Below the pieces are notes generated by a model. That model worked only from the letters and a program-made list of their open reading frames with translations. It was not told the DNA's origin and ran no database searches. Shown here piece by piece: positions 1-64,000 of a stretch of 64,000 nt of DNA. Source of the stretch: Naegleria gruberi (taxonomy: Eukaryota); the NCBI GenBank assembly GCA_000004985.1, contig GG738847.1, one strand, 5' to 3'. Both the position numbers and the translations under genes were made by a program. The first letter of the stretch is position 1. Each line of letters opens with the position of its first letter.

Positions 1-2
1 CT

Positions 3-245
3 TTGGAATCAATTGCACAATTTGGTGAAACAGGTCATGTGAAAGATGATGATTGGATAGGATATCATAATAGAATGTTGTGTGGATGTCCAACTAAGGA
101 GGATCGTGACTATGTCCATCCAACTTTTGAGAAACCAAAACGTGGCCGTAGACAAAGAGATTATGGCGAAGACAATTCTGATAGTGACAGAGACTCTAAT
201 GAAGATGATGATGACTCTGATAATAGAGGTTGTGCACAACAATAA
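3..245 (+). CDS. 3' end (C-terminal about 80 aa) of a gene that starts upstream of the window; Cys/His-containing segment followed by an acidic D/E/S tail. Product unknown.
   Basis: Open frame runs from the window edge to TAA at 243-245, with an AT-rich 3' flank. Nothing else is recognisable. Confidence 0.35.
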   Translation: MESIAQFGETGHVKDDDWIGYHNRMLCGCPTKEDRDYVHPTFEKPKRGRRQRDYGEDNSDSDRDSNEDDDDSDNRGCAQQ

Positions 246-558
246 CTTTCTATTTTAACATTGTATTGATTTTGCTGATCATTCCAGTATTTGAAAAGAA
301 TTATATTCAAATATAACTACTGTTGCCATGTTTTATTATTATGTATTAATCAAATAAATAGGTCATTTCTAATTTTGTTGGCTTAATTCGCTTTATTAGT
401 GAGGAACATTCAATGTTGGAATTAGAAGGAACAACGGAATACAATTTGTGAAACTTCCAACAATTCCTTAATCTTCAGCAAATTTAGCAACATCAATATA
501 GTTGGAAACAAACAGTGAATACAAATTCTTGCCAAGAATGTCATAAAAAACACTTTGT

Positions 559-1059
559 CTAAATCAAGATACGTACCTCTATTCTCGGTTCTATTTCAAC
601 TGTGGCCATTTCTTGTAAGTGCACTAATAAGAGAATTGATTTTTGATTGTTAACCATATCCTCAAGCAATTTTTTAGCAGTACAATTATCCCACCAACTT
701 GCTAGTGTTTCTCCAGGTGTAGCATTTTGAGACTTTGTTTTGAAAAACAGGTTTGGTGAAATTGACTTTATACCTTGTCGTATTTTTTCATTCTTGTTAC
801 AAACGAAAATACCAGTAAGGCCATTTTTGTTTTTGTTTAAACAAATGACATCTGGATGACAATATCTCGAAGGATAATAGTACAGTCCATGAATTAAATG
901 AGATAAGGTTTGTTCACCAACACAATGGAAGTACAAAAGATCTCCCAATAAGCACTCCACAACATGTTTGTATCGTTCCAGTAAGGGAATCGCCCATTTT
1001 GATTGTCTATATTTACGTAAAAAATCATAGCAGGTCATTGATGGATTTTCTAATGACAA
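559..1059 (-). CDS. Possible 3' exon of the 1050-3059 NTPase gene. A roughly 38-nt intron with GTATTG donor and TTAG acceptor would join the frames. Otherwise a separate small ORF.
   Basis: The ORF abuts the upstream gene in a different frame. A candidate splice, gctcag|GTATTG...cattag|AAAATCC, keeps the frame open into LENPSMTCYDF. Confidence 0.3.
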   Translation of the reverse strand: MSLENPSMTCYDFLRKYRQSKWAIPLLERYKHVVECLLGDLLYFHCVGEQTLSHLIHGLYYYPSRYCHPDVICLNKNKNGLTGIFVCNKNEKIRQGIKSISPNLFFKTKSQNATPGETLASWWDNCTAKKLLEDMVNNQKSILLLVHLQEMATVEIEPRIEVRILI

Positions 1060-3059
1060 TCTAATTCACAAACAGGTCTTGCAATACCTGAGCCAGTAAG
1101 CATAGAAGAAATTGTAAGGTCACATTTGATTAGTTTTCCTGCAAAAATAGGGTAATCATGTTTTACTAGGGCTTCAAGTAAAAATGCAGCATCTATCGTG
1201 TCCTTTGAGGTTTTTGTTGTGAATCCTTCACTGACTAGCGAGGAAAGTGTTTGGGTAAAAGTTCTCCAAGCTAGTTTGAAAGCATTTTCAACATTTTCTA
1301 AAATTAATGAAGGATTGGCAATTATCATTCCAATAACTCTTCTTCTTGTTGGAAACATGGCAAATAATTTGACTTTGAGTAGGTTTTTGGAGACTTTTTG
1401 CTTTTTTAAAATCTCTCTGATATTGTAAAAAGGTTCTAGCATTTGGAGAGCTTGATCAAATGATACAAGATCAAGGCCAATAGAGTATTTCATGTTTCTT
1501 TCCGTGAGTTTGCAAACAGAGGATTGAATAATGTCTACAACATCCGAAGTAAAAAAAGTTCCACAATACATATCTGATATAGTTAGATTCTTCTCAATCA
1601 TTTCAATTTGTAAACTACTAATCTCTGAAGCAATAGCTGTTAATAAATCTCTTGGTGTTCCTTGTGCAGATAACATGACTGTTGAACTTTTTGAAAAAAT
1701 GGATGCTTCATCAACAGCAATTACAAAAGGTATATCATGCGATAATTCTAATTTCGTATAAAGATCAACAATAAGATTTACAGTAATCTTCCTTAATGAG
1801 TTAATCGGGAGGTATTGCCATCCTTGTTCTATCATGTCTTTGAAAATAGATGTTGCCATATTGGTATTACCATTCCATTGTATATATGAAATTAATTGTA
1901 ATGGGGTTTCAAAATAATCCAACAGAGTTTGATTTTCCAAACATGCCTGTGAAACAAGTAATCTAGCAATAAAGTTACATTCGATTAATTGTCTAACAGA
2001 TGCATATAATTCAATATTAGACAATTTTTCACAATGCATAAATAGTGCTAATGATGCGTAATCTATTCCTCTTCCATTTAATACGCTAGCATCCAAAGAA
2101 GAAGTGCATGTGATAAATAGTCCTGGATTAACTCCTAATCTTCTTGCAATTAGCGCTGTTTTACCCAAACCTGATGGTCCAATAATCACAACTGTAGATC
2201 CTGAGTTAATATTTTGATTAAGTGTTTCTCTTTCCTCTGTTGAAAACAAATCCACTTGAAACTTTGGAAGAAATGGTAAAATATCTTTAGCTAATTGGTT
2301 TTTAGAGTCAACTGGTACAATGACATTACCACGTACTAAGTCACTGTTATCATGTTCATTAAATATTTTTTTAAATTGGACGAACTTAATTTCTTTCAGA
2401 GTTCCTAAAGTGTTTAAGTCAGTACCCTTTAAAAATTTTAACTTTTGCATGTCAACTTCTTTGGGAGGTGTAAAGAAGTCTAAGGCATCATCCATAAGCA
2501 AATCTAATTGGTTTTTAAAGCTTATTTTCTTGGTATATGTCTCTCCTTGTTGTTCAGCACCTGCAACCACACATTTAGCAAAATTTAAATACCACTGTTG
2601 TTTGGATTGATCAAGATTAAGATTTCGAGCTTCAATATCGATACAACCATTCAAAATGTTGTCTGCTTTAATCATCGTCAATCTTTCATCTGCACTATAA
2701 GATAAAAACTCAGTAAAATATTTGTTTGGAAATAGTTGAAACGAGACTGAATAATTAATTGATAACAAATTTTCAATACAAGCCGAAATGGAATCTTCCT
2801 CTTCTAAAAGAAAAGGATAATTAGAACGAATATACTCTTTTCTTTCTTCCCTTTTCAATTTGGCGACATATAAGAATGCTGAGGGAAAAAAAGATGTGGC
2901 AAACCATTGTTCTGCCTTAGTGAGCGGTAGATTAGCACCATGTTCCGAAATAATAAGAGAAAAAAATTGATTTTTTTTCCACTTTGAAACTCCACCACGC
3001 TTATGAACTAAAGTTGCACCGCACATGCATGCACCCTGATCAGCTGAGGATTGAAACAT
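1050..3059 (-). CDS. P-loop NTPase of unknown family, 669 aa. Walker A is GPSGLGKT and Walker B-like is VIAVDEAS. Possibly STAND/NACHT-like.
   Basis: Long uninterrupted ORF. Motif VVIIGPSGLGKTALIARRL followed later by hhhhDEA. Paralogous to the + strand fragment at 3316-4127. Confidence 0.7.
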   Translation of the reverse strand: MFQSSADQGACMCGATLVHKRGGVSKWKKNQFFSLIISEHGANLPLTKAEQWFATSFFPSAFLYVAKLKREERKEYIRSNYPFLLEEEDSISACIENLLSINYSVSFQLFPNKYFTEFLSYSADERLTMIKADNILNGCIDIEARNLNLDQSKQQWYLNFAKCVVAGAEQQGETYTKKISFKNQLDLLMDDALDFFTPPKEVDMQKLKFLKGTDLNTLGTLKEIKFVQFKKIFNEHDNSDLVRGNVIVPVDSKNQLAKDILPFLPKFQVDLFSTEERETLNQNINSGSTVVIIGPSGLGKTALIARRLGVNPGLFITCTSSLDASVLNGRGIDYASLALFMHCEKLSNIELYASVRQLIECNFIARLLVSQACLENQTLLDYFETPLQLISYIQWNGNTNMATSIFKDMIEQGWQYLPINSLRKITVNLIVDLYTKLELSHDIPFVIAVDEASIFSKSSTVMLSAQGTPRDLLTAIASEISSLQIEMIEKNLTISDMYCGTFFTSDVVDIIQSSVCKLTERNMKYSIGLDLVSFDQALQMLEPFYNIREILKKQKVSKNLLKVKLFAMFPTRRRVIGMIIANPSLILENVENAFKLAWRTFTQTLSSLVSEGFTTKTSKDTIDAAFLLEALVKHDYPIFAGKLIKCDLTISSMLTGSGIARPVCELDCH

Positions 3060-3315
3060 TTTTTATTTTCTAAAAATAATACAAATAAGGTGTACCCTTA
3101 ATGGTGTATCGTGGTATTATTCTCTGTTGGGATCTCAGGTATTTCAATATTCTTAAAAAAAAACTTTAAAAGAGACCACAAACTCTGTGCAAGATTTTGG
3201 GCTTGCTTTATTTGTCTCCAAACTTTGACAGACTCACCAGGATCAACGACACATTCTACCACAGACAACAAATAGACAAGGATAGACGGGCTAATAGTAT
3301 TTATATTCCAAATGA

Positions 3316-4127
3316 AATTCTTCACCTCTTTTCCACGTATGCATAATTGCAAAACATCAATGTGGAGAAAGTGGAATTGGAAAGACAACAATGTTACACA
3401 AAGCCTTAGAAGAATTCTAGATCCCCGTCCTTACTTGCTAATAACACTCACAAACACAACAACAGAGGAGTCCCTAGGAAAGACACTAAATCTTCAATTT
3501 AATGATAATGATCTTATTTCATGGAATATCATTGAGGATACAATTCTTGAATTCCTTAATAACATACCTTCCTCTGAGAAATACTGTCCTATAATTATCA
3601 TAGACAATGCAAACAGAAATCCTGTTATAACCAACAACTTTGTCAATTTGGTAAGAGAAAAGTTAAGAATTATAAGTTTACTAATTGTGTCCTCTGATGG
3701 AACTTTTGAGGAATTTGGGGATTCAGCAGGAGGGAGATTATCATATATGGAGCTTTTTGATCCTTCCTATGAATTTGAAGTTCAATACTTGAACATGCTA
3801 AACATAACAAATCAAACGGAAATCAACAAGATAATCGAATTGTTAGGATCCAAGCCTCTCTATTTGGAGTATGTTGAACGAGTAATCATGCCAGATGGAT
3901 CAGTAGATTTTGAACTATTGGAGAGGAGAATATTTTCTCTTGTTGTGATGGCACTGGCAAAGCTACCTACTGAGGTCCAAAAACAAATTGATATTCTGTC
4001 AAGAGTATTATTAGAAAGACCGTTCACGCCACATTATGTGAATGATTCAGTACCTGAAGAGGCTAAAAGAATGATATTTAGCTCCAATATACTCAGAAAG
4101 AAAAATTCTCTTATGATCAAAGAGTAG
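3316..4127 (+). pseudogene. Truncated, probably frameshifted paralog of the adjacent P-loop NTPase. A Walker A motif (GESGIGKTTMLHKAL) sits in frame +1 just upstream and is out of frame with the downstream ORF.
   Basis: 3361-3393 encodes CGESGIGKTTM in a frame that terminates at 3418-3420. The 271-aa ORF (3312-4127) continues ...LRRILDPRPYLLITLTNT..., which aligns with ARRLGVNPGLFITCTSS of the minus-strand paralog. A Walker B-like CPIIIIDNAN is present. The roughly 290 aa that precede Walker A in the full-length paralog are missing. Confidence 0.4.
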
Positions 4128-4241
4128 CATTTCAGAATAAGGTTGTTATGAAATATTTCCAAAAAAAATTCCAAAAATAAATCAGACGAAACTGTAATTA
4201 CAAAATCAAATATTAATTGTGGAAATTGTAAGATCTATTAA

Positions 4242-5513
4242 TTATTTCATTTCACTTAAATGTTTTGTTCCTTCATCACCAATAGAGTTGTTGTTAATAT
4301 CAAGTTTGGTTAATTGTTTCAATTCACTAATGTATTTAGCTCCTTCATCACCAAATTCATTGCCACCAACATTAAGATAGATTAGTTGTTTTAAATCACG
4401 TAAATATTTTGCTCCTTCCTCTCCAATGTCATTGTCATTAATATAAAGATCAACTAATTGTTTCAATTCTCCAATATATTTTGATCCTTCATCACCAATA
4501 CGATTATCACTAATATTAAGAAAGGTTAATTGTTTCAATTCACTTAAATATTGTGCTCCTTCAGCACCAATGTCATTTTGATTAATAATAAGAGTGGTCA
4601 ATTGTTTCAATTTGCCAATATTTTCAAGTCCTTCATCTTGAATCTTATTATGGGAAATATTAAGAAGAGTTAATTGCTTCAATTCACCTAAATGTTTTCC
4701 TCCTTCAGCGCCAATATCATTGTGAGAAATATCAAGAATGGTCAATTGTTTAATTTTGCTTACGTATGCAAGTCCTTCATTACCAAGCCAATTAACGGAA
4801 ATACCAAGATTGGTCAATTGTTTCAATTCACTTAAATATTTTGCTCCTTCAACACCAATACTATTTTCAGCAATGAATAGAGTGGTCAATTGGTTCAATT
4901 CACTTATATATTTAGATCCTTTAGCACCAATATGATTGCCATAAATATTAAGAGTGGTTAATTGTTTCAATTCACTTAGGTATTTAGCTCCAATATGAAA
5001 AATATTATGACTACGAATATCAAGATTGGTCAATTGTTTCAATTCACTAATATATCTAACTCCCTCACCACGAATTTGACTGCCATATATATGAAGACTT
5101 TTTAATTGTTTCAATCCACTTAGATGATGAACTTCTTCTTCTTCTTCAATTCTAATAACAAGTTTAGTTAGTGATTTCATCAAGATTAATTTTTTAAAAG
5201 TATCATCACTCGTGGCACTAACTTTAAGAGTTGCAATATTCTGTAAAAATTGGCCACCCATTTCAACACCAAATTTACAATTCGAAACAAGATTATTACA
5301 TGTTGATAAAATAACATTGTACCACTGTTTGGATACCAATGCACAATGCAAGACAATAAAATTAAAATCATCAAAGAAGGAAATAATTTCATATATAATG
5401 TCATTGTGAAATTTATAGTCTTGCGATGAGTTCATCATCAACAAGTCCTTTGAAAGTTGTGATTTACATGTTGCGAGTTTTTCCATTTTTTTTAATGATA
5501 AAGCGACCAACAA
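4242..5513 (-). CDS. Leucine-rich repeat protein (RNI-like LRRs, about 13 repeats) with an F-box-like N-terminus.
   Basis: Repeating 24-aa units LKQLTxLxIxxNxIGxEGAKYLSELKQLT. N-terminal ...IIYEIISFFDDFNFIVLHCALVSKQWYNVI resembles an F-box. Confidence 0.75.
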   Translation of the reverse strand: MLVALSLKKMEKLATCKSQLSKDLLMMNSSQDYKFHNDIIYEIISFFDDFNFIVLHCALVSKQWYNVILSTCNNLVSNCKFGVEMGGQFLQNIATLKVSATSDDTFKKLILMKSLTKLVIRIEEEEEVHHLSGLKQLKSLHIYGSQIRGEGVRYISELKQLTNLDIRSHNIFHIGAKYLSELKQLTTLNIYGNHIGAKGSKYISELNQLTTLFIAENSIGVEGAKYLSELKQLTNLGISVNWLGNEGLAYVSKIKQLTILDISHNDIGAEGGKHLGELKQLTLLNISHNKIQDEGLENIGKLKQLTTLIINQNDIGAEGAQYLSELKQLTFLNISDNRIGDEGSKYIGELKQLVDLYINDNDIGEEGAKYLRDLKQLIYLNVGGNEFGDEGAKYISELKQLTKLDINNNSIGDEGTKHLSEMK

Positions 5514-5652
5514 ATTTATTTTCAGGTCAACTCGACATTCAAGTATGATAAAAGGTAAATTACTTCACAAATGAAAACATCATGGACAAAGTTCTAGTTA
5601 AATTATCATTAACACGAACAAGGGACATTAGATATTTGAAAACAATTTGTAT

Positions 5653-7560
5653 CTATTTATTGGAAGAGTTTACTAAGGCTCTCCTTGAGAAGCTTGTTAG
5701 TTTTCTCCACTTTTTATCATAGCCACCACATACGACCATCAAGTGCTCGCTCCAACTTCCAAATTCGTACACACTTTCTTCATCAGTGGATGGTAGGCAA
5801 CTTCTTGGATATTGAACTACATCCATGCATAGAATTCTATCTCCCACAGAGGATTGAGAAATTGGTTTGAAAGATATTGGATCCCAAAATCTAACAACTC
5901 CATCAAAACCACTGGAAATTATTGATCTACCGCATGATGGCTCATACATGATAGTATTCATCAGTTTACCACTTGCTGGTATAGAGTAAACTGGATCTTG
6001 TTTAAATTGTTCAGGATTGGAATCTGTTTGTTTGGCAGCAATGGTTTGACTAATATTTCTTAAATCCCAAACGTTAATCAAACCATCCACACCACCAGTA
6101 ACCAAATTAATACCATTGTATGGATTGAATGAGCAATTGAGTACCTCCTTGACATGGTGAACAAGGTTGGCCACCAACAAGCCAGTTCTTAAATCCCATA
6201 ATTTGACAATACCATTCATATCAGTTGTACACAATAATCCTCCATCAGGATGATGGTCTACACCATAAACTGGAGAATAGTGACCTTCCTGTGAATAGAG
6301 TAATTCGTTTCTCGATAAATCCCACATACACCAAGTTTGGTCAGAACTTGTACTGATGAATTGTTGGCCACTTGGATGAATGGACAATCTATTGATTACT
6401 GATGTATGTGCATTTCCAGCAGTGACAATTTCTCTCGAATTGATATCCTCATTGTTTTCTGATGTTCCATTAAATATTTGTACAGGTTTGTCAGTATCCT
6501 CAGCTTCCAAATTCCAAAGCTTAATAGTTCTGTCAGCAGAAGAACTCAACACATACTCATTTCTCACTTGTAGACATGTAATTCTCTCGTCATGAGCATT
6601 TGAGAAACTTCTCAATTGAGTACAGGAGAAGGATTCGTCTTCATTCATAACTTCTGGTTTTGTTGATACTTCCTCACTCTCGTCAATCATATTGTCTTCT
6701 TCCTTGAAACATGGATTGGCAACCTGCCAAACTTTCATGTCACCTGACCATCCTGATGAAATACATTTTCCAAAATCGTGTCCCAGAAATTTGATTTGTG
6801 AAATCGGCCTAGAATCACCAGTAATCGAAGAAACCAGTGATAAATTTTGTTGTAAATTCTTTACAAATCTATTCTTTCTCTCCACTAAATGTGCTGCAAG
6901 ACCTTGTTTAATAGTTGGTTCTCCCAATTTATCCTTCTTTACAATTTCTACATATTCTCTAATGCTCTCCAATCTTTGATGTGATGATTGCAGAGAGTGC
7001 ATTGCAATTTGTTCACGAACCTCTGCCAAATGTGGATTTGTACTTTGGAAAGTAAAATATTGTTTTGATAAATCCTCTTCTTCTTCTTCTTCCTCTACTG
7101 TTGCTTCCTCTTCATCATCTTGCATTTGCTCCACTAAATCTTGTCTTCCACTTTGTATTAATTCCTTCCTAAAATCAGCCATAATAACTGATTGTTCCGA
7201 GACTGATCTCGTCGATGCTGATGATGCTGATGATGGTTGTTCTACATCTTCCGATTCTCTAAGCTTTTGAATGGCTATCATTCTCTTCAGACGTTCTCTT
7301 CTCTCGGACGAACCTTCTCCAAACAAGGTCATTGGCTCTCCCATCTCTCTCAACTTTAACCTCACATCTAAATCGATGGTGGGTATTTTGAATTGTGTAT
7401 TAAAATTTGGTGAGAGGAGGATGAGTTGAATTTTTTGTTCATCTGGAAGGTGAGAAGCGTCAGACAACATTTTTTTTCTTTTAATTTTTCTAATATTTAT
7501 TTCCTCATTGAACCAGTTGACATTATTATTTGTGAATCTTGTTGTGTAAGATGGTTGCAA
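5653..7560 (-). CDS. PRPF4: U4/U6 small nuclear ribonucleoprotein Prp4 (WD40). The true start is probably the internal Met ([12 protein letters not shown]).
   Basis: PRP4-type Prp3-binding motif [31 protein letters not shown], then [11 protein letters not shown]...[12 protein letters not shown] and seven WD repeats with W-D dipeptides. Strong similarity to metazoan PRPF4. Confidence 0.85.
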
Positions 7561-7789
7561 AGTACAATTATTTTAGAGATTTCCATTGCTATATTTTCAG
7601 ATTTACATTTACTTCTCTTTTCAAAGTGTTGCTTGTTATTTCATTCGATCATCGTAATAATAGTCTTCAATGTAGGAAAAGACCTATTTGCACTTTCCAT
7701 CCTTTAATTGATTGAGAAATCCAACTAATTTCAGATATAGCTCTAGAGAAACTCTTCCAATTCTTTTTAAGGCATTATTTGATCTCCTA

Positions 7790-9298
7790 TTACTTATTAG
7801 CAGTGACAGCACCAGTCAAGGCAATCATTGGATAGATACCAAGTACTGCAATAACAATGACCAATACACCAATAATAGCTACGGTGGCAGGATTGAGGAT
7901 TTTCAACAAGGTCTGAAGTCTTTGGGTATACTCTTTCAAAACCATTTGAGAAACATACTTCAAACCATCCTGAATGATAACATGTTTTCCACTCATAAAA
8001 CAAGCTTGAAGATAGGCTATTTCATAAGGTGAAAATATATGCTTTTGCTTTAACATGTAAGCTAAAACTTCATCTGCACCAGCTCCATATTTTGCCAAGC
8101 TGGCCATACTTTCCACCATGTGTTGAAGAATTGGGTTGGAACTGATGTTTGAGCAGACAATTAAGAGCTTGGAAGTGATTTGTTCCTTATCGAGTAATGA
8201 TAATGTATGCAAGAGCGTGGCCTTATCTTGTAAGAATGTTAAATTTCCAATAGGGGTGTGCATTCGAATGTATTGCCATTTCAAGAATGATTTGAAAGGT
8301 AAATACTCTGATGATATTGTTGAAGGAATAATATAAATAAGAGCCAACCAATGGTATTGAATAGATCTTACGAGATAATTTGTAAATTGTAAAAAGGATG
8401 GGACTGTAAGACCCATACTTTCAAAAATACCAATATTCTGTGGTAAAATCTTGGTCAATAACATTGTAATACCCAATAGACCAATTACTGTCATTATTGC
8501 AGGATAAATTAAAGCTCCAGTAATGGCTTTCTGGACCTTAATTTCCCTAGCAAATCTCTGTGCACAGTATAAGAGAATAGAGTCGAAATTTGAAAGGGCC
8601 TTTGCAAGAACTAGAGAATTATAATACCAACTGGGCAGATACATTTGTACTTTTGACAGTGTTGCAATAAATGTCTTGTAGTCAGTGCCACCAAGTGCAC
8701 TCTTTGGAATTTTAACTTGAGCAAGGAAGGGCAATAAATCTGAATCCAATTTTGAACTTCTCAACATGATATCGAAAATACTGACACTATTCACTGAGGG
8801 AGGAATTGAATTTACCAGAAATAGAATATTATTAAATGCTTGGAGTGAATCTGTAGAAAGTGAGCTGTTGCCTTGAAAGCTCCTGATCAGTTTGTTCAAC
8901 AAACCTGGATGAGAAGTTGGATCGGATTTTGATTTATCTGACGACATCTTTTTCTTTCCAGCAGTAATAGGCTTTGCTTCTGTCTTTCCTGCTGTTTGTG
9001 AATGTTCAATCCATTGTTGTTTCTCGAAAATTGCAATATTTTCCTCTGCAATTACATATTGATCATGATCCGAAACAAATCCTTGCACACCTTTCAATAA
9101 TAAATTATTATTCAATAAATATTGTAATATTAATTTTAGGCTTTTTGTTTTTTGCTTGTTATTTTCGTTCATTGTTTGTCCACTTGTTTGTCCATGTTGT
9201 TTATTGTCATCATCACATTGAATTGTTGTTGTATTGTTTTTCGGAAATAAATGGTCTGCAATTCTATCCATTCGGGAAATGTGTTGTGGTGACAACAT
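7790..9298 (-). CDS. gspF: GspF/PilC/TadB-family type II secretion system platform protein homolog, 502 aa. Two T2SSF-like domains, three predicted TM helices, and an N-terminal extension of about 140 aa with a possible mitochondrial targeting sequence. Candidate mitochondrial T2SS (miT2SS) GspF.
   Basis: Domain 1: ...FNNILFLVNSIPP...LAKALSNFDSILLYCAQRFAREIKVQKAITGALIYPAIMTVIGLLGITMLLTKILPQNIGIFESMGLTVPSF. This parallels the bacterial GspF pattern LERLADY...R.K...A..YP.vvl.va.gvv.lLf.fV.P.F..iF...g..LP..T. Domain 2: GKHVIIQDGLKYVSQMVLKEYTQRLQTLLKILNPATVAIIGVLVIVIAVLGIYPMIALTG, which parallels GE.sG.L...L...A......ef......l.....PllVv.maavVlfIvlAil.Pi. The N-terminus MLSPQHISRMDRIADHLF is basic and hydroxylated. 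Host-like AT content; sits between intron-containing eukaryotic genes. Confidence 0.8.
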   Translation of the reverse strand: MLSPQHISRMDRIADHLFPKNNTTTIQCDDDNKQHGQTSGQTMNENNKQKTKSLKLILQYLLNNNLLLKGVQGFVSDHDQYVIAEENIAIFEKQQWIEHSQTAGKTEAKPITAGKKKMSSDKSKSDPTSHPGLLNKLIRSFQGNSSLSTDSLQAFNNILFLVNSIPPSVNSVSIFDIMLRSSKLDSDLLPFLAQVKIPKSALGGTDYKTFIATLSKVQMYLPSWYYNSLVLAKALSNFDSILLYCAQRFAREIKVQKAITGALIYPAIMTVIGLLGITMLLTKILPQNIGIFESMGLTVPSFLQFTNYLVRSIQYHWLALIYIIPSTISSEYLPFKSFLKWQYIRMHTPIGNLTFLQDKATLLHTLSLLDKEQITSKLLIVCSNISSNPILQHMVESMASLAKYGAGADEVLAYMLKQKHIFSPYEIAYLQACFMSGKHVIIQDGLKYVSQMVLKEYTQRLQTLLKILNPATVAIIGVLVIVIAVLGIYPMIALTGAVTANK

Positions 9299-9645
9299 TT
9301 TTAATTCATTTTTAATTACTTAATTTTAATAATTAATTAATATTATTTTTATATTTCTAATGTACCAGAAAGTCTATTTTGAAATAGACCCACATGAGTT
9401 TGTATCTAAAGTAATTCATTTATTTTGCAAGTTGACTTGTTCATTACCTTCCTTCTATGTGAAATCTCTAAACAATTCAGACAGATAACACTTCAAGAAC
9501 CAAAGAGTAGCCAATCTCAAATTAGCAATAATTAGCTTGCATTCCATTTTTAGATGAATTACAAAAAAGAACCTACTTTTAATTTCGTTAAATCCATCTC
9601 AGTTCACTCTGATCAATAATCTCCATTACACAAAAACAAAACAAA

Positions 9646-10317
9646 ATGAACAACAAACTCACTCTATTCACTTTCATACTTTTGCTCGTTATTCTCTTCT
9701 TGATAAACTTATCTGAACAATCCATATATTTACCAGGTGGTAAAGCAATTGAAACAGACAAGACAAAGATCAAAGAATTGATGGAATTCATGACTGTTAA
9801 ATTGATGGAAACTCCATATCAAGCAAAGATTCATGAAATTATTAAGGTTGAAAGACAAATTGTAAATGGTGTAAATTATTATATCACAATGCACGTTATT
9901 TCGAATGAAAAGATTAAACAATTGGTTGAAGCTAAGGTATTTGAACCAATGCATCACGTCCATGCTTTTGAATTGGTTTCTATTGACAAGAAGGATTCTA
10001 TCAAGTCCATATCAAACCAAGCATTAGAATCAATTCCAGGAGGAAGAAATAAGGAAACCGACTACTTGAAGATTACTGAATTGGTTAACTTTTTACAACA
10101 AAAACTCATTGAATCTGAAAATCAATCTGTTATTAGAAAGGTTATTTCCATTGAAAAGCAAGTCGTTGCTGGTATTAATTATTTCCTTGATGTGCATTTG
10201 GAATTTGCTGATGGAAAGGTCAAATTAATGCAAGCAACAATTCATGAACCACCAATCTTTGCTGGAAGTTCTTCATTGCACTTGAAATCACTCATTGAAA
10301 TTAATGGCAAAGAATAA
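9646..10317 (+). CDS. Secreted tandem (two-domain) cystatin-family cysteine-protease inhibitor.
   Basis: N-terminal signal peptide MNNKLTLFTFILLLVILFLINLS. Two repeats, each with the N-terminal Gly motif (LPGG / IPGG) and the QxVxG motif (RQIVNGVNYYI; KQVVAGINYFL). Confidence 0.8.
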   Translation: MNNKLTLFTFILLLVILFLINLSEQSIYLPGGKAIETDKTKIKELMEFMTVKLMETPYQAKIHEIIKVERQIVNGVNYYITMHVISNEKIKQLVEAKVFEPMHHVHAFELVSIDKKDSIKSISNQALESIPGGRNKETDYLKITELVNFLQQKLIESENQSVIRKVISIEKQVVAGINYFLDVHLEFADGKVKLMQATIHEPPIFAGSSSLHLKSLIEINGKE

Positions 10318-10443
10318 ATAATAATATTTTGTTTTATTAGTAATGAAAAGTCGTTTGAAGCAATAACAAAACAATCAATTCGAGAGGCTACTAAATTTAT
10401 TGTCTTCCCGCCAAAATTTTAATTCAAATTCAACAGAAAAAAA

Positions 10444-13400
10444 ATGGCGAACGAAGACTATGTGTTAAACTTTTCGATTCCTTTAAAACCTGAGGACTTG
10501 GAAATAGAGTCAGAGACCTTTTTCTATGTTTCTGATGATATGGATGTGAATTCATTCTCTACGACAGAAATTCACAGTTTAATTGATGGTACGTTTTATA
10601 TTTTAATCGGAATGTGTGATGATCATTGTTTTATTAGATATTGAAAACAAAATTTCGGATAAACCCTACTCTATCACAGATGGAAGCGTCTTTACAGCAA
10701 TCTACAGTTGCATTAAACATTTTTCTGCTCTTGATGATACTTGTAAACAACGTCTATTGGACAGTTTAGTCACAAATCTAAGCAGTCTGTTAACTAGCAT
10801 AACGAATCTGTTCATCAGATCATCAGCCGAAAGATCATATGGAGCAGATGATTTTGACAAAGTTGTTGCTATTCACAAGAATGCTTTGAAAATGTTCGTC
10901 TTCTGTGTTTTCTGGGGAATTTATAAATTCGAAAAGGAGGAAATGGAATCCAATAGTGAAGCAGAAAAGAAGAAGAAGAAATCCAAATCTAAAAAGAGAA
11001 GGAAAAGCGTTTTGGAAATGGATGATTGGAAAGAAAGAATACTGAAACTCTTGATTTCTGTCCTAGGACATAAATTAGACAAGTTGTGGAATAAGGAAGA
11101 CAAAATAGAGGACTCTTTTGTTTTGTTATTCTTCAGAGTTGCCTTCTCCTTTATGGAAAATCCAGAAAACCTAAAATCAGAAACTCTCAAACCAAAGATT
11201 ATTGAGCTTATCATTGCTGCCCTTCATGCACCATCAGGAAATATGCAAACAGTTATTTCTTCGATACTATCCATGATAATGTCGAACGCCAGTTGCTTAT
11301 CATGTATTATTGAAATGATAGAACACATTTGTGCTCCTTCATCTGATTCTGAGAATAGTGTTGGAAAGCTTTTTGTTAGCGAGTTATTCAGAGAGATAAG
11401 CAGATTAGAACAATCTGTCATGAAGTCAGATTCTGCAGGTACAAAAAACCTTGCTCAATTCATATCAGACTTGGGCGAAAGAGTTCCACTATCGATTCTT
11501 GTAAATATGAGCGTAGTGATATCCCATTTGGATGCAGAATGCTATCATATCAGAAATGCTGTTCTGCAAGCAATCACACACGTAATTTGTAAAATACTCA
11601 AGTCAACTTCAGAAGAAAATAACAGTAGAAATACCACAACAGAAAACATTACCAAGAAAACTCGTGATTCTCTGATTGATATTCTTGAAGAGAGAATGTA
11701 CGACGTAAATGCATACACACGTAGTAAGGTTCTTGCTTGTTGGGGAATGTTGTGCGAGGAAAAGGCTCTGCCTGTGAGAAAAATACCTCAAGTTTTGGAA
11801 ATGGTGTCTGGAAGATTATATGATAAGAGTGCTTTCGTCAGAAAGGCTGCAGTGCATTTCTTATCAACCATTCTGTCTAACAATCCTTATGGAAGTGTTC
11901 TGAAATTATCTATATTGGAAGAGAAATTGGCAGCTGCTAAAAAAACATATGATGATATTCCACAGTACTCTGAACCTGAGCTTGAACTTCTTCCAGAAGC
12001 AGAAAAAACTGATCTCAAGACAAAACAAGACAGGGCAAAAAGATATTGCATTTTGTTCAGAGAAGCAATTTCTTTTGTTAACAATTTGCATTCAACCTTT
12101 GAATCTGCCTATCAACTCTTAAATTCTAAAACCAGCTCTGATGTTTGTGAATGTATCAGCTTTATAGAGAAGTCTTTCATGTTTAAACTTGATATCTCCA
12201 CTCCTGCCCTTAAGAAAATATTTAAGCTTATCTGGTCTCCTGAACAGACTGTCAAAGATGCTGTATTGGAATCAATTCAAAATATCTTTATGAACCCTGA
12301 AAATTTGAAATCGACTGATGAGTGTATTGAAGTTGCACAACGATTTGCAGAGTTAGCTTTAGAGTGCAACCAATCTGAGCTTTCCTCTCTGGAAACTATT
12401 GTGAACTTGATTGTTTACAATAATAAGTTTTCAAAAAATCTGTTCTTGGCATTGTTCGAATTGACCGGGAAAAAACAACCAGAAAATCATGTAGTTGGAG
12501 CCCTTATTATAATTAATATGGTTGCTACAGCTAGACCAGAACCAATAAGAAAAAAGATTAAACTGTTAGTTACCGAGGTTATGGAAGAACGAGCTAAAGC
12601 TAGCTTCCTCATTGCAGTATATTCATGCCAAATTCTGCAAAGACTTGCTAAGGACGACTCTAGCGAAGCTTTTCAAGATGAAAAAAAGAAGAAGAGTAGC
12701 TCAAACGAGAATGATGACTGTCTGAAATATGTTGGTGGTAATCCAAGATACAGACTACCAGATAATCACAGTGTTTTCAAACTTTTGCTTGACCTCATCA
12801 TTGGAGATCCTAATTCACCACCGGAGCTATCCAAACTTTCTGAATGGATGACCATTACTGAATCTGCTTTGAATGCTATATTTTGCCTTGCAGAAGATCC
12901 AATACAGTTGACAACCCACATTATTAAGGAGGTTTCATTGAAAACTAATTTATCAGACCCAAACCAATCACGATCTGAGACGCTCACTGTTTCTCCTATT
13001 GAACTTACAAAGCTATTTTTTATTTTAGGACATTCTGCTCTAAAAGAATTAGTGCTGATTGAAGACCAATTCAAACAAGCCAAGAAATATAAACATAGAA
13101 TGGCCCTAGAGAAGGAACAAGCAGCTGCAGAAAAGAAGGAAAAACCAAAGAAAGGATCTAAAAAGAAGAGGGATAGACAAGAACTTGAGGAGGAGAATGA
13201 TAATGATACAACCGTTCTGGAAAGAGAATTAGGCTTAGATCCATCAAGTCTTGACGATCATGAACTTGAAGAAACATTTGAAAAGAAGGAACGAAATATC
13301 ATTACTGAGTCATCTTTATATGGGTCCTACTTGCCTTTGATTTTATCTATTTGCCATGATAGTGCCAATTTGTACAGATATTCTCCATTGAGAAAAACAG

Positions 13401-14776
13401 CCATTCTTGCCCTTTGTAAATATATGTGTATCAGTCAAACAGTATGCGAGGATAACATCAGATTACTTTTTACAATCCTCATAAGAAAACCAGAAATGAG
13501 ATCTAAACAATCCATAGAAGGTTATACCACCATTAGAAATAACATTATTGTAACAATAGGCGATCTTGCGTGTAGATACCCTAATGTTGTTGAAAGATAT
13601 ATTCATCACTTGTATAGTTGTCTCAGAGATTCGGATAGTAGAATCAGAAAGAACACCTTGTTGGTTCTTTCTCACTTGGTTCTTAACGATATGGTAAAAG
13701 TCAAGTCAAATATTTTCGAAATTGTCAGATGTATTGAAGACACTTCTGAAGAAATTTCGCAACTATCAAAATCTTTCTTTACAGAGCTAGCTAAGAAGGC
13801 ATCCGGTAGCAACAATCCAATTTATAACTTGTTACCAACCATTTTAAGTAATTTATCAAGAAGGGATGCTGGTGTAGGCCCTGTTGCATTCCAAAACATT
13901 ATGAAATTCCTCATTTCATTTGTAACAAAGGTGCAACATAATGAAAAGTTAGTTCGCAAACTTTGCCAAAGATTTGACCTTGTACGTTCTTCTTCAACAA
14001 CCAAAGCCACAGATGAAGTTTTTGAGAAGAAGGAAGAGGATCACCACACAGATGAAACCAATATGGATGTGCAGCCAAATGAAGATCTAACAAAGAGTGA
14101 CTTTGATCCAGAAATTATTCAACAGTGGAGAAATCTTGCTTACTGTTTGACCCAACTCACAATGAACGACAAGTGTATTCAAATATTGATTTCAGAAGAT
14201 TGTGTTAAATCCTATAAGAAGTCTTTGATAGATTTTGAGGTTTATGAATATCTTACTTCAATAACTGCCAAATTTAAGAAAACTGCCACCTCAAAAATTG
14301 GAAAGAAAGCCAGTGATGGAAATATGAATCAAGAACTTAAGGATCAGATTGAGGAATGGGAAAAGCAAACAAGACTTACTCACCTCAAACTATGTGAAGA
14401 AAATGATATTGAATCGAAATTACTCACCAAAGAAGAGGAGGAAGAGGAAGGAAAGAAAAAACCAAGAAAAGCAAACAGTAAGGTAAAATCCAAACAAAAG
14501 GGCAGAAAGGCAATCGAAGAAGAAGAGGAGGAAGACATGTCAGAAGAAGAGGATGATGATGGAATTGACGAGCTATTGGACGATGATGATGAAGAGCTTG
14601 ATTTACTGGACGAAGAGGATGATGAGCCAGCTAGTAAATCTAAATCCAAACAATCCTCTCAAAGCTCCTCCAAAGTGGTTGAAGATGAAGAAATGCCTGA
14701 AGAAGAGCAAGAAGAAGAAGAAGAGGAGCAAGTCATTCAAACAAGAACTAGATCAAGAAGAATTAAAAATAAATAG
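10444..14776 (+). CDS. NCAPD2: Condensin complex subunit 1 (Cnd1/NCAPD2). Two exons: 10444-10588 and 10638-14776, with a 49-nt intron at 10589-10637.
   Basis: Donor GTACGT at 10589 and acceptor TTATTAG|AT at 10637 join ...SLID-D-IENKISDKPY in frame. Conserved C-terminal Cnd1 domain IIVTIGDLACRYPNVVERYIHHLYSCLRDSDSRIRKNTLLVLSHLVLNDMVKVK. HEAT-like body and an acidic/K-rich tail. Confidence 0.85.
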
Positions 14777-14781
14777 TTCTT

Positions 14782-16203
14782 TTACTTTTTCTTATCAGAT
14801 TTCTTTTCCTTCTTTTCAGATTTCTTGTCAGATTTCTTTTCTTCAGACTTCTTTTCAGATTTCTTTTCTTCCTTCTTTTTATCGTCCTTCTTTTCAGATT
14901 TCTTTTCTGATTTCTTTTCTTCCTTCTTTTCGTCTTTTTTATGTTCTGATTTCTTTTCTTCCTTCTTTTCAGATTTCTTTTCGAGCTTATCAGACTTCTT
15001 CTCTTCCTTCTTTTCTACTTTCTTTTCATCCTTCTTCTCGTGTTTCTTTTCAGATTTCTTTTCTTCAGATTTCTTTTCAGATTTTTTCTCTACCTTTTCT
15101 TCTTTCTTTTCGGATTTCTTTTCTTCCTTTTTATGTTCAGATTTCTTGTCTTCTTTCTTTTTATCGTCCTTCTTTTCAGATTTCTTTTCTTCCTTCTTTC
15201 TATCGTCCTTCTTTTCAGATTTCTTTTCATGCTTATCAGACTTCTTTTCTTCCTTCTTTTCAGATTTCTTTTCAGATTTCTTTTCACTCTTCTTATGTGA
15301 TTTAGATACGTCTACAGACTTGTCAGACCAACCATCAGGTTTGAAAATGTTTTGAGAAATTTTAACAGAGAATTCTTCTCTTTCTTGGATTCTAGATTTC
15401 TTTTCTTCGAGTTTTTTTTGTTTTTCCTTCAAGGCATCATATTTTGGCATATCAAGCTTTTGTTCAATTCTATAGAATCCATCAATTGTTGAATTTCTCA
15501 GTCTATGGTCGTCGCTATCCTTAGTTGTAAATAATGGAGCAATAGATCCCTTAACACTATCTTCCCTAGAGAAAGCAAGTCCAGTATTTGAATCCAGCAT
15601 ATATTCATCTTGTTCTCCAAGAGATGAAATTCCTTCCAATTTCTTCTTAACTTCATCAACAGAAAATCCTTTTGGTATTTCAATAACATAAATTTTGCTA
15701 TTTTGTACATCTTCATATGTTATCTTTGGATCTTGTGGAGCATAGGTCATATTTGTTGGTAAAGTGAAGGTAAATTCAGAGTCTTCAATCATTGGCTCTT
15801 CAACAACAGGTTCAGGCTTTTCATCATCAGACATGTGTGTATCTTCTTGGACTTCATTGTCACTTTCATTATCAGATTCTTTTTTCTTTGTTTCTTCTTC
15901 ATCATCGGATTTGGAACTCTTTTTAGACTTTTTCTTCTTTGGTTCTTCATCTTCATTATCACTATCGGAAGACTTCTTTTTATCCTTCTTCTTTTCCTTC
16001 TTTTCCTTCTTTTCTTTCTTTTCCTTTTTCTCCTTTTTCTCCTTCTTTTCCTTCTTCTCCTTCTTATCCTTCTTTTTCTTTTCGGATTTCTTTGGAGATT
16101 CCTCTTTGGTTTCTTCCTCTGATTCCTCTATTGTTGTTGTTTTTGTTGTTGTTTCCTCTGCAGAGTCATCGTCGAGAAGTACTTGATGTTTTCTTTTGCT
16201 CAT
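14782..16203 (-). CDS. Lys/Glu-rich low-complexity protein with KKSEKKEEKK/KKEKKEKK tandem repeats around a unique central segment. Possibly nucleolar or chromatin-associated.
   Basis: Of the overlapping ORFs, only the 473-aa minus-strand ORF has a non-repetitive middle: ...TFTLPTNMTYAPQDPKITYEDVQNSKIYVIEIPKGF...GSIAPLFTTKD.... The plus-strand ORFs are pure F/S/L low-complexity mirror artefacts. Confidence 0.6.
   Translation of the reverse strand: MSKRKHQVLLDDDSAEETTTKTTTIEESEEETKEESPKKSEKKKKDKKEKKEKKEKKEKKEKKEKKEKKEKKKDKKKSSDSDNEDEEPKKKKSKKSSKSDDEEETKKKESDNESDNEVQEDTHMSDDEKPEPVVEEPMIEDSEFTFTLPTNMTYAPQDPKITYEDVQNSKIYVIEIPKGFSVDEVKKKLEGISSLGEQDEYMLDSNTGLAFSREDSVKGSIAPLFTTKDSDDHRLRNSTIDGFYRIEQKLDMPKYDALKEKQKKLEEKKSRIQEREEFSVKISQNIFKPDGWSDKSVDVSKSHKKSEKKSEKKSEKKEEKKSDKHEKKSEKKDDRKKEEKKSEKKDDKKKEDKKSEHKKEEKKSEKKEEKVEKKSEKKSEEKKSEKKHEKKDEKKVEKKEEKKSDKLEKKSEKKEEKKSEHKKDEKKEEKKSEKKSEKKDDKKKEEKKSEKKSEEKKSDKKSEKKEKKSDKKK
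14790..16100. repeat. Coding microsatellite-like tandem repeats (imperfect units of 15-30 nt; minus-strand sense aaraagraa...) that encode the K/E repeats.
   Basis: Visible periodic ttcttttcagatttcttttc / ccttcttttccttctt runs on the + strand. Confidence 0.7.
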
Positions 16204-16970
16204 TTTTTTTGAACTTCATTTAAAATTTTTATTGCCAAGTTATTTCGATATTAATTATTCATGTTGTTATCAACTTGAGCGTTTTGAACGAGATTTTGAA
16301 AGGAAAACCCAACATAAGAATCGATATTATTAATCTATGAGTAATGCTTGCTGGTAAAAACAAGTTTTTATTAAATTTTCTTCATCCATTTAATGTAAAA
16401 TTTGTGAAGGAAGAATAAGAAAAAAATAGAGCAAGTTTAAACCATGCCAATCCTTGGTATTCCACCTCCTAGAATCACTAGGGCCACCCAAAAGTATCAC
16501 GTCAAGTTTGGATTTGAAATCTTCTCCAATTTATTACACATGATGAGAACAGCTCACAGATTCGGAGAGCCACAAAAGACTGTATGTTTTTTAAAATCTT
16601 CCGATAATGTTATCAACCATATATTATCATGATTATTAGCAAATAATTAAACAAATTAAACAACAAGTCAGATTACATAAATATGAAAAGAATAGAGAAA
16701 AAATCAATGATTTAATTTATGATTTGAGAAATGCCATGTCTGATTTGGATTTCAAATTGGAATGTAAGATGGGAGGTTCTGTTCCAGTGCCACAAAATCA
16801 AAATGCTATGAATATTAGTACTCTCAAAAAGAGAGTACCCAAAAAGACAAAATAGATTTTCACATTGGAACTATGTTTGTAGAAAATTGATTGGATTTTA
16901 GTTTTGAGGAGAGTGAAAGTTGAATAGATTTTGAAAATTATTTAATTGATAAATAATTGAAATTTAATAT

Positions 16971-18056
16971 TTATCTTCTATATTGATTTTGAGGAAATTG
17001 TTGTTGAGGTGGAGGTTGTTGGTAGTTTTGTTGGAAGTTCTGTTGTTGATTAGGGAAATTGTTTGGTTGTTGCATAAATGATTGATTAGCTCCAAAGGTC
17101 ATTCCTTGTTGTGGAAACATTGGCTGGTGGAATGAATTAAACATTGGCTGGTGCATGCCCATTTGCATATTTTGCATGTTTTGCATTGCTTGTAAGTGTT
17201 GTTGTCTCATATTATTTTGCATATTCATCATGTTGTGGTGCATAGATGCAAACGGATCGTTGAAGAATGGATCATTTCCGAATGGATTAGAGAATGGATC
17301 AGTGTTAAATGTTGGTCCTGAAGAGAATGGATTTTGCATTGGAGCAAATCCACCACCAAATCCAGAACTTGAACTAACGGTAGTAGTTGATGTTCCATTT
17401 CCATTTGAAGTTACAGTCTTTGAGCTTGTCATTGTTACAGGAATGTCACCAGAAGATCCAAGATTGACTGTTTTTGAGCTGGTACTTGTTGAAATTACTC
17501 TACCATCAGTTCCCAATACTTTCTTTGTAGTGGTCTTGGTTTGAGTTTGTGGTTGACCTGATTTGGCGTCGTTAATGATTGTCTTAGTGGATCTAACATA
17601 TCTATTTCCACTTTCGTCCTCTCCTTCACTATCTTCATGTTCTATTTCCTCCTCAACGAGAAATGAATTTGGATTTCTCATCATTATATTTCCTTGCTGT
17701 TGTTGTTGTTGATAATTTCTCATTTCGTGATGGGGTGTTTTATGTACAAAATCTTGTTGGTCTTCCATGACTTCTTCTCCATCTGATAATTCTTCAAATT
17801 GTAAATTTGTATTACCATTAGATGAGGAGGCTCCTTCGTTTAGTCCGTGAACGTTTGTTCTGTTATGGTGATGATCATCTTGCTCTATAATTGTAAAATT
17901 ACTGCCATGTTGTTGTTGTTGTTGTTGTTGTATGGTTGGTTGTTGTTGTTGTTGATCGGAGGAGGAGTAATAGTAGGCTTCCTGTGGCTGATGATCGGAA
18001 ACATCTTGAAAGGCTTCCTGCACAGTTTTCATCTTTTTGTTTCCTCTTCCATCCAT
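16971..18056 (-). CDS. Q/N-rich low-complexity protein with clustered DPF and NPF motifs near the C-terminus (possible endocytic accessory protein).
   Basis: PolyQ tracts (QQQQQPTIQQQQQQQ) and ...NTDPFSNPFGNDPFFNDPFASM.... DPF/NPF motifs are classical AP-2 and EH-domain ligands. No globular domain recognised. Confidence 0.55.
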   Translation of the reverse strand: MDGRGNKKMKTVQEAFQDVSDHQPQEAYYYSSSDQQQQQPTIQQQQQQQHGSNFTIIEQDDHHHNRTNVHGLNEGASSSNGNTNLQFEELSDGEEVMEDQQDFVHKTPHHEMRNYQQQQQQGNIMMRNPNSFLVEEEIEHEDSEGEDESGNRYVRSTKTIINDAKSGQPQTQTKTTTKKVLGTDGRVISTSTSSKTVNLGSSGDIPVTMTSSKTVTSNGNGTSTTTVSSSSGFGGGFAPMQNPFSSGPTFNTDPFSNPFGNDPFFNDPFASMHHNMMNMQNNMRQQHLQAMQNMQNMQMGMHQPMFNSFHQPMFPQQGMTFGANQSFMQQPNNFPNQQQNFQQNYQQPPPQQQFPQNQYRR

Positions 18057-18353
18057 TTTCTTATTCGTTAAATTATTCGTTTTTTTTGTTGTCTATTTTT
18101 AATCCTAAAATTGTTGAAACCAATCTTGGAGTAAGGTCCACCACATTTGAAAACTTTCTGTGAATACGAACAATCATGTGCTGGTTTGTGAGATTCATAG
18201 CATCATACTAATTGGTAATGGCATGGTATATCCTAGTAATGGAATTTATATATTTAAGGAATTATTGCCTAGCCATCTTTGAAAGATATTGATCACTGCA
18301 GAGGACCAATTTTTAATTGCAACAAAACTGTAAATTGAGAAAGGCAATACTAG

Positions 18354-19817
18354 TTGCATTATCAAAGATTGTCATTGACTCATGATGATGAGAATCTCTT
18401 CTCGTACGATTCATTAATTGTGCAGAGCTCTAAATGTTTGATGGTGGTCATATCTCGTTTTGAATCAAAACACTTACCAAACACAACAAAGAGTCTCAAA
18501 AAAAAGATGAATCAACAACAACAACCTTATCATTTGTATCTATTGAATCAAAAACCAAGAAAGAGTATTCTCAAGACTACTGCCTCACAAGTTGGTGCTC
18601 CAAAAGCTTCAAAGACTGCTACTTTTTTCAAAGAAGAGCAACGAAAGGAGCCAATTACAACTCTTCAAACAAAAACTCTTTCATTCGGAGCCAACAACAG
18701 TTCTCCTCCTCAACAAGAACAACAATCGGAATCTAGCAATATGAGCAAAAGCATTGGATTTTCATCACAAACTCCTGCTTTGAATGAGAATATTTCAAGT
18801 GGTAGTGTTTCCCAGTATTCATTAGCTTCAACCCAACAATTGGCACCATCGAAAACAATAGACTCTTCACCAACAACATTCTTTTACAAGCCATCACCGT
18901 CTTTACTCTTCCAATCTCTCATTTCTGACCTTCCATTGAAACCAGATGATGTTTCCAATCAAACAATAAGCAACAAGCCACTCGACTCCTTATCTTCCTT
19001 AATGGAAACTAATAATGGTCAATCGCTTTCCTCCAACAACAATATGAATCATCATTTAACTTTTAACACTCAATACTCCAATACAACTCTCCAAAATGAT
19101 TGCAACAATAATACAGATTCAACATGTCAACCTCTAGTATTTCAAAGAATGAACACAGTTTCATCTCTTCTCTCTCTTTTCCCTTCAATCCAAAAAGAAA
19201 CACAAGACACAAAAATGAGTCAACAACAAGTGGGCAGACATGTTGCTCCATCTTCTTCAGCAACAACCTCATCGGATAATCTTTCTCATCATTCGTTGAT
19301 TAATGGAGGTGTGGTAGGATTATCAAACCAATCTAACATGTTCAAAAAGGATTACTCTAAAGCTATAAGACAATTTCAAAATCAAACAACAAATCAATTT
19401 ATACAACGAACGATAGCCTCCAATCTAGATAATATTCAAAAGAATAGACCAAACATTGCTTCCGACAGATCCTTCCTTGAAGGCATGGAATTGGGAATGC
19501 AATTAAATGGTTTTTTGAATAAGCTTACACGTGATAGCAAGGACTACATCAAGGAATTACTCGATGACGTCTCCAGAAGAACAGCACAGGTTCCTCCAAC
19601 TACTATAGTGCACAATATTTCATCACCAACCATGCCAATCATTCCTACCACCACAACATCACCAATGCCAGTCACTTCACCAACCATTGATCCTTTCGTT
19701 CATTCCTCTGTGCAAAACATTATGCAAAAGGGTCAAGAACAAGCTTTCCAAACCCTCTTTGTTAGGAAATGTATGCAAGAGGCTGTTTCTAGAGCCATTC
19801 ACAACTCTCAACACTAA
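18354..19817 (+). CDS. S/T/N/Q-rich low-complexity protein of unknown function. The start is probably an internal Met (MNQQQQPYHLY...).
   Basis: Long open frame with host-like composition. Only the last roughly 120 aa look globular. Confidence 0.45.
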   Translation: MHYQRLSLTHDDENLFSYDSLIVQSSKCLMVVISRFESKHLPNTTKSLKKKMNQQQQPYHLYLLNQKPRKSILKTTASQVGAPKASKTATFFKEEQRKEPITTLQTKTLSFGANNSSPPQQEQQSESSNMSKSIGFSSQTPALNENISSGSVSQYSLASTQQLAPSKTIDSSPTTFFYKPSPSLLFQSLISDLPLKPDDVSNQTISNKPLDSLSSLMETNNGQSLSSNNNMNHHLTFNTQYSNTTLQNDCNNNTDSTCQPLVFQRMNTVSSLLSLFPSIQKETQDTKMSQQQVGRHVAPSSSATTSSDNLSHHSLINGGVVGLSNQSNMFKKDYSKAIRQFQNQTTNQFIQRTIASNLDNIQKNRPNIASDRSFLEGMELGMQLNGFLNKLTRDSKDYIKELLDDVSRRTAQVPPTTIVHNISSPTMPIIPTTTTSPMPVTSPTIDPFVHSSVQNIMQKGQEQAFQTLFVRKCMQEAVSRAIHNSQH

Positions 19818-19937
19818 GTGCTACTCTCATGTAACTGTATAATAAACTCTAACTAGTACACTAACCAATGTATTTACAAAGACTGAATAATAAGACGAAT
19901 AAGAAGCTTGCAGTTTTGATGACCAAAGCATAAAAAA

Positions 19938-22900
19938 ATGACGTCATTGCAATCTTCATCATTGAGTGATGTTCTATTAGACGATGACACACAGAACAAC
20001 TCCTCGGAAAGATCGTTGGAAGATATTAAACTTTATAATTTTGAGGAAATTGGAGAACATTCTGTACAAATTAAAAAACGATTATATGTTACCGATTTTT
20101 TGAAAAAGACATCTGGATCGGAACAAGATGAAGGAAATTATTTTTCTAAATTATCTAAAATGTTGTCAATGATTTACAATACATACACAAACAAGGATCA
20201 ATCAGCAACAGAAAAAAGTCAAGACAATAATGTTAGACAATCTATCATTCAGAAATTTCATCAAAATTGGGCTATTGAATACACTTCTAATGGGCTATAT
20301 ACCCTAAAGGAGGCAACACTGAGATTGCTTAATGAAGATTTAGTTTCATTAGCAAGTGTGAAAGCTATGGAGTGGACTGACAGAAGAAAAATATTATCCT
20401 GTTCAGACGATTTAGTAGTAGTCACATGTTCAGACGATGGAAAGATTCGAGTCTACACACATGACCTTAAATTACTAATTTCAATTGATTTGAACTCTCT
20501 ATTGAATTTTGACAAGCATTCTATGAGTGGACCATCAATTTCAAATGTAAAAATTTCAAAGCCATCACTTAATTCGGAAAGGTAAGATTTTATTGAGAAT
20601 TTTTGAGTATTTAATCAAGGATAGATATGACATTTTGTTCCTATATGAGCAATCAGTTTTTGTTATTCCTCTAGTTAAGAATTCATCAAACTTCCAACTT
20701 TACAAGATGAAGAGCTATTCTGATCAAGTTTTATCTTTCGATATTTATAATGATAGCGAAAATGGAAGAATTATTTCTCTAGTTTTGGAACATGGTGAGC
20801 AGGAATCAATTTTCTTGAGTTATCCTGAATTGGAAGATTCTACTCTTGTTAAGGTTGATCAAAAACCAAAACGCACCAAATTATCAACATCCTTCTTGAG
20901 TAATAGTGATGATGTAATTGTAAATCCAAAACTTGTATTTTCTAAAGATGGATCACGTTGCGCCTTTTTATCAACAGCTAAAAAGCTCTACATTTACCGA
21001 GCTCCATTTCCATTTAAGAATGACTCCAGAATCCAACATATGAGTGAAATAGTAGATGTAGTAGAGTTTAATTGGTGGTCAACCTCATCAGTTATAATTT
21101 GTACAACCTCTAATCAATTATCAGTGTTGGATGTAACATCAAAATCAAACATTCTCGGAGATGGTGATGTAACAGAGGATGTGGAAGGAATGCCAATCAT
21201 TTCTAGTTCTCATGATGGAAAATTCTTCTTATTGGAATATGAACCTAATGTAAATCAACTCAAATTGGACCAACAATATCTCCTGCTTCAAGAGCAACAG
21301 AAGCAAATGCAAACATTGGAAAATGCTTCAGAAACTTCTTTATTTAGCGCCTTTGCCACCTTGCTGACGTTCCTTTTCCCAAAGGCCATTAAAGAACCAG
21401 AAGAGTTAAAGGAAGAAAACATGATTCCATCCACTTTATCACTTGCCTACAGACTTTATAGATTCTGTAAGAAGCAACCTGAATTAGAATTCAAGGAAAA
21501 GTTAGAACAAGGAGATTTGGAAGAGGCTTTATCATTAGCCAAATCATACTCCTTGGATTTAAATCAAGTTTACAAGAAAATGTGGAGAAGACAAGTCATT
21601 TCACTCTTTTCCATTGAAATACTCAACCAAGTCTCGGATAAGAATTGGATTATTGAGGAATGTATCCAGAGAGTAGCCACCAATGAAGAAAGCATGAGAG
21701 CTCTTCTCGAGTGTGGTCTCACCATAACAGAACAAATGTTAAAGGAATTAGATGACGAAGATATTGTACAAAAGCGTTTGAAGATCCTTTACTATTTAGA
21801 CAGATTGGATATGTACATGCAACTTGCAGATCAACAATATAAGGCTGACCAGTACAATTCTTTCAGAAATTGTGATCTATTCGAGTATGCCAAGGAAAAA
21901 GCCTCTATGAAAGATTTAGATTCCTTGAAGACAGTTTTATCATATGGGTTGCGAGTGGAAAAATTGAATCATCAAAGCAGATCTATTTCTCCACACCTTA
22001 TTCTAGACATTTTATCTTTTATACCAGAATCTCTGGATCCAAGACTATACGAGGATGCATTACCAGGAGTAGAATCTGGTAAATTGAAACGCTGGGATCA
22101 AATTAGTTTGAGCAGATTGTGTAATGATTTTTGTGAAGAAAAATTGCCAAAACTCGATACCATCTACCCAACATCACAGGAAATAACTGAGTGGTATATT
22201 GGTAGGGCTGAAACTATTGATGTTACCTCAGGTATGGTGAGCTATGCTGAGACGATACTGGCTATTGGTATTAACAAGAATGTTAATGGATTGGAAGAAA
22301 AACTGAATCAACTGAAATTCTTGTCCCAAATGATTTATAATAGAGGCAATCTGTTTAATTTGAATAAGCAACTTGTCTCCATCAAAGATTTTGAAGAAAA
22401 CATGTCCAACTATGACAAATTCAAATTGCTCATTAATAAGAATAGTGTAGATATTGTCTCCCAGCTTGTCAACAAGGGAATCAATTTCGTTGAACATTGT
22501 GAAGAGGAAAAGACTGGAAAAGACTCACTTATTTATCGATTTGTTGCTCACGAACTTGCACCATACAGCTTTGAGCAATGTTGCAAGATATTAACTGCTC
22601 AACAAAGAACAAGCTTATTGGGAGACAATGAGACCATTACTCTCTTAGCTATTGAATGTATTTACTCGGTCAAGAACTGGAAAGAAAATACTGAAAATAT
22701 TATTAGAGTATTGAATGCTCTCCCTACATCGAATATTCACGAAGAATTGGAAGACCAAGTCAATCAACTCAAGAGAAATACTCTAGCAGTTACCATTCTC
22801 TCTAAACAGTAAGTTTTCAATTTGTTCACCAACTTTAACATGTAAAAATAGTAACCTTTCTATTCAACTTTCATTGTCGATGGATTTGGAAGCTGAGGGA

Positions 22901-25900
22901 AATAATATTATGCAAGAACTTTTGCAAACAGGTATCAAGAGTGCAAAATCTGAGAGATCATACCAAACACTCTATAATGATTTGAATAATCTTCACAAGT
23001 CCTGCTTTGCTCACTTGTCTCTCAATGATATTTATCACCAATTTTTGAAAAACTGCTGCCTCTCTGGTCATGCCAATTTGGCCTATGATTACATTGTTGC
23101 CAAGTGTATTCTTCCTTTTGATGAAGCTGATGATGTCATATTTGAGGCTACTTCTGAGCTTTTCAACAGTTCTGTGCAACCAACTGATTCTTCCATAATG
23201 ATTGCCGATAAGTGTATCTCACTACACCAAAGCTTACAAAATGAGAAGCACATTTCCCTCTCACAAGAACATAAGTGGAAGAGAGAAAAAGATGTATTGG
23301 CAGCTTTTAGAATGCTTGACAAAATTTATACCAACTATCCTCCAGCATTATTCTTGAAAAAGCATAGCCCTGTTGAAGTAATCAAATACCTAATTGAAAA
23401 TAATACAACAGGAACTGAGGAAGAAAGATTGAAAGAATTTTATGAAATTTCCAAGTTATTGGGTGGAACTGAGCATGATAAGAAGGAAATTAAAAAGTTG
23501 GCTATTGAATCATCTTTGGAGCAGGCTGGCTCAGGAAATATTTCAGTAATCAAGACCCTTATGGAGCAAAATCATACTGGAGTTTACAAAATCTGCTCCA
23601 AGATGAGTATCGACAGCATGTGTGAAATTTCACATGAAGACCGCTTGAAATTTGTAAGTTTTATTCATATATTTATTTAATTTACAATCGAATATAGGCC
23701 TCATTTGCTATCCAAAATTGTGATCCTTCAGAACTTTCTGAAATGATCTCTAACTATGAACTAATTGAATCACAAGAGCTTTTCTCCTCTCGCTCATCCA
23801 TTAAACCATTGACAGAGTGTGTACTTCTTGCCCATCAAGAATTTGAGAAACTGACCAAGACTACCCCATTCAATGCAAACTTTGTAGGTTCATCTCCAAT
23901 TTATTCTAGCAGTTCGGAAGTATCATTCCTCTCCAAGTTTGGCATTTCTTCCAGCTCGTTAGAAATTGAACACCTTCTCAAATTGAAGGCTTCACATATT
24001 AGAAATTGTATAGCTACAGGTACTGATATTTCTCTAGAGTCACTCCTTGAATTTGCAAGCTTGACCCTACTGAATGGTCATATCATTTCATTTGTTTCTA
24101 TACTAATTCAAGTACCTATTGAACAAATTGACCAGGTCAAAAGGTTATTTGACTCTATTCTTTCTTCTCAACCTCGTGAAACCAAGTCAAGCATTGTTGA
24201 AAGAATGCTCAGGGTGTTTAACTTTTACTTTGGACTAAGACTTTTGTTATTGGAAAACCCAGATGGATTGGCTGACTATTATGACGAGCTCAGCATTGAA
24301 GAAACTATTGAAAAGGCTTTAGAATCTGATTTGAAAACCGAATTCAGCTCAATTGTAGATATTTTAACTCTTTATAACGGATTGTTGTACATATGTAGTC
24401 ATTTCAATGAGCTTTCTACTTTATCCAACAACAAGTTGAGCTGTTTGAAATTTATAACCGAGGAGGATTATAGAATCAAGTCTCTTACCTTACTCTCTCA
24501 AACAAGCAACAAGGATCACCTACAAACTGTATTACAAGTGGCCGATAAGTTAAAATTAGGAAAGGATGAATTTTACCTTTGCTACCTGGAAGCAGTCTTG
24601 AAAAATAAGGTCATTTCTCAAGAAGACAAAACTTTCATATTTGAGTTTGTTTCAAACATTAACCGTGAGAAGGTAACCAGCTTATTATTACAATTTATGG
24701 AACCTTCACTTGCCAAAGAGTATGACCTCACAAAGCTTTCCTTCTTGATGGACGTTCTTTTATCGTTAGGAGATGACCAATTCAGAGATCAGAAACTTGT
24801 TCTAGACACCCTCTGTAAAGAATGCAAGGGAATTACCAATAAGGAGTATCACGGAATTCTCAACTCTACTTCTCCAGATTCCCTATTTGACCTTTTACGT
24901 CCATACATTAATCACCAAAATGTAAATACCATATTGGATAGTGTTGAGAAAGTAGTTAAGAATAACGTAGAAAGACCAAGATTTTACCTTTTCATCACTG
25001 AATCATTGTTGACAAGTAACAGCATTGACAATAAGGAAAAACCAACACTGGCAGAAGAGTACATTTGCAAGTTGACCGAGAGTGATATTAGATCTATAGT
25101 AGAAAAGCTTTCATTTAACAATAGTTACAAACTTCCTCATGCTATTCGTATTTCAATCATGAAGAACTCCCTCAATGTTATAACTAATTCTGAGCTCGAA
25201 CATTTTGTTAGAGGCAATATTTTCAGAATGTTGGCAGCCAAGAGAGTATTCCAAAGAGAGGAATTGGATAATTTACTCGGATTATTGGACAAGTATTTTA
25301 AAAACCAAGTTGGATTGACTAGAGTACTTGCCAATATTGCCCTCTGTACTCGAAGCAAAGATATGGTAGAATCAGTTCTTACCGATCTTAAAGAAGAATA
25401 CTCTGATATCTTCTCTGAAAGTAAGACTCCTGGTGAACAACCTTCGTTCCTTTCTACTGACTCCACTAAATCCTATCTGGAAATAGTTGACCAAGTCATT
25501 CAATGCCTAGTGGATCATGCTGAAGAGCTCAGCAATGAAACTGAGACCAATGATGAGGAAGACTTTACACAAGAAGAGCTCGAGAATTTAACATATGAAG
25601 AGGATGGCATATGTTGGCCTCCAAACAATGCTAAGCTTGGATGCACTTACTTGCATATTATTTTGGGCTCTATTAAGGATCTCTCAGACTTGTTCAATAC
25701 CATCCTCTCACATATTGAGCATACCACTAAGAAGGAAGATGACTTCCCTGTAAGAACTAGAATTGCTCTCATTAGAATTATTAGAAAATATAAGAAACCA
25801 CAAACTCCTTCACCTGAAATCAAACAAGAACAAATTGTAATTCAAAAAGAAGATTCTCCAATCATTGGTGAAGTACAAGAACCTAAAGTAGAAACACCTT

Positions 25901-26766
25901 CAACATTAGCTGATCAAGATGAAGACATTCTGTTGGCCATCTATCAGACCAAGGATGCCATTGGTGAAAACTTCCCATTACAAAAGGATGTTTATGCACA
26001 AACACCAAAACCACCAACTGATGAATTCAAAAACATGTTCTCTTCCCTTTTATCATCTACCTCAAATGAAAAACAATTCAAGGCACTTTCATTTATCTTG
26101 AGAATATGGTTCAAGGAGAAGAGACAATGTCAATCATTTTTAGAAGCACTTCTAGTTGACCTTCTTAACACTCTTGTAGATAGAAATGCTAAGGAAGAAA
26201 CAGTGTTGGATATTACTAGAGAGGAAGTCGAACTTTTGAACGAAACGATTGCTAATGATTTCTTTGAAAAGCTATTCAATAAGGGAAGTTATTTCCTCTC
26301 TTTCAAGTTTGCTCTCCAAACTAACCACAAGAATCTTGCTACAAATGTTGTAGAAAAACTCAAATCTCTTGCAGAATCGAACTCAGATTGCTTGGATACA
26401 GAATATATGGGAGTGATCTTTGATGAGTGCATTTCAAAGAATTTAATTTCAAAGCTTTTATCAGACCCTATTATTACCTTACTTTTCAATTGTAAAAAGT
26501 TGAAGTTATCTGAAAATAGTGAAGCTCATTTGATTTCAGAATTGGCACAAAGTGGGCTTAAGAAAAAGGCCACCAATAACCAAACACTATTAGCATGTGA
26601 GTATTTACAAAGAAAGGTGTATGGTATGCACTCTAGATTATGTGATTTGAACAGTGGTCTATTCTTACTGCGAAGATATTTACAACAATGCCAAACTCAT
26701 GTCAAAATTGATAGAAATGCAAAGGAGCAGTGCAGCAGTACATTGAAGAAGCTTGTTACAAAATAA
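19938..26766 (+). CDS. Large four-exon gene encoding about 2,230 aa. Exons: 19938-20581, 20625-22808, 22852-23653 and 23698-26766, with introns of 43, 43 and 44 nt. Tentatively an NBAS/Sec39-like (NRZ tethering complex) protein.
   Basis: Three consecutive plus-strand ORFs are separated by short gaps. Each gap begins GTAAG(A/T) and ends TAG, and the splice restores the frame: ...NSE-R-YDILF; ...ILSK-H-NLSIQL; ...RLKF|ASFAIQN. The N-terminal beta-rich region, the alpha-solenoid remainder and the size fit NBAS. Identity is not verified. Confidence 0.6.
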
Positions 26767-26802
26767 ATCTAGTTTTTCAAAAGTTCCATTTCACTTAAAA
26801 AT

Positions 26803-27812
26803 TTATTCTGAAGGTGATTCCAGAATAATGCTCATGTAATCAGCCATTTCCTTATTGTTAGATTTTTTGTACATTTGAATAATCTTATCCTTGGAATGTT
26901 TAGCAAGTTCCTTGTTTAACTTTTCATTGGAAGAAAATCCCAATGATTTGCAAGTCAAATATAATCCAAAAAGTGCTCTCATGTTTGTTTCACTGTTAAT
27001 ATTAAGTGATTGACTGTAATATTTTCTGGCATTTCTGTAATCTCCAGTGGTGTAAAGAATATCTGCATATTTCAAATGGAAAATATAATTTGCTGGATTA
27101 CTCAAAATCATTTCCTCAATACAGAAAAGAGCATTCTTATATTCAGCATTAGCAAGATAAATATCTGCCAATTCTTCATAAGCTTCCAAATCATTTTGAT
27201 ATATTTTCAAATATTCATTGAGTGCTGTAATACTTTCCTCGATTAAATTTTGCGATCTGAAAATTGCAACCTTTCTCTTGTAAGAGAGAGCATCAGTTGG
27301 ATGATCTTTAAGAATGTCATCATAGATTTGTAATGCTGTTTCGAATTGGTTTTGTGCCTCCATCAAAAGTCCTTCCAATCTTTTTACTCTGAGAGACTCT
27401 CCGAATTGCCCTTGAAGACTAACTAAACATTCCTATATTGTTGTTCCAATCACAATAATTATTTATAATAAATATTATTATTAACAATGTATTATAATAA
27501 ATTAAATAATAATAATAAATTATTACAAGATGATATTTTGTTAAAACATACTTGGGCCACAGTAATATTATTCAAATCAGCAGCTGCTCTCAATAAATGT
27601 TCATAATAATCCCAAACATTGTTTCCAAGTTTTGAGAAGGCTTCACTCTTATGATTATAGAACAAATGTTTTCCGCACTTGAGCACTAAATCAGGTCTCC
27701 TCAGTGAAGATCTCTCACAAACTTCCTTTATAATATCAATACATAGAGATGCTGATGGTTTTCCAACTTGTTTTAATTCCTTCTCGAGTTCGAGCAAGCT
27801 TGGTGTTGTCAT
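26803..27812 (-). CDS. EMC2: ER membrane protein complex subunit 2 (EMC2/TTC35), a TPR protein. Two exons: 27812-27552 and 27432-26803, with a 119-nt AT-rich intron.
   Basis: Exon 2 reads ECLVSLQGQFGESLRVKRLEGLLMEAQNQFETALQIYDDILKDHPTDALSYKRKVAI...NMRALFGLYL. This is co-linear with human EMC2 ([27 protein letters not shown]...RILQEDPTNTAARKRKIAI...NRNMRALFGLYM). Donor GTATGT; acceptor ATATAG. Confidence 0.85.
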
Positions 27813-28043
27813 TTGAAACTCTATTTTTTTATTATTTGTGTTTAGTGCTTCAATTAATAATATCTAAAGTCTGATGAGAATCAACTTCCTAATAACCAAT
27901 TAGATATTGTCATCTTCATCTTACATCCGCTTCCTATTAAAAACAATACACAAATCTTCATCATGATGACAATTGTTAATAACATATTAAAATTCAAGAG
28001 AGAATAAAGTTTTAAAAAATAAAATTTAAGAAGAAAAACAAAA

Positions 28044-28390
28044 ATGCTCGAAAAACCTGTGGACCATCTTGACTCTAAAGGCACAAACGGAATCAACGTT
28101 AGAAGAAGACCAGAAACCCAACAAGTCTATTATGAACACTCTACACAATTGATAGAATGCGACAAGTCCCTTCAACAATTAAAATCTTGTTTGGGAAGCA
28201 CAAATTCAACATTGGATAATGTGGATTCTTCTTGCAAGGCTATTTTGGACTCTACTAAATCAGCCTGTGGTTTGAGAAGGTAAATATCAACATATTGAAA
28301 ATCAAAATTATTAATTGATGAATTTTTAATAATTAATTTCTTTGGATAATTTAGACTCCTCTATGTTACCGATATTAAGAGCAGAGTTCA
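28044..28390 (+). CDS. Small hypothetical protein (about 95 aa), probably two exons. Second exon about 28325-28390.
   Basis: The ORF ends at ...GLRR with AG|GTAAAT. An acceptor aatttag|ACTCC continues the frame for 17 codons. No family recognised. Confidence 0.3.
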
Positions 28391-28827
28391 AAACTTGACC
28401 ATCTAAATCATTGAGTTTTTTCTTTCATCATATCACCAACCCGTTGTGGATTTACAACATCTTTCTTCCTGTCTTTAATTTAATCCACCCACCTTTAGAG
28501 ATGTTGTAGCTTCCATCAATGTTTTCAATCATCATCATCTAATGCTTCTAATAAAAAAAGTAGTATTTAGGGACTTTCTCTACTATTCAACACCTCTTCC
28601 TTTATTAATACTTACCAGTGTAAAAAATGTCTTGATCCGATATTGCATAATATTTATTCATTTCTTTGGATTATCAATAATAACAATATTATATTAATTG
28701 TAGAGACATAATTCAAAGAATAATAATATTATGAATTGTAGAGATGTCTCGTGATGGCTCAAGAAAAGGAACTCAAACCATACTTTGATAATTGTGAGAA
28801 GAGAACCGCCAAAAACACTACAAAAAA

Positions 28828-31800
28828 ATGTCCTTGTTTAATGGGTTATCTTCATCGACTAGTATAAATAGCCCATCATCAACTAACAATACACCCCGAG
28901 AAACAAATGATCACAAAGGGGATTTGAGGAAGAGATCTCTCCGAAAAGTGCATGTTGACTTGCCCTCACCTTTGGAAATTAAGAAATTCAATCGAAGTAT
29001 TAGAAATTTAGAAGATTACAAACCTTTCAAAATCGATGAAGGGAATGGCTATTTAACAACCTCTTATTGGTTTGAATTAATAAGTGCATATACGTTGGAC
29101 ATGGAAATATTTCAGACTATTCTAGCTCTTTCGTCTGCTCTCTTTTTTATCATTTCAACATATATTCAATTGGATATTGATGGCAAACTAACAGCTATTC
29201 TAGTAGTGGATTTGATATTTTCCCTTTTATTTATTTTCTTCTTTGTTGTAAACTTCTTCTTGGCTAAGGACAAGTAGGTTTGCTAGTTATTGAAATATTT
29301 CTAACCCTGGAAAATTAGGAAAATGTATTTTTTTCATCCTTTATCAGTATTGGATTATATTACGGTGGTACCTTCACTAACAATTAACACACTTTCAATT
29401 ATAGGAGGTTGGAGTGGGTTGGAGGACATTTATTCATTTGTCGGTTTATTGAGAGTTTTCAGATTGCTAAGGTTAATTCCTCTCATTAAAAAAATTTCAT
29501 CTAAGGGAGATATCAATTCAATTTATGCAAAAGTTGCAGAGCTAGGTCTTACAATTGCTTGTCTTCTTGTTATATTTACCGGTGTTTTTCAGTGGCTAGA
29601 AAATTATTTTGGGACAAATACCAATATTTATTTTCATGATGCATTGTACTTTATAGGTATTACCCTTGTTACAATTGGGTATGGTGATATTGTAAGTGGA
29701 ATGTTATTTGAAAATTGACTTATTCAATGATTTAGACTCCAACACATTGGACTTCTAGGTTTGCTGTTCTATCCTTCTTCATTATTGGTGTTACAATTAT
29801 TCCAATTCAGGTCTCAGGAATTTATGCCATTGTCACAGCAGAGAAAACAATTTTCAAAGTTAAAAACCCTGTGTTAAAAAAACATGCTATTATAACAGGA
29901 CATTGTAGATTAGATGAAGTGTTGGATTTTATCAAAGAATGCTTTCAGTATAAATCAAACGAGGTTGAGAAGATTATTCGTAAGTAATTCTCAACTCCAA
30001 AAATGTTATTTACCTCTAATATGAAATAATACTATAGTATTATTCAATGACCGACCATTTTGTGAATCCTTGACTGATTCTTTGAGAAAGTTTGATTTTA
30101 ACAGTAAAATTCAAGTGCTATTTGGAGAAATTATGGACTTTGAGATTATGTCCTTACTAAAAATAGCAGAGGCTCACAGGTAAGTATTTTAGTGATATGA
30201 GGATAGAATCCATTTTCCTCCTTAAAGTATTTTTTTATTAAATAGTCCAAAGATAGGAAACCCAAAACAGCAGGACACTAATATTATTATGACAACTATT
30301 GCATTGAGAAACTTTAACCCAAAGATTAGCGTTTATGCTCAAATCAATTTAATAGAATCAAAAAATTTGATTCAAAAAGCAGGTGCTAGAGTAATCGTCT
30401 GTTACGAATCTATTTGTTCGAAGGTAATGTCTGCTTGCTCTACAGCTCCAGTATTTTCTTGCTTTCTGTATAATCTACTAAGTGGAGCTGATGTGGATAT
30501 TGAACATGACAAGTTGAAAGACTATGTCTTTTCTGAAAATTTATCGGAACAAGAGAACGACATTAATTGGATTATTGAGTATTCTGATGGAATGAACAAT
30601 GAATTATATCGAGCCAAGTTCAGCCCTGTATTTTATGGAAGTCTATTTATTGATGTTGCTGAATTGTTGAGAAGATCTGATATTACTATCTTTGCGCTGG
30701 AAAGTAATCATACAATTCATATTAACCCATCAGGTCATAGAATCAAGGAGGGTGATAGATGCTACTGTATTGCGCCTTCTATTGAATATGCTGAATTGGT
30801 CGAAAAATTCAAAATATCTGCTGCTGAGCTCTCAAAGTTTAAATCTGGAAAGGAGGAAGAGGAGATTATTGAATACAATCAAACAGAAGAAAATAACGAA
30901 GAAGCCGAGGTATTTGAACAAGAATTTACAGAATATCTAAAACCTGCTAGCTCTTCAAACAGTAGCTCTAACCAACAACAGAAAAAGGTTGATAATGAGA
31001 AATGGGTTTTAAGAAGTCCTAGACTAAGGGTGACACCCAGATTACGTATCAATCAGTTGCTGAGGATGAGAACTGAAACAAATGTTGATATCTCTCTACT
31101 AAGAGATGAGGATGATGATCACAACACTCACTTGGAAATTTTGCTAAAGTTAATTTCTCCAGAATCATACTTTCAAGAAAAACGAAAGTACTTGCAATCT
31201 ATCAGAAATACATTTACAGGAAGTGAGTTGGCCGAAAAGGAGAAGGAATTCTACAGCAAAATTACACAAATTTATAATATGGTAGACCGACCATTCTCCA
31301 AAGATGAGATTTTCATCCAACACCACAAAGATAAGAATATTAGTGATCACCTAATTATTCTTGGAGATTTCAGTCAACCAGCTATTGTGTGCGCATTGTC
31401 GAGATCTCTTCAAAGGCACTCGAGAGATACCCAAATTGTATTAATGACCGATAAGACTGATTATTTGGATCTAATTTACCAAAGATTAAGATACTTTAAT
31501 AAGGTTTATATTATTTTAGGAAATTATTTGAAGACAACACACTTGAGAAGGGCAGGGTTTGGTGTATGCAAGAGAATTTTATTTTTCGCAACTGAGGATA
31601 AGGATAATGAAATTATCAATGAATACACTATTGATTCGGAGGCAATTAAGCTTTCTCTAGGAATTTCAGTCATGGATAAGAGTAAGGGTTATGTTATTGG
31701 TAAGTTTATCATTCACTTTCATTGTTCATCTAAAGAATTCATAGAATTGGTGAATAGAGCTAATATGAAGTTCTTTCAACATCAGGGAATTCCTACTCAT

Positions 31801-32409
31801 TTAAAAGTTAAGAAAATGAGAGAGGATGGTCTTTTAGATTATGATATTGACGAATTTGATCAATTTTGCTTATTTTCTGATTATTACATCTCTGGAAGAG
31901 TATTTCCATCCTCTTCCTTCCTAAGCAAACTGTTGTCTCAATCATTTCACAATAGAAAGATAGTTGACCTAATTGAGCAATTGTGTTCAGATGAATTTAC
32001 ATCAGGCGATCATCAATCTGTTGTAATTGAAGTTCCTCTTCCTTCAGTATTTGTTGGTAAATCAGTTCTCCAATTAGTAACATCGTGCTATCAACACAAT
32101 TTGATATTATTAGCTTTGAGTCGAGTCAAAACAAACAATCCATCCGATAGATACGTTTACACAAATCCTTCGCTCTCTAAAACACTTGTACAAACCGATC
32201 TAGTATTTCTGTGTGGACACAGAAACAATATCAAGAGTCTTGTTGCAACAAGAGGATCTATGGATCGCTTCTTTACAAGATCTTGGACAAGTAATAATCT
32301 ATTCTCATCACCCATTTCTGATAGCTCAGACGATGAAGGTAATGATAATATTCAAGTAGAACGATTCAAATCTGAACAAGAGATAACAATTCAACAGGAA
32401 GAAGTTTGA
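28828..32409 (+). CDS. Slo/BK-type (large-conductance, Ca-activated-like) voltage-gated K+ channel alpha subunit, paralog A. Six exons: 28828-29273, 29319-29691, 29736-29979, 30038-30179, 30246-31699 and 31745-32409.
   Basis: TM segments; S4-like LRVFRLLRLIP; pore helix and selectivity filter TLVTIGYGDI; S6; then a long cytosolic tandem RCK-like region (...DHLIILGDFSQPAIVCALSRS..., ...LLALSRVK...). Every intron begins GTAAGT or GTAGGT, ends AG, and restores homology with paralog B. Intron 5 (31700-31744) is in frame and stop-free, so the ORF track reads through it. Confidence 0.85.
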
Positions 32410-32424
32410 AATGTTTATTGTTAA

Positions 32425-33760
32425 TTAGTCCTGCTCGTGATATAATCTGAAAATAATTTCATCTTTAAGACTTTCTGGAAGTAAAGACAAATTTTCTTTC
32501 CTTTCTGCAATTTGTTTCATATTGTATATTCCAAATTGAATCAGTTTTTCTTTGAGAACAATGGTATCATATTTCTCTAATTCATTTACAAGTGAAAAAA
32601 AATTGTTAGTTCCAATTCTTAACTGTTTTATGCAAAAATCAGCAAGTCTTGGCATTCCATAATAGTGAGAGCATTTGAACACTGGAAAAACTAATCTTGG
32701 AAATGATGAAATCAATTTTCCAATCTTTCCATAACATGATCTGATAACTATTTCATGTAATTTCTCGTCATATATACTAGTATCTATTTCTAGCACATTA
32801 TTTTTCAATTCCTTAAATTCAGATCCACTATTGAAAAGCCCCTCAAAGAAAATAGAGCTTGAGGCAAGAATTGTTTTGTGACAATATAATATTTTCGATC
32901 CAATTTTGATAGAAATGTCGCTTGTCTCTCTTTGATCGAATAAACTACTAATATTCCCTCTTTCGGTACCTTTTTCTTTCAGAATAATTGGCGAAAGTGG
33001 GAGTGGAAGTTTGGAAGCTATTAGTTGTAGATGTTTTTGAATTATTGGGAAGGAGAGTATTGTTGAAGTTCTTTTCATATATTCGGCTGCCATACTAAGC
33101 GAGTATTCAAACATTTGATCCAGTAATGGATTGTTAATTACTGAAATATCTTTAGCATTGGAAACAGTTTCAAGCATTTGGGCAGTACTTTTTTCATCTT
33201 TGAACGATGACATAAACCTGTCTATATTCACTCGTGTAATTTTGATAAAGCCATATCCTTTTATCATTCCCAGAACAACCAACAAATCAACTAAAGCAAA
33301 TGATCTTAATTGAGTAATATCCCTTTCATACATGATTAAATCAACTAATTCCTGAACTATATTTTGTTGATTCAGGTTTAACAATTTCAATACACGTTGA
33401 TTATTAATAACTGAATTATAAAAATCCAAATCCAATACTTTCAACACATATTTACAACATATTATATTGGTTCCCTCAATTAAATCTTGATCATTTCTAA
33501 AATTTATATTCCAACAATACAAATCTCTTCTTGACTTACTTTTTCAATTTAATTCCATTGGGAAATAATTTAGACAAAACATATTCATAAGTGTTTTCAT
33601 CAGCCAAGTGATTAGAATCCGTTGGTGCTGAAGAAGTGGACTCCCTCTTAGTATGCAATGAAACACGTCGTGTAATCCCATTCTTGAGACTTAAACGTTG
33701 TTTTACAATTCCGAGTGCTACTTTTTTCCTACGTCTTTCTTCGTGATGGTTTGCTGGCAT
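32425..33760 (-). CDS. BTB/POZ domain protein. Two exons: 33760-33540 and 33496-32425, with a 43-nt intron.
   Basis: BTB core ...ISIKIGSKILYCHKTILASSSIFFEGLFNSGSEFKELKNNVLEIDTSIYDEKLHEIVIRSCYGKI. Donor AAAAA|GTAAGT and acceptor TTTTAG join ...GIKLKK-NDQDLIEG. Confidence 0.7.
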
Positions 33761-34022
33761 TCGCGTCTTTTTTTTTAAAATTTTTTAACTAAAACATTTT
33801 GGCGCCAACTGGTTCCAAGCAACCAAAAATCAACAATAATTCCTGGAATTGTATTACTTTCAACTAGCAAGAATAATTGTAAACTTAATCTTCTTTTTTT
33901 TCAAATTATTGATTCTTATTGGCTTTGTTCAAGTTCAGAACTGGTGTACTATCAATAAAGCAAAAAACTCTAAAAAAAATCTCTGAATTGGCGCCAAAAT
34001 CCAAGAGGTTCATTCAAAAAAA

Positions 34023-37000
34023 ATGTACAATAAGGCGTTTCAAATAACCTCAACAACGGAGAGGAGAACTAATGGCTCTCGTTCTCCCATTGAACATGAC
34101 AATAATACAACAGACACTAATGACTATCAGAAACATGCTCAAGAATTTAGGAATATGATTTTTCGGAAAGTTCAAAAGGAACAAACTGATGTTAATGGGC
34201 AAATAAGAGATTTGAATGAACGAGTGAGGCTGTCAGAGGGAGTACAGGCGATGGAAATAGAGGAAAAACAGTCTTTTTGGGATATAGTCAAGGACTTTTA
34301 TATTGATGTGGAAATCTTTCAAATGGTGTTATCAATTTTGACTGCCATTTTCTTTATCATTTCGACCTATATCCAATTAGATTTCGGAGAAAGAATGACA
34401 GCCCTTATTATTCTGGACTTGATGTTCTCGTTTATTTTCTCATTCTTCTTCTGGACCAATTTTGTAATGGCCAAAAACAAGTAAGTTGAAATTTGTAGAT
34501 TAGTTGAAACATTGAAACAAAGGAAATTATTCTTTTTTCTTCCCCTCTCGATATTGGACTATATCACAATTATTCCTGCACTCGTTATTAATTTAATAGC
34601 CTTAATCCCAGATGGTTGGGATATTGTCAGTGATGTTTACTCAATTGTATCCATTCTTAGAGTGTTTAGATTGTTGAGAATCATTCCTCACATTAAGAAA
34701 ATTGCACAAGGTGGAGGAGTAAACTCAGTATATATTAAAGTTGCCGATTTGGGACTTACAGTTGCTTGCTTGATGGTTATATTTACAGGAATTTTTCAGT
34801 GGTTGGAAAATTATTTTATGAATAGAGGAATTTACTTTCATGACGCATTCTATTTTATGGGAATTACACTCTTCACTATTGGATATGGTGATATTGTAAG
34901 TTTTAGAATGATAATCATAGAATATTAACATCCTGCCTAGTCTCCTTCACATTGGACATCGAGGCTAACTGTTCTTGTATTCTTCTTAATTGGTGTATCT
35001 CTCATTCCCATTCAAATATCCCAAATTTACGATATTGTCACTTCTGACAGAACTCTTTTTAGAGTTAAAAACTCAACAATTTCTAAACATACCATAATAA
35101 CAGGAAACTGTAGATTGGATGAAGTAATTGACTTTATTAAGGAATGCTTTCAGTACAAGAAAAGAACTGGTAACAAGATTGTTTGTAAGTATCAACCAAG
35201 TGGAATATCAATTGAGCCATATAGTACTATTTAAGGATAAGAAATTTTGTGAAGATTTAGAGGAAAATTTGAAATCGTTCTCATTTCTCAACAAACTACA
35301 TGTTCTACACGGAGAAATAATGGATTTTGAAGTTATGACCTTATTGAGAGTTGGGGAGGCTAGCAGTGTGTTTCTATTAAACAGTCCAAAATCTGATGAC
35401 CCTAAACAACAAGACACTAACGTAATTATGACAACAATCTCTTTAAGAAACTTCAATCCAAGGCTTAAAGTGTATGCCCAAATTAATTTATTAGAATCGA
35501 GAAGTTTGATACAAAAAGCTGGTGCTAAGGTAGTTGTTTGTTACGAGTCTGTTTGCTCAAAGATTATGTCGGCGTGCTCAGCTTCTTCTGTTTTTGGACC
35601 ATTCTTGTATAATCTTCTAAGTGGAGCAGATGTTAAGATTGACTATCGTAAAACTAAACATTATAGATTTTCAAAGAAGATATCTCCAGAAGAGAATGAT
35701 ATTGGATGGATTATTGAATATGCTGAGGGGCTATCATGTGAAATATATAAGGTTCACTTTAGCTCAGTGTTTTATGGATATTTATTCATTGATGTTGCTG
35801 AATTATTGAGAAGGTCTGCTGTTATTATTTTTGCTATTGAATCAAACGGTTTGATTTTTATCAACCCAGCAAAATATAAGATTAGAGAAGGTGATAAATG
35901 CTTTTGCATTGCTCCAAGTATCAAGTATGCAGAGATTGTCGAAAAATATGTCATCTCACAAAAGGATTTGGAAAATATCAAATCAAACAAGGTTGAGGTT
36001 GAAAGAATAGATTATAGATGGGGGTCAAAGCAAGAAAATAACGATATTATGGCTTTTGAATCTCATTTTGTTGATTTCTTACGTCAAAATGAAACCGTAG
36101 AGAAGGAGGAGCCAAAGAAAAAAGCAAGAAAACTCAAGCTCAAACCAAAACTTGATAATACCAAAAAACTCCTCAAAGCAAGAAGTGATAGAGTGGTAGA
36201 CATCCACCTTTTACGGCCAAAAGAGGACGATGAAAAAACTCATTTAGAAATCCTGTTGAAGCTAATTGCTCCTGAGAAGTATTTTAGAGAAAAGAGACAC
36301 TACTTGGAAACTATTAGGAAATTATATACAGGCGAACAGCTTTCTGAGAGAGAAAATAATTTCTATCAAACACTTTGTGATAATTATAACGTTTTGGACA
36401 ATGACAGACCCCAAGAAGAGTTCTTTATCAATAGCTATAAGGACATTGATTTAAAGGACCATCTCATTATTTTAGGAGATTTTAGACAACCTGAAATAAT
36501 TTGTTCAATGACAAGATCATTGCAAAGACATTATCGTTCAGTACCTATTCTTTTCCTAAGTGAAGGCTCAGACGACCAGGTTGAAACAATTTACAACAGA
36601 TTGAAAAAATTCAATTTGGTGTATTTAATAAGAGGAAGCTTATTGAATCATTCAGATTTATCAAAAGCTGGATTCGAGGTTTCCCAATCAGTGCTATATT
36701 TCACAACTGAAGAAGTTGATACCTCGACAAACTCATACAATGAGTACAAGGTTGACGCTGATGCGATCAAACTCTCACTCGAATTTTCAGTTATCAACAA
36801 GACTAAGAATTATGTTATTGGTATGTATTTTGGAATTAGCAATGACAATAACTCTAAATAGAACTTGTAAATAGGGCAAATATGAAATTTTTTCAACACC
36901 AAGGAATTCCAACCCATCTCAAAGTCAAAAAGCTAATGAGAGATCATGTGGTTGATTATGATTTGGATGATTTCGATCAATTTTGCTTATTTTCAGATTA

Positions 37001-37613
37001 TTATATCTCTGGAAAGATTTTCCCATCCTCTTCTTTCCTAAGTAAGCTGTTGGCCCAATCTTATCATAATAAGAGAATAGTAGATATTGTTGATCAATTA
37101 TGTTCGGATGAGTTTTCTGCTGGCGATCATCAATCTGTAATGATTGAAATACCACTTCCATCGTTTTTTGCAAACCAAAGTGTGCTCAATTTAATGACTG
37201 TTTGCTATGATTACAATCTTATTCTCATGGCCCTTAGTAGAGTTAAGGTTAATAGATCGGATGAAAGATACATTTACACAAACCCATCTCTAAAGTGTAT
37301 GTTAAAAGATACTGATGTGCTATTCTTGCTTGGGCATAGACACGATGTCAAAAGTATGTTGGCTGATAAGAAATGCAAAGATAGATTTTTCGAAAAATCC
37401 TGGACAAACAACATGCTTAACAGCGCAGGTAATCTAGGCTCCTCTTCCAACGGGTCAAGCAGTCAACCTAATGTACTAGCAGAGGAGGTAAAACCAATCC
37501 AAAATGAAGAACTAGAGAGGATGGGAACAGTATCCTCAATGCAAGTAGAACGATTCCATTACTCAGATTTTGAAAGCGATTCATCAAGTGACAATGAAGT
37601 ACAAGAAGTTTAA
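34023..37613 (+). CDS. Slo/BK-type K+ channel alpha subunit, paralog B (tandem duplicate). Five exons: 34023-34480, 34523-34895, 34941-35184, 35225-36819 and 36861-37613.
   Basis: Same architecture as paralog A. Filter TLFTIGYGDI, S4 LRVFRLLRIIP and RCK regions are co-linear with paralog A at about 60-70% identity by eye. The intron equivalent to A's intron 4 is absent. Exon 3 is 244 nt in both genes. Confidence 0.85.
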
Positions 37614-37623
37614 CTATTTATTT

Positions 37624-39609
37624 TCAATTTTCTTGATTTTTGGCAGCATCTGATAATTTCAAGTAGAGGTCTGTTAATGAATAAACTTGCTTTTTCTTGA
37701 AATTCTTTTTTTGATCCTTTGGAATGAATTCACTCATTAAATCTTCATCATCGTCTTGCTCCTTCTTTTGAGCATACTCACTAAAGAATCCACTCTTGCG
37801 CTTCTTTTCTGATCCTTTAGAAGCCTTTTGGTTTTCAAAGTTGTACAAATAATCCAGTATAGCAGAGGCACCCATATTCTGGATAGATGGTGATATTTCA
37901 CTTATTCTATAGTGCAAATCTCTCATTTGGTGACATTGCATTGCCTTTTTCACATCCCCTGTGATCAAGTATGATTCTTCTGCATAAATAAATGAAGTTT
38001 TGGATGGGATAATACCATGTCTTAAGCAATCTTCAAAAAAGAAAATACATCTCTCATAATTTTGTTGTCTGTAATAGTAGGAGCTCAGAGTTTTGTAAAT
38101 ATTCTTAGTAAATGGAACGCCCTCTCTTTTCATTTCAGCAATTGTTAATTCAAAAAGTCTGTTAGTAGAAAGTACCTCTCTTGGGAGATCATATGGTTCA
38201 TTGATTGGGTGTGTCTTTTCATCAACTTTAACTCCATGTTGCTTGTAGACAGACATTCTCTTACTTTGAGTGCATAGATATTTACGATTGCTGTCCTTGT
38301 AAAATCGGAGAAGAAGGTTGAAAAATCTGTCAGTATCATCCAATGAGGTTGGTTTGTCTGACATTGAGAGTAAACTATCTTCATCTAGTGGAATAGTACT
38401 ACTAATTTTACCTCTGGTTCTCGGTAACTCATACTTGTAGACAAGATTGATGAGTTGCTTTGCTTGCCTATATTTTTGGTTGAATAGATAAAACTCGAGA
38501 GAGTCACACAACATTCTTAGATATGTTCTATTGTACTTGTGGTTAGCAATCCATTCGTTTCTTTTCATTACAATTAATCTTTCAACTGCAGTAAGATCCA
38601 TATTATGGACAAATGACTCGAAAGTACATCTTAGCTTCAAATATTCTAAATATTTCTTTTCTTTTTCATCTCTGAGTTGCTGTCTTCTTTGTCTTTCAAG
38701 TTCTGATTCACTATCAGTAATTACCTGTCCTTGCTTTGTTTTTTCTGTATTTTCGTCTTTGTTTTGTTTGACCTCGTTTTCTGAAAGAGCTGTGGAAATA
38801 AATCCTTTTTTCATTAGGGCATCCATCTTATCGAGTAATCCTGGAATAGCATCCATTTTCCCCTTATTTGCATAGCACAAAATCAAGGCACGATAAGTAT
38901 CGGGAGTAATATCAATGGTTTGAATTTTCTCAAAAATCTTGTCAATTGTTTCAATTGGCATCTTTTTAGATATTTGCAAATTTTCACCAATAGCACGGAG
39001 GAACCTACTGTAAAATTCTCCTGTTCTTGCTACATCTGGATATTTTACAAAGAAAGAAAGGATTTTTGAGAGTTTTGCTGATTTTGATGATTTGAGGTAT
39101 TTCCTAAAAACATTGTCAATAGCTTCTTCAGTATTATTCATAACCAAAGGTTCCTTTTGAGTGATATCCTTTTGATATTTCTTCACTGCTTCCAAATATT
39201 CCACATTCTCCAAATCTTCACTCTTTGAAATTTTCTTCTTTCTATTCCTACGTTCAACAATATTGACAGTCTCCAAAACAAAGTCCTTGATAGAATCGCT
39301 GGTTTCAGGATCCCTCAACACTTGTTGAATTACATCCTCGGAATTTTGATGTAAACACAGACTAGTGTGATAGGAACGATTTTCGGAAACTCTTAAAATT
39401 TCAGCAACTACTCCATGACCAGAATTTAAACCTCTGTTAGAAGATGAAGCTACAATAGCAGCAATACCACCAGCAACAATCAAATTGTATCGATGATGAG
39501 AACCAAGAGAAGATGACAATATGAATCGCCGCAACATTTTTTTTGCTTTTTTAAAGCCTTTTCTGCAAATGGCGTTTTTTTTGTTGTTCATCAATTTAAT
39601 TTCAGCCAA
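37624..39609 (-). CDS. Alpha-helical repeat (PPR/TPR-like) protein with a predicted N-terminal mitochondrial presequence. Possibly a mitochondrial RNA-binding or mitoribosome-associated protein.
   Basis: N-terminus MLRRFILSSSLGSHHRY is rich in R, S and L. Long helical-repeat body. Ends in a K/E/D-rich tail. Family not confirmed. Confidence 0.5.
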   Translation of the reverse strand: MAEIKLMNNKKNAICRKGFKKAKKMLRRFILSSSLGSHHRYNLIVAGGIAAIVASSSNRGLNSGHGVVAEILRVSENRSYHTSLCLHQNSEDVIQQVLRDPETSDSIKDFVLETVNIVERRNRKKKISKSEDLENVEYLEAVKKYQKDITQKEPLVMNNTEEAIDNVFRKYLKSSKSAKLSKILSFFVKYPDVARTGEFYSRFLRAIGENLQISKKMPIETIDKIFEKIQTIDITPDTYRALILCYANKGKMDAIPGLLDKMDALMKKGFISTALSENEVKQNKDENTEKTKQGQVITDSESELERQRRQQLRDEKEKKYLEYLKLRCTFESFVHNMDLTAVERLIVMKRNEWIANHKYNRTYLRMLCDSLEFYLFNQKYRQAKQLINLVYKYELPRTRGKISSTIPLDEDSLLSMSDKPTSLDDTDRFFNLLLRFYKDSNRKYLCTQSKRMSVYKQHGVKVDEKTHPINEPYDLPREVLSTNRLFELTIAEMKREGVPFTKNIYKTLSSYYYRQQNYERCIFFFEDCLRHGIIPSKTSFIYAEESYLITGDVKKAMQCHQMRDLHYRISEISPSIQNMGASAILDYLYNFENQKASKGSEKKRKSGFFSEYAQKKEQDDDEDLMSEFIPKDQKKNFKKKQVYSLTDLYLKLSDAAKNQEN

Positions 39610-39760
39610 AGATATATTCCTTCACCAATAATCTCCTCTTTTTTACATTGAGAATTGATAAGATAATTAATTTTAATATTTAATTGATGATCCGATGATG
39701 AATTGTAGATTTTAATTTCCCGCCATTTTCTAACGTGCTTCAAATACAATTTTAAAAAAA

Positions 39761-40378
39761 ATGGAATTTGATGGAAGAAGGGAAGTTCAAAAGACTTTGG
39801 CTCTAATAAAACCAGAGGCTGTTGCGAAGGGATATGAGGATGCAATTATGGAGAGAATTATTGATGAGGGATTTACAATTGTGAGGTGGGATAAGATGCA
39901 TTTATCTCAAGAGAAGGTTCAATTATTTTATAGGGAACACGAAGGAAAATCCTTCTTTCCAACACTTATTGAATATATAACGAGTGGACCTTTAATTGTT
40001 CTTGTTTTAGCTAAGCATAATGCTGTTCAAGCTTGGAGAGATTTGATTGGACCAACTGATGTTGAAATGGCAAAGATTTCCTTCCCTAGATCATTGAGAG
40101 CATTGTACGGAACAAGTAAAACTTATAATGCTTGTCATGGAAGCTCAGATCCAGAAGCAGCAAGAAGAGAAGTTAAATTCTTTTATCCAAATATCAATAC
40201 TGATCCAATACTTACTAATTCCGAAGCCAATCAATACATTAGAGAAAATTTAGAACAATATTTAGTGGACGGATTAACAAAGTTAGCAAAAGAAAAACCA
40301 ATCAATCCAGTTGATTGGTTAGCTCATTGGATCTTGGATAATAATCCTAATAGACCTAGAATAGAGATTGAAGAATAA
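39761..40378 (+). CDS. NME5: Nucleoside diphosphate kinase family protein with a C-terminal DPY-30 motif (NME5-like, ciliary/flagellar type).
   Basis: NDK fold motifs (TLALIKPEA...; catalytic region YNACHGSSD matching N..HGSD). C-terminal ...VDWLAHWILDNNP is a Dpy-30-like dimerisation motif, as in NME5. Confidence 0.85.
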   Translation: MEFDGRREVQKTLALIKPEAVAKGYEDAIMERIIDEGFTIVRWDKMHLSQEKVQLFYREHEGKSFFPTLIEYITSGPLIVLVLAKHNAVQAWRDLIGPTDVEMAKISFPRSLRALYGTSKTYNACHGSSDPEAARREVKFFYPNINTDPILTNSEANQYIRENLEQYLVDGLTKLAKEKPINPVDWLAHWILDNNPNRPRIEIEE

Positions 40379-40551
40379 TTGAATTCACTCGAATATTATT
40401 GTAAATAGTCTTTAAAATACATTTGATAAATTGATGTTTCAATTTCAGAGATGATCTATGTTCACACAAAGTACTATGCAACAACTTACTTGTCATTAAT
40501 TTTCGTCAGCTCAACAAGGAGAAATAGTAATACATTAACTAATTAAAAAAA

Positions 40552-41187
40552 ATGTTTCCAATCCTCTTGGGAAGCCACTATAGAATGGTGCTTGGACCAA
40601 CAGCATCAAATCCTTTCAAAAAACTTGACACCCAATATTCGAGAGGAACAAATTATTGGTCACAAGATGCCAATGTCAGGTCGGTTATGGCAGACAAGTA
40701 TCCGAGTTGTGGAACAACAAAATCGTGTAGTTTGAGAAAAGTGAGTAGTAAAAAGATCGGAATCAAATACTGATCACATCTTTAGATTCAAGTTGCAAAT
40801 CCATTTACTGGACAAGTTAAAGTGTATCAGAATGATAATTATTACGCTCATCATACTGCATTTACTGAGTGGGTACTAGTTGGCAAACGAATTGGAGATG
40901 TCATTTCTGGAGATTTATTCAATGTGCCAGATCTTGTAAATTGTAAATTACAAATAACTGGAGCCACCAATTTTACTGGTAAATGCTATCATCCATCTGT
41001 GATGAAAATTGGAGAAACTAAAGTTCTTCTCAAAGCTGGAGATTTTGGATTTCAAAAATGGAGAAGACACAGAGATGGAGAAAGGAGAAGGAAACGAGTG
41101 ATGGGATGTTTTTTTGATCGTACAGTGGCATCAGTTTCTCTGAAATTATGTGAAAGGTGTGAAAATTCAGCGATTGATTACACCTGA
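40552..41187 (+). CDS. Small two-exon hypothetical protein (about 190 aa): 40552-40740 and 40786-41187. It contains QxW-type motifs (YWSQD, FQKW), so it may be a ricin-B/beta-trefoil lectin-like protein.
   Basis: ORF1 ends at AAA|GTGAGT. Acceptor TCTTTAG|ATTCAAG continues in frame into the second ORF (...IQVANPFTGQVKVYQNDNYY...). Confidence 0.4.
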
Positions 41188-41325
41188 AAGAATTAGACGA
41201 AAGAAAAAACAATTACAAGATAGAATGAAGAGAAGTTTGAGGAGAAGTATGGAAAGAAAGGAATTTGAAAGAAAATATAAGAAAAAGTAATTGAAATTTG
41301 AATAATTGTAAAATATTTAAAAAAA

Positions 41326-43080
41326 ATGGCAAGTGACGAGACCTGTCATCATCATGTTGCGTTGACGTGTTCGGAAAAGATTATTCTCATCGTGATTAGT
41401 TTATTTACTCTCCTACTTTCGTCTGTTATTCTTTTACACGTTTCGTCTAGTAATTTCGAAACTATAAACGAAACTCTTGATCCACTTATTACCATCAAAT
41501 CTATTTTAACAGAAACCTTCTTCCGATTCCATGATTTTGTACTAGACAATACCAATTTCATTAATTTCCCATTCAATTTTTCAATTTTCACAGAATTGAG
41601 ATTTGAAAATTGGAAAATTCATGAAAATTCCGAATTGAATCCATTTATCATATTTCCAAAAGAATTAAAATACAATTATGAAAATGTGAGCAGAATAGCT
41701 GGACAGAAAGGAAATGGACCTAAAATAAGAAATGGTCATCATTGTCCTTATTTGGGATTTAGAAAGCATTCTCACTATCAATTGAGTCAAACTATTCTCT
41801 CCACTGTTTGCCATCAAAATATAGAGTACAAGCAGTATTGTAATGTAGAAGTGGTAAAGCAGGATTTCAATAAGAGACTTTCTCCACAAAGTTTGAAAGG
41901 ATTTAATAGAGATTCAAGAGTGAGAGGTCATCAATTTGCACAATGTTGTGATAATTTGGATTTTCAATTTAATTTCAAGAAGAGAATTGATGATGGCACT
42001 AAAATGGAAGAATTGGAAAGGATTATTCCTAAAGCTGTCTTGAAACAGCTTCATTCTGTATTGTTGATGAGTGATTTGGTTTCTTTTGATGATTTGGCGA
42101 GGAGAGTGGATTGGAATGCTTTGCATATTTTTGATTTCTTTCATGATGATAGGTCTAAAAAGAGAATATTGAGATGGATTCCTGAAATTCTTTATTCTGA
42201 ATCAAAATTCTTGGCTGCTCTCAAATTTGGTTTGTGGGCTCATCAATTTACCAAGTATGGAACTTGTGTTACAAATCAAATTTATGAAAATTATGTTGAT
42301 CAGGCATTTAATGTTGATAAATTTGTAGATGCAATGAGTGAAGTGATTGATAGAAGAATTGAGAATGAAAAAGTATGGAGAAGTGATCCAGAGCTTTACT
42401 TTGATTTAATGTATCTCTTACATAGGCGATTCGATTACTTTAGAAGGGATGATAAGGTATTCCTGAAACATTTTCCTCCCTCTCTCACAAAGACCTACAG
42501 GGTTTCAGATATCAAGGCTAAAATTTATGAATTGTTTGGTGATCAGGTCATGCTTTCGTGTGCCATCTCTCAAAATTATACCCATCCACTAGTGTACCAA
42601 TTTCACACATGTATGAAAGTGGAGGATGTCGAGCCATTGGCTTTCTACCTTATGGAAAGGAAAGAAAGATATAGGAATGGGGATCAATCCGTCAAGATTC
42701 AATCCCTAATCAAAGATACTCAGATGTTATCTATTTTGGATAAGGTAAAATCAGATGGTTGTTTGGTCAATCCACTATTTAACAGAACTGAATTTAATCA
42801 AAATTATTTCAATAATTATACTGATATGATTAATCATTTCAAGTACCAAGATGATCCCAACATTCAAAATGTCAATGAATGTAGTGATGAAGAGTTTGTT
42901 CTGATACCAGACACTGCTGAACTATTGAAAAGATTCAAAGAAGGTGAGGATGGGAAAATAGTAGAAGTGGACGAAAGTGAATTGGAACTAGCATTTGATT
43001 TTGGATTCTTAGCAAATGAAGTGGAAAATGTGAATCAAGAACAAGAACCAAATAATTCCGATACAGAATCCAATGTTTAA
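41326..43080 (+). CDS. Type II (N-terminal signal-anchor) membrane protein, 584 aa. Possibly a Golgi/luminal enzyme; family unknown.
   Basis: Single N-terminal hydrophobic segment IILIVISLFTLLLSSVILL after a short cytosolic N-terminus. Large Cys-containing luminal domain and an acidic C-terminus. Confidence 0.55.
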   Translation: MASDETCHHHVALTCSEKIILIVISLFTLLLSSVILLHVSSSNFETINETLDPLITIKSILTETFFRFHDFVLDNTNFINFPFNFSIFTELRFENWKIHENSELNPFIIFPKELKYNYENVSRIAGQKGNGPKIRNGHHCPYLGFRKHSHYQLSQTILSTVCHQNIEYKQYCNVEVVKQDFNKRLSPQSLKGFNRDSRVRGHQFAQCCDNLDFQFNFKKRIDDGTKMEELERIIPKAVLKQLHSVLLMSDLVSFDDLARRVDWNALHIFDFFHDDRSKKRILRWIPEILYSESKFLAALKFGLWAHQFTKYGTCVTNQIYENYVDQAFNVDKFVDAMSEVIDRRIENEKVWRSDPELYFDLMYLLHRRFDYFRRDDKVFLKHFPPSLTKTYRVSDIKAKIYELFGDQVMLSCAISQNYTHPLVYQFHTCMKVEDVEPLAFYLMERKERYRNGDQSVKIQSLIKDTQMLSILDKVKSDGCLVNPLFNRTEFNQNYFNNYTDMINHFKYQDDPNIQNVNECSDEEFVLIPDTAELLKRFKEGEDGKIVEVDESELELAFDFGFLANEVENVNQEQEPNNSDTESNV

Positions 43081-43093
43081 TGAGACATTCTTA

Positions 43094-45172
43094 TCATGAT
43101 TTATTTAAAAACTGATCTACTTGAAGCAATTTTCCAATAGTAAGACAAATATTCATTAATGTATCATATTTAGCACACAAAGACTCTGTAATTCCCATAT
43201 TTTCTCTCGATTCACACAATAAAAGTCCTTCAGAAATTAAAGAACTCTGTAATGGTGTTAAGGTTTCTTTGGATACAAGCAGGTGTTGAAGTGTCATTGC
43301 TGTCTCCTTTTGCATGGGTGTATTAGTAAATGAAACCAGCATGCTATTGTTGTTTTGCAAGTGAAGAGAAGTTTCCAAACATCTAGAAGATGACACAACA
43401 CCTCCGCTATTATTTGTTAAATTGGAAATGATTTGAACTGTCAATGACTCATAGGTTCGAGAAACAATGTCTATTAACTTTCCAAGTTGTGGAACAGCAG
43501 AATGAAAATTCATCTTTACATAGTTCAATATCCTAATTAATTTACACTCGAAATAACACCCTCCTGAAACAGTAGCTATTGTTGGAAGGGAAGGATCCTG
43601 TGTTAAAAACTTGAATGAATTTGCCAGATATTTCAGCAATTTGTAAAATAGGTTTTTGAAAAATTCTGCCAAAGATTCCATTGGTGCTCTAATTATTACG
43701 CTCGAAATATTTGCCTGATGAATTGGTTCAATGGAGAGAAGCTTGTTGGTTTGTGTGAATGGTATTTCTCTAAAGTTTTTACATTGAAAAACGTGTCCAC
43801 TGGGTACTTGGTCTTTCTGTAATTTTCCAAAATAGATCAATTCGTGCACCTTCCTACTCTCATTATATCTTGTAAGGGTATGAATAGTGAGAGGAATAAC
43901 TCGGAATGTCTCACAGACCATATCAATATCTGGAACATGATGGACACAAATAATGTCGTATTTGGTCAACTCAAAAAGTAAAAAATCATCAATAATATCC
44001 TCGAATATGACAACCTTAATATTATACTGTTGTAAAATTAATACAAATTGTTTTACATTAATTAACACCTCCTTCTGTAATGTGGAAATGTCTGACTCGA
44101 TATCTATTTGAATATTCTTATTGGATCTTTCAATTTGTTTGATAGCTATACAATTCATAATCATGTTTTGTTTCACATTGTATGATTTAGGATAAATATA
44201 TGAACATTCTCCAACTAGTATTCCTGGCAATACTTTGGTATTATTTTCTGTTGGTGCAAGAGGAATAGCATTCACAAAGAAATCGAACAACTTTCTATCT
44301 TTGGAGAGTTTGTAAATTGTTTCAGTTTCCAGTGAGAGTAGCCAATCCATCATTGTTTTAGAAAGGGTGTGAGCTATTTGATTATTTACATGTGGCACCA
44401 GAAAGGAGAAACACAAATTGTAGGTTTTTTGTACTTCCTCAAATGGATCAAAGCAGTCATCAATTAATTCATTCAAAATTACATTTGGTAATAAGATCTG
44501 AACAAAATAATTGATTGCCATACTGAGCTCCTTTTGCATTTTCATCCTATTTCTACTTGTAGAAATATTTTCAAACTCCTTTCGCATAATTGAGTACATT
44601 CTATTCAAACAATAAATAAAAACACCCGATTGATCCTCCACAGCACTCACATGTTTTGAAATCAATTCCTGAATCAACAAGAAACTATATTCCTCCGAAA
44701 GTTGTCCATTCGATTGAGAAATTACCTTTTTCTTCTCTCGAATCTCACTCTTCTTTTGATCAATCCTCTCCTTAAACACACCCACCATAAAGTGAGCACT
44801 CTTTGATATATGAAATTGGTTTGGAAAATTCGGATGTTGAACCATTTTCGATTTTCCCACCACTGGTCCAATCAAACCCTCAATATGTACACAAAGTGTT
44901 TCCAGCAAACTTTTATCCAAACTAGAATCCAATCCACTCAAATAAACAATAGCACTTTCACCATTATTCATCATTATTTCCTTCTCTGTGTATTTTCTAT
45001 TAGTTTTAATCCAATCATTTCTTTCATCATCGGAATGATTAAATTCTTCTTCTTCATCATCAATATCAGCAGCAACAGTATGAGAAGTATTGAGTAAGGA
45101 AAATGAGTCCTCCTCCTCGTTTGAGTGTTGATTCATTTTTTTGTATTCTCCATAATTTTGGCATACAACCAA
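43094..45172 (-). CDS. Group II chaperonin (TCP-1/Cpn60) family member with N-terminal and internal insertions. Most like the BBS-type chaperonin-like proteins (MKKS/BBS10/BBS12), or a divergent CCT.
   Basis: IGPVVGKSKMV is close to the CCT motif GPkGmdKMl. The apical region NIKVVIFEDIIDDFLLFELTKYDIICVHHVPDIDMVCETFRVIPLT is close to CCT I..A..y....l..i.AvrrV...D..riakatGA. The C-terminus GITESLCAKYDTLMNICLTIGKLLQVDQFL is close to CCT V.D....K...l.lAtEaa..iLriDdii. Confidence 0.55.
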   Translation of the reverse strand: MVVCQNYGEYKKMNQHSNEEEDSFSLLNTSHTVAADIDDEEEEFNHSDDERNDWIKTNRKYTEKEIMMNNGESAIVYLSGLDSSLDKSLLETLCVHIEGLIGPVVGKSKMVQHPNFPNQFHISKSAHFMVGVFKERIDQKKSEIREKKKVISQSNGQLSEEYSFLLIQELISKHVSAVEDQSGVFIYCLNRMYSIMRKEFENISTSRNRMKMQKELSMAINYFVQILLPNVILNELIDDCFDPFEEVQKTYNLCFSFLVPHVNNQIAHTLSKTMMDWLLSLETETIYKLSKDRKLFDFFVNAIPLAPTENNTKVLPGILVGECSYIYPKSYNVKQNMIMNCIAIKQIERSNKNIQIDIESDISTLQKEVLINVKQFVLILQQYNIKVVIFEDIIDDFLLFELTKYDIICVHHVPDIDMVCETFRVIPLTIHTLTRYNESRKVHELIYFGKLQKDQVPSGHVFQCKNFREIPFTQTNKLLSIEPIHQANISSVIIRAPMESLAEFFKNLFYKLLKYLANSFKFLTQDPSLPTIATVSGGCYFECKLIRILNYVKMNFHSAVPQLGKLIDIVSRTYESLTVQIISNLTNNSGGVVSSSRCLETSLHLQNNNSMLVSFTNTPMQKETAMTLQHLLVSKETLTPLQSSLISEGLLLCESRENMGITESLCAKYDTLMNICLTIGKLLQVDQFLNKS

Positions 45173-45260
45173 CTATTTAACTTTATTGTAAACTATTTAA
45201 ATATTATAATACTTACTATTTAAAAACCAGTGCCAAATATATTAAAGCAAAATGATTTAT

Positions 45261-46769
45261 TTAAAACAATCCACCATAAGCTTCCTCATCTTCACAATCA
45301 TCATATTCACATTCATATTGAGCCTTAGCTTCCTTCTTTGAAACTTTCAATGCCACACTTGCACTCTTTGAAACAACCTTCTTGTAACTCTCAGAAATTC
45401 CGTGCTTTTCCAATTCTGAACGTTGATGAACAGCTTGTGTGTACAATTGTTCAACAATTCCGTACTGATCCTTCTCAACGAGTTCCTTATATTTCTCCTC
45501 GATTTGTTTGGCCAATTCCAAAGCTTTTTCAGAGTTGTGTTGTTCTAATAATTGGTTGAATTGAACTTGGAGATCGGCAATGGAGAGGATGGAATTTTGG
45601 ACGGTAAAGTCATTTCTTTCGGCACTGGTTTCATAAAGTTTCAATTGAGTGGAGAGTTCACTAGTGTTGGAGGCAAATCTTGTGTGAATGTAATTGACAC
45701 TCTTGACAATTTGTTCATCAGTGTTACTAATGTAGGAATAGTCAACTTTCAACATTGGTAAACCATTATTCGAATCTAATTGTTTAAGGGCTTCTAAGGT
45801 TGCTGAATTTTGTGGATTGTAAACTAAAACACCCTCAATAAAACGCAAATCTCTACAAAATAATCCACCAAGAGAAACTCCACTAATAAGTGAATTCAAA
45901 TCTGACTTTCTATTAAATGATTTGACAGTTACTCCATTCAATCCAGAAACTGTCACATTAAACTTTTTACCAATTTGATACTTGTACTTTTTAAGTGATC
46001 TTTCGAATGCATCTTTGGCATAGGTTTCGTCTTCCAAATAATAATACTCTCCTTTACCAGTTCTAGCAATTGCTTGAAGCCACAATTCATCATAATCACT
46101 TCCAACACCATATGAAGAGATGTGAATTTGATCATCTTTTCCTTCAGAATAATCTTTCAATTTCTTCAATAATCCAGAACCAAAAATGTTTAAATTAGTT
46201 TCGCCAACATTACATTGACCATCTGAGAAGAAGGCAATCAATTTAGTTCCAGGAGCATTTGAATTATGAAGCAAATCAACAGCAGAATGCAAAGCAGAGG
46301 CAATATTAGTACTTCCCTCAGTACTAATCTTATCAATATCATTCAAGTTGACTGATTCCTTATTCTTTTCTGTAAAAACAGTTTTTGGACTATCACTATA
46401 TGTGATCAAGTGAATAGTATCCTTGTAGGTTAAGAAATTGGTGACCAATTCACGAATAGCAGATTTACAGGCAGTCAATTTAGATCCCTTCGATCTATTC
46501 TTTAAAGGTTCATCCATGGAACCAGAAATATCCAAAACTAGACAAATATTTACAGGAGTTTTCAAGACATTGGTTGTTTCTGCTTCTTCTTCTTGTGGTG
46601 GTAAATTACCTGATAGCAATCGAACAAGGAATGGAATTTCGCATTGAACACCAATTTGATCGGTTGGTAAGTGACCAGCATCGATTTGAACACTTAAATT
46701 GACACTTTGTGGGGCAAAGTTGGACAAGAGAGTTTCGAATTTTTGAAGAGCACTTTCAGATACTTTCAT
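45261..46769 (-). CDS. von Willebrand factor A (VWA) domain protein with an intact MIDAS motif.
   Basis: VLDISGSMDEP...SKLTACKSAI...IAFFSDGQCN... is a DxSGS MIDAS in a VWA fold. The N- and C-terminal regions are unassigned. Confidence 0.75.
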   Translation of the reverse strand: MKVSESALQKFETLLSNFAPQSVNLSVQIDAGHLPTDQIGVQCEIPFLVRLLSGNLPPQEEEAETTNVLKTPVNICLVLDISGSMDEPLKNRSKGSKLTACKSAIRELVTNFLTYKDTIHLITYSDSPKTVFTEKNKESVNLNDIDKISTEGSTNIASALHSAVDLLHNSNAPGTKLIAFFSDGQCNVGETNLNIFGSGLLKKLKDYSEGKDDQIHISSYGVGSDYDELWLQAIARTGKGEYYYLEDETYAKDAFERSLKKYKYQIGKKFNVTVSGLNGVTVKSFNRKSDLNSLISGVSLGGLFCRDLRFIEGVLVYNPQNSATLEALKQLDSNNGLPMLKVDYSYISNTDEQIVKSVNYIHTRFASNTSELSTQLKLYETSAERNDFTVQNSILSIADLQVQFNQLLEQHNSEKALELAKQIEEKYKELVEKDQYGIVEQLYTQAVHQRSELEKHGISESYKKVVSKSASVALKVSKKEAKAQYECEYDDCEDEEAYGGLF

Positions 46770-47171
46770 TTTTTGATCAAGAGATTGATTGTAATGTGAA
46801 GGAGGAGAAGAATAAATTGTTTGATTTTTTTTGGTTTGGAAGTGGTGTTGATCAACGATTTTTAAATAGCTCAGGAAAGTGGTGAAGTGTGAGTTCCAAG
46901 TTCGAAATTGAAAAGGATTTTCAAAGTTGGATTTTATTCAATTCAGAAATTGTTACTAGTTTACAATGAACTTACTAATCATTTTTCCTCACTTTATATG
47001 ATGGAACACTTGTAAATGATTTGAAGTAAACAATAGTTTGTTTATTATCATTCTAATACGGTCTATAAATTTCTAATAAAATTCTTTAAAAGAGTCTCAA
47101 TAATCTGTTTTGATTGTTTGAAACTTTTCAATCAAGCTCATTTCAAATATTATGTTTGAATCTTCAAGTCT

Positions 47172-47911
47172 CTACAATGATGATTTCAATTCCAATATAT
47201 CACATCTGAATTCTTCTAAAATTTCGTTAATTTGTTCAATAAGTTCTGATTCACGGACTATAAACTTTTTCAAATCTTCCAATAAGAGAGTCAACTTGGC
47301 ACCCCCAAGTTCCTCTTCATCTTGGTGATTGTGTCTACACTTTTCGTCATGATCACAAGCCAATTTCTTCTTTTCCTCCTCAACAAATTGTTCAACTTTT
47401 TGAATATTAATTGTCTAAATCATTTCCAGAATTGTCATAATATGATCATAATTAAATTTGCCTTCCAATAAATTATTTACAATATAAAACTCACAATTTG
47501 AAGTTTTTCTCTCTCCAAATTTTGTAATTGATCAATTAATCCACTATATTTCTCATCTCCAATTTCCTTCAATTCTTTTTGTGCTTGTCTGATGGTCAAG
47601 GAAATTTCCTGAAACTCCATTGTTGTACTTTCCACAACTCTGTTGTATTTTAATATTTCCATCTTGTCATTTGGATTAGCCTTGAATGATTTGAAAGAGC
47701 TGAGCAATAATCACAACAATAACACAATCATGATCGGATTAATTGATGATCAGATGATAATTAATAATAATACGTTCCGAAGATGTTGGTTTTTGATTGA
47801 ATGATAATACAAACCTATCGAATGTCTTGTAAGCCAAAATTCTTTCATCTTGTGCGTCCATCACCTTCTTGAGAAGGTTTAACAAGATAGTGGCATCTGA
47901 TGATGAAGACA
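47172..47911 (-). CDS. Small coiled-coil protein (about 180 aa). Three exons, approximately 47911-47815, 47700-47495 and 47414-47172. Function unknown.
   Basis: Two small minus-strand ORFs plus an upstream ATG exon (MSSSSDATILLNLLKKVMDAQDERILAYKTFDR) are linked by GTTTGT...CTCAG and GTGAGT...ATTTAG introns, which keep the frame. Coordinates are accurate to about 2 nt. Confidence 0.45.
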
Positions 47912-48725
47912 TTTTTTTGATTCTATTTTAAACTGTGCATTTCCCAAGTCATTGGCAGTATTAAACTGTCAAATAAGCCAAGATTGCTTGACTAAGGATT
48001 TTGAGATACTGTTAAATTTTATCAACAAAGACTCACAATCAGAAATACATCTCGATAATAGTCATCCAACTGAATTAGGTATGGGAGAAAGCACAAGTTC
48101 AATCTTAGTAGAAACTCAAGAATAACACTTCACACAAGTCTTCCAATTATCATCAATTTCTAAAGCAAGTCATCCCTAAAAGAACACAACTCTTCAACTC
48201 ACAATCAGAAATTGATACGAAAATTCACACCATTACAACTCCTGTATCATTAGAAACATTAACAACGACTGAAGATTGTTGCTTGGCAGCTGCTTCTTCA
48301 TCATCTAATTCTATTATTGAGAAGTTACTCTTAACTGATGCTGAAGCTATTAAGAAATCTATTATTTAATTATGAGTGATAGACGGTGGGCATGGACTGA
48401 GGTGAACAATAGTCAATTCACAAACAGGCCTATCTATTTCCACAACAGCTCCATATTAAAAAACTTTAATAATTTAATTCATTCCTCTTAACCTAACAGA
48501 TCAATGAGTGATTGTGTTTTGGCCAGTGAGTTCTTAAGAAATATTAATATCTAAAGATTGGTTTGAGAATTGTCTGATTTTGCCCTTTTGTTGGTAGGTA
48601 CACTAGCAGTCTTTCTTTTTCTTATGGGAGGTTTCCTTAATTTTAATTGTTTGATTGAGTTAGTAGAATCAAGTTTAACATCTTGTGAGCTTGACTTTAT
48701 TAAATACAAAAAACTCTCTCGAAAA

Positions 48726-49430
48726 TTAATTCTTTGCCCTGGCATATTTCTTAAGCATAGTTTCAGGCACACGAAGTCCATTGGCTACGTGCCAATCTGC
48801 TAATTCCTTGTTAGTTAAAACAGTATAAGCTTCCGATATCAAAGTCATTTTCTTTACACATTCTTCACATCCAGGATTACGATCAGGATGCCACTTTTTT
48901 GTTTGTTCTCTGTGGGCTCTCTTGATAACCTTGGCATTGGCATTTCGTGGTACTTCCAAAAGTTGATAATAATCAATTTCCTCTAAATCGTGTACAGTTT
49001 GGAAGAAGAATACATTTTCTGTTAACTTGAGATAAGCAACAAAGGCAATCATGGCAATAATGATGGTCATCATTACTTGAGCAAAACTGAGTTTCAAATA
49101 ACGATTTCCAAAATAGAAACAACAACAGAAAACTTTGTAAGATGTTGAAGCATCTTCATCTCCTTCCTTCTTTGCTTTAGAAAATCCACCTCCGATTCTT
49201 TTTCTCTTAATTCCGTGAGGATGATAAGTGATACTATTTTCAAATGCCATGTTTTTAGCATGATTTGGATCTACAGCTTGTGAGTAGGCTTGAGCATCAT
49301 CAGATATGAGTGTACGAGCTGTTTCGTGAAATAAACGGTCTTCCAATATGACGTGTAATTTTTGTTCCTTGAGAATGGCATCCTCATCAGTGGCTCCCGA
49401 TGATTGTATTTCCTTCTTCGTTTTGGCCAT
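48726..49430 (-). CDS. J-domain (DnaJ) membrane protein: a central TM helix followed by a C-terminal J domain with HPD.
   Basis: ...DYYQLLEVPRNANAKVIKRAHREQTKKWHPDRNPGCEECVKKMTLISEAYTVLTNKE is a canonical J domain. The hydrophobic segment VMMTIIIAMIAFVAYL lies upstream of it. Confidence 0.75.
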   Translation of the reverse strand: MAKTKKEIQSSGATDEDAILKEQKLHVILEDRLFHETARTLISDDAQAYSQAVDPNHAKNMAFENSITYHPHGIKRKRIGGGFSKAKKEGDEDASTSYKVFCCCFYFGNRYLKLSFAQVMMTIIIAMIAFVAYLKLTENVFFFQTVHDLEEIDYYQLLEVPRNANAKVIKRAHREQTKKWHPDRNPGCEECVKKMTLISEAYTVLTNKELADWHVANGLRVPETMLKKYARAKN

Positions 49431-49523
49431 TTTTTTAAATTTATTTTTTGATTTTTTTTAAAATTAAGAAATTAATGCAATCAGATCGTTATGAATGTAT
49501 TCACTCAATTAGTATTGAAAAAT

Positions 49524-51386
49524 TTATTCCTTCTTATTCTCAATTGAGACATTAACACAATGCCAAGTATTATTGAGAATTCCTCTAATATTCCAAATAC
49601 TCTTAACATCTTCAGGTTGTACATTGTAAGCTGTATCAACTGCCTTGGAGCAGAGTTTAAGTTTTCCTTCCGTAATGTCCTTTTCAGAGAGTGGAACTTC
49701 AACTTGCCACAATGTCCATCCATAATTTCTATTATATTTGAGTGGTTCTCTTTCTAATTGAGCTGTATGCCAAGTAGTTCCATTATCTGTTGTAATGTCA
49801 ACTCTTTCAATACCATTTCCAGAACCTGCCAAGGCATAACCCTTCACAACTATGGTTTCAGAATCAGATGCAATTCTAGAATCTGGCGAAGGAACACAGA
49901 TTGCTGATTGAACTGGAGCATCATGAACTGCACTTGATTTGGAAAAGTCTGCATTATCCCAATCTGTAGATGGTGAAAATGTTTTGTAATCTTTTTGTTG
50001 CCATACAGATTGACTCTCTTGTTCAGACAAGATAATTTTGGATAACCATTTGACATTTCTTGCACCAATAGCTCCTGGTACAATGGCTCTGATTGGGAAA
50101 CCATGATCAATTGGGATATCTTCTCCATTCATTTTGAATGCCAACAAGACATCTGCCTTATTAGATAAGGCTCTATCTGCTGGAATTGAAGTGGCATATG
50201 TGGAAATTCCATCAGTATCAGCTCCAACAAATTCTACATGTTTGACTTTTCCATCTTGTAAAATCTTATCCTCAGTAATTCCATAGGCCTCCAAAATATC
50301 GACAAGTTTAACACCAGTCCACATGGCATTACCAACTGCTGCATTGGTCCAACCGAGACCTCTTGGTGCCTTGTAGCAAGACATTTCAGTTCTTCTATTA
50401 CCAGCACATTGCAAGGCAACAGTTAAGGTGTGTTGTTTGAATTTTTCACCATTCTTCAAATCATCTAAAGTGAGTTTAATTGGACCATCTTTCAAAGTTT
50501 CACCAGTAATTTCCAAAACATAGGTTGATGGATCAATACTTGGCACTGGTAAATGGTTTCTAATAAAGAATAACTCATTTGGAGTAATGTACTTATCACA
50601 AAGGAGAGTAGGTGGAGTTTCAGCATTGAATGGCTTTTGCATATTCACAACAAGAATTGGATTTCTTGCAGGATCATTGGCATAAATATCATTGGAATTA
50701 CTTTTCTGTTGCTCAAATTGTTCTTTCAGCTTTTTGGCATCTTCTGGATGTAATTCTCCAATCTTATACTGAGACAATATCTCATAAACTTCCTTAGTGT
50801 GATGCTGTCTGTAAATTTCCCAGAATGGTTCAATGGATTTACCAGCGGCTAACATAATCTTGTCGGTGCCACCAGGGTGGCCTTCAATAAACTCTGTGAC
50901 ATTATAGACACCTCCTTTAAAGATAACCCAAATACCATTTTGAAGAGAGTTATGATTTGCAACTTGATCCAAAGTAAAATATTGAGTATTTTCCAAATTG
51001 CTTTCTTGTGTTGCTTCCTCTTCTGCATTGATGTAAACAATTAAATTATTGTCATCTGACTTGAGCAGTGTTGCTCCGACAGTTCCAATCGATGCAAACA
51101 AAATCAATGCTAACAACGACTTGGGAATATTAAATTGTGGTAATTTTTCATTAGAGGATGACGATTTGTATTCTTGATGTTGCTTTTGTGAGTATGAAAA
51201 GTGTCTATTGCTATTATTATTATTATTAACAACTAACAAATTGGTATTTTGAACTGATGATTTAGTGCTCCTGTAAGTTGTTATTGTGGATGACCCTTGA
51301 GCTATTTTCAAAAGATTGGAAGCGTGGTGATGATTCTTTCGGAAGCAGGATTGAATCGAGCTTAGTTTTGGTATTAATTTCGACAT
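49524..51386 (-). CDS. SUOX: Sulfite oxidase, mitochondrial (cytochrome b5 heme domain, Moco domain and dimerisation domain).
   Basis: N-terminal presequence; cyt-b5 region ...FTLDQVANHNSLQNGIWVIFKGGVYNVTEFIEGHPGG...; Moco-binding region ...CAGNRRTEM...; Ig-like dimerisation C-terminus. Co-linear with eukaryotic SUOX. Confidence 0.9.
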   Translation of the reverse strand: MSKLIPKLSSIQSCFRKNHHHASNLLKIAQGSSTITTYRSTKSSVQNTNLLVVNNNNNSNRHFSYSQKQHQEYKSSSSNEKLPQFNIPKSLLALILFASIGTVGATLLKSDDNNLIVYINAEEEATQESNLENTQYFTLDQVANHNSLQNGIWVIFKGGVYNVTEFIEGHPGGTDKIMLAAGKSIEPFWEIYRQHHTKEVYEILSQYKIGELHPEDAKKLKEQFEQQKSNSNDIYANDPARNPILVVNMQKPFNAETPPTLLCDKYITPNELFFIRNHLPVPSIDPSTYVLEITGETLKDGPIKLTLDDLKNGEKFKQHTLTVALQCAGNRRTEMSCYKAPRGLGWTNAAVGNAMWTGVKLVDILEAYGITEDKILQDGKVKHVEFVGADTDGISTYATSIPADRALSNKADVLLAFKMNGEDIPIDHGFPIRAIVPGAIGARNVKWLSKIILSEQESQSVWQQKDYKTFSPSTDWDNADFSKSSAVHDAPVQSAICVPSPDSRIASDSETIVVKGYALAGSGNGIERVDITTDNGTTWHTAQLEREPLKYNRNYGWTLWQVEVPLSEKDITEGKLKLCSKAVDTAYNVQPEDVKSIWNIRGILNNTWHCVNVSIENKKE

Positions 51387-51592
51387 TTTTTTGTGGCTGA
51401 AATATGTTTGGTGGATAATTGGTCGAGAACATGTTTTGGTATCAGAGACAGAAATTACAATAATGTGCGTTTAAAGAAATTATTGTAATAAGGAAATGAT
51501 TGACTTGTTTCAAGTTACTAACATTATCAAATATGGAGCTCTACAACATGTTGTTGCTAGGCCTTCTGAAAAAACAAAAACACAAAAGAAAT

Positions 51593-51666
51593 TACCGACA
51601 ATGGGGCTCGAACCCACGACCCCAGGATTAGAAGTCCTGTGCTCTATCCAACTGAGCTATGACGGC
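51593..51666 (-). tRNA. tRNA-Arg (anticodon UCU), 74 nt.
   Basis: Sense strand reads GCCGTCA-TA-GCTC-AGTTGGATA-GAGC-A-CAGGA-CTTCTAA-TCCTG-GGGTC-GTGGG-TTCGAGC-CCCAT-TGTCGGT-A. Cloverleaf has D and T arms, GTTCGAGC T-loop and anticodon loop CU-UCU-AA. The acceptor stem has one G-U pair (1-72) and one U-U mismatch (5-68). Confidence 0.75.
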
Positions 51667-51996
51667 TTGCGGATCAAAAAGAAAATATTTCTAATAAATT
51701 TACAAAGAATTGTCTTGAAACCGTTACGGATTTGAAAAACAGAGAGAAATAACAGTAATCATATTAAAAAAAATGAGCAACGTTTTGGTAGAATACTCGC
51801 TTAGTAAATCAATGTAAGTTTGATGAAAAACACGAAAGCCTTAATGTTATAATAAGCGATGCAAAATTAGAGGAGCATAGAAAAAAGCTGGCTAAGCATA
51901 AGGAATGGCTATTATCTGATAGCCAAAGATCTCCCAGACCATCTTCAGATTCATCATTCAACGTGGATTTATCTTCACAAAGAAAGATTAAGAACA

Positions 51997-54039
51997 TTGA
52001 TGGTAGGTATTGTAAATTTTTCAACAAAACCTCAACAACAACAAAAAGATGGAGAAAGTGTGGAAGCAATCATCAACAAGTTGAAATTAAATGCCTCTGC
52101 AATTTCAGACTCCGACGACGAGAATGAAGGATCTCTCTCTTCGCGATCCAGAAACTCTGGAAGGGGGGAACCTATTGAGGAGAAGCTTATACAAAAAGGA
52201 AAGGAAATGGAAGACAAAAAGGAACAGCTAAGGGATAGGTACTTTAGTGAGGTATGTGTGTTATTACTAATTTTGTTGATTATTGATATCTTTTCCGAAT
52301 AGAATACCTTCCAGCCAAATATAAGTGATTTATCTAGGAGAATAGCAAAGTAAGTTCACCAATTTGAAATGCATTAAGGTGATTAACATGATTTCAGTAA
52401 TAACTCTAATCTAATGGAAAGATTCGAGGAAAAGGAAAGATTAAGAAAAGATAATATTGAAAATCAAAGGCAAGAAATAAGTGAAGAGCTTTCTTTCAAG
52501 CCTGCGATTTCGAAATTAGGACAAAGTATGCGAGGAAGGGAGGATGTGAATGAAATCAATAGAGCTTGGGAAAGAGAACGAGATGAGAAGCTCAACAGAC
52601 TGAGAGAAATGAAAGAGGAGAAGGAAATGGTTGAAGAGGTTTTCAAACCAAAACTTAATCCTAGAACCCTTAAAATTATAAATAAGAAAAAAGCGAAAGA
52701 TAACAATTTGTCTCTTGAAGAATCTTTTGAAAGGAAGGAATTCTTGAGACAGCAACGAGTTGCAGAAATGACTGAAGATTATTTTGGACAAATTGCCCCA
52801 ATGACACCCAAGATTACAGCCCAGGCAGCTAAAATTATGAGAGATGGAAGTGTCACTGATCGTCTTTACCAATTGAGCTTTAAAATGAATGAGAAGAAGC
52901 AAGAAATTTCAATGCAACAATTAGAAGAAGAAAAGAGACTCTACGATTTCAATCCAAAGATTAACTTGACAGATATAGAAAGAGATGACACTGTATATGA
53001 AGACTTATTCCACAAGGAGGAACACTTTCGAATGAAGAGGTACGAAAGATTGGAAAAGTTGCTTGAAAGAGAGAATATGCTCCACTATCCAAAAATTAAT
53101 CCAGTTTCTGAAGAAATTGCTTCAAGACTTCCAGTTTCATCAAAGGAGAGACTTCTGATAAGACCAGAAAAGAAGGATTCACCAAACAAATTGAACCTTA
53201 GCTTTAAACCACAGATCAATGAAAAATCAAAATTAATTGAGGAAGAAAAACCAAGAAATGAAGATAGAATCACGCAACTGCTAAACTTTGAAAAGAAGAA
53301 GAAGCAAGCAATTGAGGAAAAGAGAAAAGAAAAGTGTGAAAAGGAAATGGAAGAATGCACTTTTAGACCATCCATTTCTGCAATCCCAAGTAAGAATCTT
53401 AACAAATCTTTCAACGATCGGGTTGTATCTTGGGACAATAAGAGGAAAGCCCGAATGGAAAAGGAAAGAAGAGAGAAATCTGTTCAAGAAATGAGAGAAT
53501 GTACTTTTAAACCAGTAATAGAAAGAATGAAGCCTGATGAATTTTCAAAGAGTATGGGAGAAGAGAGTGCAATTGAACCTGTTGGTTTTGATGATTTTGT
53601 TCAAAGACAAGTTGAGGCTCGTGAAAAGAAGAAGAATTCAGTTCGTGAAATCAAGTATGGAGAAAATTGGAAGAATGAAATTACAGTACCAAAGGAATTT
53701 ACATTCAACCAAAAAACCTCCCAAATCAAAGCTCTTCGTAAACCAATGACACCTCAAACATCTAAGATATTAGAATCTGAGGAAATAGACAGATTAGAAG
53801 AATCGTTTAATGACATTTATGACCAAAATTTATCAAATCTTGACACTTCAGATTTCCTTCCTCAAGGACTTTTCTCAACTAGAAGTACACATGGCTTTTT
53901 GGAATTTGCTTCCATACCTCAACCAACTCCAAGTGGATTGAAATTGGAAGACATTGCAGAAAGTAACGAATATGATAGTCACTTTGATTTGACATCTCCT
54001 TCTGATGAGTGGCTGAAGAGAAGCATGCTAAAAGAATAA
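51997..54039 (+). CDS. Highly charged, coiled-coil-rich protein with periodically repeated (S/T)F(K/R)P-x-I motifs. At least three exons in the 5' part; more 5' exons upstream (about 51760-51955) are likely and the start is uncertain. Possibly TPX2- or FAM161-like (microtubule- or cilium-associated).
   Basis: Introns: GTATGT at 52252 to AATAG at 52301; GTAAGT at about 52351 to TTTCAG at about 52398. Motifs SFKPAIS, FKPKLNP, DFNPKINL, HYPKINP, SFKPQIN, CTFRPSIS and CTFKPVIE recur every 30-45 aa within K/E/R-rich helices. Confidence 0.55.
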
Positions 54040-54468
54040 TTGTAGTTTTAATAAGAAATTCTTACAAAATAGTAAGGAATAAAAATGAATGGCGAAATTG
54101 TTTTTCAATCTCAGTAAACGTTGGTCAATCTCTTTGATAAGGAAATCATGATGGAAGGGTTTTTCACATTAGCCACCTTCCTCATCAACGATATTTGTTT
54201 GCCGTTGTTACAAAACACAACCCAATGCGGACAATGGCTGTGTAATCTTCATTTTAAAATTCTTTCTCCTCAACGGTAACTCATAAGAACGACAAAGTGC
54301 TTGGCGCCCATTTTCGCACCCAAAACATAATCCAAACCAAAAAAATATCCGTGAGTGTGATTGGTTTACCCCTGATAAATTGTTGCTTACACCTTTGTCC
54401 TGGTTTTAAAATCACACTACCCGAATTACTTTTTAAAAACAAAACCTCTAGTTTAATAGACATACAAT

Positions 54469-55944
54469 ATGACTCATTGTGATATCTCATCGTGGGTTCT
54501 CATTACCACATACCTCAACTATGCTGTCCTCATCCTTTTGGGACAAATCCGTGACTTTTTCCATGAATTATTTATTGGTTCTATCCATCAAACACCAAAA
54601 GGATTTGCTCCTCTTGTTCATTCATACGAAGACCTCTATACTCGTAGACTCTATCGTCGTATTTGTGATTGTTGGAATAGACCAATCTCTAGCAGACCAG
54701 GTGCTTACATTGATGTTATGAAACGTGTCTCTAACGACTACAACAAGACCATTCAAATTACCGATGATAGAATTCATTGTTTAAATCTTGCTAGTTACAA
54801 TTATTTGGGCTTTGCTGATAGTCCAAAGCACGTTCTTGATGATGTGCTCAAGAGCATTGATCAATATGGTCCTGCTTCCGCTTCTGCTTATGGAGATTTT
54901 GGTTATTCTAAAATTCACAAGGAATTGGAAGATATGACTGCCAAGTTTGTTGGAAAGGAAGATTCTATTGTTTTCTCTATGGGTTTTGCTACTAACAGTA
55001 CTACCATCCCATTGTTGGCACCAACACCTGATTGTTTAATTATTAGTGACCAATTGAATCACACTAGTATTGTTGCTGGTGTCAGATCTACTGGTGGTGC
55101 TAAAGTTACTGTTTTTAAACACAATGACATGGATCACTTGGAAAAGATTGTCAGAAAGAGTATTATTGAAGGACAACCTGTAACTCATAGACCTTGGAAG
55201 AAGATTATCATTATCGTTGAAGGTATTTACAGTATGGAAGGAGAAATTGTCAATTTGAAGCGTGCTGTTGAAATCAAGAAGAAGTATGGTTGTTATTTGT
55301 ATGTTGATGAAGCCCACTCTATTGGTGCTCTTGGTAAGAATGGAAGAGGTGTCTGTGATTACTGTGGAGTTTCACCTGCTGATGTGGATATTTTGATGGG
55401 TACTTTTACTAAGAGTTTTGGAAGTGTTGGAGGATACATTGCTGCAGATAAGGAAGTTATTACTTATCTTAGAAAGAACAGTTATGGTCTTGTTTATGGT
55501 AGTAGTTTACCTATTCCATGTGCTCAACAAGCTCTCTCTGCTCTTAAGGTTATTACTGGTGATGATGGTACTGACATTGGTAAGACTAAGCTCTTCCAAC
55601 TTAATGATACTTCTAACTATCTCAGAGAAGGTCTTAAGAAGCTCGGATTTGAAGTTATCAGTGATGTTGACTCACCTGTCATTATTACCATGTTATACAA
55701 TCCTGCTAAGATGCCAGCATTCTCTAGAATGAGTCTTGAACAAGGTATTGCTGTTGTCGTTGTTGGTGCTCCAGCTTGTGACACACTCTGCTCAAGAGTT
55801 CGTTTCTGCGTTTCTGCTGCTCACACTAGAGAAGATGTCGATAAAGCTCTTAAGAAGTTAGACGTGGTTGGTACTTGGACTGGAACAAAGTACAAGGTAT
55901 TCGAAAGCCAACTTGTAAATGACTTGTACCAATTGGTTATGTAA
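54469..55944 (+). CDS. SPTLC2: Serine palmitoyltransferase long-chain base subunit 2 (LCB2/SPTLC2), a PLP-dependent alpha-oxoamine synthase.
   Basis: Co-linear with human SPTLC2: ...GQIRDFF..., SYNYLGFA, GFATNS, SDQLNHTSIVAGVR, RPWKKIIIIVEGIYSMEG, YLYVDEAHSIGALG, and the PLP-Lys motif GTFTKSFGSVGGYIA. Confidence 0.9.
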   Translation: MTHCDISSWVLITTYLNYAVLILLGQIRDFFHELFIGSIHQTPKGFAPLVHSYEDLYTRRLYRRICDCWNRPISSRPGAYIDVMKRVSNDYNKTIQITDDRIHCLNLASYNYLGFADSPKHVLDDVLKSIDQYGPASASAYGDFGYSKIHKELEDMTAKFVGKEDSIVFSMGFATNSTTIPLLAPTPDCLIISDQLNHTSIVAGVRSTGGAKVTVFKHNDMDHLEKIVRKSIIEGQPVTHRPWKKIIIIVEGIYSMEGEIVNLKRAVEIKKKYGCYLYVDEAHSIGALGKNGRGVCDYCGVSPADVDILMGTFTKSFGSVGGYIAADKEVITYLRKNSYGLVYGSSLPIPCAQQALSALKVITGDDGTDIGKTKLFQLNDTSNYLREGLKKLGFEVISDVDSPVIITMLYNPAKMPAFSRMSLEQGIAVVVVGAPACDTLCSRVRFCVSAAHTREDVDKALKKLDVVGTWTGTKYKVFESQLVNDLYQLVM

Positions 55945-56115
55945 AAATTTTAAACAACAATACAATACAATATGGATTGAGTAGATCCATGTTACGAATA
56001 ATCTGTAAAATTATAAAATAGAGTTTCAAAATTTTTGTTTAATTTTGGAAATGTTGAAAAAAATACAAATTTAGAAATATTTAACATATTTTGGAAATGT
56101 TGAAACGTTTTTTAT

Positions 56116-57255
56116 TTACTTTTGACCAACTTGTTCAGCAACTTCTTCAGCGAAAGATTTCTTTGCTTGGTAAGCCATACCTTCACCAACCTTCATTCTA
56201 ATAAAATCAACAACTTCAATACCTTCTTCTTTCAAAAATTGTTGAACTGACATCTTTTGATCTAAAACCCAAGGTTGAAGCAACAAGACATGGTCAGCAA
56301 GGAATTGCTTATTCAATTGACCTTCAATCATCATATTCAAAATGTTTTGTGGTTTTGGCTTATATTCCTTACCAGCTTCTTCAGCCTTCTTCTTTTCTTC
56401 CATATTTTGTTCCTCGAGTCTCTTGATTAATAATTCACGTTCATGAGACAAAACTTCAGCTGGAACTTGATCCTTTGTTAAATAATTTGGACCCATACCA
56501 CAAATGTGCATGGCAATTTGTCTACCAGCAGATTGTAATTGTTCAGCAGTCTTGGTTGAATTTGGAGCAGCTTTAACAATGACAAAAGCACCAACACCAC
56601 CAATCTTTGAGGTCTTACTATTATGAAGATATCCAACTAATTGAGATGAGGAATCGATATTATTAATGAATTTAACTCTTCTGGCCTTTACATTTTCACG
56701 TAAAACAGCAACAAGTTCAGTGAATTTTTGTTTGATTGAAACTCCATTTTCAAAAAGTGCTGAATTTTCAGCAACTTGTTGATTGAATGATTGTTCATCT
56801 TGTTCAACTGAATATTCATTCTTTTCAAACTTTGATTTTACCAAAACATCCAAACATTCGTCAACAACACCCTTGAAAACATCCGAGTTAATAACAAAGT
56901 CAGTTTCACTGTTAACTTCAAAGAGAACACCTCTTTCATTACCATTTTGTTGAATACCAATAATACCTTCTTGTGTAGATCTTGCTGATTTCTTAGCAGC
57001 TGTTTGAAGACCTTTTTGTCTGAGCCATTCCTTAGCCTTTTTAATATCATTATCACTTTCTTCGAGGGCTTTTCTAACTTGTCCTAAAGGAGCATCAGTT
57101 TCGGCTCTCAATTGTTTGATAAGTTCCGTTGGTGGAGCTCTCAAGAAATTAGTACAAGTAAACATGGATCTAGTAGTGGTAACACCATTACAAATCATCA
57201 TATTTTGCTTGCCACACAAGACTGAAGGAACTCTGCTGCAGATACGTTTCATCAT
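56116..57255 (-). CDS. TSFM: Elongation factor Ts, mitochondrial.
   Basis: Presequence-like N-terminus; EF-Ts N-terminal UBA-like motif ...LIKQLRAETDAPLGQVRKALEESDNDIKKAKEWLRQKG...; then the duplicated EF-Ts core. Confidence 0.9.
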   Translation of the reverse strand: MMKRICSRVPSVLCGKQNMMICNGVTTTRSMFTCTNFLRAPPTELIKQLRAETDAPLGQVRKALEESDNDIKKAKEWLRQKGLQTAAKKSARSTQEGIIGIQQNGNERGVLFEVNSETDFVINSDVFKGVVDECLDVLVKSKFEKNEYSVEQDEQSFNQQVAENSALFENGVSIKQKFTELVAVLRENVKARRVKFINNIDSSSQLVGYLHNSKTSKIGGVGAFVIVKAAPNSTKTAEQLQSAGRQIAMHICGMGPNYLTKDQVPAEVLSHERELLIKRLEEQNMEEKKKAEEAGKEYKPKPQNILNMMIEGQLNKQFLADHVLLLQPWVLDQKMSVQQFLKEEGIEVVDFIRMKVGEGMAYQAKKSFAEEVAEQVGQK

Positions 57256-57480
57256 TTTTTTTCAAATTTTATTTAATTTCTCAATTTTTCAATTCAATCA
57301 ATTTTTTCCATTTTCTTTGCTTTTGGTCATTAAACACTTCGGGATAGGGAGTTTTGAATTTGTTGTTACGAGTTGTAGAATTGAATCATAGTACATTCAT
57401 CACTTATAAAATAGCAAGTTATTGTAGTTAGTGTAATATGTTTTCATATTCAATCATAATATTATCACAATCACAAATAA

Positions 57481-57768
57481 TTAATTATCGGAAGAGGGTG
57501 ATGTTTGCTTCTTTTTAAAGTAAGCTACGGAACGATCGACCATAAAGTCTAATCCAACGAAAATAGAGGCAGCCAATGCTAGATTCTTTCCGAGATGAGA
57601 CATTTTAATGTTGGAGAGTGAATAGTTTCCAGTGGCTTGCTTTGATTGAAATAGAGTCAAGATACCACCAACTGCAAGACCTTGTTGGGCACTATAAACG
57701 TATGGATGCCTTTTGGAGAATGGCAAATTCTCTACAGATTCCGTTGTGGTGTTATTACTTTCAGACAT
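57481..57768 (-). CDS. Small (95 aa) protein with two predicted TM helices. Possibly a mitochondrial inner-membrane small protein; unassigned.
   Basis: Hydrophobic segments LAVGGILTLF and LALAASIFVGLDFMV. Lies within a cluster of mitochondrial genes. Confidence 0.35.
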   Translation of the reverse strand: MSESNNTTTESVENLPFSKRHPYVYSAQQGLAVGGILTLFQSKQATGNYSLSNIKMSHLGKNLALAASIFVGLDFMVDRSVAYFKKKQTSPSSDN

Positions 57769-57819
57769 TTTTTAGTAAATTATTAAAAATTGTAAAATAT
57801 TGATTAAACACTGATTGGT

Positions 57820-58890
57820 TTAATTGAATTTTTGAAGTGGAGTTGGAGCACTATAATAATGAGAGAACCACTTATTGAGTGCATCTTGGGCTGCTTTTTG
57901 TTCAGCAATCTTTTTAGTTTGTCCAGTTCCTTCTCCAATGACATCATTATCAACATAGACATGAACTGTGACAAATCTCTTTTCGTCTTTGGAAACTTCC
58001 TTGTATTGTACTGTTTTATGAGCATGTTCATGCATTTCACCAGTTCGTACCATCTGAGCTAATTGAGTTTTTGGATCAAAATATTGTAACATGGCTGTAA
58101 TATCAATACTCTGAGCAATGAGATTCCTCACAATGAATTTTCTAGCTTCCATCAATCCATGTTGTTCAAAGAGTGCTCCAACCATTCTATAAATTGAAAA
58201 TACTAAAAGTGAATCCAAATTATTTCTTTCAATATTCAATCCACTTCCTGTAACTTCTGAATCAATTGGAGGATTATCCAAATCACTATCATCTCTATTA
58301 TTCAAATTATTTGATGAAGCAACCAAAGTCAGTGAGGATGACAATAAACCATCCAATTTTAAACTCTTTGCCACTTGAACAATGGTTCTATTCTTTAAAA
58401 ACTCTAAAGTGGCCATCACAAGATGATCATGAGTGAGATTAGGAAAGTGAGCAAACAAGTAATCAGCTACACACAATGCAGTTACATTTCTTCCAACAAA
58501 ATTCAATCGAGAACCTTCCGATGACAAACCTCTTGTTTGAACAATGGAAGTGAGAAGAGTTTTATCATCAAGAGGGAGTGGAATTTCATTTTCAATACAC
58601 AACTTTTTAAAAGACTCTACAATAATTGCTGTTTTTTCATCGAGTATTCTTTGTTCTTGTCTCTTATTATTATTTGTCAAATTGGTATGATAACAACATG
58701 TTGTTAATCCCGATAAAGCTGGGAAATGTTCACAGTGATGATACTGATGATGATGATTTGTTGTTGAATTATTGAAATTAACTCTGGAGAATATTACATT
58801 TCTTGAGGATGTTGTGGTAGAAGATAAAATTCTTCTCATCATGAGTTTGCAAGTTGTTGAAGTTTTCATTATTTTTATTCTTTGTTTCAA
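57820..58890 (-). CDS. RNase III-like domain plus dsRBD protein with a mitochondrial presequence. MRPL44-like mitoribosomal protein or mitochondrial RNase III.
   Basis: N-terminus MKTSTTCKLMMRRILSSTTTSSRNVIF. Degenerate RNase III signature region ...GSRLNFVGRNVTALCVADYLF.... C-terminal dsRBD ...FVTVHVYVDNDVIGEGTGQTKKIAEQKAAQDALNKWF. Confidence 0.65.
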   Translation of the reverse strand: MKQRIKIMKTSTTCKLMMRRILSSTTTSSRNVIFSRVNFNNSTTNHHHQYHHCEHFPALSGLTTCCYHTNLTNNNKRQEQRILDEKTAIIVESFKKLCIENEIPLPLDDKTLLTSIVQTRGLSSEGSRLNFVGRNVTALCVADYLFAHFPNLTHDHLVMATLEFLKNRTIVQVAKSLKLDGLLSSSLTLVASSNNLNNRDDSDLDNPPIDSEVTGSGLNIERNNLDSLLVFSIYRMVGALFEQHGLMEARKFIVRNLIAQSIDITAMLQYFDPKTQLAQMVRTGEMHEHAHKTVQYKEVSKDEKRFVTVHVYVDNDVIGEGTGQTKKIAEQKAAQDALNKWFSHYYSAPTPLQKFN

Positions 58891-59039
58891 TCAAATTAAA
58901 ACTCTCACAACAATCATCTCTTTGAATACTTTCAAATTTTGAATATTAATATTTTGTTAATGGAAATTCTTGTTCTTGTTTACTTGATGGATTCACATGA
59001 GCTGTGGATTACAAAGCCATTATCGTTCATTAAATCTTC

Positions 59040-61027
59040 ATGTACGATAGATTTGAAAAAAACATGTCAACTATACAAACCGAAGATCAATCGATCCTTG
59101 CTAAATTCTTGACTTGGTTTTCATCAGCATCCTCTGGAGATGACAACAGTACTAGTATTGCAACTAATTGGATCAAAGTTGGTGAAAGATCTCTATTGAT
59201 CTTTCTACTTGCAAATTTCATCCTAAAGACATTCACGAACAGGAAGGAAAATGATCAATCTCTCTTCAAGTCAATTACAATGTCTTTGGCTAATTCAAAG
59301 GTGGGACAAAAACTAATTGGTAGTGAAATTGAGAAGGAGGTAAAGAAGAGTGTTTCCGAAATGTTTAAAACTAAAGCTCCATCTCAACGATTGACCTTTC
59401 CTGGGAAGGCCAGTTCTCAAGCCGAGATTGAACAATATTTACAATCACTGAAAGAATTGGATGCCAAAACAAAGGAAGGAAAAGTCTTTGCTTTTGTCTA
59501 TCATTTATCGGAGGGTCATGATGAATTTGTTACAAAGATGCACAACATGTTTATTGTGAGTTTTCTTTCTCATTATTTCAATATAATTTTGATTCATTAT
59601 TGCTACAATAGAATACTAATTGTCTATCACCAATGGCATTCCAATCTTTGAGACAAATGGAAATTGAATTGGTTGAGATGACCTCTGATCTTTTTCATGG
59701 ACATGATGAATGTAAGGAAAATGAAATACTTCCTCATTCATTTCACAGAGATTTTCTCCATAAGGATGTAGTTGGATCAGTGTCGAGTGGTGGAACAGAA
59801 TCTCTCTTGTTAATGCTCAAGGCCTATCGTGACTTTTTCACAAACTATCACGAAGAGTACAAGAAGATAATGTCTGAAAAGTATCCTGAAAAGAAGGATG
59901 AAATTAACAATTTTCAAGGTCCTTTCGAAGTGATTGTTTGTACCAGTGTCCATCCAGCTGTCAATAAGGGAGCTCATTATTTTGGATTGAAACTTGTTGA
60001 GGTTGAGGTGGATAGAACAACATTTACCATGCATCCAGAATCTGTTGAAAAGGCTTTCAATCCTGGAAAGACAATTCTCGTAATTGCATCATGTCCTAGT
60101 TATCCTCATGGTATTCTTGATCCTATTGAGCAATTGTCCAAGTTGTGTGTTAAATTGGGACCTATTGGATTGCATGTAGATAGTTGTATTGGAGGATATG
60201 TAGTTCCATTCATTAATGAGGCAGTCAACCAAGATGTTCTTCCACCATTCGATTTTAGATTATTGGGAGTTACCAGTATTTCAGCTGATTTACACAAATA
60301 TGGATACTCTTGTAAGGGATCTAGTGTTATCATGTATAGAAATCCAATGATTAGAAAGCAGCAATTCTTTGCCTATGGTGAGTGGAGTGGAGGTCTCTAT
60401 ATCAGTCCAACAATTATGGGAAGTAAAGGAGGTGGTCCTATCGCCTCTTCATATGCAAGGTAAGTTGAATCCATAAGATTGTAAAACTAATTGTCTAAAA
60501 TTCACAGCTTGAAATTGGTTGGACGTGAAGGATTTGTCAAAGTGACAAGAGAAATGCTCAATACTAGGAAGTACATTCAGAATGCAATTGAAACAGATGA
60601 GGTATTATCAAAGTATTTGCAAGTTGTTGGTTCTCCATGTTCTACCATTATTGCCTTCTCCTCAAAGGAAACTCTTTCAAATTTTAGAAATTCACTCACA
60701 AAAGAAGAGAAATATGAACCAATCAACATTTTTGCCATTTCAGATAGAATGGAGAAGGAATATGGATGGGATTTACAACGTCAAACTAGACCAGACTCGC
60801 TCCATATGACCATCATGCCTCAACACATTGGTTTAGAACAGAAACTTGTTGAAAACTTGAGGGAGTGTGTTTCATATGTTTCAGAACATGGTACGGATTA
60901 CGATGGAAAGGACAGTGTTGCAATGTACGGTATGATTGCCAATGTAAAGAATCTTTTGAGTGGAGGTGTTGTTGAATTGTTCCTTAAAACATTCCTTGAC
61001 GAAGTTTATAGAATAAGATACAAGTAA
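59040..61027 (+). CDS. SGPL1: Sphingosine-1-phosphate lyase (PLP-dependent). Three exons: 59040-59556, about 59610-60460 and about 60507-61027.
   Basis: Intron 1 runs from GTGAGT to CAATAG; intron 2 from AG|GTAAGT to TTCACAG. Exon 2 reads NTNCLSPMAFQSLRQMEIELV...SSGGTESLLLMLKAYRDF...HPAVNKGAHYFGL...GLHVDSCIGGYVVPF...FDFRLLGVTSISADLHKYGYSCKGSSVIMY...GGLYISPTIMGSKGGG, co-linear with human SGPL1. Confidence 0.85.
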
Positions 61028-61184
61028 TATGAAATGGAACCACTCATTAAATGACACTAAATACTATATTGATAAGTTTGTGGGCCCAATTGCTGAATTG
61101 TTGTTAAATTTGTTCTTTGTGGTGATGGGCTATGTGGTTTATTTTACCGCCAAAATACTTTACTGAAAAAACAACTACAAAAAA

Positions 61185-64000
61185 ATGAGCTCAAACCAAT
61201 TAACGGACGAACAGCTCGAAGCACAACAAGAGCAAAAGGAAATGAAGGAGATTGAAAATCAACTTTCCAAACAACAAGTTGCAGAAAAATTATACGAGAA
61301 TATTTGTACTCTCGATCATTCGTTCGGATTTGAGAGTCTTAAAAGAAATAATATTCAGTATTTGAAGGAAAATATTGTTATAACAAGTGTTGGTAACACC
61401 ATACAATTTATTGATATTGCGGAATCAAGATATAGATGGATTAATGTACCCGGTCATGGAGGTATTGGAGCTTTAGCCCTCCATCCTTCGAAAAAGTGGG
61501 TTGCTATCGGAGAAAAGAGTAGAGAAAAACCAAATGTATATATTTATGAAATAACAATAGAGTCAGATATTGAGAGTATCTCATTAAAGCCAATTAAAAC
61601 ATTAAAAAATGGTACTTTGAGAGCTTTCTCTTCGATGGCATTCAATTCTAAGGGAAACAGATTGGCTACAGTCGGATCATCTCCCGATTATTTACTCACT
61701 ATTTGGAATTGGGAACAGGAAAAAATAGCGCTCAGATATAAGGCCTTTGGTCAGGATGTTTATTCTGTTTCATTTTCAGCAACAAGTGAAGGACAGCTTA
61801 CCACAAGTGGTACAGGGCACATCAAATTTTGGAAAATGGCAAAAACATTTACTGGATTAAAGCTGAAGGGTCAGATTGGTAAATTTGGTAAAATTGATAT
61901 ATCTGATATTTCCAGTTGTGTTGAGCTTCCTGATGGTAAGGTATTGTCTGGCTGTGAGGACGGTTACCTGCTGCTTTGGGATGAGAACCTTATCAAATGT
62001 TTGCTCACTAATATGGGTGAAAAATGTCACGAAAAAGGAATTGAAGTTGTAATTTACGATGAAAAAGAGAGTGTTTTTATTACAGGAGGTAATGATGGTT
62101 ATGTCAGATTTTGGGACTTTAACATGATCGATTCTGCAGAACCAATAGATACAAATAACATAATCTCTATCAGACCAAAAAGACAAATATTTATTGGGGA
62201 GGATGTGAGGGTTATTTCATTAATTAGAGAAAATGATATTTGGATTATTCAAGATGCTAATGGAGGATTTTGGAAATATCCATATCTTGAACTTGATGCT
62301 CAGGCCATTAAAATATTTAGTTTCCATTCAGGTGCAGTTGGAGGAATGCTTACATCTCCCACTGATCACGTTGCAATTACTGGAGGTGAGGATGGAACAT
62401 TGAGATTGTTTGATTATTTCTGGGCAAAAAAGGAAGTATACTCTACAAAATTTCAAAGTGGTGTTTCTAAAATGGTTTGGAACCCTTCTTTCCTAGATCA
62501 AACAGGAACTGTATTCACTGCAGGTTTTTTAGATGGTTCAGTAAGAGTACTCAGGAGATGTGAAGATTCATTTGCTTTGGTCAGTGTTTTCAAGCCTCAT
62601 AAGACTAAGGTAAATGATTTTGCCTATTCTAAGGAGGACCATTTATTTGTAAGTTGTGGAGATGATAGCACGGTATTCTTTTTTGATTATACAAAGCAAT
62701 TCTCTCCAATTGGTTATGCTAAATTTACACAACCAATCAATAGTTTAATGTTTTCTCCTGATAACACTGATTTAATTTTGTTTGCTCAAGATGGCTCAAT
62801 TTTGCGAATGGAAAAACCTGACTCCTCTCAGATTGATACCTTAAAAACCTTCGAATTCAAACCAATTACAAAGAAGATAAACTATTCACAATACATCAAA
62901 AAGGAGGCTCCTCCTAAGAAGGTCAAAAACGATGATGACAGCGATGACGAAGAGGAAATTAAGGAAGAAGTCAGTGAGGAGCAACCAAGTGAAATAGTTT
63001 GGGCAAAGATTTCAAAAGCTGGAAATTTAATTATCAGTTTCGAAAGAGGAGAGGGAATTGTAGAATATGACTCGAGTATTTTAACTACCCGTTCTTCAAA
63101 TGAAATGATTTATCCAAAGCGATATATTTGCGACTACAAATCTGTTTGTACCAGTTTAACATACAGCACAGATGAGAAGTACTTTATCTGTGGTTTTAGA
63201 GATGGTTTTGTTTTGTTTATACAGCGAGAAACAATGAAAGAGTTTAGAGGGGAATACTTGCATGATTGTATATTTGGAGAAATAGTGAGTGCCATGACAA
63301 GTTTTGATTCTAGCTTCTTGCTCACTGTTGGTAGGGAAGGTTGTTTCTTCAGTCAAAGAGTTCCACAGTACGAAACAAAGCAAGGAGAAAAACCAAACTT
63401 GACTTTTGTAGCAGAGGAAAAGGTTGTTGATGATTTATCACCAGGTCAAGCTGTCAGTATTGAAGAAGCAAGGGAGCAAGAAGAACAAAACAAAAAGCAA
63501 GCAGCAGCAGAAAAACGAAAAGAAGAGAAAAAGAAGAAGATTCAAATGATTAAGGCCAAGTATATGGAAATTGTAAAAGAAAACGAGAAGAGAGAATCAG
63601 ACATCAAATTATCGAGAGAAGAACTTCAAGTTGACACAAATTTGAAAGAAAGAGTTTTAGCAAGTAATATGAAAAAGCTTGATGAAACCAGACAAGAAAT
63701 GGATTGGAACTCTGCCAAGCATGATGTAGCTCTGAAAAAACTAAAAGACCATTTCATCGACTGCTTAGATGTTGAGAGAATAGACCTGAAGGCCTTCAGA
63801 AGCGGAAAATCTGTAACCTCTTTTAAAACAAGAAAATTGGACGAGGAGCTGAAAAAGGAAATCGAAAAAGTTCACAAGCTCATTAATGAAGAAATTGGAA
63901 GAAAAAGAGCATGGAAAACAATTGGTGATGATTCAATTTCTGCTGTAGAAATCAAAGAAAACAGCACGCCATCAGTTCATTCTTCAAACAATAGAAGAAG
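61185..64000 (+). CDS. Cilia/flagella-associated WD40 plus coiled-coil protein (CFAP43/44/57 family-like). The 5' part only; the gene continues beyond the window.
   Basis: Open frame from ATG 61185 to the window end without a stop. Multiple WD repeats (...GYLLLWDEN..., ...GYVRFWDFN..., ...GTLRLFDYF..., ...GSVRVLRRC...). From about 63420 the sequence switches to K/E-rich coiled coil (...EEAREQEEQNKKQAAAEKRKEEKKKKIQMIKAKYMEIVKENE...). Confidence 0.7.
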   Translation, partial: MSSNQLTDEQLEAQQEQKEMKEIENQLSKQQVAEKLYENICTLDHSFGFESLKRNNIQYLKENIVITSVGNTIQFIDIAESRYRWINVPGHGGIGALALHPSKKWVAIGEKSREKPNVYIYEITIESDIESISLKPIKTLKNGTLRAFSSMAFNSKGNRLATVGSSPDYLLTIWNWEQEKIALRYKAFGQDVYSVSFSATSEGQLTTSGTGHIKFWKMAKTFTGLKLKGQIGKFGKIDISDISSCVELPDGKVLSGCEDGYLLLWDENLIKCLLTNMGEKCHEKGIEVVIYDEKESVFITGGNDGYVRFWDFNMIDSAEPIDTNNIISIRPKRQIFIGEDVRVISLIRENDIWIIQDANGGFWKYPYLELDAQAIKIFSFHSGAVGGMLTSPTDHVAITGGEDGTLRLFDYFWAKKEVYSTKFQSGVSKMVWNPSFLDQTGTVFTAGFLDGSVRVLRRCEDSFALVSVFKPHKTKVNDFAYSKEDHLFVSCGDDSTVFFFDYTKQFSPIGYAKFTQPINSLMFSPDNTDLILFAQDGSILRMEKPDSSQIDTLKTFEFKPITKKINYSQYIKKEAPPKKVKNDDDSDDEEEIKEEVSEEQPSEIVWAKISKAGNLIISFERGEGIVEYDSSILTTRSSNEMIYPKRYICDYKSVCTSLTYSTDEKYFICGFRDGFVLFIQRETMKEFRGEYLHDCIFGEIVSAMTSFDSSFLLTVGREGCFFSQRVPQYETKQGEKPNLTFVAEEKVVDDLSPGQAVSIEEAREQEEQNKKQAAAEKRKEEKKKKIQMIKAKYMEIVKENEKRESDIKLSREELQVDTNLKERVLASNMKKLDETRQEMDWNSAKHDVALKKLKDHFIDCLDVERIDLKAFRSGKSVTSFKTRKLDEELKKEIEKVHKLINEEIGRKRAWKTIGDDSISAVEIKENSTPSVHSSNNRR

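What the first reader, a model, noticed from the sequence alone, without database searches (positions are those of the whole stretch)
7790..9298. Nuclear-encoded homolog of bacterial T2SS/T4P platform protein GspF (candidate mitochondrial T2SS component)
The 502-aa product of the minus-strand gene carries two tandem T2SSF-type domains, each followed by TM helices. These have the family's characteristic spacing and residues: A-x-x-YP followed by a hydrophobic helix, then P-x-x-x-x-F, in domain 1; GE/GK-x-x-x-L ... L ... P followed by a C-terminal TM helix in domain 2. This is the GspF/PilC/TadB inner-membrane platform of bacterial type II secretion and type IV pilus machines. Here it sits in a eukaryotic chromosome, between an intron-free Prp4 gene and a secreted cystatin gene, with host-like AT-rich codon usage. 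It carries a eukaryote-specific N-terminal extension of about 140 aa that starts with a basic, hydroxylated, acid-free stretch typical of mitochondrial presequences. A T2SS-derived mitochondrial system (miT2SS: GspD/E/F/G) has been reported in only a few protist lineages (heteroloboseans, jakobids, malawimonads, hemimastigotes), and its function is unknown. This locus is a clear GspF member. No partner gene (GspD secretin, GspE ATPase, GspG pseudopilin) lies within 64 kb, so the system is dispersed rather than operonic.
Basis: partly seen in the sequence, partly recalled or inferred. Interest (0 to 1): 0.9.

Follow-up and report, generated by a model that had tools for sequence, protein, structure and literature searches.

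The report
Naegleria's known mitochondrial GspF gene
This is the already published Naegleria gruberi nuclear gene for GspF, the inner-membrane platform of the mitochondrial remnant of a bacterial type II secretion system; the only new point is that its N-terminus carries a short peroxisome-signal-like (PTS2-like) motif, shared with five other families of the same system, that I could not find described.

Summary
Window 7790-9298 (minus strand) is one uninterrupted 502-aa ORF. Each half passes Pfam T2SSF on its own, and NCBIfam's best model is T2SS GspF. The gene has the codon usage of its neighbours and lies between Prp4 and a two-domain cystatin. No GspD, GspE or GspG gene lies in the 64 kb.

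It is not new. The first 399 residues match, letter for letter, XP_002682534.1, the N. gruberi NEG-M GspF of Horváthová et al. 2021 (PMC8134430). That paper found the protein in the mitochondrial proteome and mapped the gene to nuclei by FISH.

- The N-terminus is not a typical presequence. It has D11 and D15, and the published predictors all score it negative.
- The lineage-specific extension is about 100-125 aa, not about 140.

Two things seen beyond the finding:
- All 18 eukaryotic GspF in my alignment have lost the Glu of the conserved Glu-Pro pair in the third transmembrane segment (Asn469 here). They also lack the Glu of both G-E cytoplasmic motifs.
- Residues 9-17 (RMDRIADHL, then F-P) belong to a motif R-[LIVM]-x-x-[LIV]-x-x-[HQ]-[LIVMF]. 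It heads 56-60 of 63 GspE, GspEL, GspEN2A, GspEN2B, GspF and GspG proteins and 0 of 41 GspD-type proteins. It resembles PTS2, and the system co-occurs with Pex7 paralogues. I found no report of this.

The parts
7790..9298 (-). Complete single-exon CDS of N. gruberi GspF (502 aa plus stop at 7790-7792)
   Evidence: ORF. First 399 aa identical to the printed XP_002682534.1. Pfam T2SSF and NCBIfam GspF matches.
8924..9298 (-). Lineage-specific N-terminal extension (residues 1-125). Not alignable between lineages except for the motif below.
   Evidence: Alignments A1 and A2. No Pfam hit. AF2 pLDDT mostly below 50.
9242..9274 (-). PTS2-like nonapeptide R9-M-D-R-I-A-D-H-L17 followed by F18-P19. It is predicted to be a short amphipathic helix.
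   Evidence: Translation. R9 is the only invariant residue of the extension apart from M1 across 16 orthologues. Helix in the AF2 model with block pLDDT about 70. Hydrophobic moment 1.84 against a shuffle mean of 0.96. Motif statistics.
9110..9166 (-). Second helix in the extension (about residues 45-63, KSLKLILQYLLNNN...). Hydrophobic, and conserved only among Naegleria and Willaertia-type sequences. My guess is that this is the extra fourth TMD called by TMHMM.
   Evidence: AF2 helix with pLDDT 57-78. Alignment. TMHMM gives 4 TMDs for N. gruberi against 3 elsewhere.
8531..8923 (-). Conserved matrix-side region: remnant of the N-domain plus the first cytoplasmic-type domain (residues 126-256). 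The bacterial G-E motif reads A232-K233 here.
   Evidence: Alignments. Foldseek matches to the EpsF, OutF and PilC cytoplasmic domains with probability 0.99-1.00.
8441..8530 (-). TMS1 (residues 257-286) with the invariant Y265-P266 and P286
   Evidence: Hydropathy maximum 2.19. Invariant columns. Translation.
8315..8395 (-). Region homologous to bacterial TMS2 (residues 302-328). Only weakly hydrophobic.
   Evidence: 19-residue hydropathy stays below 1.2. Helices in the AF2 model. Alignment to bacterial TMS2. Translation.
7829..8167 (-). Second T2SSF domain (Pfam match at residues 378-490), including G437-K438 in place of the bacterial G-E
7799..7915 (-). TMS3 (residues 462-500) with N469-P470 where bacterial GspF/PilC has Glu-Pro
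   Evidence: Hydropathy maximum 2.83. Column composition: 8 of 8 bacterial sequences have E; the 18 eukaryotic ones have N (13), S (2), G, T or Q. Translation.

Best explanation
The locus is the Naegleria gruberi NEG-M nuclear gene for GspF (XP_002682534.1). GspF is the polytopic inner-membrane platform subunit of the mitochondrial T2SS-derived apparatus (miT2SS).

Shown:
- The sequence is identical to the published protein.
- Both halves belong to the T2SSF family.
- The protein was detected in the mitochondria-enriched proteome, and the gene lies in the nucleus.
- For the Gefionella okellyi orthologue, two-hybrid assays show self-interaction and interaction with GspG1.

Inferred:
- The protein is imported with help from its N-terminal extension.
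- It inserts into the inner membrane with the N-terminus and both T2SSF helical domains in the matrix (the equivalent of the bacterial cytoplasm) and the C-terminus in the intermembrane space.
- It oligomerises through TMS1 and TMS3.
- It docks the GspE ATPase hexamer on the matrix side.
- It couples ATP hydrolysis to extracting GspG subunits from the membrane and stacking them into a short pseudopilus, which pushes an unknown cargo through the GspD/GspDL pore in the outer membrane.

The gene is intronless and stands alone. The other miT2SS genes lie elsewhere in the genome.
For: - Identity with XP_002682534.1 over all 399 printed residues.
- Pfam T2SSF: 47.5 bits for the whole protein, and 28.0 and 26.1 bits for the two halves, each above the 25.2 cutoff.
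- NCBIfam: the best model is TIGR02120 GspF (1.9e-18, residues 226-496 against profile positions 130-399 of 401). It beats the XpsF, PilC, ComGB and HofC models, and it is the best-scoring listed model for the set of 16 eukaryotic orthologues, all of which match it.
- Fold: the AF2 model has pLDDT 81-93 over residues 220-500. Its only high-probability Foldseek matches are PilC (3jc8) and the EpsF, OutF and PilC cytoplasmic domains, with TM-score 0.6-0.72 normalised to the target.
- Orthologues at 49-79% identity exist in N. fowleri, N. lovaniensis, Willaertia, Acrasis, Malawimonas and Andalucia. A gap then follows down to bacterial hits at E of about 1e-8.
- Codon usage matches the host, and the neighbours are eukaryotic genes on both sides.
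- The N. fowleri and Willaertia orthologues are also single-exon genes set among ordinary eukaryotic genes.
- From PMC8134430: presence in the mitochondrial proteome ('M'), FISH to nuclei, GoGspF self-interaction and the GoGspF-GoGspG1 interaction.
Against: - No direct functional evidence exists for any miT2SS. The cargo is unknown, and GspF could not be expressed in yeast.
- Localisation of NgGspF rests on co-fractionation proteomics alone.
- Residues that mark the bacterial family are changed in every eukaryotic orthologue in my alignment: the Glu of the TMS3 Glu-Pro pair (N469 here) and the Glu of both G-E motifs (K233 and K438).
- TMS2 is weakly hydrophobic.
[quoted passage not shown] The platform therefore cannot work exactly as it does in bacteria.
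Confidence: 0.85

Rival explanations
1. The GspF-like protein is a repurposed relic. It is kept in mitochondria, or shuttles to peroxisomes, but no longer acts as a pilus-assembly platform or ion-conducting channel. It might, for example, serve as a scaffold in a different pathway linked to peroxisomes.
For: - The TMS3 Glu and both G-E glutamates are lost in all 18 eukaryotic orthologues in my alignment.
- TMS2 is weak.
- GspC, L, M and O are missing.
- The system co-occurs with Pex7 paralogues and PTS1-bearing proteins. NgGspEL, Gcp2, Gcp9, Gcp10 and Gcp11 fell in the peroxisomal cluster.
- A PTS2-like motif sits on the protein.
Against: - Strong purifying selection: 49-79% identity across four deep lineages, with over 100 invariant columns.
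- Strict co-occurrence with GspD, E and G, and the GoGspF-GoGspG1 interaction as in bacteria.
- Single E370C or Y168C substitutions left PulF functional, so losing the Glu need not abolish function.
Confidence: 0.12
2. The gene is a bacterial contaminant, a mis-assembly, or a recent lateral transfer unrelated to mitochondria.
For: The family is otherwise prokaryotic. The gene has no introns.
Against: - GC3 and RSCU match the neighbours.
- Eukaryotic genes lie within about 230-350 bp on both sides.
- Orthologues sit in eukaryotic contexts in N. fowleri (814-kb contig) and Willaertia.
- FISH places the gene in nuclei, and the eukaryotic sequences form a monophyletic clade.
- The closest bacterial proteins are only 18-21% identical in the alignment.
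Confidence: 0.01
3. The protein derives from a type IV pilus (PilC) or Tad (TadB/C) platform rather than from a T2SS GspF.
For: The only full-length solved relative is PilC (3jc8). The PilC, ComGB and HofC models also match. The paper reports that inference of the bacterial donor is unstable.
Against: - TIGR02120 GspF scores 66.9 bits against 35.6 for the best PilC model. It is matched by all 16 eukaryotic orthologues and has the best E-value among the listed models.
- It has two T2SSF domains in one chain, unlike the split TadB and TadC.
- It co-occurs with a secretin and a GspG-type pseudopilin.
Confidence: 0.05

Closest known systems
Mitochondrial GspF of the miT2SS (Horváthová et al. 2021, Nat Commun 12:2947; N. 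gruberi XP_002682534.1)
   Same: It is this protein. The sequence is identical over all printed residues, from the same organism. The orthologues in N. fowleri, Andalucia, Malawimonas, Gefionella, Reclinomonas, Neovahlkampfia and Pharyngomonas share the core.
   Different: Nothing differs. My additions are the residue-level differences from bacteria and the shared N-terminal motif.
Bacterial T2SS platform protein GspF (PulF, EpsF, OutF, XcpS; TIGR02120, Pfam PF00482)
   Same: - Two tandem T2SSF helical domains, each followed by a transmembrane segment.
- Tyr-Pro in TMS1 and an invariant Pro in TMS3.
- The same length of core, about 375-400 aa.
- Predicted helical-bundle domains that superpose on the EpsF and OutF crystal structures.
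   Different: - About 18-21% identity in the alignment; 66.9 bits against an equivalog cutoff of 424.
- TMS3 Glu-Pro is Asn-Pro.
- Both G-E motifs are A/G-K.
- TMS2 is weakly hydrophobic.
- A 100-125-aa N-terminal extension carries a targeting-type motif.
- The gene is nuclear and not in an operon.
- The partners GspC, L and M are absent.
Type IV pilus platform PilC and competence pilus ComGB
   Same: Same superfamily and fold. PilC (3jc8) is the best full-length structural match. According to PMC10790770, ComGB also lacks the TMS3 Glu and has Gln-Pro instead. Andalucia GspF likewise has Gln-Pro.
   Different: Lower profile scores than for GspF. The system context is T2SS-like: a secretin plus a GspG-type pseudopilin.
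Peroxisomal targeting signal 2 (PTS2), read by Pex7
   Same: An N-terminal nonapeptide with R at position 1, an aliphatic residue at positions 2 and 5, H or Q at position 8 and L-type at position 9. Thirty of the 60 miT2SS instances meet the classic consensus (R/K)(L/V/I)x5(H/Q)(L/A) quoted in PMC3178647. The organisms concerned carry three extra Pex7 paralogues, Gcp1-3.
   Different: - The window protein has Met at position 2, so it fails the classic consensus by one residue.
- The carrier proteins are mitochondrial, not peroxisomal, by proteomics, antibodies and heterologous expression.
- A Pro at +2 after the motif is frequent here and, to my knowledge, is not part of the PTS2 definition.
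- No binding to Pex7 or Gcp1-3 has been tested.

Membership tests
GspF/PilC platform superfamily (Pfam PF00482 T2SSF) | Significant match to the T2SSF profile, present twice in one chain | tested here: met
   Whole protein 47.5 bits against a cutoff of 25.2. The halves score 28.0 bits (residues 213-286) and 26.1 bits (residues 378-490).
GspF/PilC platform superfamily (Pfam PF00482 T2SSF) | Three transmembrane segments: TMS1 after domain 1, TMS2 before domain 2, TMS3 at the C-terminus | tested here: met
   TMS1 (257-286) and TMS3 (462-500) are strongly hydrophobic. The TMS2 homologue (302-328) is helical in the AF2 model but weakly hydrophobic. TMHMM in PMC8134430 gives 4 TMDs here and 3 in the orthologues. 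Orientation was not tested.
GspF/PilC platform superfamily (Pfam PF00482 T2SSF) | Conserved Tyr-Pro in TMS1 (PulF Y168-P169; PMC10790770) | tested here: met
   Y265-P266 is invariant in all 26 aligned sequences.
GspF/PilC platform superfamily (Pfam PF00482 T2SSF) | Conserved polar residue plus Pro in TMS3: Glu-Pro (PulF E370-P371), or Gln-Pro in ComGB | tested here: inconclusive
   The Pro (P470) is invariant. The preceding residue is Asn here; across the 18 eukaryotic sequences it is N (13), S (2), Q, T or G, and it is Glu in 8 of 8 bacterial sequences. It stays polar in most but is never acidic. Single E370C left PulF functional.
GspF/PilC platform superfamily (Pfam PF00482 T2SSF) | Helical-bundle fold of the cytoplasmic domains (EpsF 2VMA/2VMB/3C1Q, OutF 5NBG, PilC 2WHN) | tested here: met
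   Foldseek probability 0.99-1.00, target-normalised TM-score 0.59-0.72, rmsd 3.2-4.8 Å. E-values are weak (0.2-0.5), and no unrelated family reaches a probability above 0.25.
T2SS GspF proper (NCBIfam TIGR02120, equivalog) | Score at or above the equivalog cutoff (424 bits) | tested here: not met
   66.9 bits. GspF is the best-matching model for this protein. All 16 eukaryotic orthologues match it, and it has the best E-value among the listed models, but the proteins are far too divergent to be called equivalogs. The eukaryotic clade is best filed as its own subfamily, mitochondrial GspF.
Mitochondrial GspF (miT2SS) clade | Orthology with the published eukaryotic GspF set | tested here: met
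   Identical to the published N. gruberi member. 49-79% identical to the others, with E-values from 1e-230 to 1e-132.
Mitochondrial GspF (miT2SS) clade | Mitochondrial localisation | not testable with these tools
   PMC8134430 reports it in the mitochondrial proteome cluster. No microscopy exists for GspF, and expression in yeast failed.
Mitochondrial GspF (miT2SS) clade | Co-occurrence with GspD, GspE and GspG in the same genome | not testable with these tools
   Only 64 kb is available and none of them is in it. The paper lists NgGspD, E, G1 and G2 under other accessions, and G2 on a separate scaffold.
Canonical N-terminal mitochondrial presequence | Basic, acid-poor amphipathic N-terminus recognised by predictors | tested here: not met
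   D11 and D15 fall within the first 20 residues: 3 K/R against 2 D/E. Published TargetP, TargetP2, MitoProt and MitoFates scores are all negative for this protein. Residues 8-18 are nonetheless amphipathic.
PTS2 (Pex7-dependent peroxisomal signal) | N-terminal (R/K)(L/V/I)x5(H/Q)(L/A) | tested here: not met
   RMDRIADHL has Met at position 2. The motif family to which it belongs meets the consensus in 30 of 60 instances. This is a resemblance, not a demonstrated membership.
PTS2 (Pex7-dependent peroxisomal signal) | Binding to Pex7 and import into peroxisomes | not testable with these tools
   Heterologous NgGspE and NgGspG1, which carry the motif, went to mitochondria in yeast and T. brucei. 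That argues against a canonical PTS2 function.

The most novel reading that the evidence does not exclude
The conserved N-terminal nonapeptide R-[LIVM]-x-x-[LIV]-x-x-[HQ]-[LIVMF], often followed by x-P, is RMDRIADHL-FP in this gene. I propose that it is a dedicated, PTS2-derived sorting or assembly signal, shared by all matrix-side and inner-membrane miT2SS subunits (GspE, GspEL, GspEN2A, GspEN2B, GspF, GspG). It would be read by the Pex7-like WD40 proteins Gcp1-3, which co-occur with the system.

This would give the three enigmatic Pex7 paralogues a ligand. It would explain why heterolobosean Gsp proteins lack predictable presequences. It would also tie the miT2SS mechanistically to peroxisome-type receptor biology.

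I found no mention of such a motif in the main text or stored supplements of PMC8134430, in the 2023 review PMC10128026, or in full-text searches.
Probability: 0.35. Interest if true: 0.75.

Novelty: already known. Interest (0 to 1): 0.25.

Why it matters
The gene itself adds nothing new. It is the founding N. gruberi GspF of the published miT2SS, a system that matters because it suggests the mitochondrial ancestor kept a bacterial secretion machine into early eukaryote evolution.

Two residue-level observations may be useful to people who work on it:
- Every mitochondrial GspF in my alignment has lost the acidic residue that lines the proposed ion channel of bacterial PulF, and has reversed the charge of both G-E motifs. 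This bears on whether the mitochondrial platform can use ion-motive force and on how it docks GspE.
- A PTS2-like motif heads six protein families of the system but none of the secretin-derived families. Together with the co-occurring Pex7 paralogues, this turns the vague 'peroxisome link' of the 2021 paper into a testable receptor-ligand hypothesis.

Tried and rejected
- Searching PDB sequences with the single protein gave only PilC at E = 0.25. The strong profile hit (1e-84) is inflated because profile A1 contains bacterial sequences, so I do not use it as independent evidence.
- I looked for partner genes in the window in three ways. Pfam on all ORFs of at least 150 aa and tblastn with five N. 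gruberi Gsp proteins found nothing. Peptides from 12 ORFs without Pfam hits are absent from the paper's Gsp/Gcp list and from the stored part of its proteome table. Caveats: the proteome file is truncated and breaks sequences every 60 residues, and ORFs under 150 aa or split by introns were covered only by tblastn.
- Synteny: the N. fowleri and Willaertia GspF loci share no neighbours with the window and contain no Gsp gene.
- I asked whether the motif extends to the Gcp families. The counts of six common motif endings in the whole of Supplementary Data 1 equal those already seen in the Gsp section, apart from HLSP (one extra) and HILP (7 against 3; at least one extra is a GspDL C-terminus). 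It therefore seems confined to GspE, EL, EN2A, EN2B, F and G. This is an indirect count; parts 6-12 were not read.
- I considered the motif as merely part of an ordinary presequence or Tom20-binding element. This is not rejected and remains the main alternative.
- By mistake, alignment A1 and the AF2 model used window:7790-9295:-, which drops the start codon. Their numbering is therefore true numbering minus 1. A2 and all coordinates in this report use true numbering.
- Not run: the large representative-library search, a second structure prediction, and phylogeny. The paper already provides phylogenies, and the verdict would not change.
Full report
**1. What is at the coordinates**

Window 7790-9298 on the minus strand is one uninterrupted ORF. 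It starts with ATG and encodes 502 aa. An in-frame stop lies 7 codons upstream of the ATG.

The window is uniformly AT-rich, at 31-37% GC. The gene's GC3 (0.303) and its RSCU correlation with the pooled neighbouring genes (0.857) fall inside the range of 22 other long ORFs of the window: GC3 0.20-0.34 and r 0.61-0.96.

The flanking genes are eukaryotic:
- a Prp4-type WD40 splicing factor at 5653-7560 (-);
- a protein with two cystatin domains and a hydrophobic N-terminus at 9646-10317 (+);
- condensin subunit Cnd1 and an F-box/LRR_6 protein further out.

**2. Family assignment**

The whole protein scores 47.5 bits on Pfam T2SSF (cutoff 25.2), in two stretches. Scanned separately, residues 126-301 match at 213-286 (28.0 bits) and residues 302-502 match at 378-490 (26.1 bits). 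Residues 1-145 match nothing. The 'two tandem T2SSF domains' are therefore real.

NCBIfam's best model is TIGR02120 GspF (1.9e-18, residues 226-496 against profile positions 130-399 of 401). It scores ahead of XpsF, PilC, ComGB and HofC. All of these lie far below their equivalog cutoffs. All 16 eukaryotic orthologues match TIGR02120, which has the best E-value of the listed models.

An AF2 model built on a 26-sequence alignment has pLDDT 81-93 over residues 220-500 and is entirely helical. Its only high-probability Foldseek matches in the PDB are PilC (3jc8) and the crystal structures of the EpsF, OutF and PilC cytoplasmic domains. These have probability 0.99-1.00 and target-normalised TM-scores of 0.59-0.72, though the E-values are weak.

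Hydropathy shows strong segments at 257-286 and 462-500. The homologue of bacterial TMS2 (302-328) is weak.

**3. It is a published gene**

A homology search returned N. fowleri, N. lovaniensis, Willaertia magna, Acrasis kona, Malawimonas jakobiformis and Andalucia godoyi proteins. The Andalucia protein is annotated 'mitochondrial Type II secretion system F-like protein (GspF)'. After these there is a gap down to bacterial hits at E of about 1e-8.

Supplementary Data 1 and 2 of Horváthová et al. 2021 (PMC8134430) print the N. gruberi NEG-M GspF, XP_002682534.1. The first 399 residues printed there are identical to the window ORF.

The paper reports the following:
- The discovery began in the N. 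gruberi genome.
- FISH with an NgGspF probe labels two loci in nuclei.
- All the core N. gruberi Gsp proteins (GspD, E, F, G1, G2) fell in the mitochondrial cluster of a fractionation proteome. This protein is flagged 'M'.
- GspF could not be expressed in yeast.
- The Gefionella orthologue self-interacts and binds GspG1 in bacterial two-hybrid assays.

The window is thus N. gruberi nuclear DNA and the finding is already known.

**4.

- Partners: no GspD, E or G gene lies in the 64 kb. Pfam on all 37 ORFs of at least 150 aa shows no T2SSE, Secretin or T2SSG domain. tblastn with NgGspD, E, G1, G2 and EN2A gives nothing below E = 0.15. Peptides from 12 ORFs without Pfam hits are absent from the paper's Gsp/Gcp table.
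- Relatives: the N. fowleri and Willaertia orthologues are also single-exon genes among unrelated eukaryotic genes. They show no synteny with the window and have no Gsp neighbour. 'Dispersed, not operonic' holds.
- Presequence: this claim does not hold. Only residues 1-10 are acid-free, because D11 and D15 follow. The paper's own predictor columns are all negative for this protein, and it says that predictors fail on heterolobosean Gsp proteins.
- Extension length: it is about 100-125 aa. The conserved core begins at D126.
- Motif spacing: P286-x5-F292, not P-x4-F. The G437-K438 motif is separated from its Leu by a 3-residue insertion relative to bacteria.

**5. How it most likely works**

By homology with bacterial GspF, the N-terminus and both helical domains should face the matrix and the C-terminus the intermembrane space. 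TMS1 and TMS3 would mediate oligomerisation. The matrix domains would dock the GspE hexamer. The complex would drive GspG polymerisation towards the GspD/GspDL pore.

The steps that are shown are family membership, nuclear location, mitochondrial co-fractionation and, in Gefionella, the F-F and F-G1 interactions. Everything else is inference, and the cargo is unknown.

**6. Differences from the bacterial family**

Guilvout et al. 2023 (PMC10790770) propose that PulF trimers form an ion channel. Its constriction is made by Tyr-Pro in TMS1 (Y168) and Glu-Pro in TMS3 (E370). They describe these pairs as conserved across GspF/PilC, with Gln-Pro in ComGB.

In my alignment:
- Y265-P266 and P470 are invariant.
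- The residue before P470 is Glu in 8 of 8 bacterial sequences. It is never Glu in the 18 eukaryotic ones: N in 13, S in 2, and G, T and Q once each. It is N469 here.
- The Glu of the G-E motif in both cytoplasmic domains is Lys or Arg in every eukaryotic sequence (K233 and K438 here).

Single E370C or Y168C PulF variants were functional. These changes therefore do not prove loss of function. They do argue that the mitochondrial platform differs in any ion-coupling step and in its electrostatic interface.

**7. Shared N-terminal motif**

Within the otherwise unalignable extension, R9 is the only invariant residue apart from M1 across 16 orthologues. The consensus reads RRxxxLxxHLFP.

I transcribed the N-terminal 130 residues of the proteins listed in parts 1-5 of Supplementary Data 1 and added database orthologues. 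The pattern R[LIVM]..[LIV]..[HQ][LIVMF] occurs as follows:

| Family | With motif | Sequences |
|---|---|---|
| GspE | 8 | 8 |
| GspF | 12 | 12 |
| GspG | 14-15 | 16 |
| GspEL | 9-10 | 10 |
| GspEN2A | 8-10 | 10 |
| GspEN2B | 5 | 7 |
| GspD, GspDL, GspDN1-3 | 0 | 41 |

The higher figure in each range allows A or T at position 2 and T at position 5. The total for the first six families is 56-60 of 63, against about 0.7 expected from shuffles. The sequences come from heteroloboseans, jakobids, malawimonads and hemimastigotes.

In the window's own ORFs the pattern occurs twice in 17,608 residues, and one of the two is GspF.

Across the 60 instances:
- position 1 is always R;
- position 2 is L, I, V or M in 57;
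- position 5 is L, I or V in 59;
- position 8 is H (47) or Q (13);
- position 9 is L, I, V, M or F in all 60.

A Pro two residues after the motif is common (visible in the hit list). In the AF2 model the motif is a short helix in a disordered region, and it is amphipathic.

These are the defined positions of PTS2, whose classic consensus is (R/K)(L/V/I)x5(H/Q)(L/A), with RLQVVLGHL as the example (PMC3178647). Thirty of the 60 instances meet that consensus exactly. The window protein misses it by having Met at position 2.

The 2021 paper found that three proteins co-occurring with the system, Gcp1-3, are paralogues of Pex7, the PTS2 receptor, and that these species also keep Pex7 itself. The paper mentions PTS2 only once, in that context. 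Neither it, nor its stored supplements, nor the 2023 review, nor full-text searches mention such a motif on Gsp proteins. The library does not hold subscription-only papers, so I cannot exclude prior description.

Evidence against a canonical peroxisomal role: NgGspE and NgGspG1, both of which carry the motif, went to mitochondria in yeast, and the first 160 residues of NgGspG1 targeted a reporter to T. brucei mitochondria. Both hosts lack Gcp1-3 and, to my knowledge, have Pex7.

One point fits a peroxisome link: NgGspEL, whose motif RLTSLLSHL is a perfect PTS2, is flagged 'P' (peroxisomal cluster).

The main alternative is that the motif is the conserved core of an unusual presequence, that is, an amphipathic Tom20-type element. 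I rate the dedicated 'PTS2-like signal read by Gcp1-3' reading at about 0.35.

**8. Verdict**

Novelty: already known. Interest in the finding as submitted is low. The motif and the residue substitutions are modest but testable additions.

Noticed in passing
window 9242-9274 (-); also the N-termini of the GspE, GspEL, GspEN2A, GspEN2B, GspF and GspG proteins in Supplementary Data 1 of PMC8134430: A PTS2-like nonapeptide, R-[LIVM]-x-x-[LIV]-x-x-[HQ]-[LIVMF], often followed by x-P, heads 56-60 of 63 proteins from six miT2SS families in four eukaryotic lineages. None of 41 GspD, GspDL or GspDN1-3 proteins has it. About 0.7 instances are expected by chance. The system co-occurs with three Pex7 paralogues (Gcp1-3). 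I found no description of this in the papers searched.
   Followed up: partly
window 7892-7897 (-) = N469-P470; window 8600-8602 (-) = K233; window 7985-7987 (-) = K438: All 18 eukaryotic GspF sequences in my alignment lack the Glu of the TMS3 Glu-Pro pair that lines the proposed PulF ion channel (N, S, Q, T or G instead). In both G-E motifs of the cytoplasmic domains the Glu is replaced by Lys or Arg. All 8 bacterial sequences in the alignment keep Glu at all three sites.
   Followed up: partly
Supplementary Data 1 of PMC8134430: In Neovahlkampfia damariscottae, GspG1 and GspEL are both listed on contig NODE_35 (132 kb), and GspDL and GspDN3 are both on NODE_36 (129 kb). Some miT2SS genes may therefore be loosely linked in that species, unlike in N. 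gruberi. Separately, most GspDN2 proteins have positive PTS1-predictor scores, with C-termini such as SRL, ANL, PRL and PRM.
   Followed up: no
window 30289-32409 (+) and 35128-36861 (+): Two nearby ORFs both carry BK-channel alpha and Slo-like RCK domains. They may be tandem paralogues of a calcium-activated potassium channel. ORF 36882-37613 just downstream has a chance-level match to the loose motif at residue 65 (RIVDIVDQL).
   Followed up: no
window 56116-57255 (-), 49524-51386 (-), 39761-40378 (+): Other recognisable genes in the window: mitochondrial-type elongation factor Ts; a sulfite-oxidase-like protein (cytochrome b5 plus Mo-co domains); and a nucleoside-diphosphate kinase fused to a Dpy-30 motif. 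None is related to the miT2SS.
   Followed up: no
window 1050-3059 (-), 14782-16203 (-), 16971-18056 (-), 18354-19817 (+), 23743-26766 (+), 37624-39609 (-), 52414-54039 (+): Seven long ORFs (361-1007 aa) have no Pfam match at E <= 0.001. Test peptides from them are absent from the paper's Gsp/Gcp list and from the stored part of its mitochondrial proteome table.
   Followed up: partly
protein P0001: A JGI metagenome contig of 2.5 kb encodes a GspF that is 92% identical to the window protein over the conserved core, but its N-terminal extension is different and shorter. It keeps a motif that meets the PTS2 consensus (RLHRLANHL-FP). It probably comes from an unsequenced close relative of N. gruberi.
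   Followed up: no

What the first reader, a model, noticed from the sequence alone, without database searches (positions are those of the whole stretch)
28828..37613. Tandem duplicated Slo/BK-type K+ channel genes with an intron presence/absence difference and an in-frame retained-intron signal
Two head-to-tail paralogs, A at 28828-32409 and B at 34023-37613, are separated by a BTB gene on the opposite strand. Both encode six-TM channels with an S4 arginine ladder, a TxGYGD filter and a long tandem-RCK cytosolic tail. Their splice sites coincide exactly (for example exon 3 is 244 nt in both). Paralog A also has an extra 66-nt intron (30180-30245) in the RCK1 N-terminal coding region; B reads through the equivalent position. 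In A, the 45-nt intron at 31700-31744 is a multiple of 3 with no stop. Retaining it would insert 15 aa (KFIIHFHCSSKEFIE), which suggests a possible regulated intron retention or alternative isoform. BK-type channels with RCK gating rings occur in metazoans and various protists. A tandem pair allows heteromeric or sub-functionalised channels.
Basis: seen in the sequence. Interest (0 to 1): 0.5.

Follow-up and report, generated by a model that had tools for sequence, protein, structure and literature searches.

The report
Tandem Slo-type potassium channel genes, Naegleria
Two neighbouring genes in the amoeba Naegleria gruberi encode intact relatives of the animal "BK/Slo" potassium channels; the pair is real and poorly annotated in the reference, but it is an ordinary lineage-specific gene duplication, and the proposed "retained intron" signal is no more than chance.

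Summary
The window is Naegleria gruberi. Both genes exist at the stated coordinates: A is 28828-32409 (1113 aa) and B is 34023-37613 (1140 aa). They are 56% identical and flank a minus-strand BTB gene.

Both proteins have six transmembrane segments, an Arg-ladder S4, a TIGYGD filter and a Slo-type tandem-RCK tail. Evidence: Pfam Slo-like_RCK, BK_channel_a and Ion_trans hits; Aplysia BK at E=6e-31; an AlphaFold model that matches BK gating rings. They lack S0, the Mg2+ site and the RCK1 Asp367 equivalent, and the Ca2+ bowl is only partly recognisable.

Four introns are shared in position and phase. The A-only intron is real, but its acceptor is wrong in the finding. Homologs keep (I/V)FLLN, so the intron is 30180-30227 (48 nt), not 66 nt. 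Six homologous genes lack it, so it is probably a gain.

The stop-free 45-nt intron has about a 0.3 chance expectation, and its peptide is absent from all homologs. It is "retained" only in the truncated reference model NAEGRDRAFT_62424. Gene B has no annotated protein.

The duplication is specific to the N. gruberi lineage (bootstrap 200/200). It is old (dS saturated) and both copies are constrained (dN/dS at most 0.14-0.25). I score it as a new member of a known kind, of modest interest.

The parts
28828..32409 (+). Slo-like channel gene A. CDS exons 28828-29273, 29319-29691, 29736-29979, 30038-30179, 30228-31699, 31745-32409 (1113 aa).
   Evidence: The splice model gives a single ORF. Pfam Slo-like_RCK, Ion_trans, BK_channel_a and TrkA_N all score above the gathering cut-off. 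Best PDB match is Aplysia BK, E=6e-31.
29449..29493 (+). Gene A S4 voltage-sensor segment LRVFRLLRLIPLIKK (R194, R197, R200, K206, K207).
   Evidence: Read directly from the sequence. The three Arg are in register with Slo1 R207/R210/R213 by inspection; the HMMER alignment here is offset.
29671..29688 (+). Gene A selectivity filter T-I-G-Y-G-D (residues 267-272).
30180..30227 (+). A-specific intron, 48 nt, phase 2, GTAAGT..TTAAAG.
   Evidence: It has in-frame stops if read through. The 48-nt model restores IFLLNSPK, which is conserved in B and all homologs. No intron occurs at this column in B, Nlov_3426, Nlov_3214, P0003, P0004, Nfow_9970 or Wmag_7400.
31700..31744 (+). Intron 5 of gene A: 45 nt, phase 1, in frame and free of stops. 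Read-through would add GKFIIHFHCSSKEFI.
   Evidence: The position is shared with B (36821-36861, 41 nt, frame-shifting). The peptide is absent from all homologs. The intron is retained in the reference model NAEGRDRAFT_62424, which is the plain ORF 30289-32409.
31834..31863 (+). Gene A acidic loop LDYDIDEFDQ (residues 923-932), at the position of the Slo1 Ca2+ bowl.
   Evidence: Alignments to Aplysia and human BK. Conserved as DYD(I/L)D(E/D)FDQ in A, B, P0006 and P0003. mD898 aligns to I/L.
32425..33760 (-). BTB-domain gene. Exon 1 is 33760-33540, the intron is 33539-33497 and exon 2 is 33496-32425 (430 aa).
   Evidence: There is no second copy in the window.
33799..33997 (.). Divergent BTB/gene-B intergenic region holding two exact TTGGCGCCAA palindromes (33799-33808 and 33988-33997).
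   Evidence: 0.5 matches are expected in the whole window with up to one mismatch.
34023..37613 (+). Slo-like channel gene B. CDS exons 34023-34480, 34523-34895, 34941-35184, 35225-36820, 36862-37613 (1140 aa). Introns are 42, 45, 40 and 41 nt. Filter TIGYGD at 34875-34892.
   Evidence: Splice model. Pfam hits. Compared with a 99%-identical environmental contig, 10 of 12 coding differences are synonymous. No annotated protein was found for it.

Best explanation
These are two functional, tandemly duplicated Naegleria gruberi genes. Each encodes a pore-forming subunit of a Slo-family potassium channel: S1-S6 with a charged S4, a TIGYGD filter and a cytosolic tail of two RCK domains. By homology, the tails of four subunits would assemble into a gating ring.

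How it most likely works (inferred from homology, not shown): the channel is a tetramer. Depolarisation moves S4 (R194/R197/R200, with counter-charges D128 and D161). A cytosolic ligand binding the RCK ring biases the S6 gate, and K+ efflux repolarises the cell.

Ca2+ is the most likely ligand. The equivalents of mE535 and mN449 and an acidic bowl-like loop are kept. However, the channel is not a canonical BK: it has no S0, mD367 is Lys, the Mg2+ site is replaced (K, Q, K) and bowl residue mD898 is Ile/Leu.

Evolution: the duplication arose in the N. gruberi lineage, independently of a dispersed duplication in the N. lovaniensis lineage. It is old and both copies are under purifying selection. 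Three introns are ancestral to the A/B-type genes of N. gruberi and N. lovaniensis. One more arose, or was kept, in the A/B ancestor. A then acquired a fifth intron of 48 nt. The open 45-nt intron is an ordinary intron, and the reference annotation read through it.
For: - Organism and annotation: P0001 (NAEGRDRAFT_62424) is 98% identical and equals the plain ORF 30289-32409.
- Family: Pfam hits above cut-off. PDB phmmer best hits are Slo1, with both RCK1 and RCK2 aligned.
- Fold: the AlphaFold model of the tail has pLDDT 82.6 and pTM 0.81. Foldseek top hits are all Slo1, for example the human BK gating ring at TMt 0.62 and E about 1e-21, followed by Slo3 and Slo2.
- No S0: hydropathy stays below 0 over the first 85 aa.
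- Site mapping: with residue roles taken from PMC5677106. Conservation across paralogs.
- Constraint: dN 0.31-0.36 with dS saturated, so dN/dS is at most 0.14-0.25 in every domain. Ten synonymous against two non-synonymous differences versus a 99%-identical strain, and 2 substitutions in the 41-nt intron.
- Phylogeny: (A,B) 200/200 and (Nlov_3214, Nlov_3426) 198/200 on 787 columns with heterolobosean outgroups.
- Introns: the position matrix is.
Against: - No transcript or electrophysiological data were available, so the exon models rest on ORF integrity, GT-AG boundaries and homology.
- The ligand is not identified. Half of the canonical Slo1 Ca2+ ligands are not conserved, and the bowl alignment is ambiguous because the loop is about 19 aa longer.
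- The S4 register with Slo1 was judged by eye; HMMER aligned it differently.
- The trees are neighbour-joining only. Gene conversion between tandem copies could mimic a lineage-specific duplication, although 4-fold sites are at chance identity (0.366 versus 0.342).
- Intron gain versus repeated loss is a parsimony argument: one gain against at least three losses.
Confidence: 0.85

Rival explanations
1. The 45-nt intron 31700-31744 is subject to regulated retention. This would give a second channel isoform with a 15-residue insertion in RCK2, just upstream of the bowl-like loop.
For: - The intron is in frame and free of stops.
- In the AlphaFold model of the read-through protein, the fold is kept. 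The intron-encoded KEFI takes the place of the native GYVI at the start of strand 482-487, and residues 467-480 become a low-confidence loop.
- Intron retention is the dominant mode of alternative splicing in non-animal eukaryotes, including N. gruberi (PMC6142364).
Against: - The chance expectation is about 0.3, and one of the five 3n introns being open is what chance predicts.
- B's intron at the same site is 41 nt with a stop.
- No homolog has the insertion.
- The intron has ordinary intron composition (27% GC) and GTAAGT..ATAG ends.
- The only 'evidence' for retention is an ORF-style gene model that also lacks the whole channel domain.
Confidence: 0.08
2. The A-only intron is ancestral and was lost precisely from B and from the other homologs, rather than gained in A.
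For: Precise intron loss is generally commoner than gain in intron-poor protists (general knowledge). Every gene in this family shows lineage-specific intron differences, so turnover is high.
Against: On the tree, this needs at least three independent losses: in B, in the ancestor of the N. lovaniensis-type pair, and in subfamily 2 (N. fowleri and Willaertia). The alternative is a single gain.
Confidence: 0.25
3. The first reader's 66-nt intron (acceptor at 30245) is the one used, or both acceptors are used as in-frame alternative 3' splice sites differing by six residues (IFLLNS).
For: Both acceptors are AG and both keep the frame. AAATAG resembles the other acceptors in these genes.
Against: - The six residues are part of a motif that is near-invariant across the Heterolobosea homologs.
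- 30227 is the first AG after the pyrimidine tract.
- B intron 1 also uses an AAAG acceptor.
Confidence: 0.1
4. One of the two copies is a decaying duplicate (pseudogene), or the pair looks species-specific only because gene conversion has homogenised an older duplication.
For: Gene B has no annotated protein in the databases searched. Tandem copies can undergo gene conversion.
Against: - Both ORFs are intact across 5-6 exons, with canonical splice sites.
- dN/dS is well below 1 in all domains.
- B shows 10 synonymous against 2 non-synonymous differences versus a near-identical strain.
- Synonymous sites between A and B are saturated, so there has been no recent conversion.
- The N. lovaniensis paralogs lie on different contigs yet also group together.
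Confidence: 0.04

Closest known systems
Metazoan Slo1 / BK (KCNMA1; Aplysia 5tj6, human 6v22, 3mt5)
   Same: - S1-S6 with a charged S4.
- S2 and S3 counter-charges equivalent to mD153 and mD186.
- A GxGD filter.
- Tandem RCK1-RCK2 tail with the BK_channel_a region.
- Equivalents of mE535 and mN449 are kept.
- This is the best sequence and fold match.
   Different: - No S0 helix.
- The filter is GYGD, not GFGD.
- mD367 is Lys, mE374 is Lys, mE399 is Gln and mN172 is Lys.
- The Ca2+-bowl loop is about 19 aa longer, and mD898 aligns to Ile/Leu.
- There is a long, poorly conserved RCK1-RCK2 linker.
- Only about 15-17% identity in the tail.
Slo3 (KCNU1) and Slo2 (KCNT1) channels
   Same: The same tandem-RCK gating-ring fold (4hpf TMt 0.63; 8hk6 and 5u70 are also hits). 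Slo2 also lacks S0.
   Different: Sequence similarity is much weaker than to Slo1 (KCNT1 E about 1e-13, Slo3 ring 3e-7). Slo2 lacks the S4 Arg ladder that A and B have (general knowledge).
Heterolobosean Slo-like genes: N. lovaniensis C9374_003426 and C9374_003214 (UniRef name 'BK channel'), N. fowleri FDP41_009970, Willaertia magna ABK040_007400, Percolomonas transcripts, N. gruberi NAEGRDRAFT_69603
   Same: The same architecture and the same bowl-like loop and FLLN motifs. Three intron positions are shared with the N. lovaniensis genes, and one (phase 1, after the first RCK1 strand) is shared even with subfamily 2.
   Different: A and B are a tandem pair specific to N. gruberi. N. lovaniensis duplicated the gene independently, to dispersed loci with no shared neighbours. 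Each gene has private introns.
Prokaryotic RCK channels (MthK, E. coli Kch)
   Same: An RCK (Rossmann-type) ligand-sensing ring coupled to a K+ pore. MthK appears as a distant fold hit, and Kch RCK (1id1) is a marginal sequence hit.
   Different: Those channels have one RCK per subunit, with the ring completed by soluble copies. A and B have two fused, diverged RCK domains plus the BK_channel_a segment.
Trypanosoma brucei TbK1/TbK2 heteromeric K+ channel
   Same: A precedent in Discoba for two paralogous K+ channel subunits that work only as a heteromer and set the membrane potential (PMC9799330).
   Different: No sequence comparison was made here. Heteromerisation of A and B is untested.

Membership tests
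Slo family of K+ channels (tandem-RCK, 6/7-TM) | K+ selectivity filter TxGxGD in a P-loop between two pore helices | tested here: met
   TIGYGD in A (29671-29688) and in B (34875-34892). Pfam Ion_trans_2 and Ion_trans score above cut-off.
Slo family of K+ channels (tandem-RCK, 6/7-TM) | S1-S4 voltage-sensor domain | tested here: met
   Pfam Ion_trans covers 93-293. Hydropathy shows S1, S2, S5 and S6 in A, and S3 as well in B; A's S3 falls below the 1.5 cut-off. S4 carries R194/R197/R200 and K206/K207. The equivalents of mD153 and mD186 are kept.
Slo family of K+ channels (tandem-RCK, 6/7-TM) | Two non-identical RCK domains in tandem in the C-terminal tail (gating-ring subunit) | tested here: met
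   Pfam Slo-like_RCK matches two stretches, plus BK_channel_a. HMMER aligns both RCK1 and RCK2 to BK. The AlphaFold tail model (pLDDT 82.6) matches BK, Slo3 and Slo2 gating rings, with TMt up to 0.63.
Slo1 (BK) subfamily | Extra N-terminal S0 helix with an extracellular N-terminus | tested here: not met
   There is no hydrophobic segment in the first ~85-90 residues; the maximum KD(19) is at or below 0.
Slo1 (BK) subfamily | RCK1 high-affinity Ca2+ site (mD367 and mE535 side chains) | tested here: not met
   mD367 aligns to K346 in A, and to Lys or Arg in the other four genes of the A/B clade. mE535 aligns to a conserved Glu. Residue roles are from PMC5677106.
Slo1 (BK) subfamily | Ca2+ bowl (mD898 and mD900 side chains; mQ892 and mD895 backbone) | tested here: inconclusive
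   An acidic loop, DYD(I/L)D(E/D)FDQ, sits at the equivalent place and is conserved. In both HMMER alignments mD898 falls on Ile/Leu, and the loop is about 19 aa longer.
Slo1 (BK) subfamily | Inter-domain Mg2+ site (mD99, mN172, mE374, mE399) | tested here: not met
   mE374 is K352, mE399 is Q380 and mN172 is K147.
Slo family of K+ channels (tandem-RCK, 6/7-TM) | Forms a K+-selective, voltage- and ligand-gated conductance | not testable with these tools
   This needs heterologous expression and patch-clamp recording.
Functional retained-intron (exitron-like) isoform | Intron length a multiple of 3, no in-frame stop, and more than chance would give | tested here: not met
   The intron is 3n and open, but the simulated probability is about 0.30. 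One of the five 3n introns being open is as expected.
Functional retained-intron (exitron-like) isoform | Coding potential of the intron conserved in paralogs or orthologs | tested here: not met
   B's intron at the same site is 41 nt with a stop. The other homologs have neither an intron nor an insertion there.
Functional retained-intron (exitron-like) isoform | Retained transcripts detected | not testable with these tools
   No RNA-seq access. N. gruberi data exist under PRJEB23822.
Lineage-specific tandem gene duplication | Adjacent, same strand, and paralogs closer to each other than to orthologs in sister species | tested here: met
   The genes are 1.6 kb apart on the same strand. (A,B) is supported 200/200 with heterolobosean outgroups. 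There is no tandem partner or shared synteny at either N. lovaniensis locus.

The most novel reading that the evidence does not exclude
The open 45-nt intron of gene A is a genuine regulated retention event. Its 3' end encodes KEFI, which can replace the native GYVI at the start of an RCK2 beta-strand. Retention would then add a tolerated 15-residue loop next to the Ca2+-bowl-like site and give a second, differently tuned channel isoform. Gene A also carries a datable, post-duplication intron gain at 30180-30227.
Probability: 0.07. Interest if true: 0.45.

Novelty: new member of a known kind. Interest (0 to 1): 0.27.

Why it matters
**Annotation.** The N. gruberi reference carries only a truncated, intron-containing 'hypothetical protein' for gene A (NAEGRDRAFT_62424, which has no channel domain). 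It carries nothing for gene B. N. gruberi's complement of excitability genes is therefore under-counted.

**Biology.**
- Slo-type channels (voltage sensor plus tandem-RCK ring) are present across Heterolobosea, in two subfamilies.
- The fused gating-ring architecture is therefore not an animal invention. The heterolobosean versions keep the voltage-sensor charges but not the canonical Slo1 Ca2+ and Mg2+ ligands.
- This makes them useful natural variants for asking which parts of the ring are needed for gating.
- Ca2+ is reported to control the amoeba-flagellate switch in Naegleria (PMC4685582), so a voltage- and possibly Ca2+-gated K+ channel pair is a reasonable physiological candidate.

**Evolution.** The family also gives a small, clean case of intron turnover, including a likely gain after a dated duplication. 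None of this would greatly surprise a specialist.

Tried and rejected
- **Synteny.** I ran tblastn of all ORFs from N. lovaniensis loci L001 and L002 against the window. Only the Slo genes match and no neighbours are shared. The script stopped before L003 and L004 were compared.
- **Duplication unit.** The BTB gene has no second copy in the window, so it was not part of the duplicated unit.
- **Introner or repeat origin of the introns.** blastn-short of all nine introns against the window gave only chance matches of 9-16 nt. The 9-nt AAGTATTTT repeat at both ends of the A-specific intron largely overlaps the donor and acceptor consensus, so I do not treat it as a target-site duplication.
- The full-length channel therefore could not be folded, nor exact transcripts looked up.
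- **Structure prediction.** The first AlphaFold run, on an 8-sequence alignment, was poor (pLDDT 48). It was superseded by the 75-sequence run.
- **Representative search.** The first search failed because the profile exceeded 1200 positions. It was repeated with the tail only.
- **Loci not retrieved.** The loci of NAEGRDRAFT_62424 and NAEGRDRAFT_69603 are not on record in the contig index.
- **Disruption argument dropped.** I had expected retention of the 45-nt intron to break an RCK2 strand. The AlphaFold model shows the insertion could be accommodated as a loop.
- **Literature.** Searches for Naegleria BK, Slo or K+ channels found no paper that describes these genes.


Full report
**Source and gene models**

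The window is AT-rich (about 33% GC) and uses the standard genetic code with very short GT-AG introns. A protein search identified it as Naegleria gruberi. The only N. gruberi hit is NAEGRDRAFT_62424 (P0001, 706 aa, 98% identical), from a contig of 941,567 bp.

Splicing at the canonical sites gives one complete ORF per gene.
- Gene A: exons 28828-29273, 29319-29691, 29736-29979, 30038-30179, 30228-31699 and 31745-32409, encoding 1113 aa.
- Gene B: exons 34023-34480, 34523-34895, 34941-35184, 35225-36820 and 36862-37613, encoding 1140 aa.

In-frame stops 33 and 39 nt upstream support both start codons, and both have an AAAAAAATG context. The proteins are 56% identical over 1092 aligned residues.

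The gene between them runs on the minus strand from 33760 to 32425, with a 43-nt intron at 33539-33497. It encodes a 430-aa protein with a BTB/POZ domain (E=2.9e-10). It is not duplicated elsewhere in the window.

The gene coordinates, the orientation, the BTB gene, the S4 ladder (LRVFRLLRLIPLIKK), the TIGYGD filter and the 244-nt exon 3 are all correct. Four introns fall at identical alignment columns and phases in A and B (phases 2, 0, 1, 1).

One detail is wrong. The A-only intron starts at 30180 as stated, but the acceptor at 30245 (66 nt) would delete IFLLNS.
- B reads SVFLLNSPK at this point.
- Every homolog examined has (I/V)F(L/F/I/V)L(N/T) there. This covers N. lovaniensis, a third Naegleria species, N. 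fowleri, Willaertia and Percolomonas.
- The acceptor at 30227 gives a 48-nt intron, also in frame, that restores AHS-IFLLNSPK without a gap. It is the first AG after the pyrimidine tract TTTTCCTCCTT.

Read-through of this intron hits stop codons, so it is a true intron.

**The 'retained-intron signal'**

Intron 31700-31744 is 45 nt, phase 1 and open. I simulated 45-nt introns with the base composition of these nine introns and GTAAGT..TAG ends. They were free of stops 30% of the time. Five of the nine introns in A and B are multiples of three, and one of those five is open, which is what chance predicts.

B's intron at the same codon is 41 nt, shifts the frame and contains a stop. N. lovaniensis and the third species have neither an intron nor extra residues at this site.

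The reference model NAEGRDRAFT_62424 does contain GKFIIHFHCSSKEFI. However, that model is simply the longest ATG-initiated ORF, 30289-32409. It starts at MTTIALRNF inside RCK1 and lacks the whole membrane domain, so it says nothing about transcripts.

One point in favour of tolerability: in a confident AlphaFold model of that read-through protein (pLDDT 82.6, pTM 0.81), the fold is intact. The intron-encoded KEFI substitutes for the native GYVI at the start of a beta-strand, and residues 467-480 form a low-confidence loop. Retention is therefore not excluded, but nothing positively supports it.

**What the proteins are**

- Pfam gives Slo-like_RCK (two stretches), Ion_trans, Ion_trans_2, BK_channel_a and TrkA_N, all above the gathering cut-off in both proteins.
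- The best solved-structure relatives by sequence are Aplysia and human Slo1 (E=6e-31 to about 1e-27), then Slo2.2 (about 1e-13), then Kv channels for the membrane part only.
- The tail model matches Slo1 gating rings best. Examples are human 6v5a and 3mt5 at TMt 0.61-0.62 and E about 1e-21. Slo3 (4hpf, TMt 0.63) and Slo2 follow.
- Hydropathy shows no membrane segment before S1, at about residue 92 in A and about residue 96 in B, so there is no S0.

**Functional residues**

I mapped Slo1 functional residues through the HMMER alignment to Aplysia Slo1. Residue roles come from Zhou, Yang and Lingle 2017 (PMC5677106).

| Slo1 residue | Role | Gene A equivalent |
|---|---|---|
| mD153, mD186 | voltage-sensor counter-charges | D128, D161 (kept) |
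| mE535, mN449 | Ca2+ site and inter-site residue | E527, N430 (kept) |
| mD367 | RCK1 Ca2+ ligand | K346 |
| mE374, mE399, mN172 | Mg2+ site | K352, Q380, K147 |

The three S4 arginines line up with mR207/R210/R213 by inspection; HMMER's local alignment there is offset.

In RCK2, YVIELVNRANMKFF aligns with PIITELVNDSNVQFL. About 19 extra residues follow, and then an acidic loop, LDYDIDEFDQ (A) or VDYDLDDFDQ (B). This loop aligns with LDQDDDDDPD. In both alignments the key mD898 falls on Ile/Leu.

So these are Slo-family channels, but not canonical Ca2+- and Mg2+-activated BK channels. Ca2+ sensitivity is plausible but unproven.

**Evolution of the pair**

N. lovaniensis has two homologs on different contigs. 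One is C9374_003426. The other is C9374_003214, whose 2166-aa model looks fused to a downstream RCC1/EGF gene. A third Naegleria assembly (SRR29240419) has orthologs of both (87% and 90% identical in the shared columns). None of the neighbours at the N. lovaniensis loci occurs in this window.

A profile search of 1.84 billion representative proteins found 899 relatives at E<=1e-3, but only 12 at E<=1e-30. The closest are heterolobosean: Willaertia magna, N. fowleri FDP41_009970, Percolomonas, and a third, more distant N. gruberi gene, NAEGRDRAFT_69603.

With these as outgroups (787 ungapped columns, neighbour-joining, 200 bootstraps):
- A and B group together 200/200.
- The two N. lovaniensis genes group together 198/200 (the smaller data set agrees).

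The tandem duplication is therefore specific to the N. gruberi lineage, and independent of the dispersed duplication in the other lineage.

The duplication is old. dN is 0.31-0.36 and synonymous sites are saturated: 4-fold sites are 36.6% identical, against 34.2% expected from composition. dN/dS is at most 0.14-0.25 in the membrane core, RCK1 and RCK2.

A metagenome contig 99% identical to window 36370-42674 (L007) gives within-species evidence for B. It has 10 synonymous and 2 non-synonymous differences in 1203 coding nt, and 2 differences in the 41-nt intron.

**Intron history**

By alignment column:
- Three introns are shared by A, B and both N. lovaniensis genes. One of these (phase 1, just after the first RCK1 strand) is also shared with N. 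fowleri FDP41_009970.
- Intron 5 is shared only by A and B.
- One intron is shared only by the two N. lovaniensis genes.
- Each of A, C9374_003426 and C9374_003214 has private introns.

The A-specific intron site is intron-free in B, in both N. lovaniensis genes, in their two orthologs in the third species, in N. fowleri FDP41_009970 and in Willaertia. One gain is more parsimonious than at least three losses, so I favour a post-duplication gain in A (about 0.65-0.7). Its sequence has no relatives in the window.

**Verdict**

The finding is real and mostly accurate as an observation. It describes a lineage-specific tandem pair of Slo-family K+ channel genes that the reference annotation largely misses. 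Both genes are intact and constrained.

Two corrections apply. The A-only intron is 48 nt (30180-30227), and the in-frame intron is not a signal. Heteromerisation is possible; the TbK1/TbK2 heteromer in trypanosomes is a Discoba precedent (PMC9799330). It remains untested.

No paper in the searchable library describes these Naegleria channels. Automated annotation already names the N. lovaniensis homologs 'BK channel'. I rate this a new member of a known kind, with modest interest.

Noticed in passing
window 33799-33808 and 33988-33997: Two exact copies of the palindrome TTGGCGCCAA lie in the 262-bp divergent intergenic region between the BTB gene and Slo gene B. Only 0.5 matches (with up to one mismatch) are expected in the whole window. 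With their flanks they read TTTTGGCGCC and GGCGCCAAAA, which matches the E2F consensus TTTSSCGC as I recall it. No copy lies upstream of gene A.
   Followed up: partly
window 30289-32409 versus 28828-32409; 34023-37613: The reference protein NAEGRDRAFT_62424 is only the longest ORF of gene A. It lacks the channel domain and reads through a 45-nt intron. Gene B has no annotated protein in the 5.8-billion-protein collection; only an ORF fragment from a metagenome (P0018) is present.
   Followed up: yes
window 30182-30190 and 30225-30233: A 9-nt direct repeat, AAGTATTTT, sits just inside the 5' end of the A-specific intron and across its 3' splice site. It largely overlaps the donor and acceptor consensus, so it is probably not a target-site duplication, but it is worth checking if more gained introns are found.
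   Followed up: partly
window 32409/32425 and 37613/37624: Both Slo genes converge on minus-strand neighbours, with only 15 and 10 nt between the stop codons. The 3' UTRs must therefore overlap the neighbouring genes.
   Followed up: no
window 4229-5122: A tandem array with a period of 72/144 nt (about 11.5 or 6 copies, 69-74% matches). By eye the unit translates on the minus strand to a 24-residue leucine-rich-repeat-like unit (…NISDNDFGDEGAKYISELKQL…).
   Followed up: no
window 14788-15303 and 15988-16080: Low-complexity tandem repeats with periods of 12/39/36 nt and 9 nt (unit CTTCTTTTC). They probably encode a Glu/Lys-rich stretch on the minus strand.
   Followed up: no
window 51593-51666 (minus strand): A tRNA-Arg(TCT) gene.
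   Followed up: no
L007 (ENA metagenome ERZ929261, 6469 bp) versus window 36370-42674: An environmental metagenome contig is 98-99% identical to this part of the window. A very close relative of the sequenced N. gruberi strain is therefore present in that sample. There is a gap or rearrangement of about 160 nt near window 41145.
   Followed up: partly
L002 10001-17206 (N. lovaniensis C9374_003214): The 2166-aa model joins a Slo-like channel to RCC1/WD40-like and EGF domains through a 322-nt intron, far longer than the 47-63-nt introns in the rest of the gene. It is probably a mis-fusion of two genes.
   Followed up: no
window 32365-32409 and 37545-37613 (C-termini of A and B): Both tails carry a QVERF(K/H) motif 15-20 residues before a C-terminus that ends in E-V. 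The rest of each tail is unconserved.
   Followed up: no
window 20593-27378 and 37624-45172: The neighbours are ordinary eukaryotic genes: a KNTC1/Rod-like ARM protein, EMC2, an NDK + Dpy-30 (NME5-like, flagellar-type) kinase, an RNase T2-like protein and a weak Cpn60/TCP1-like protein.
   Followed up: partly
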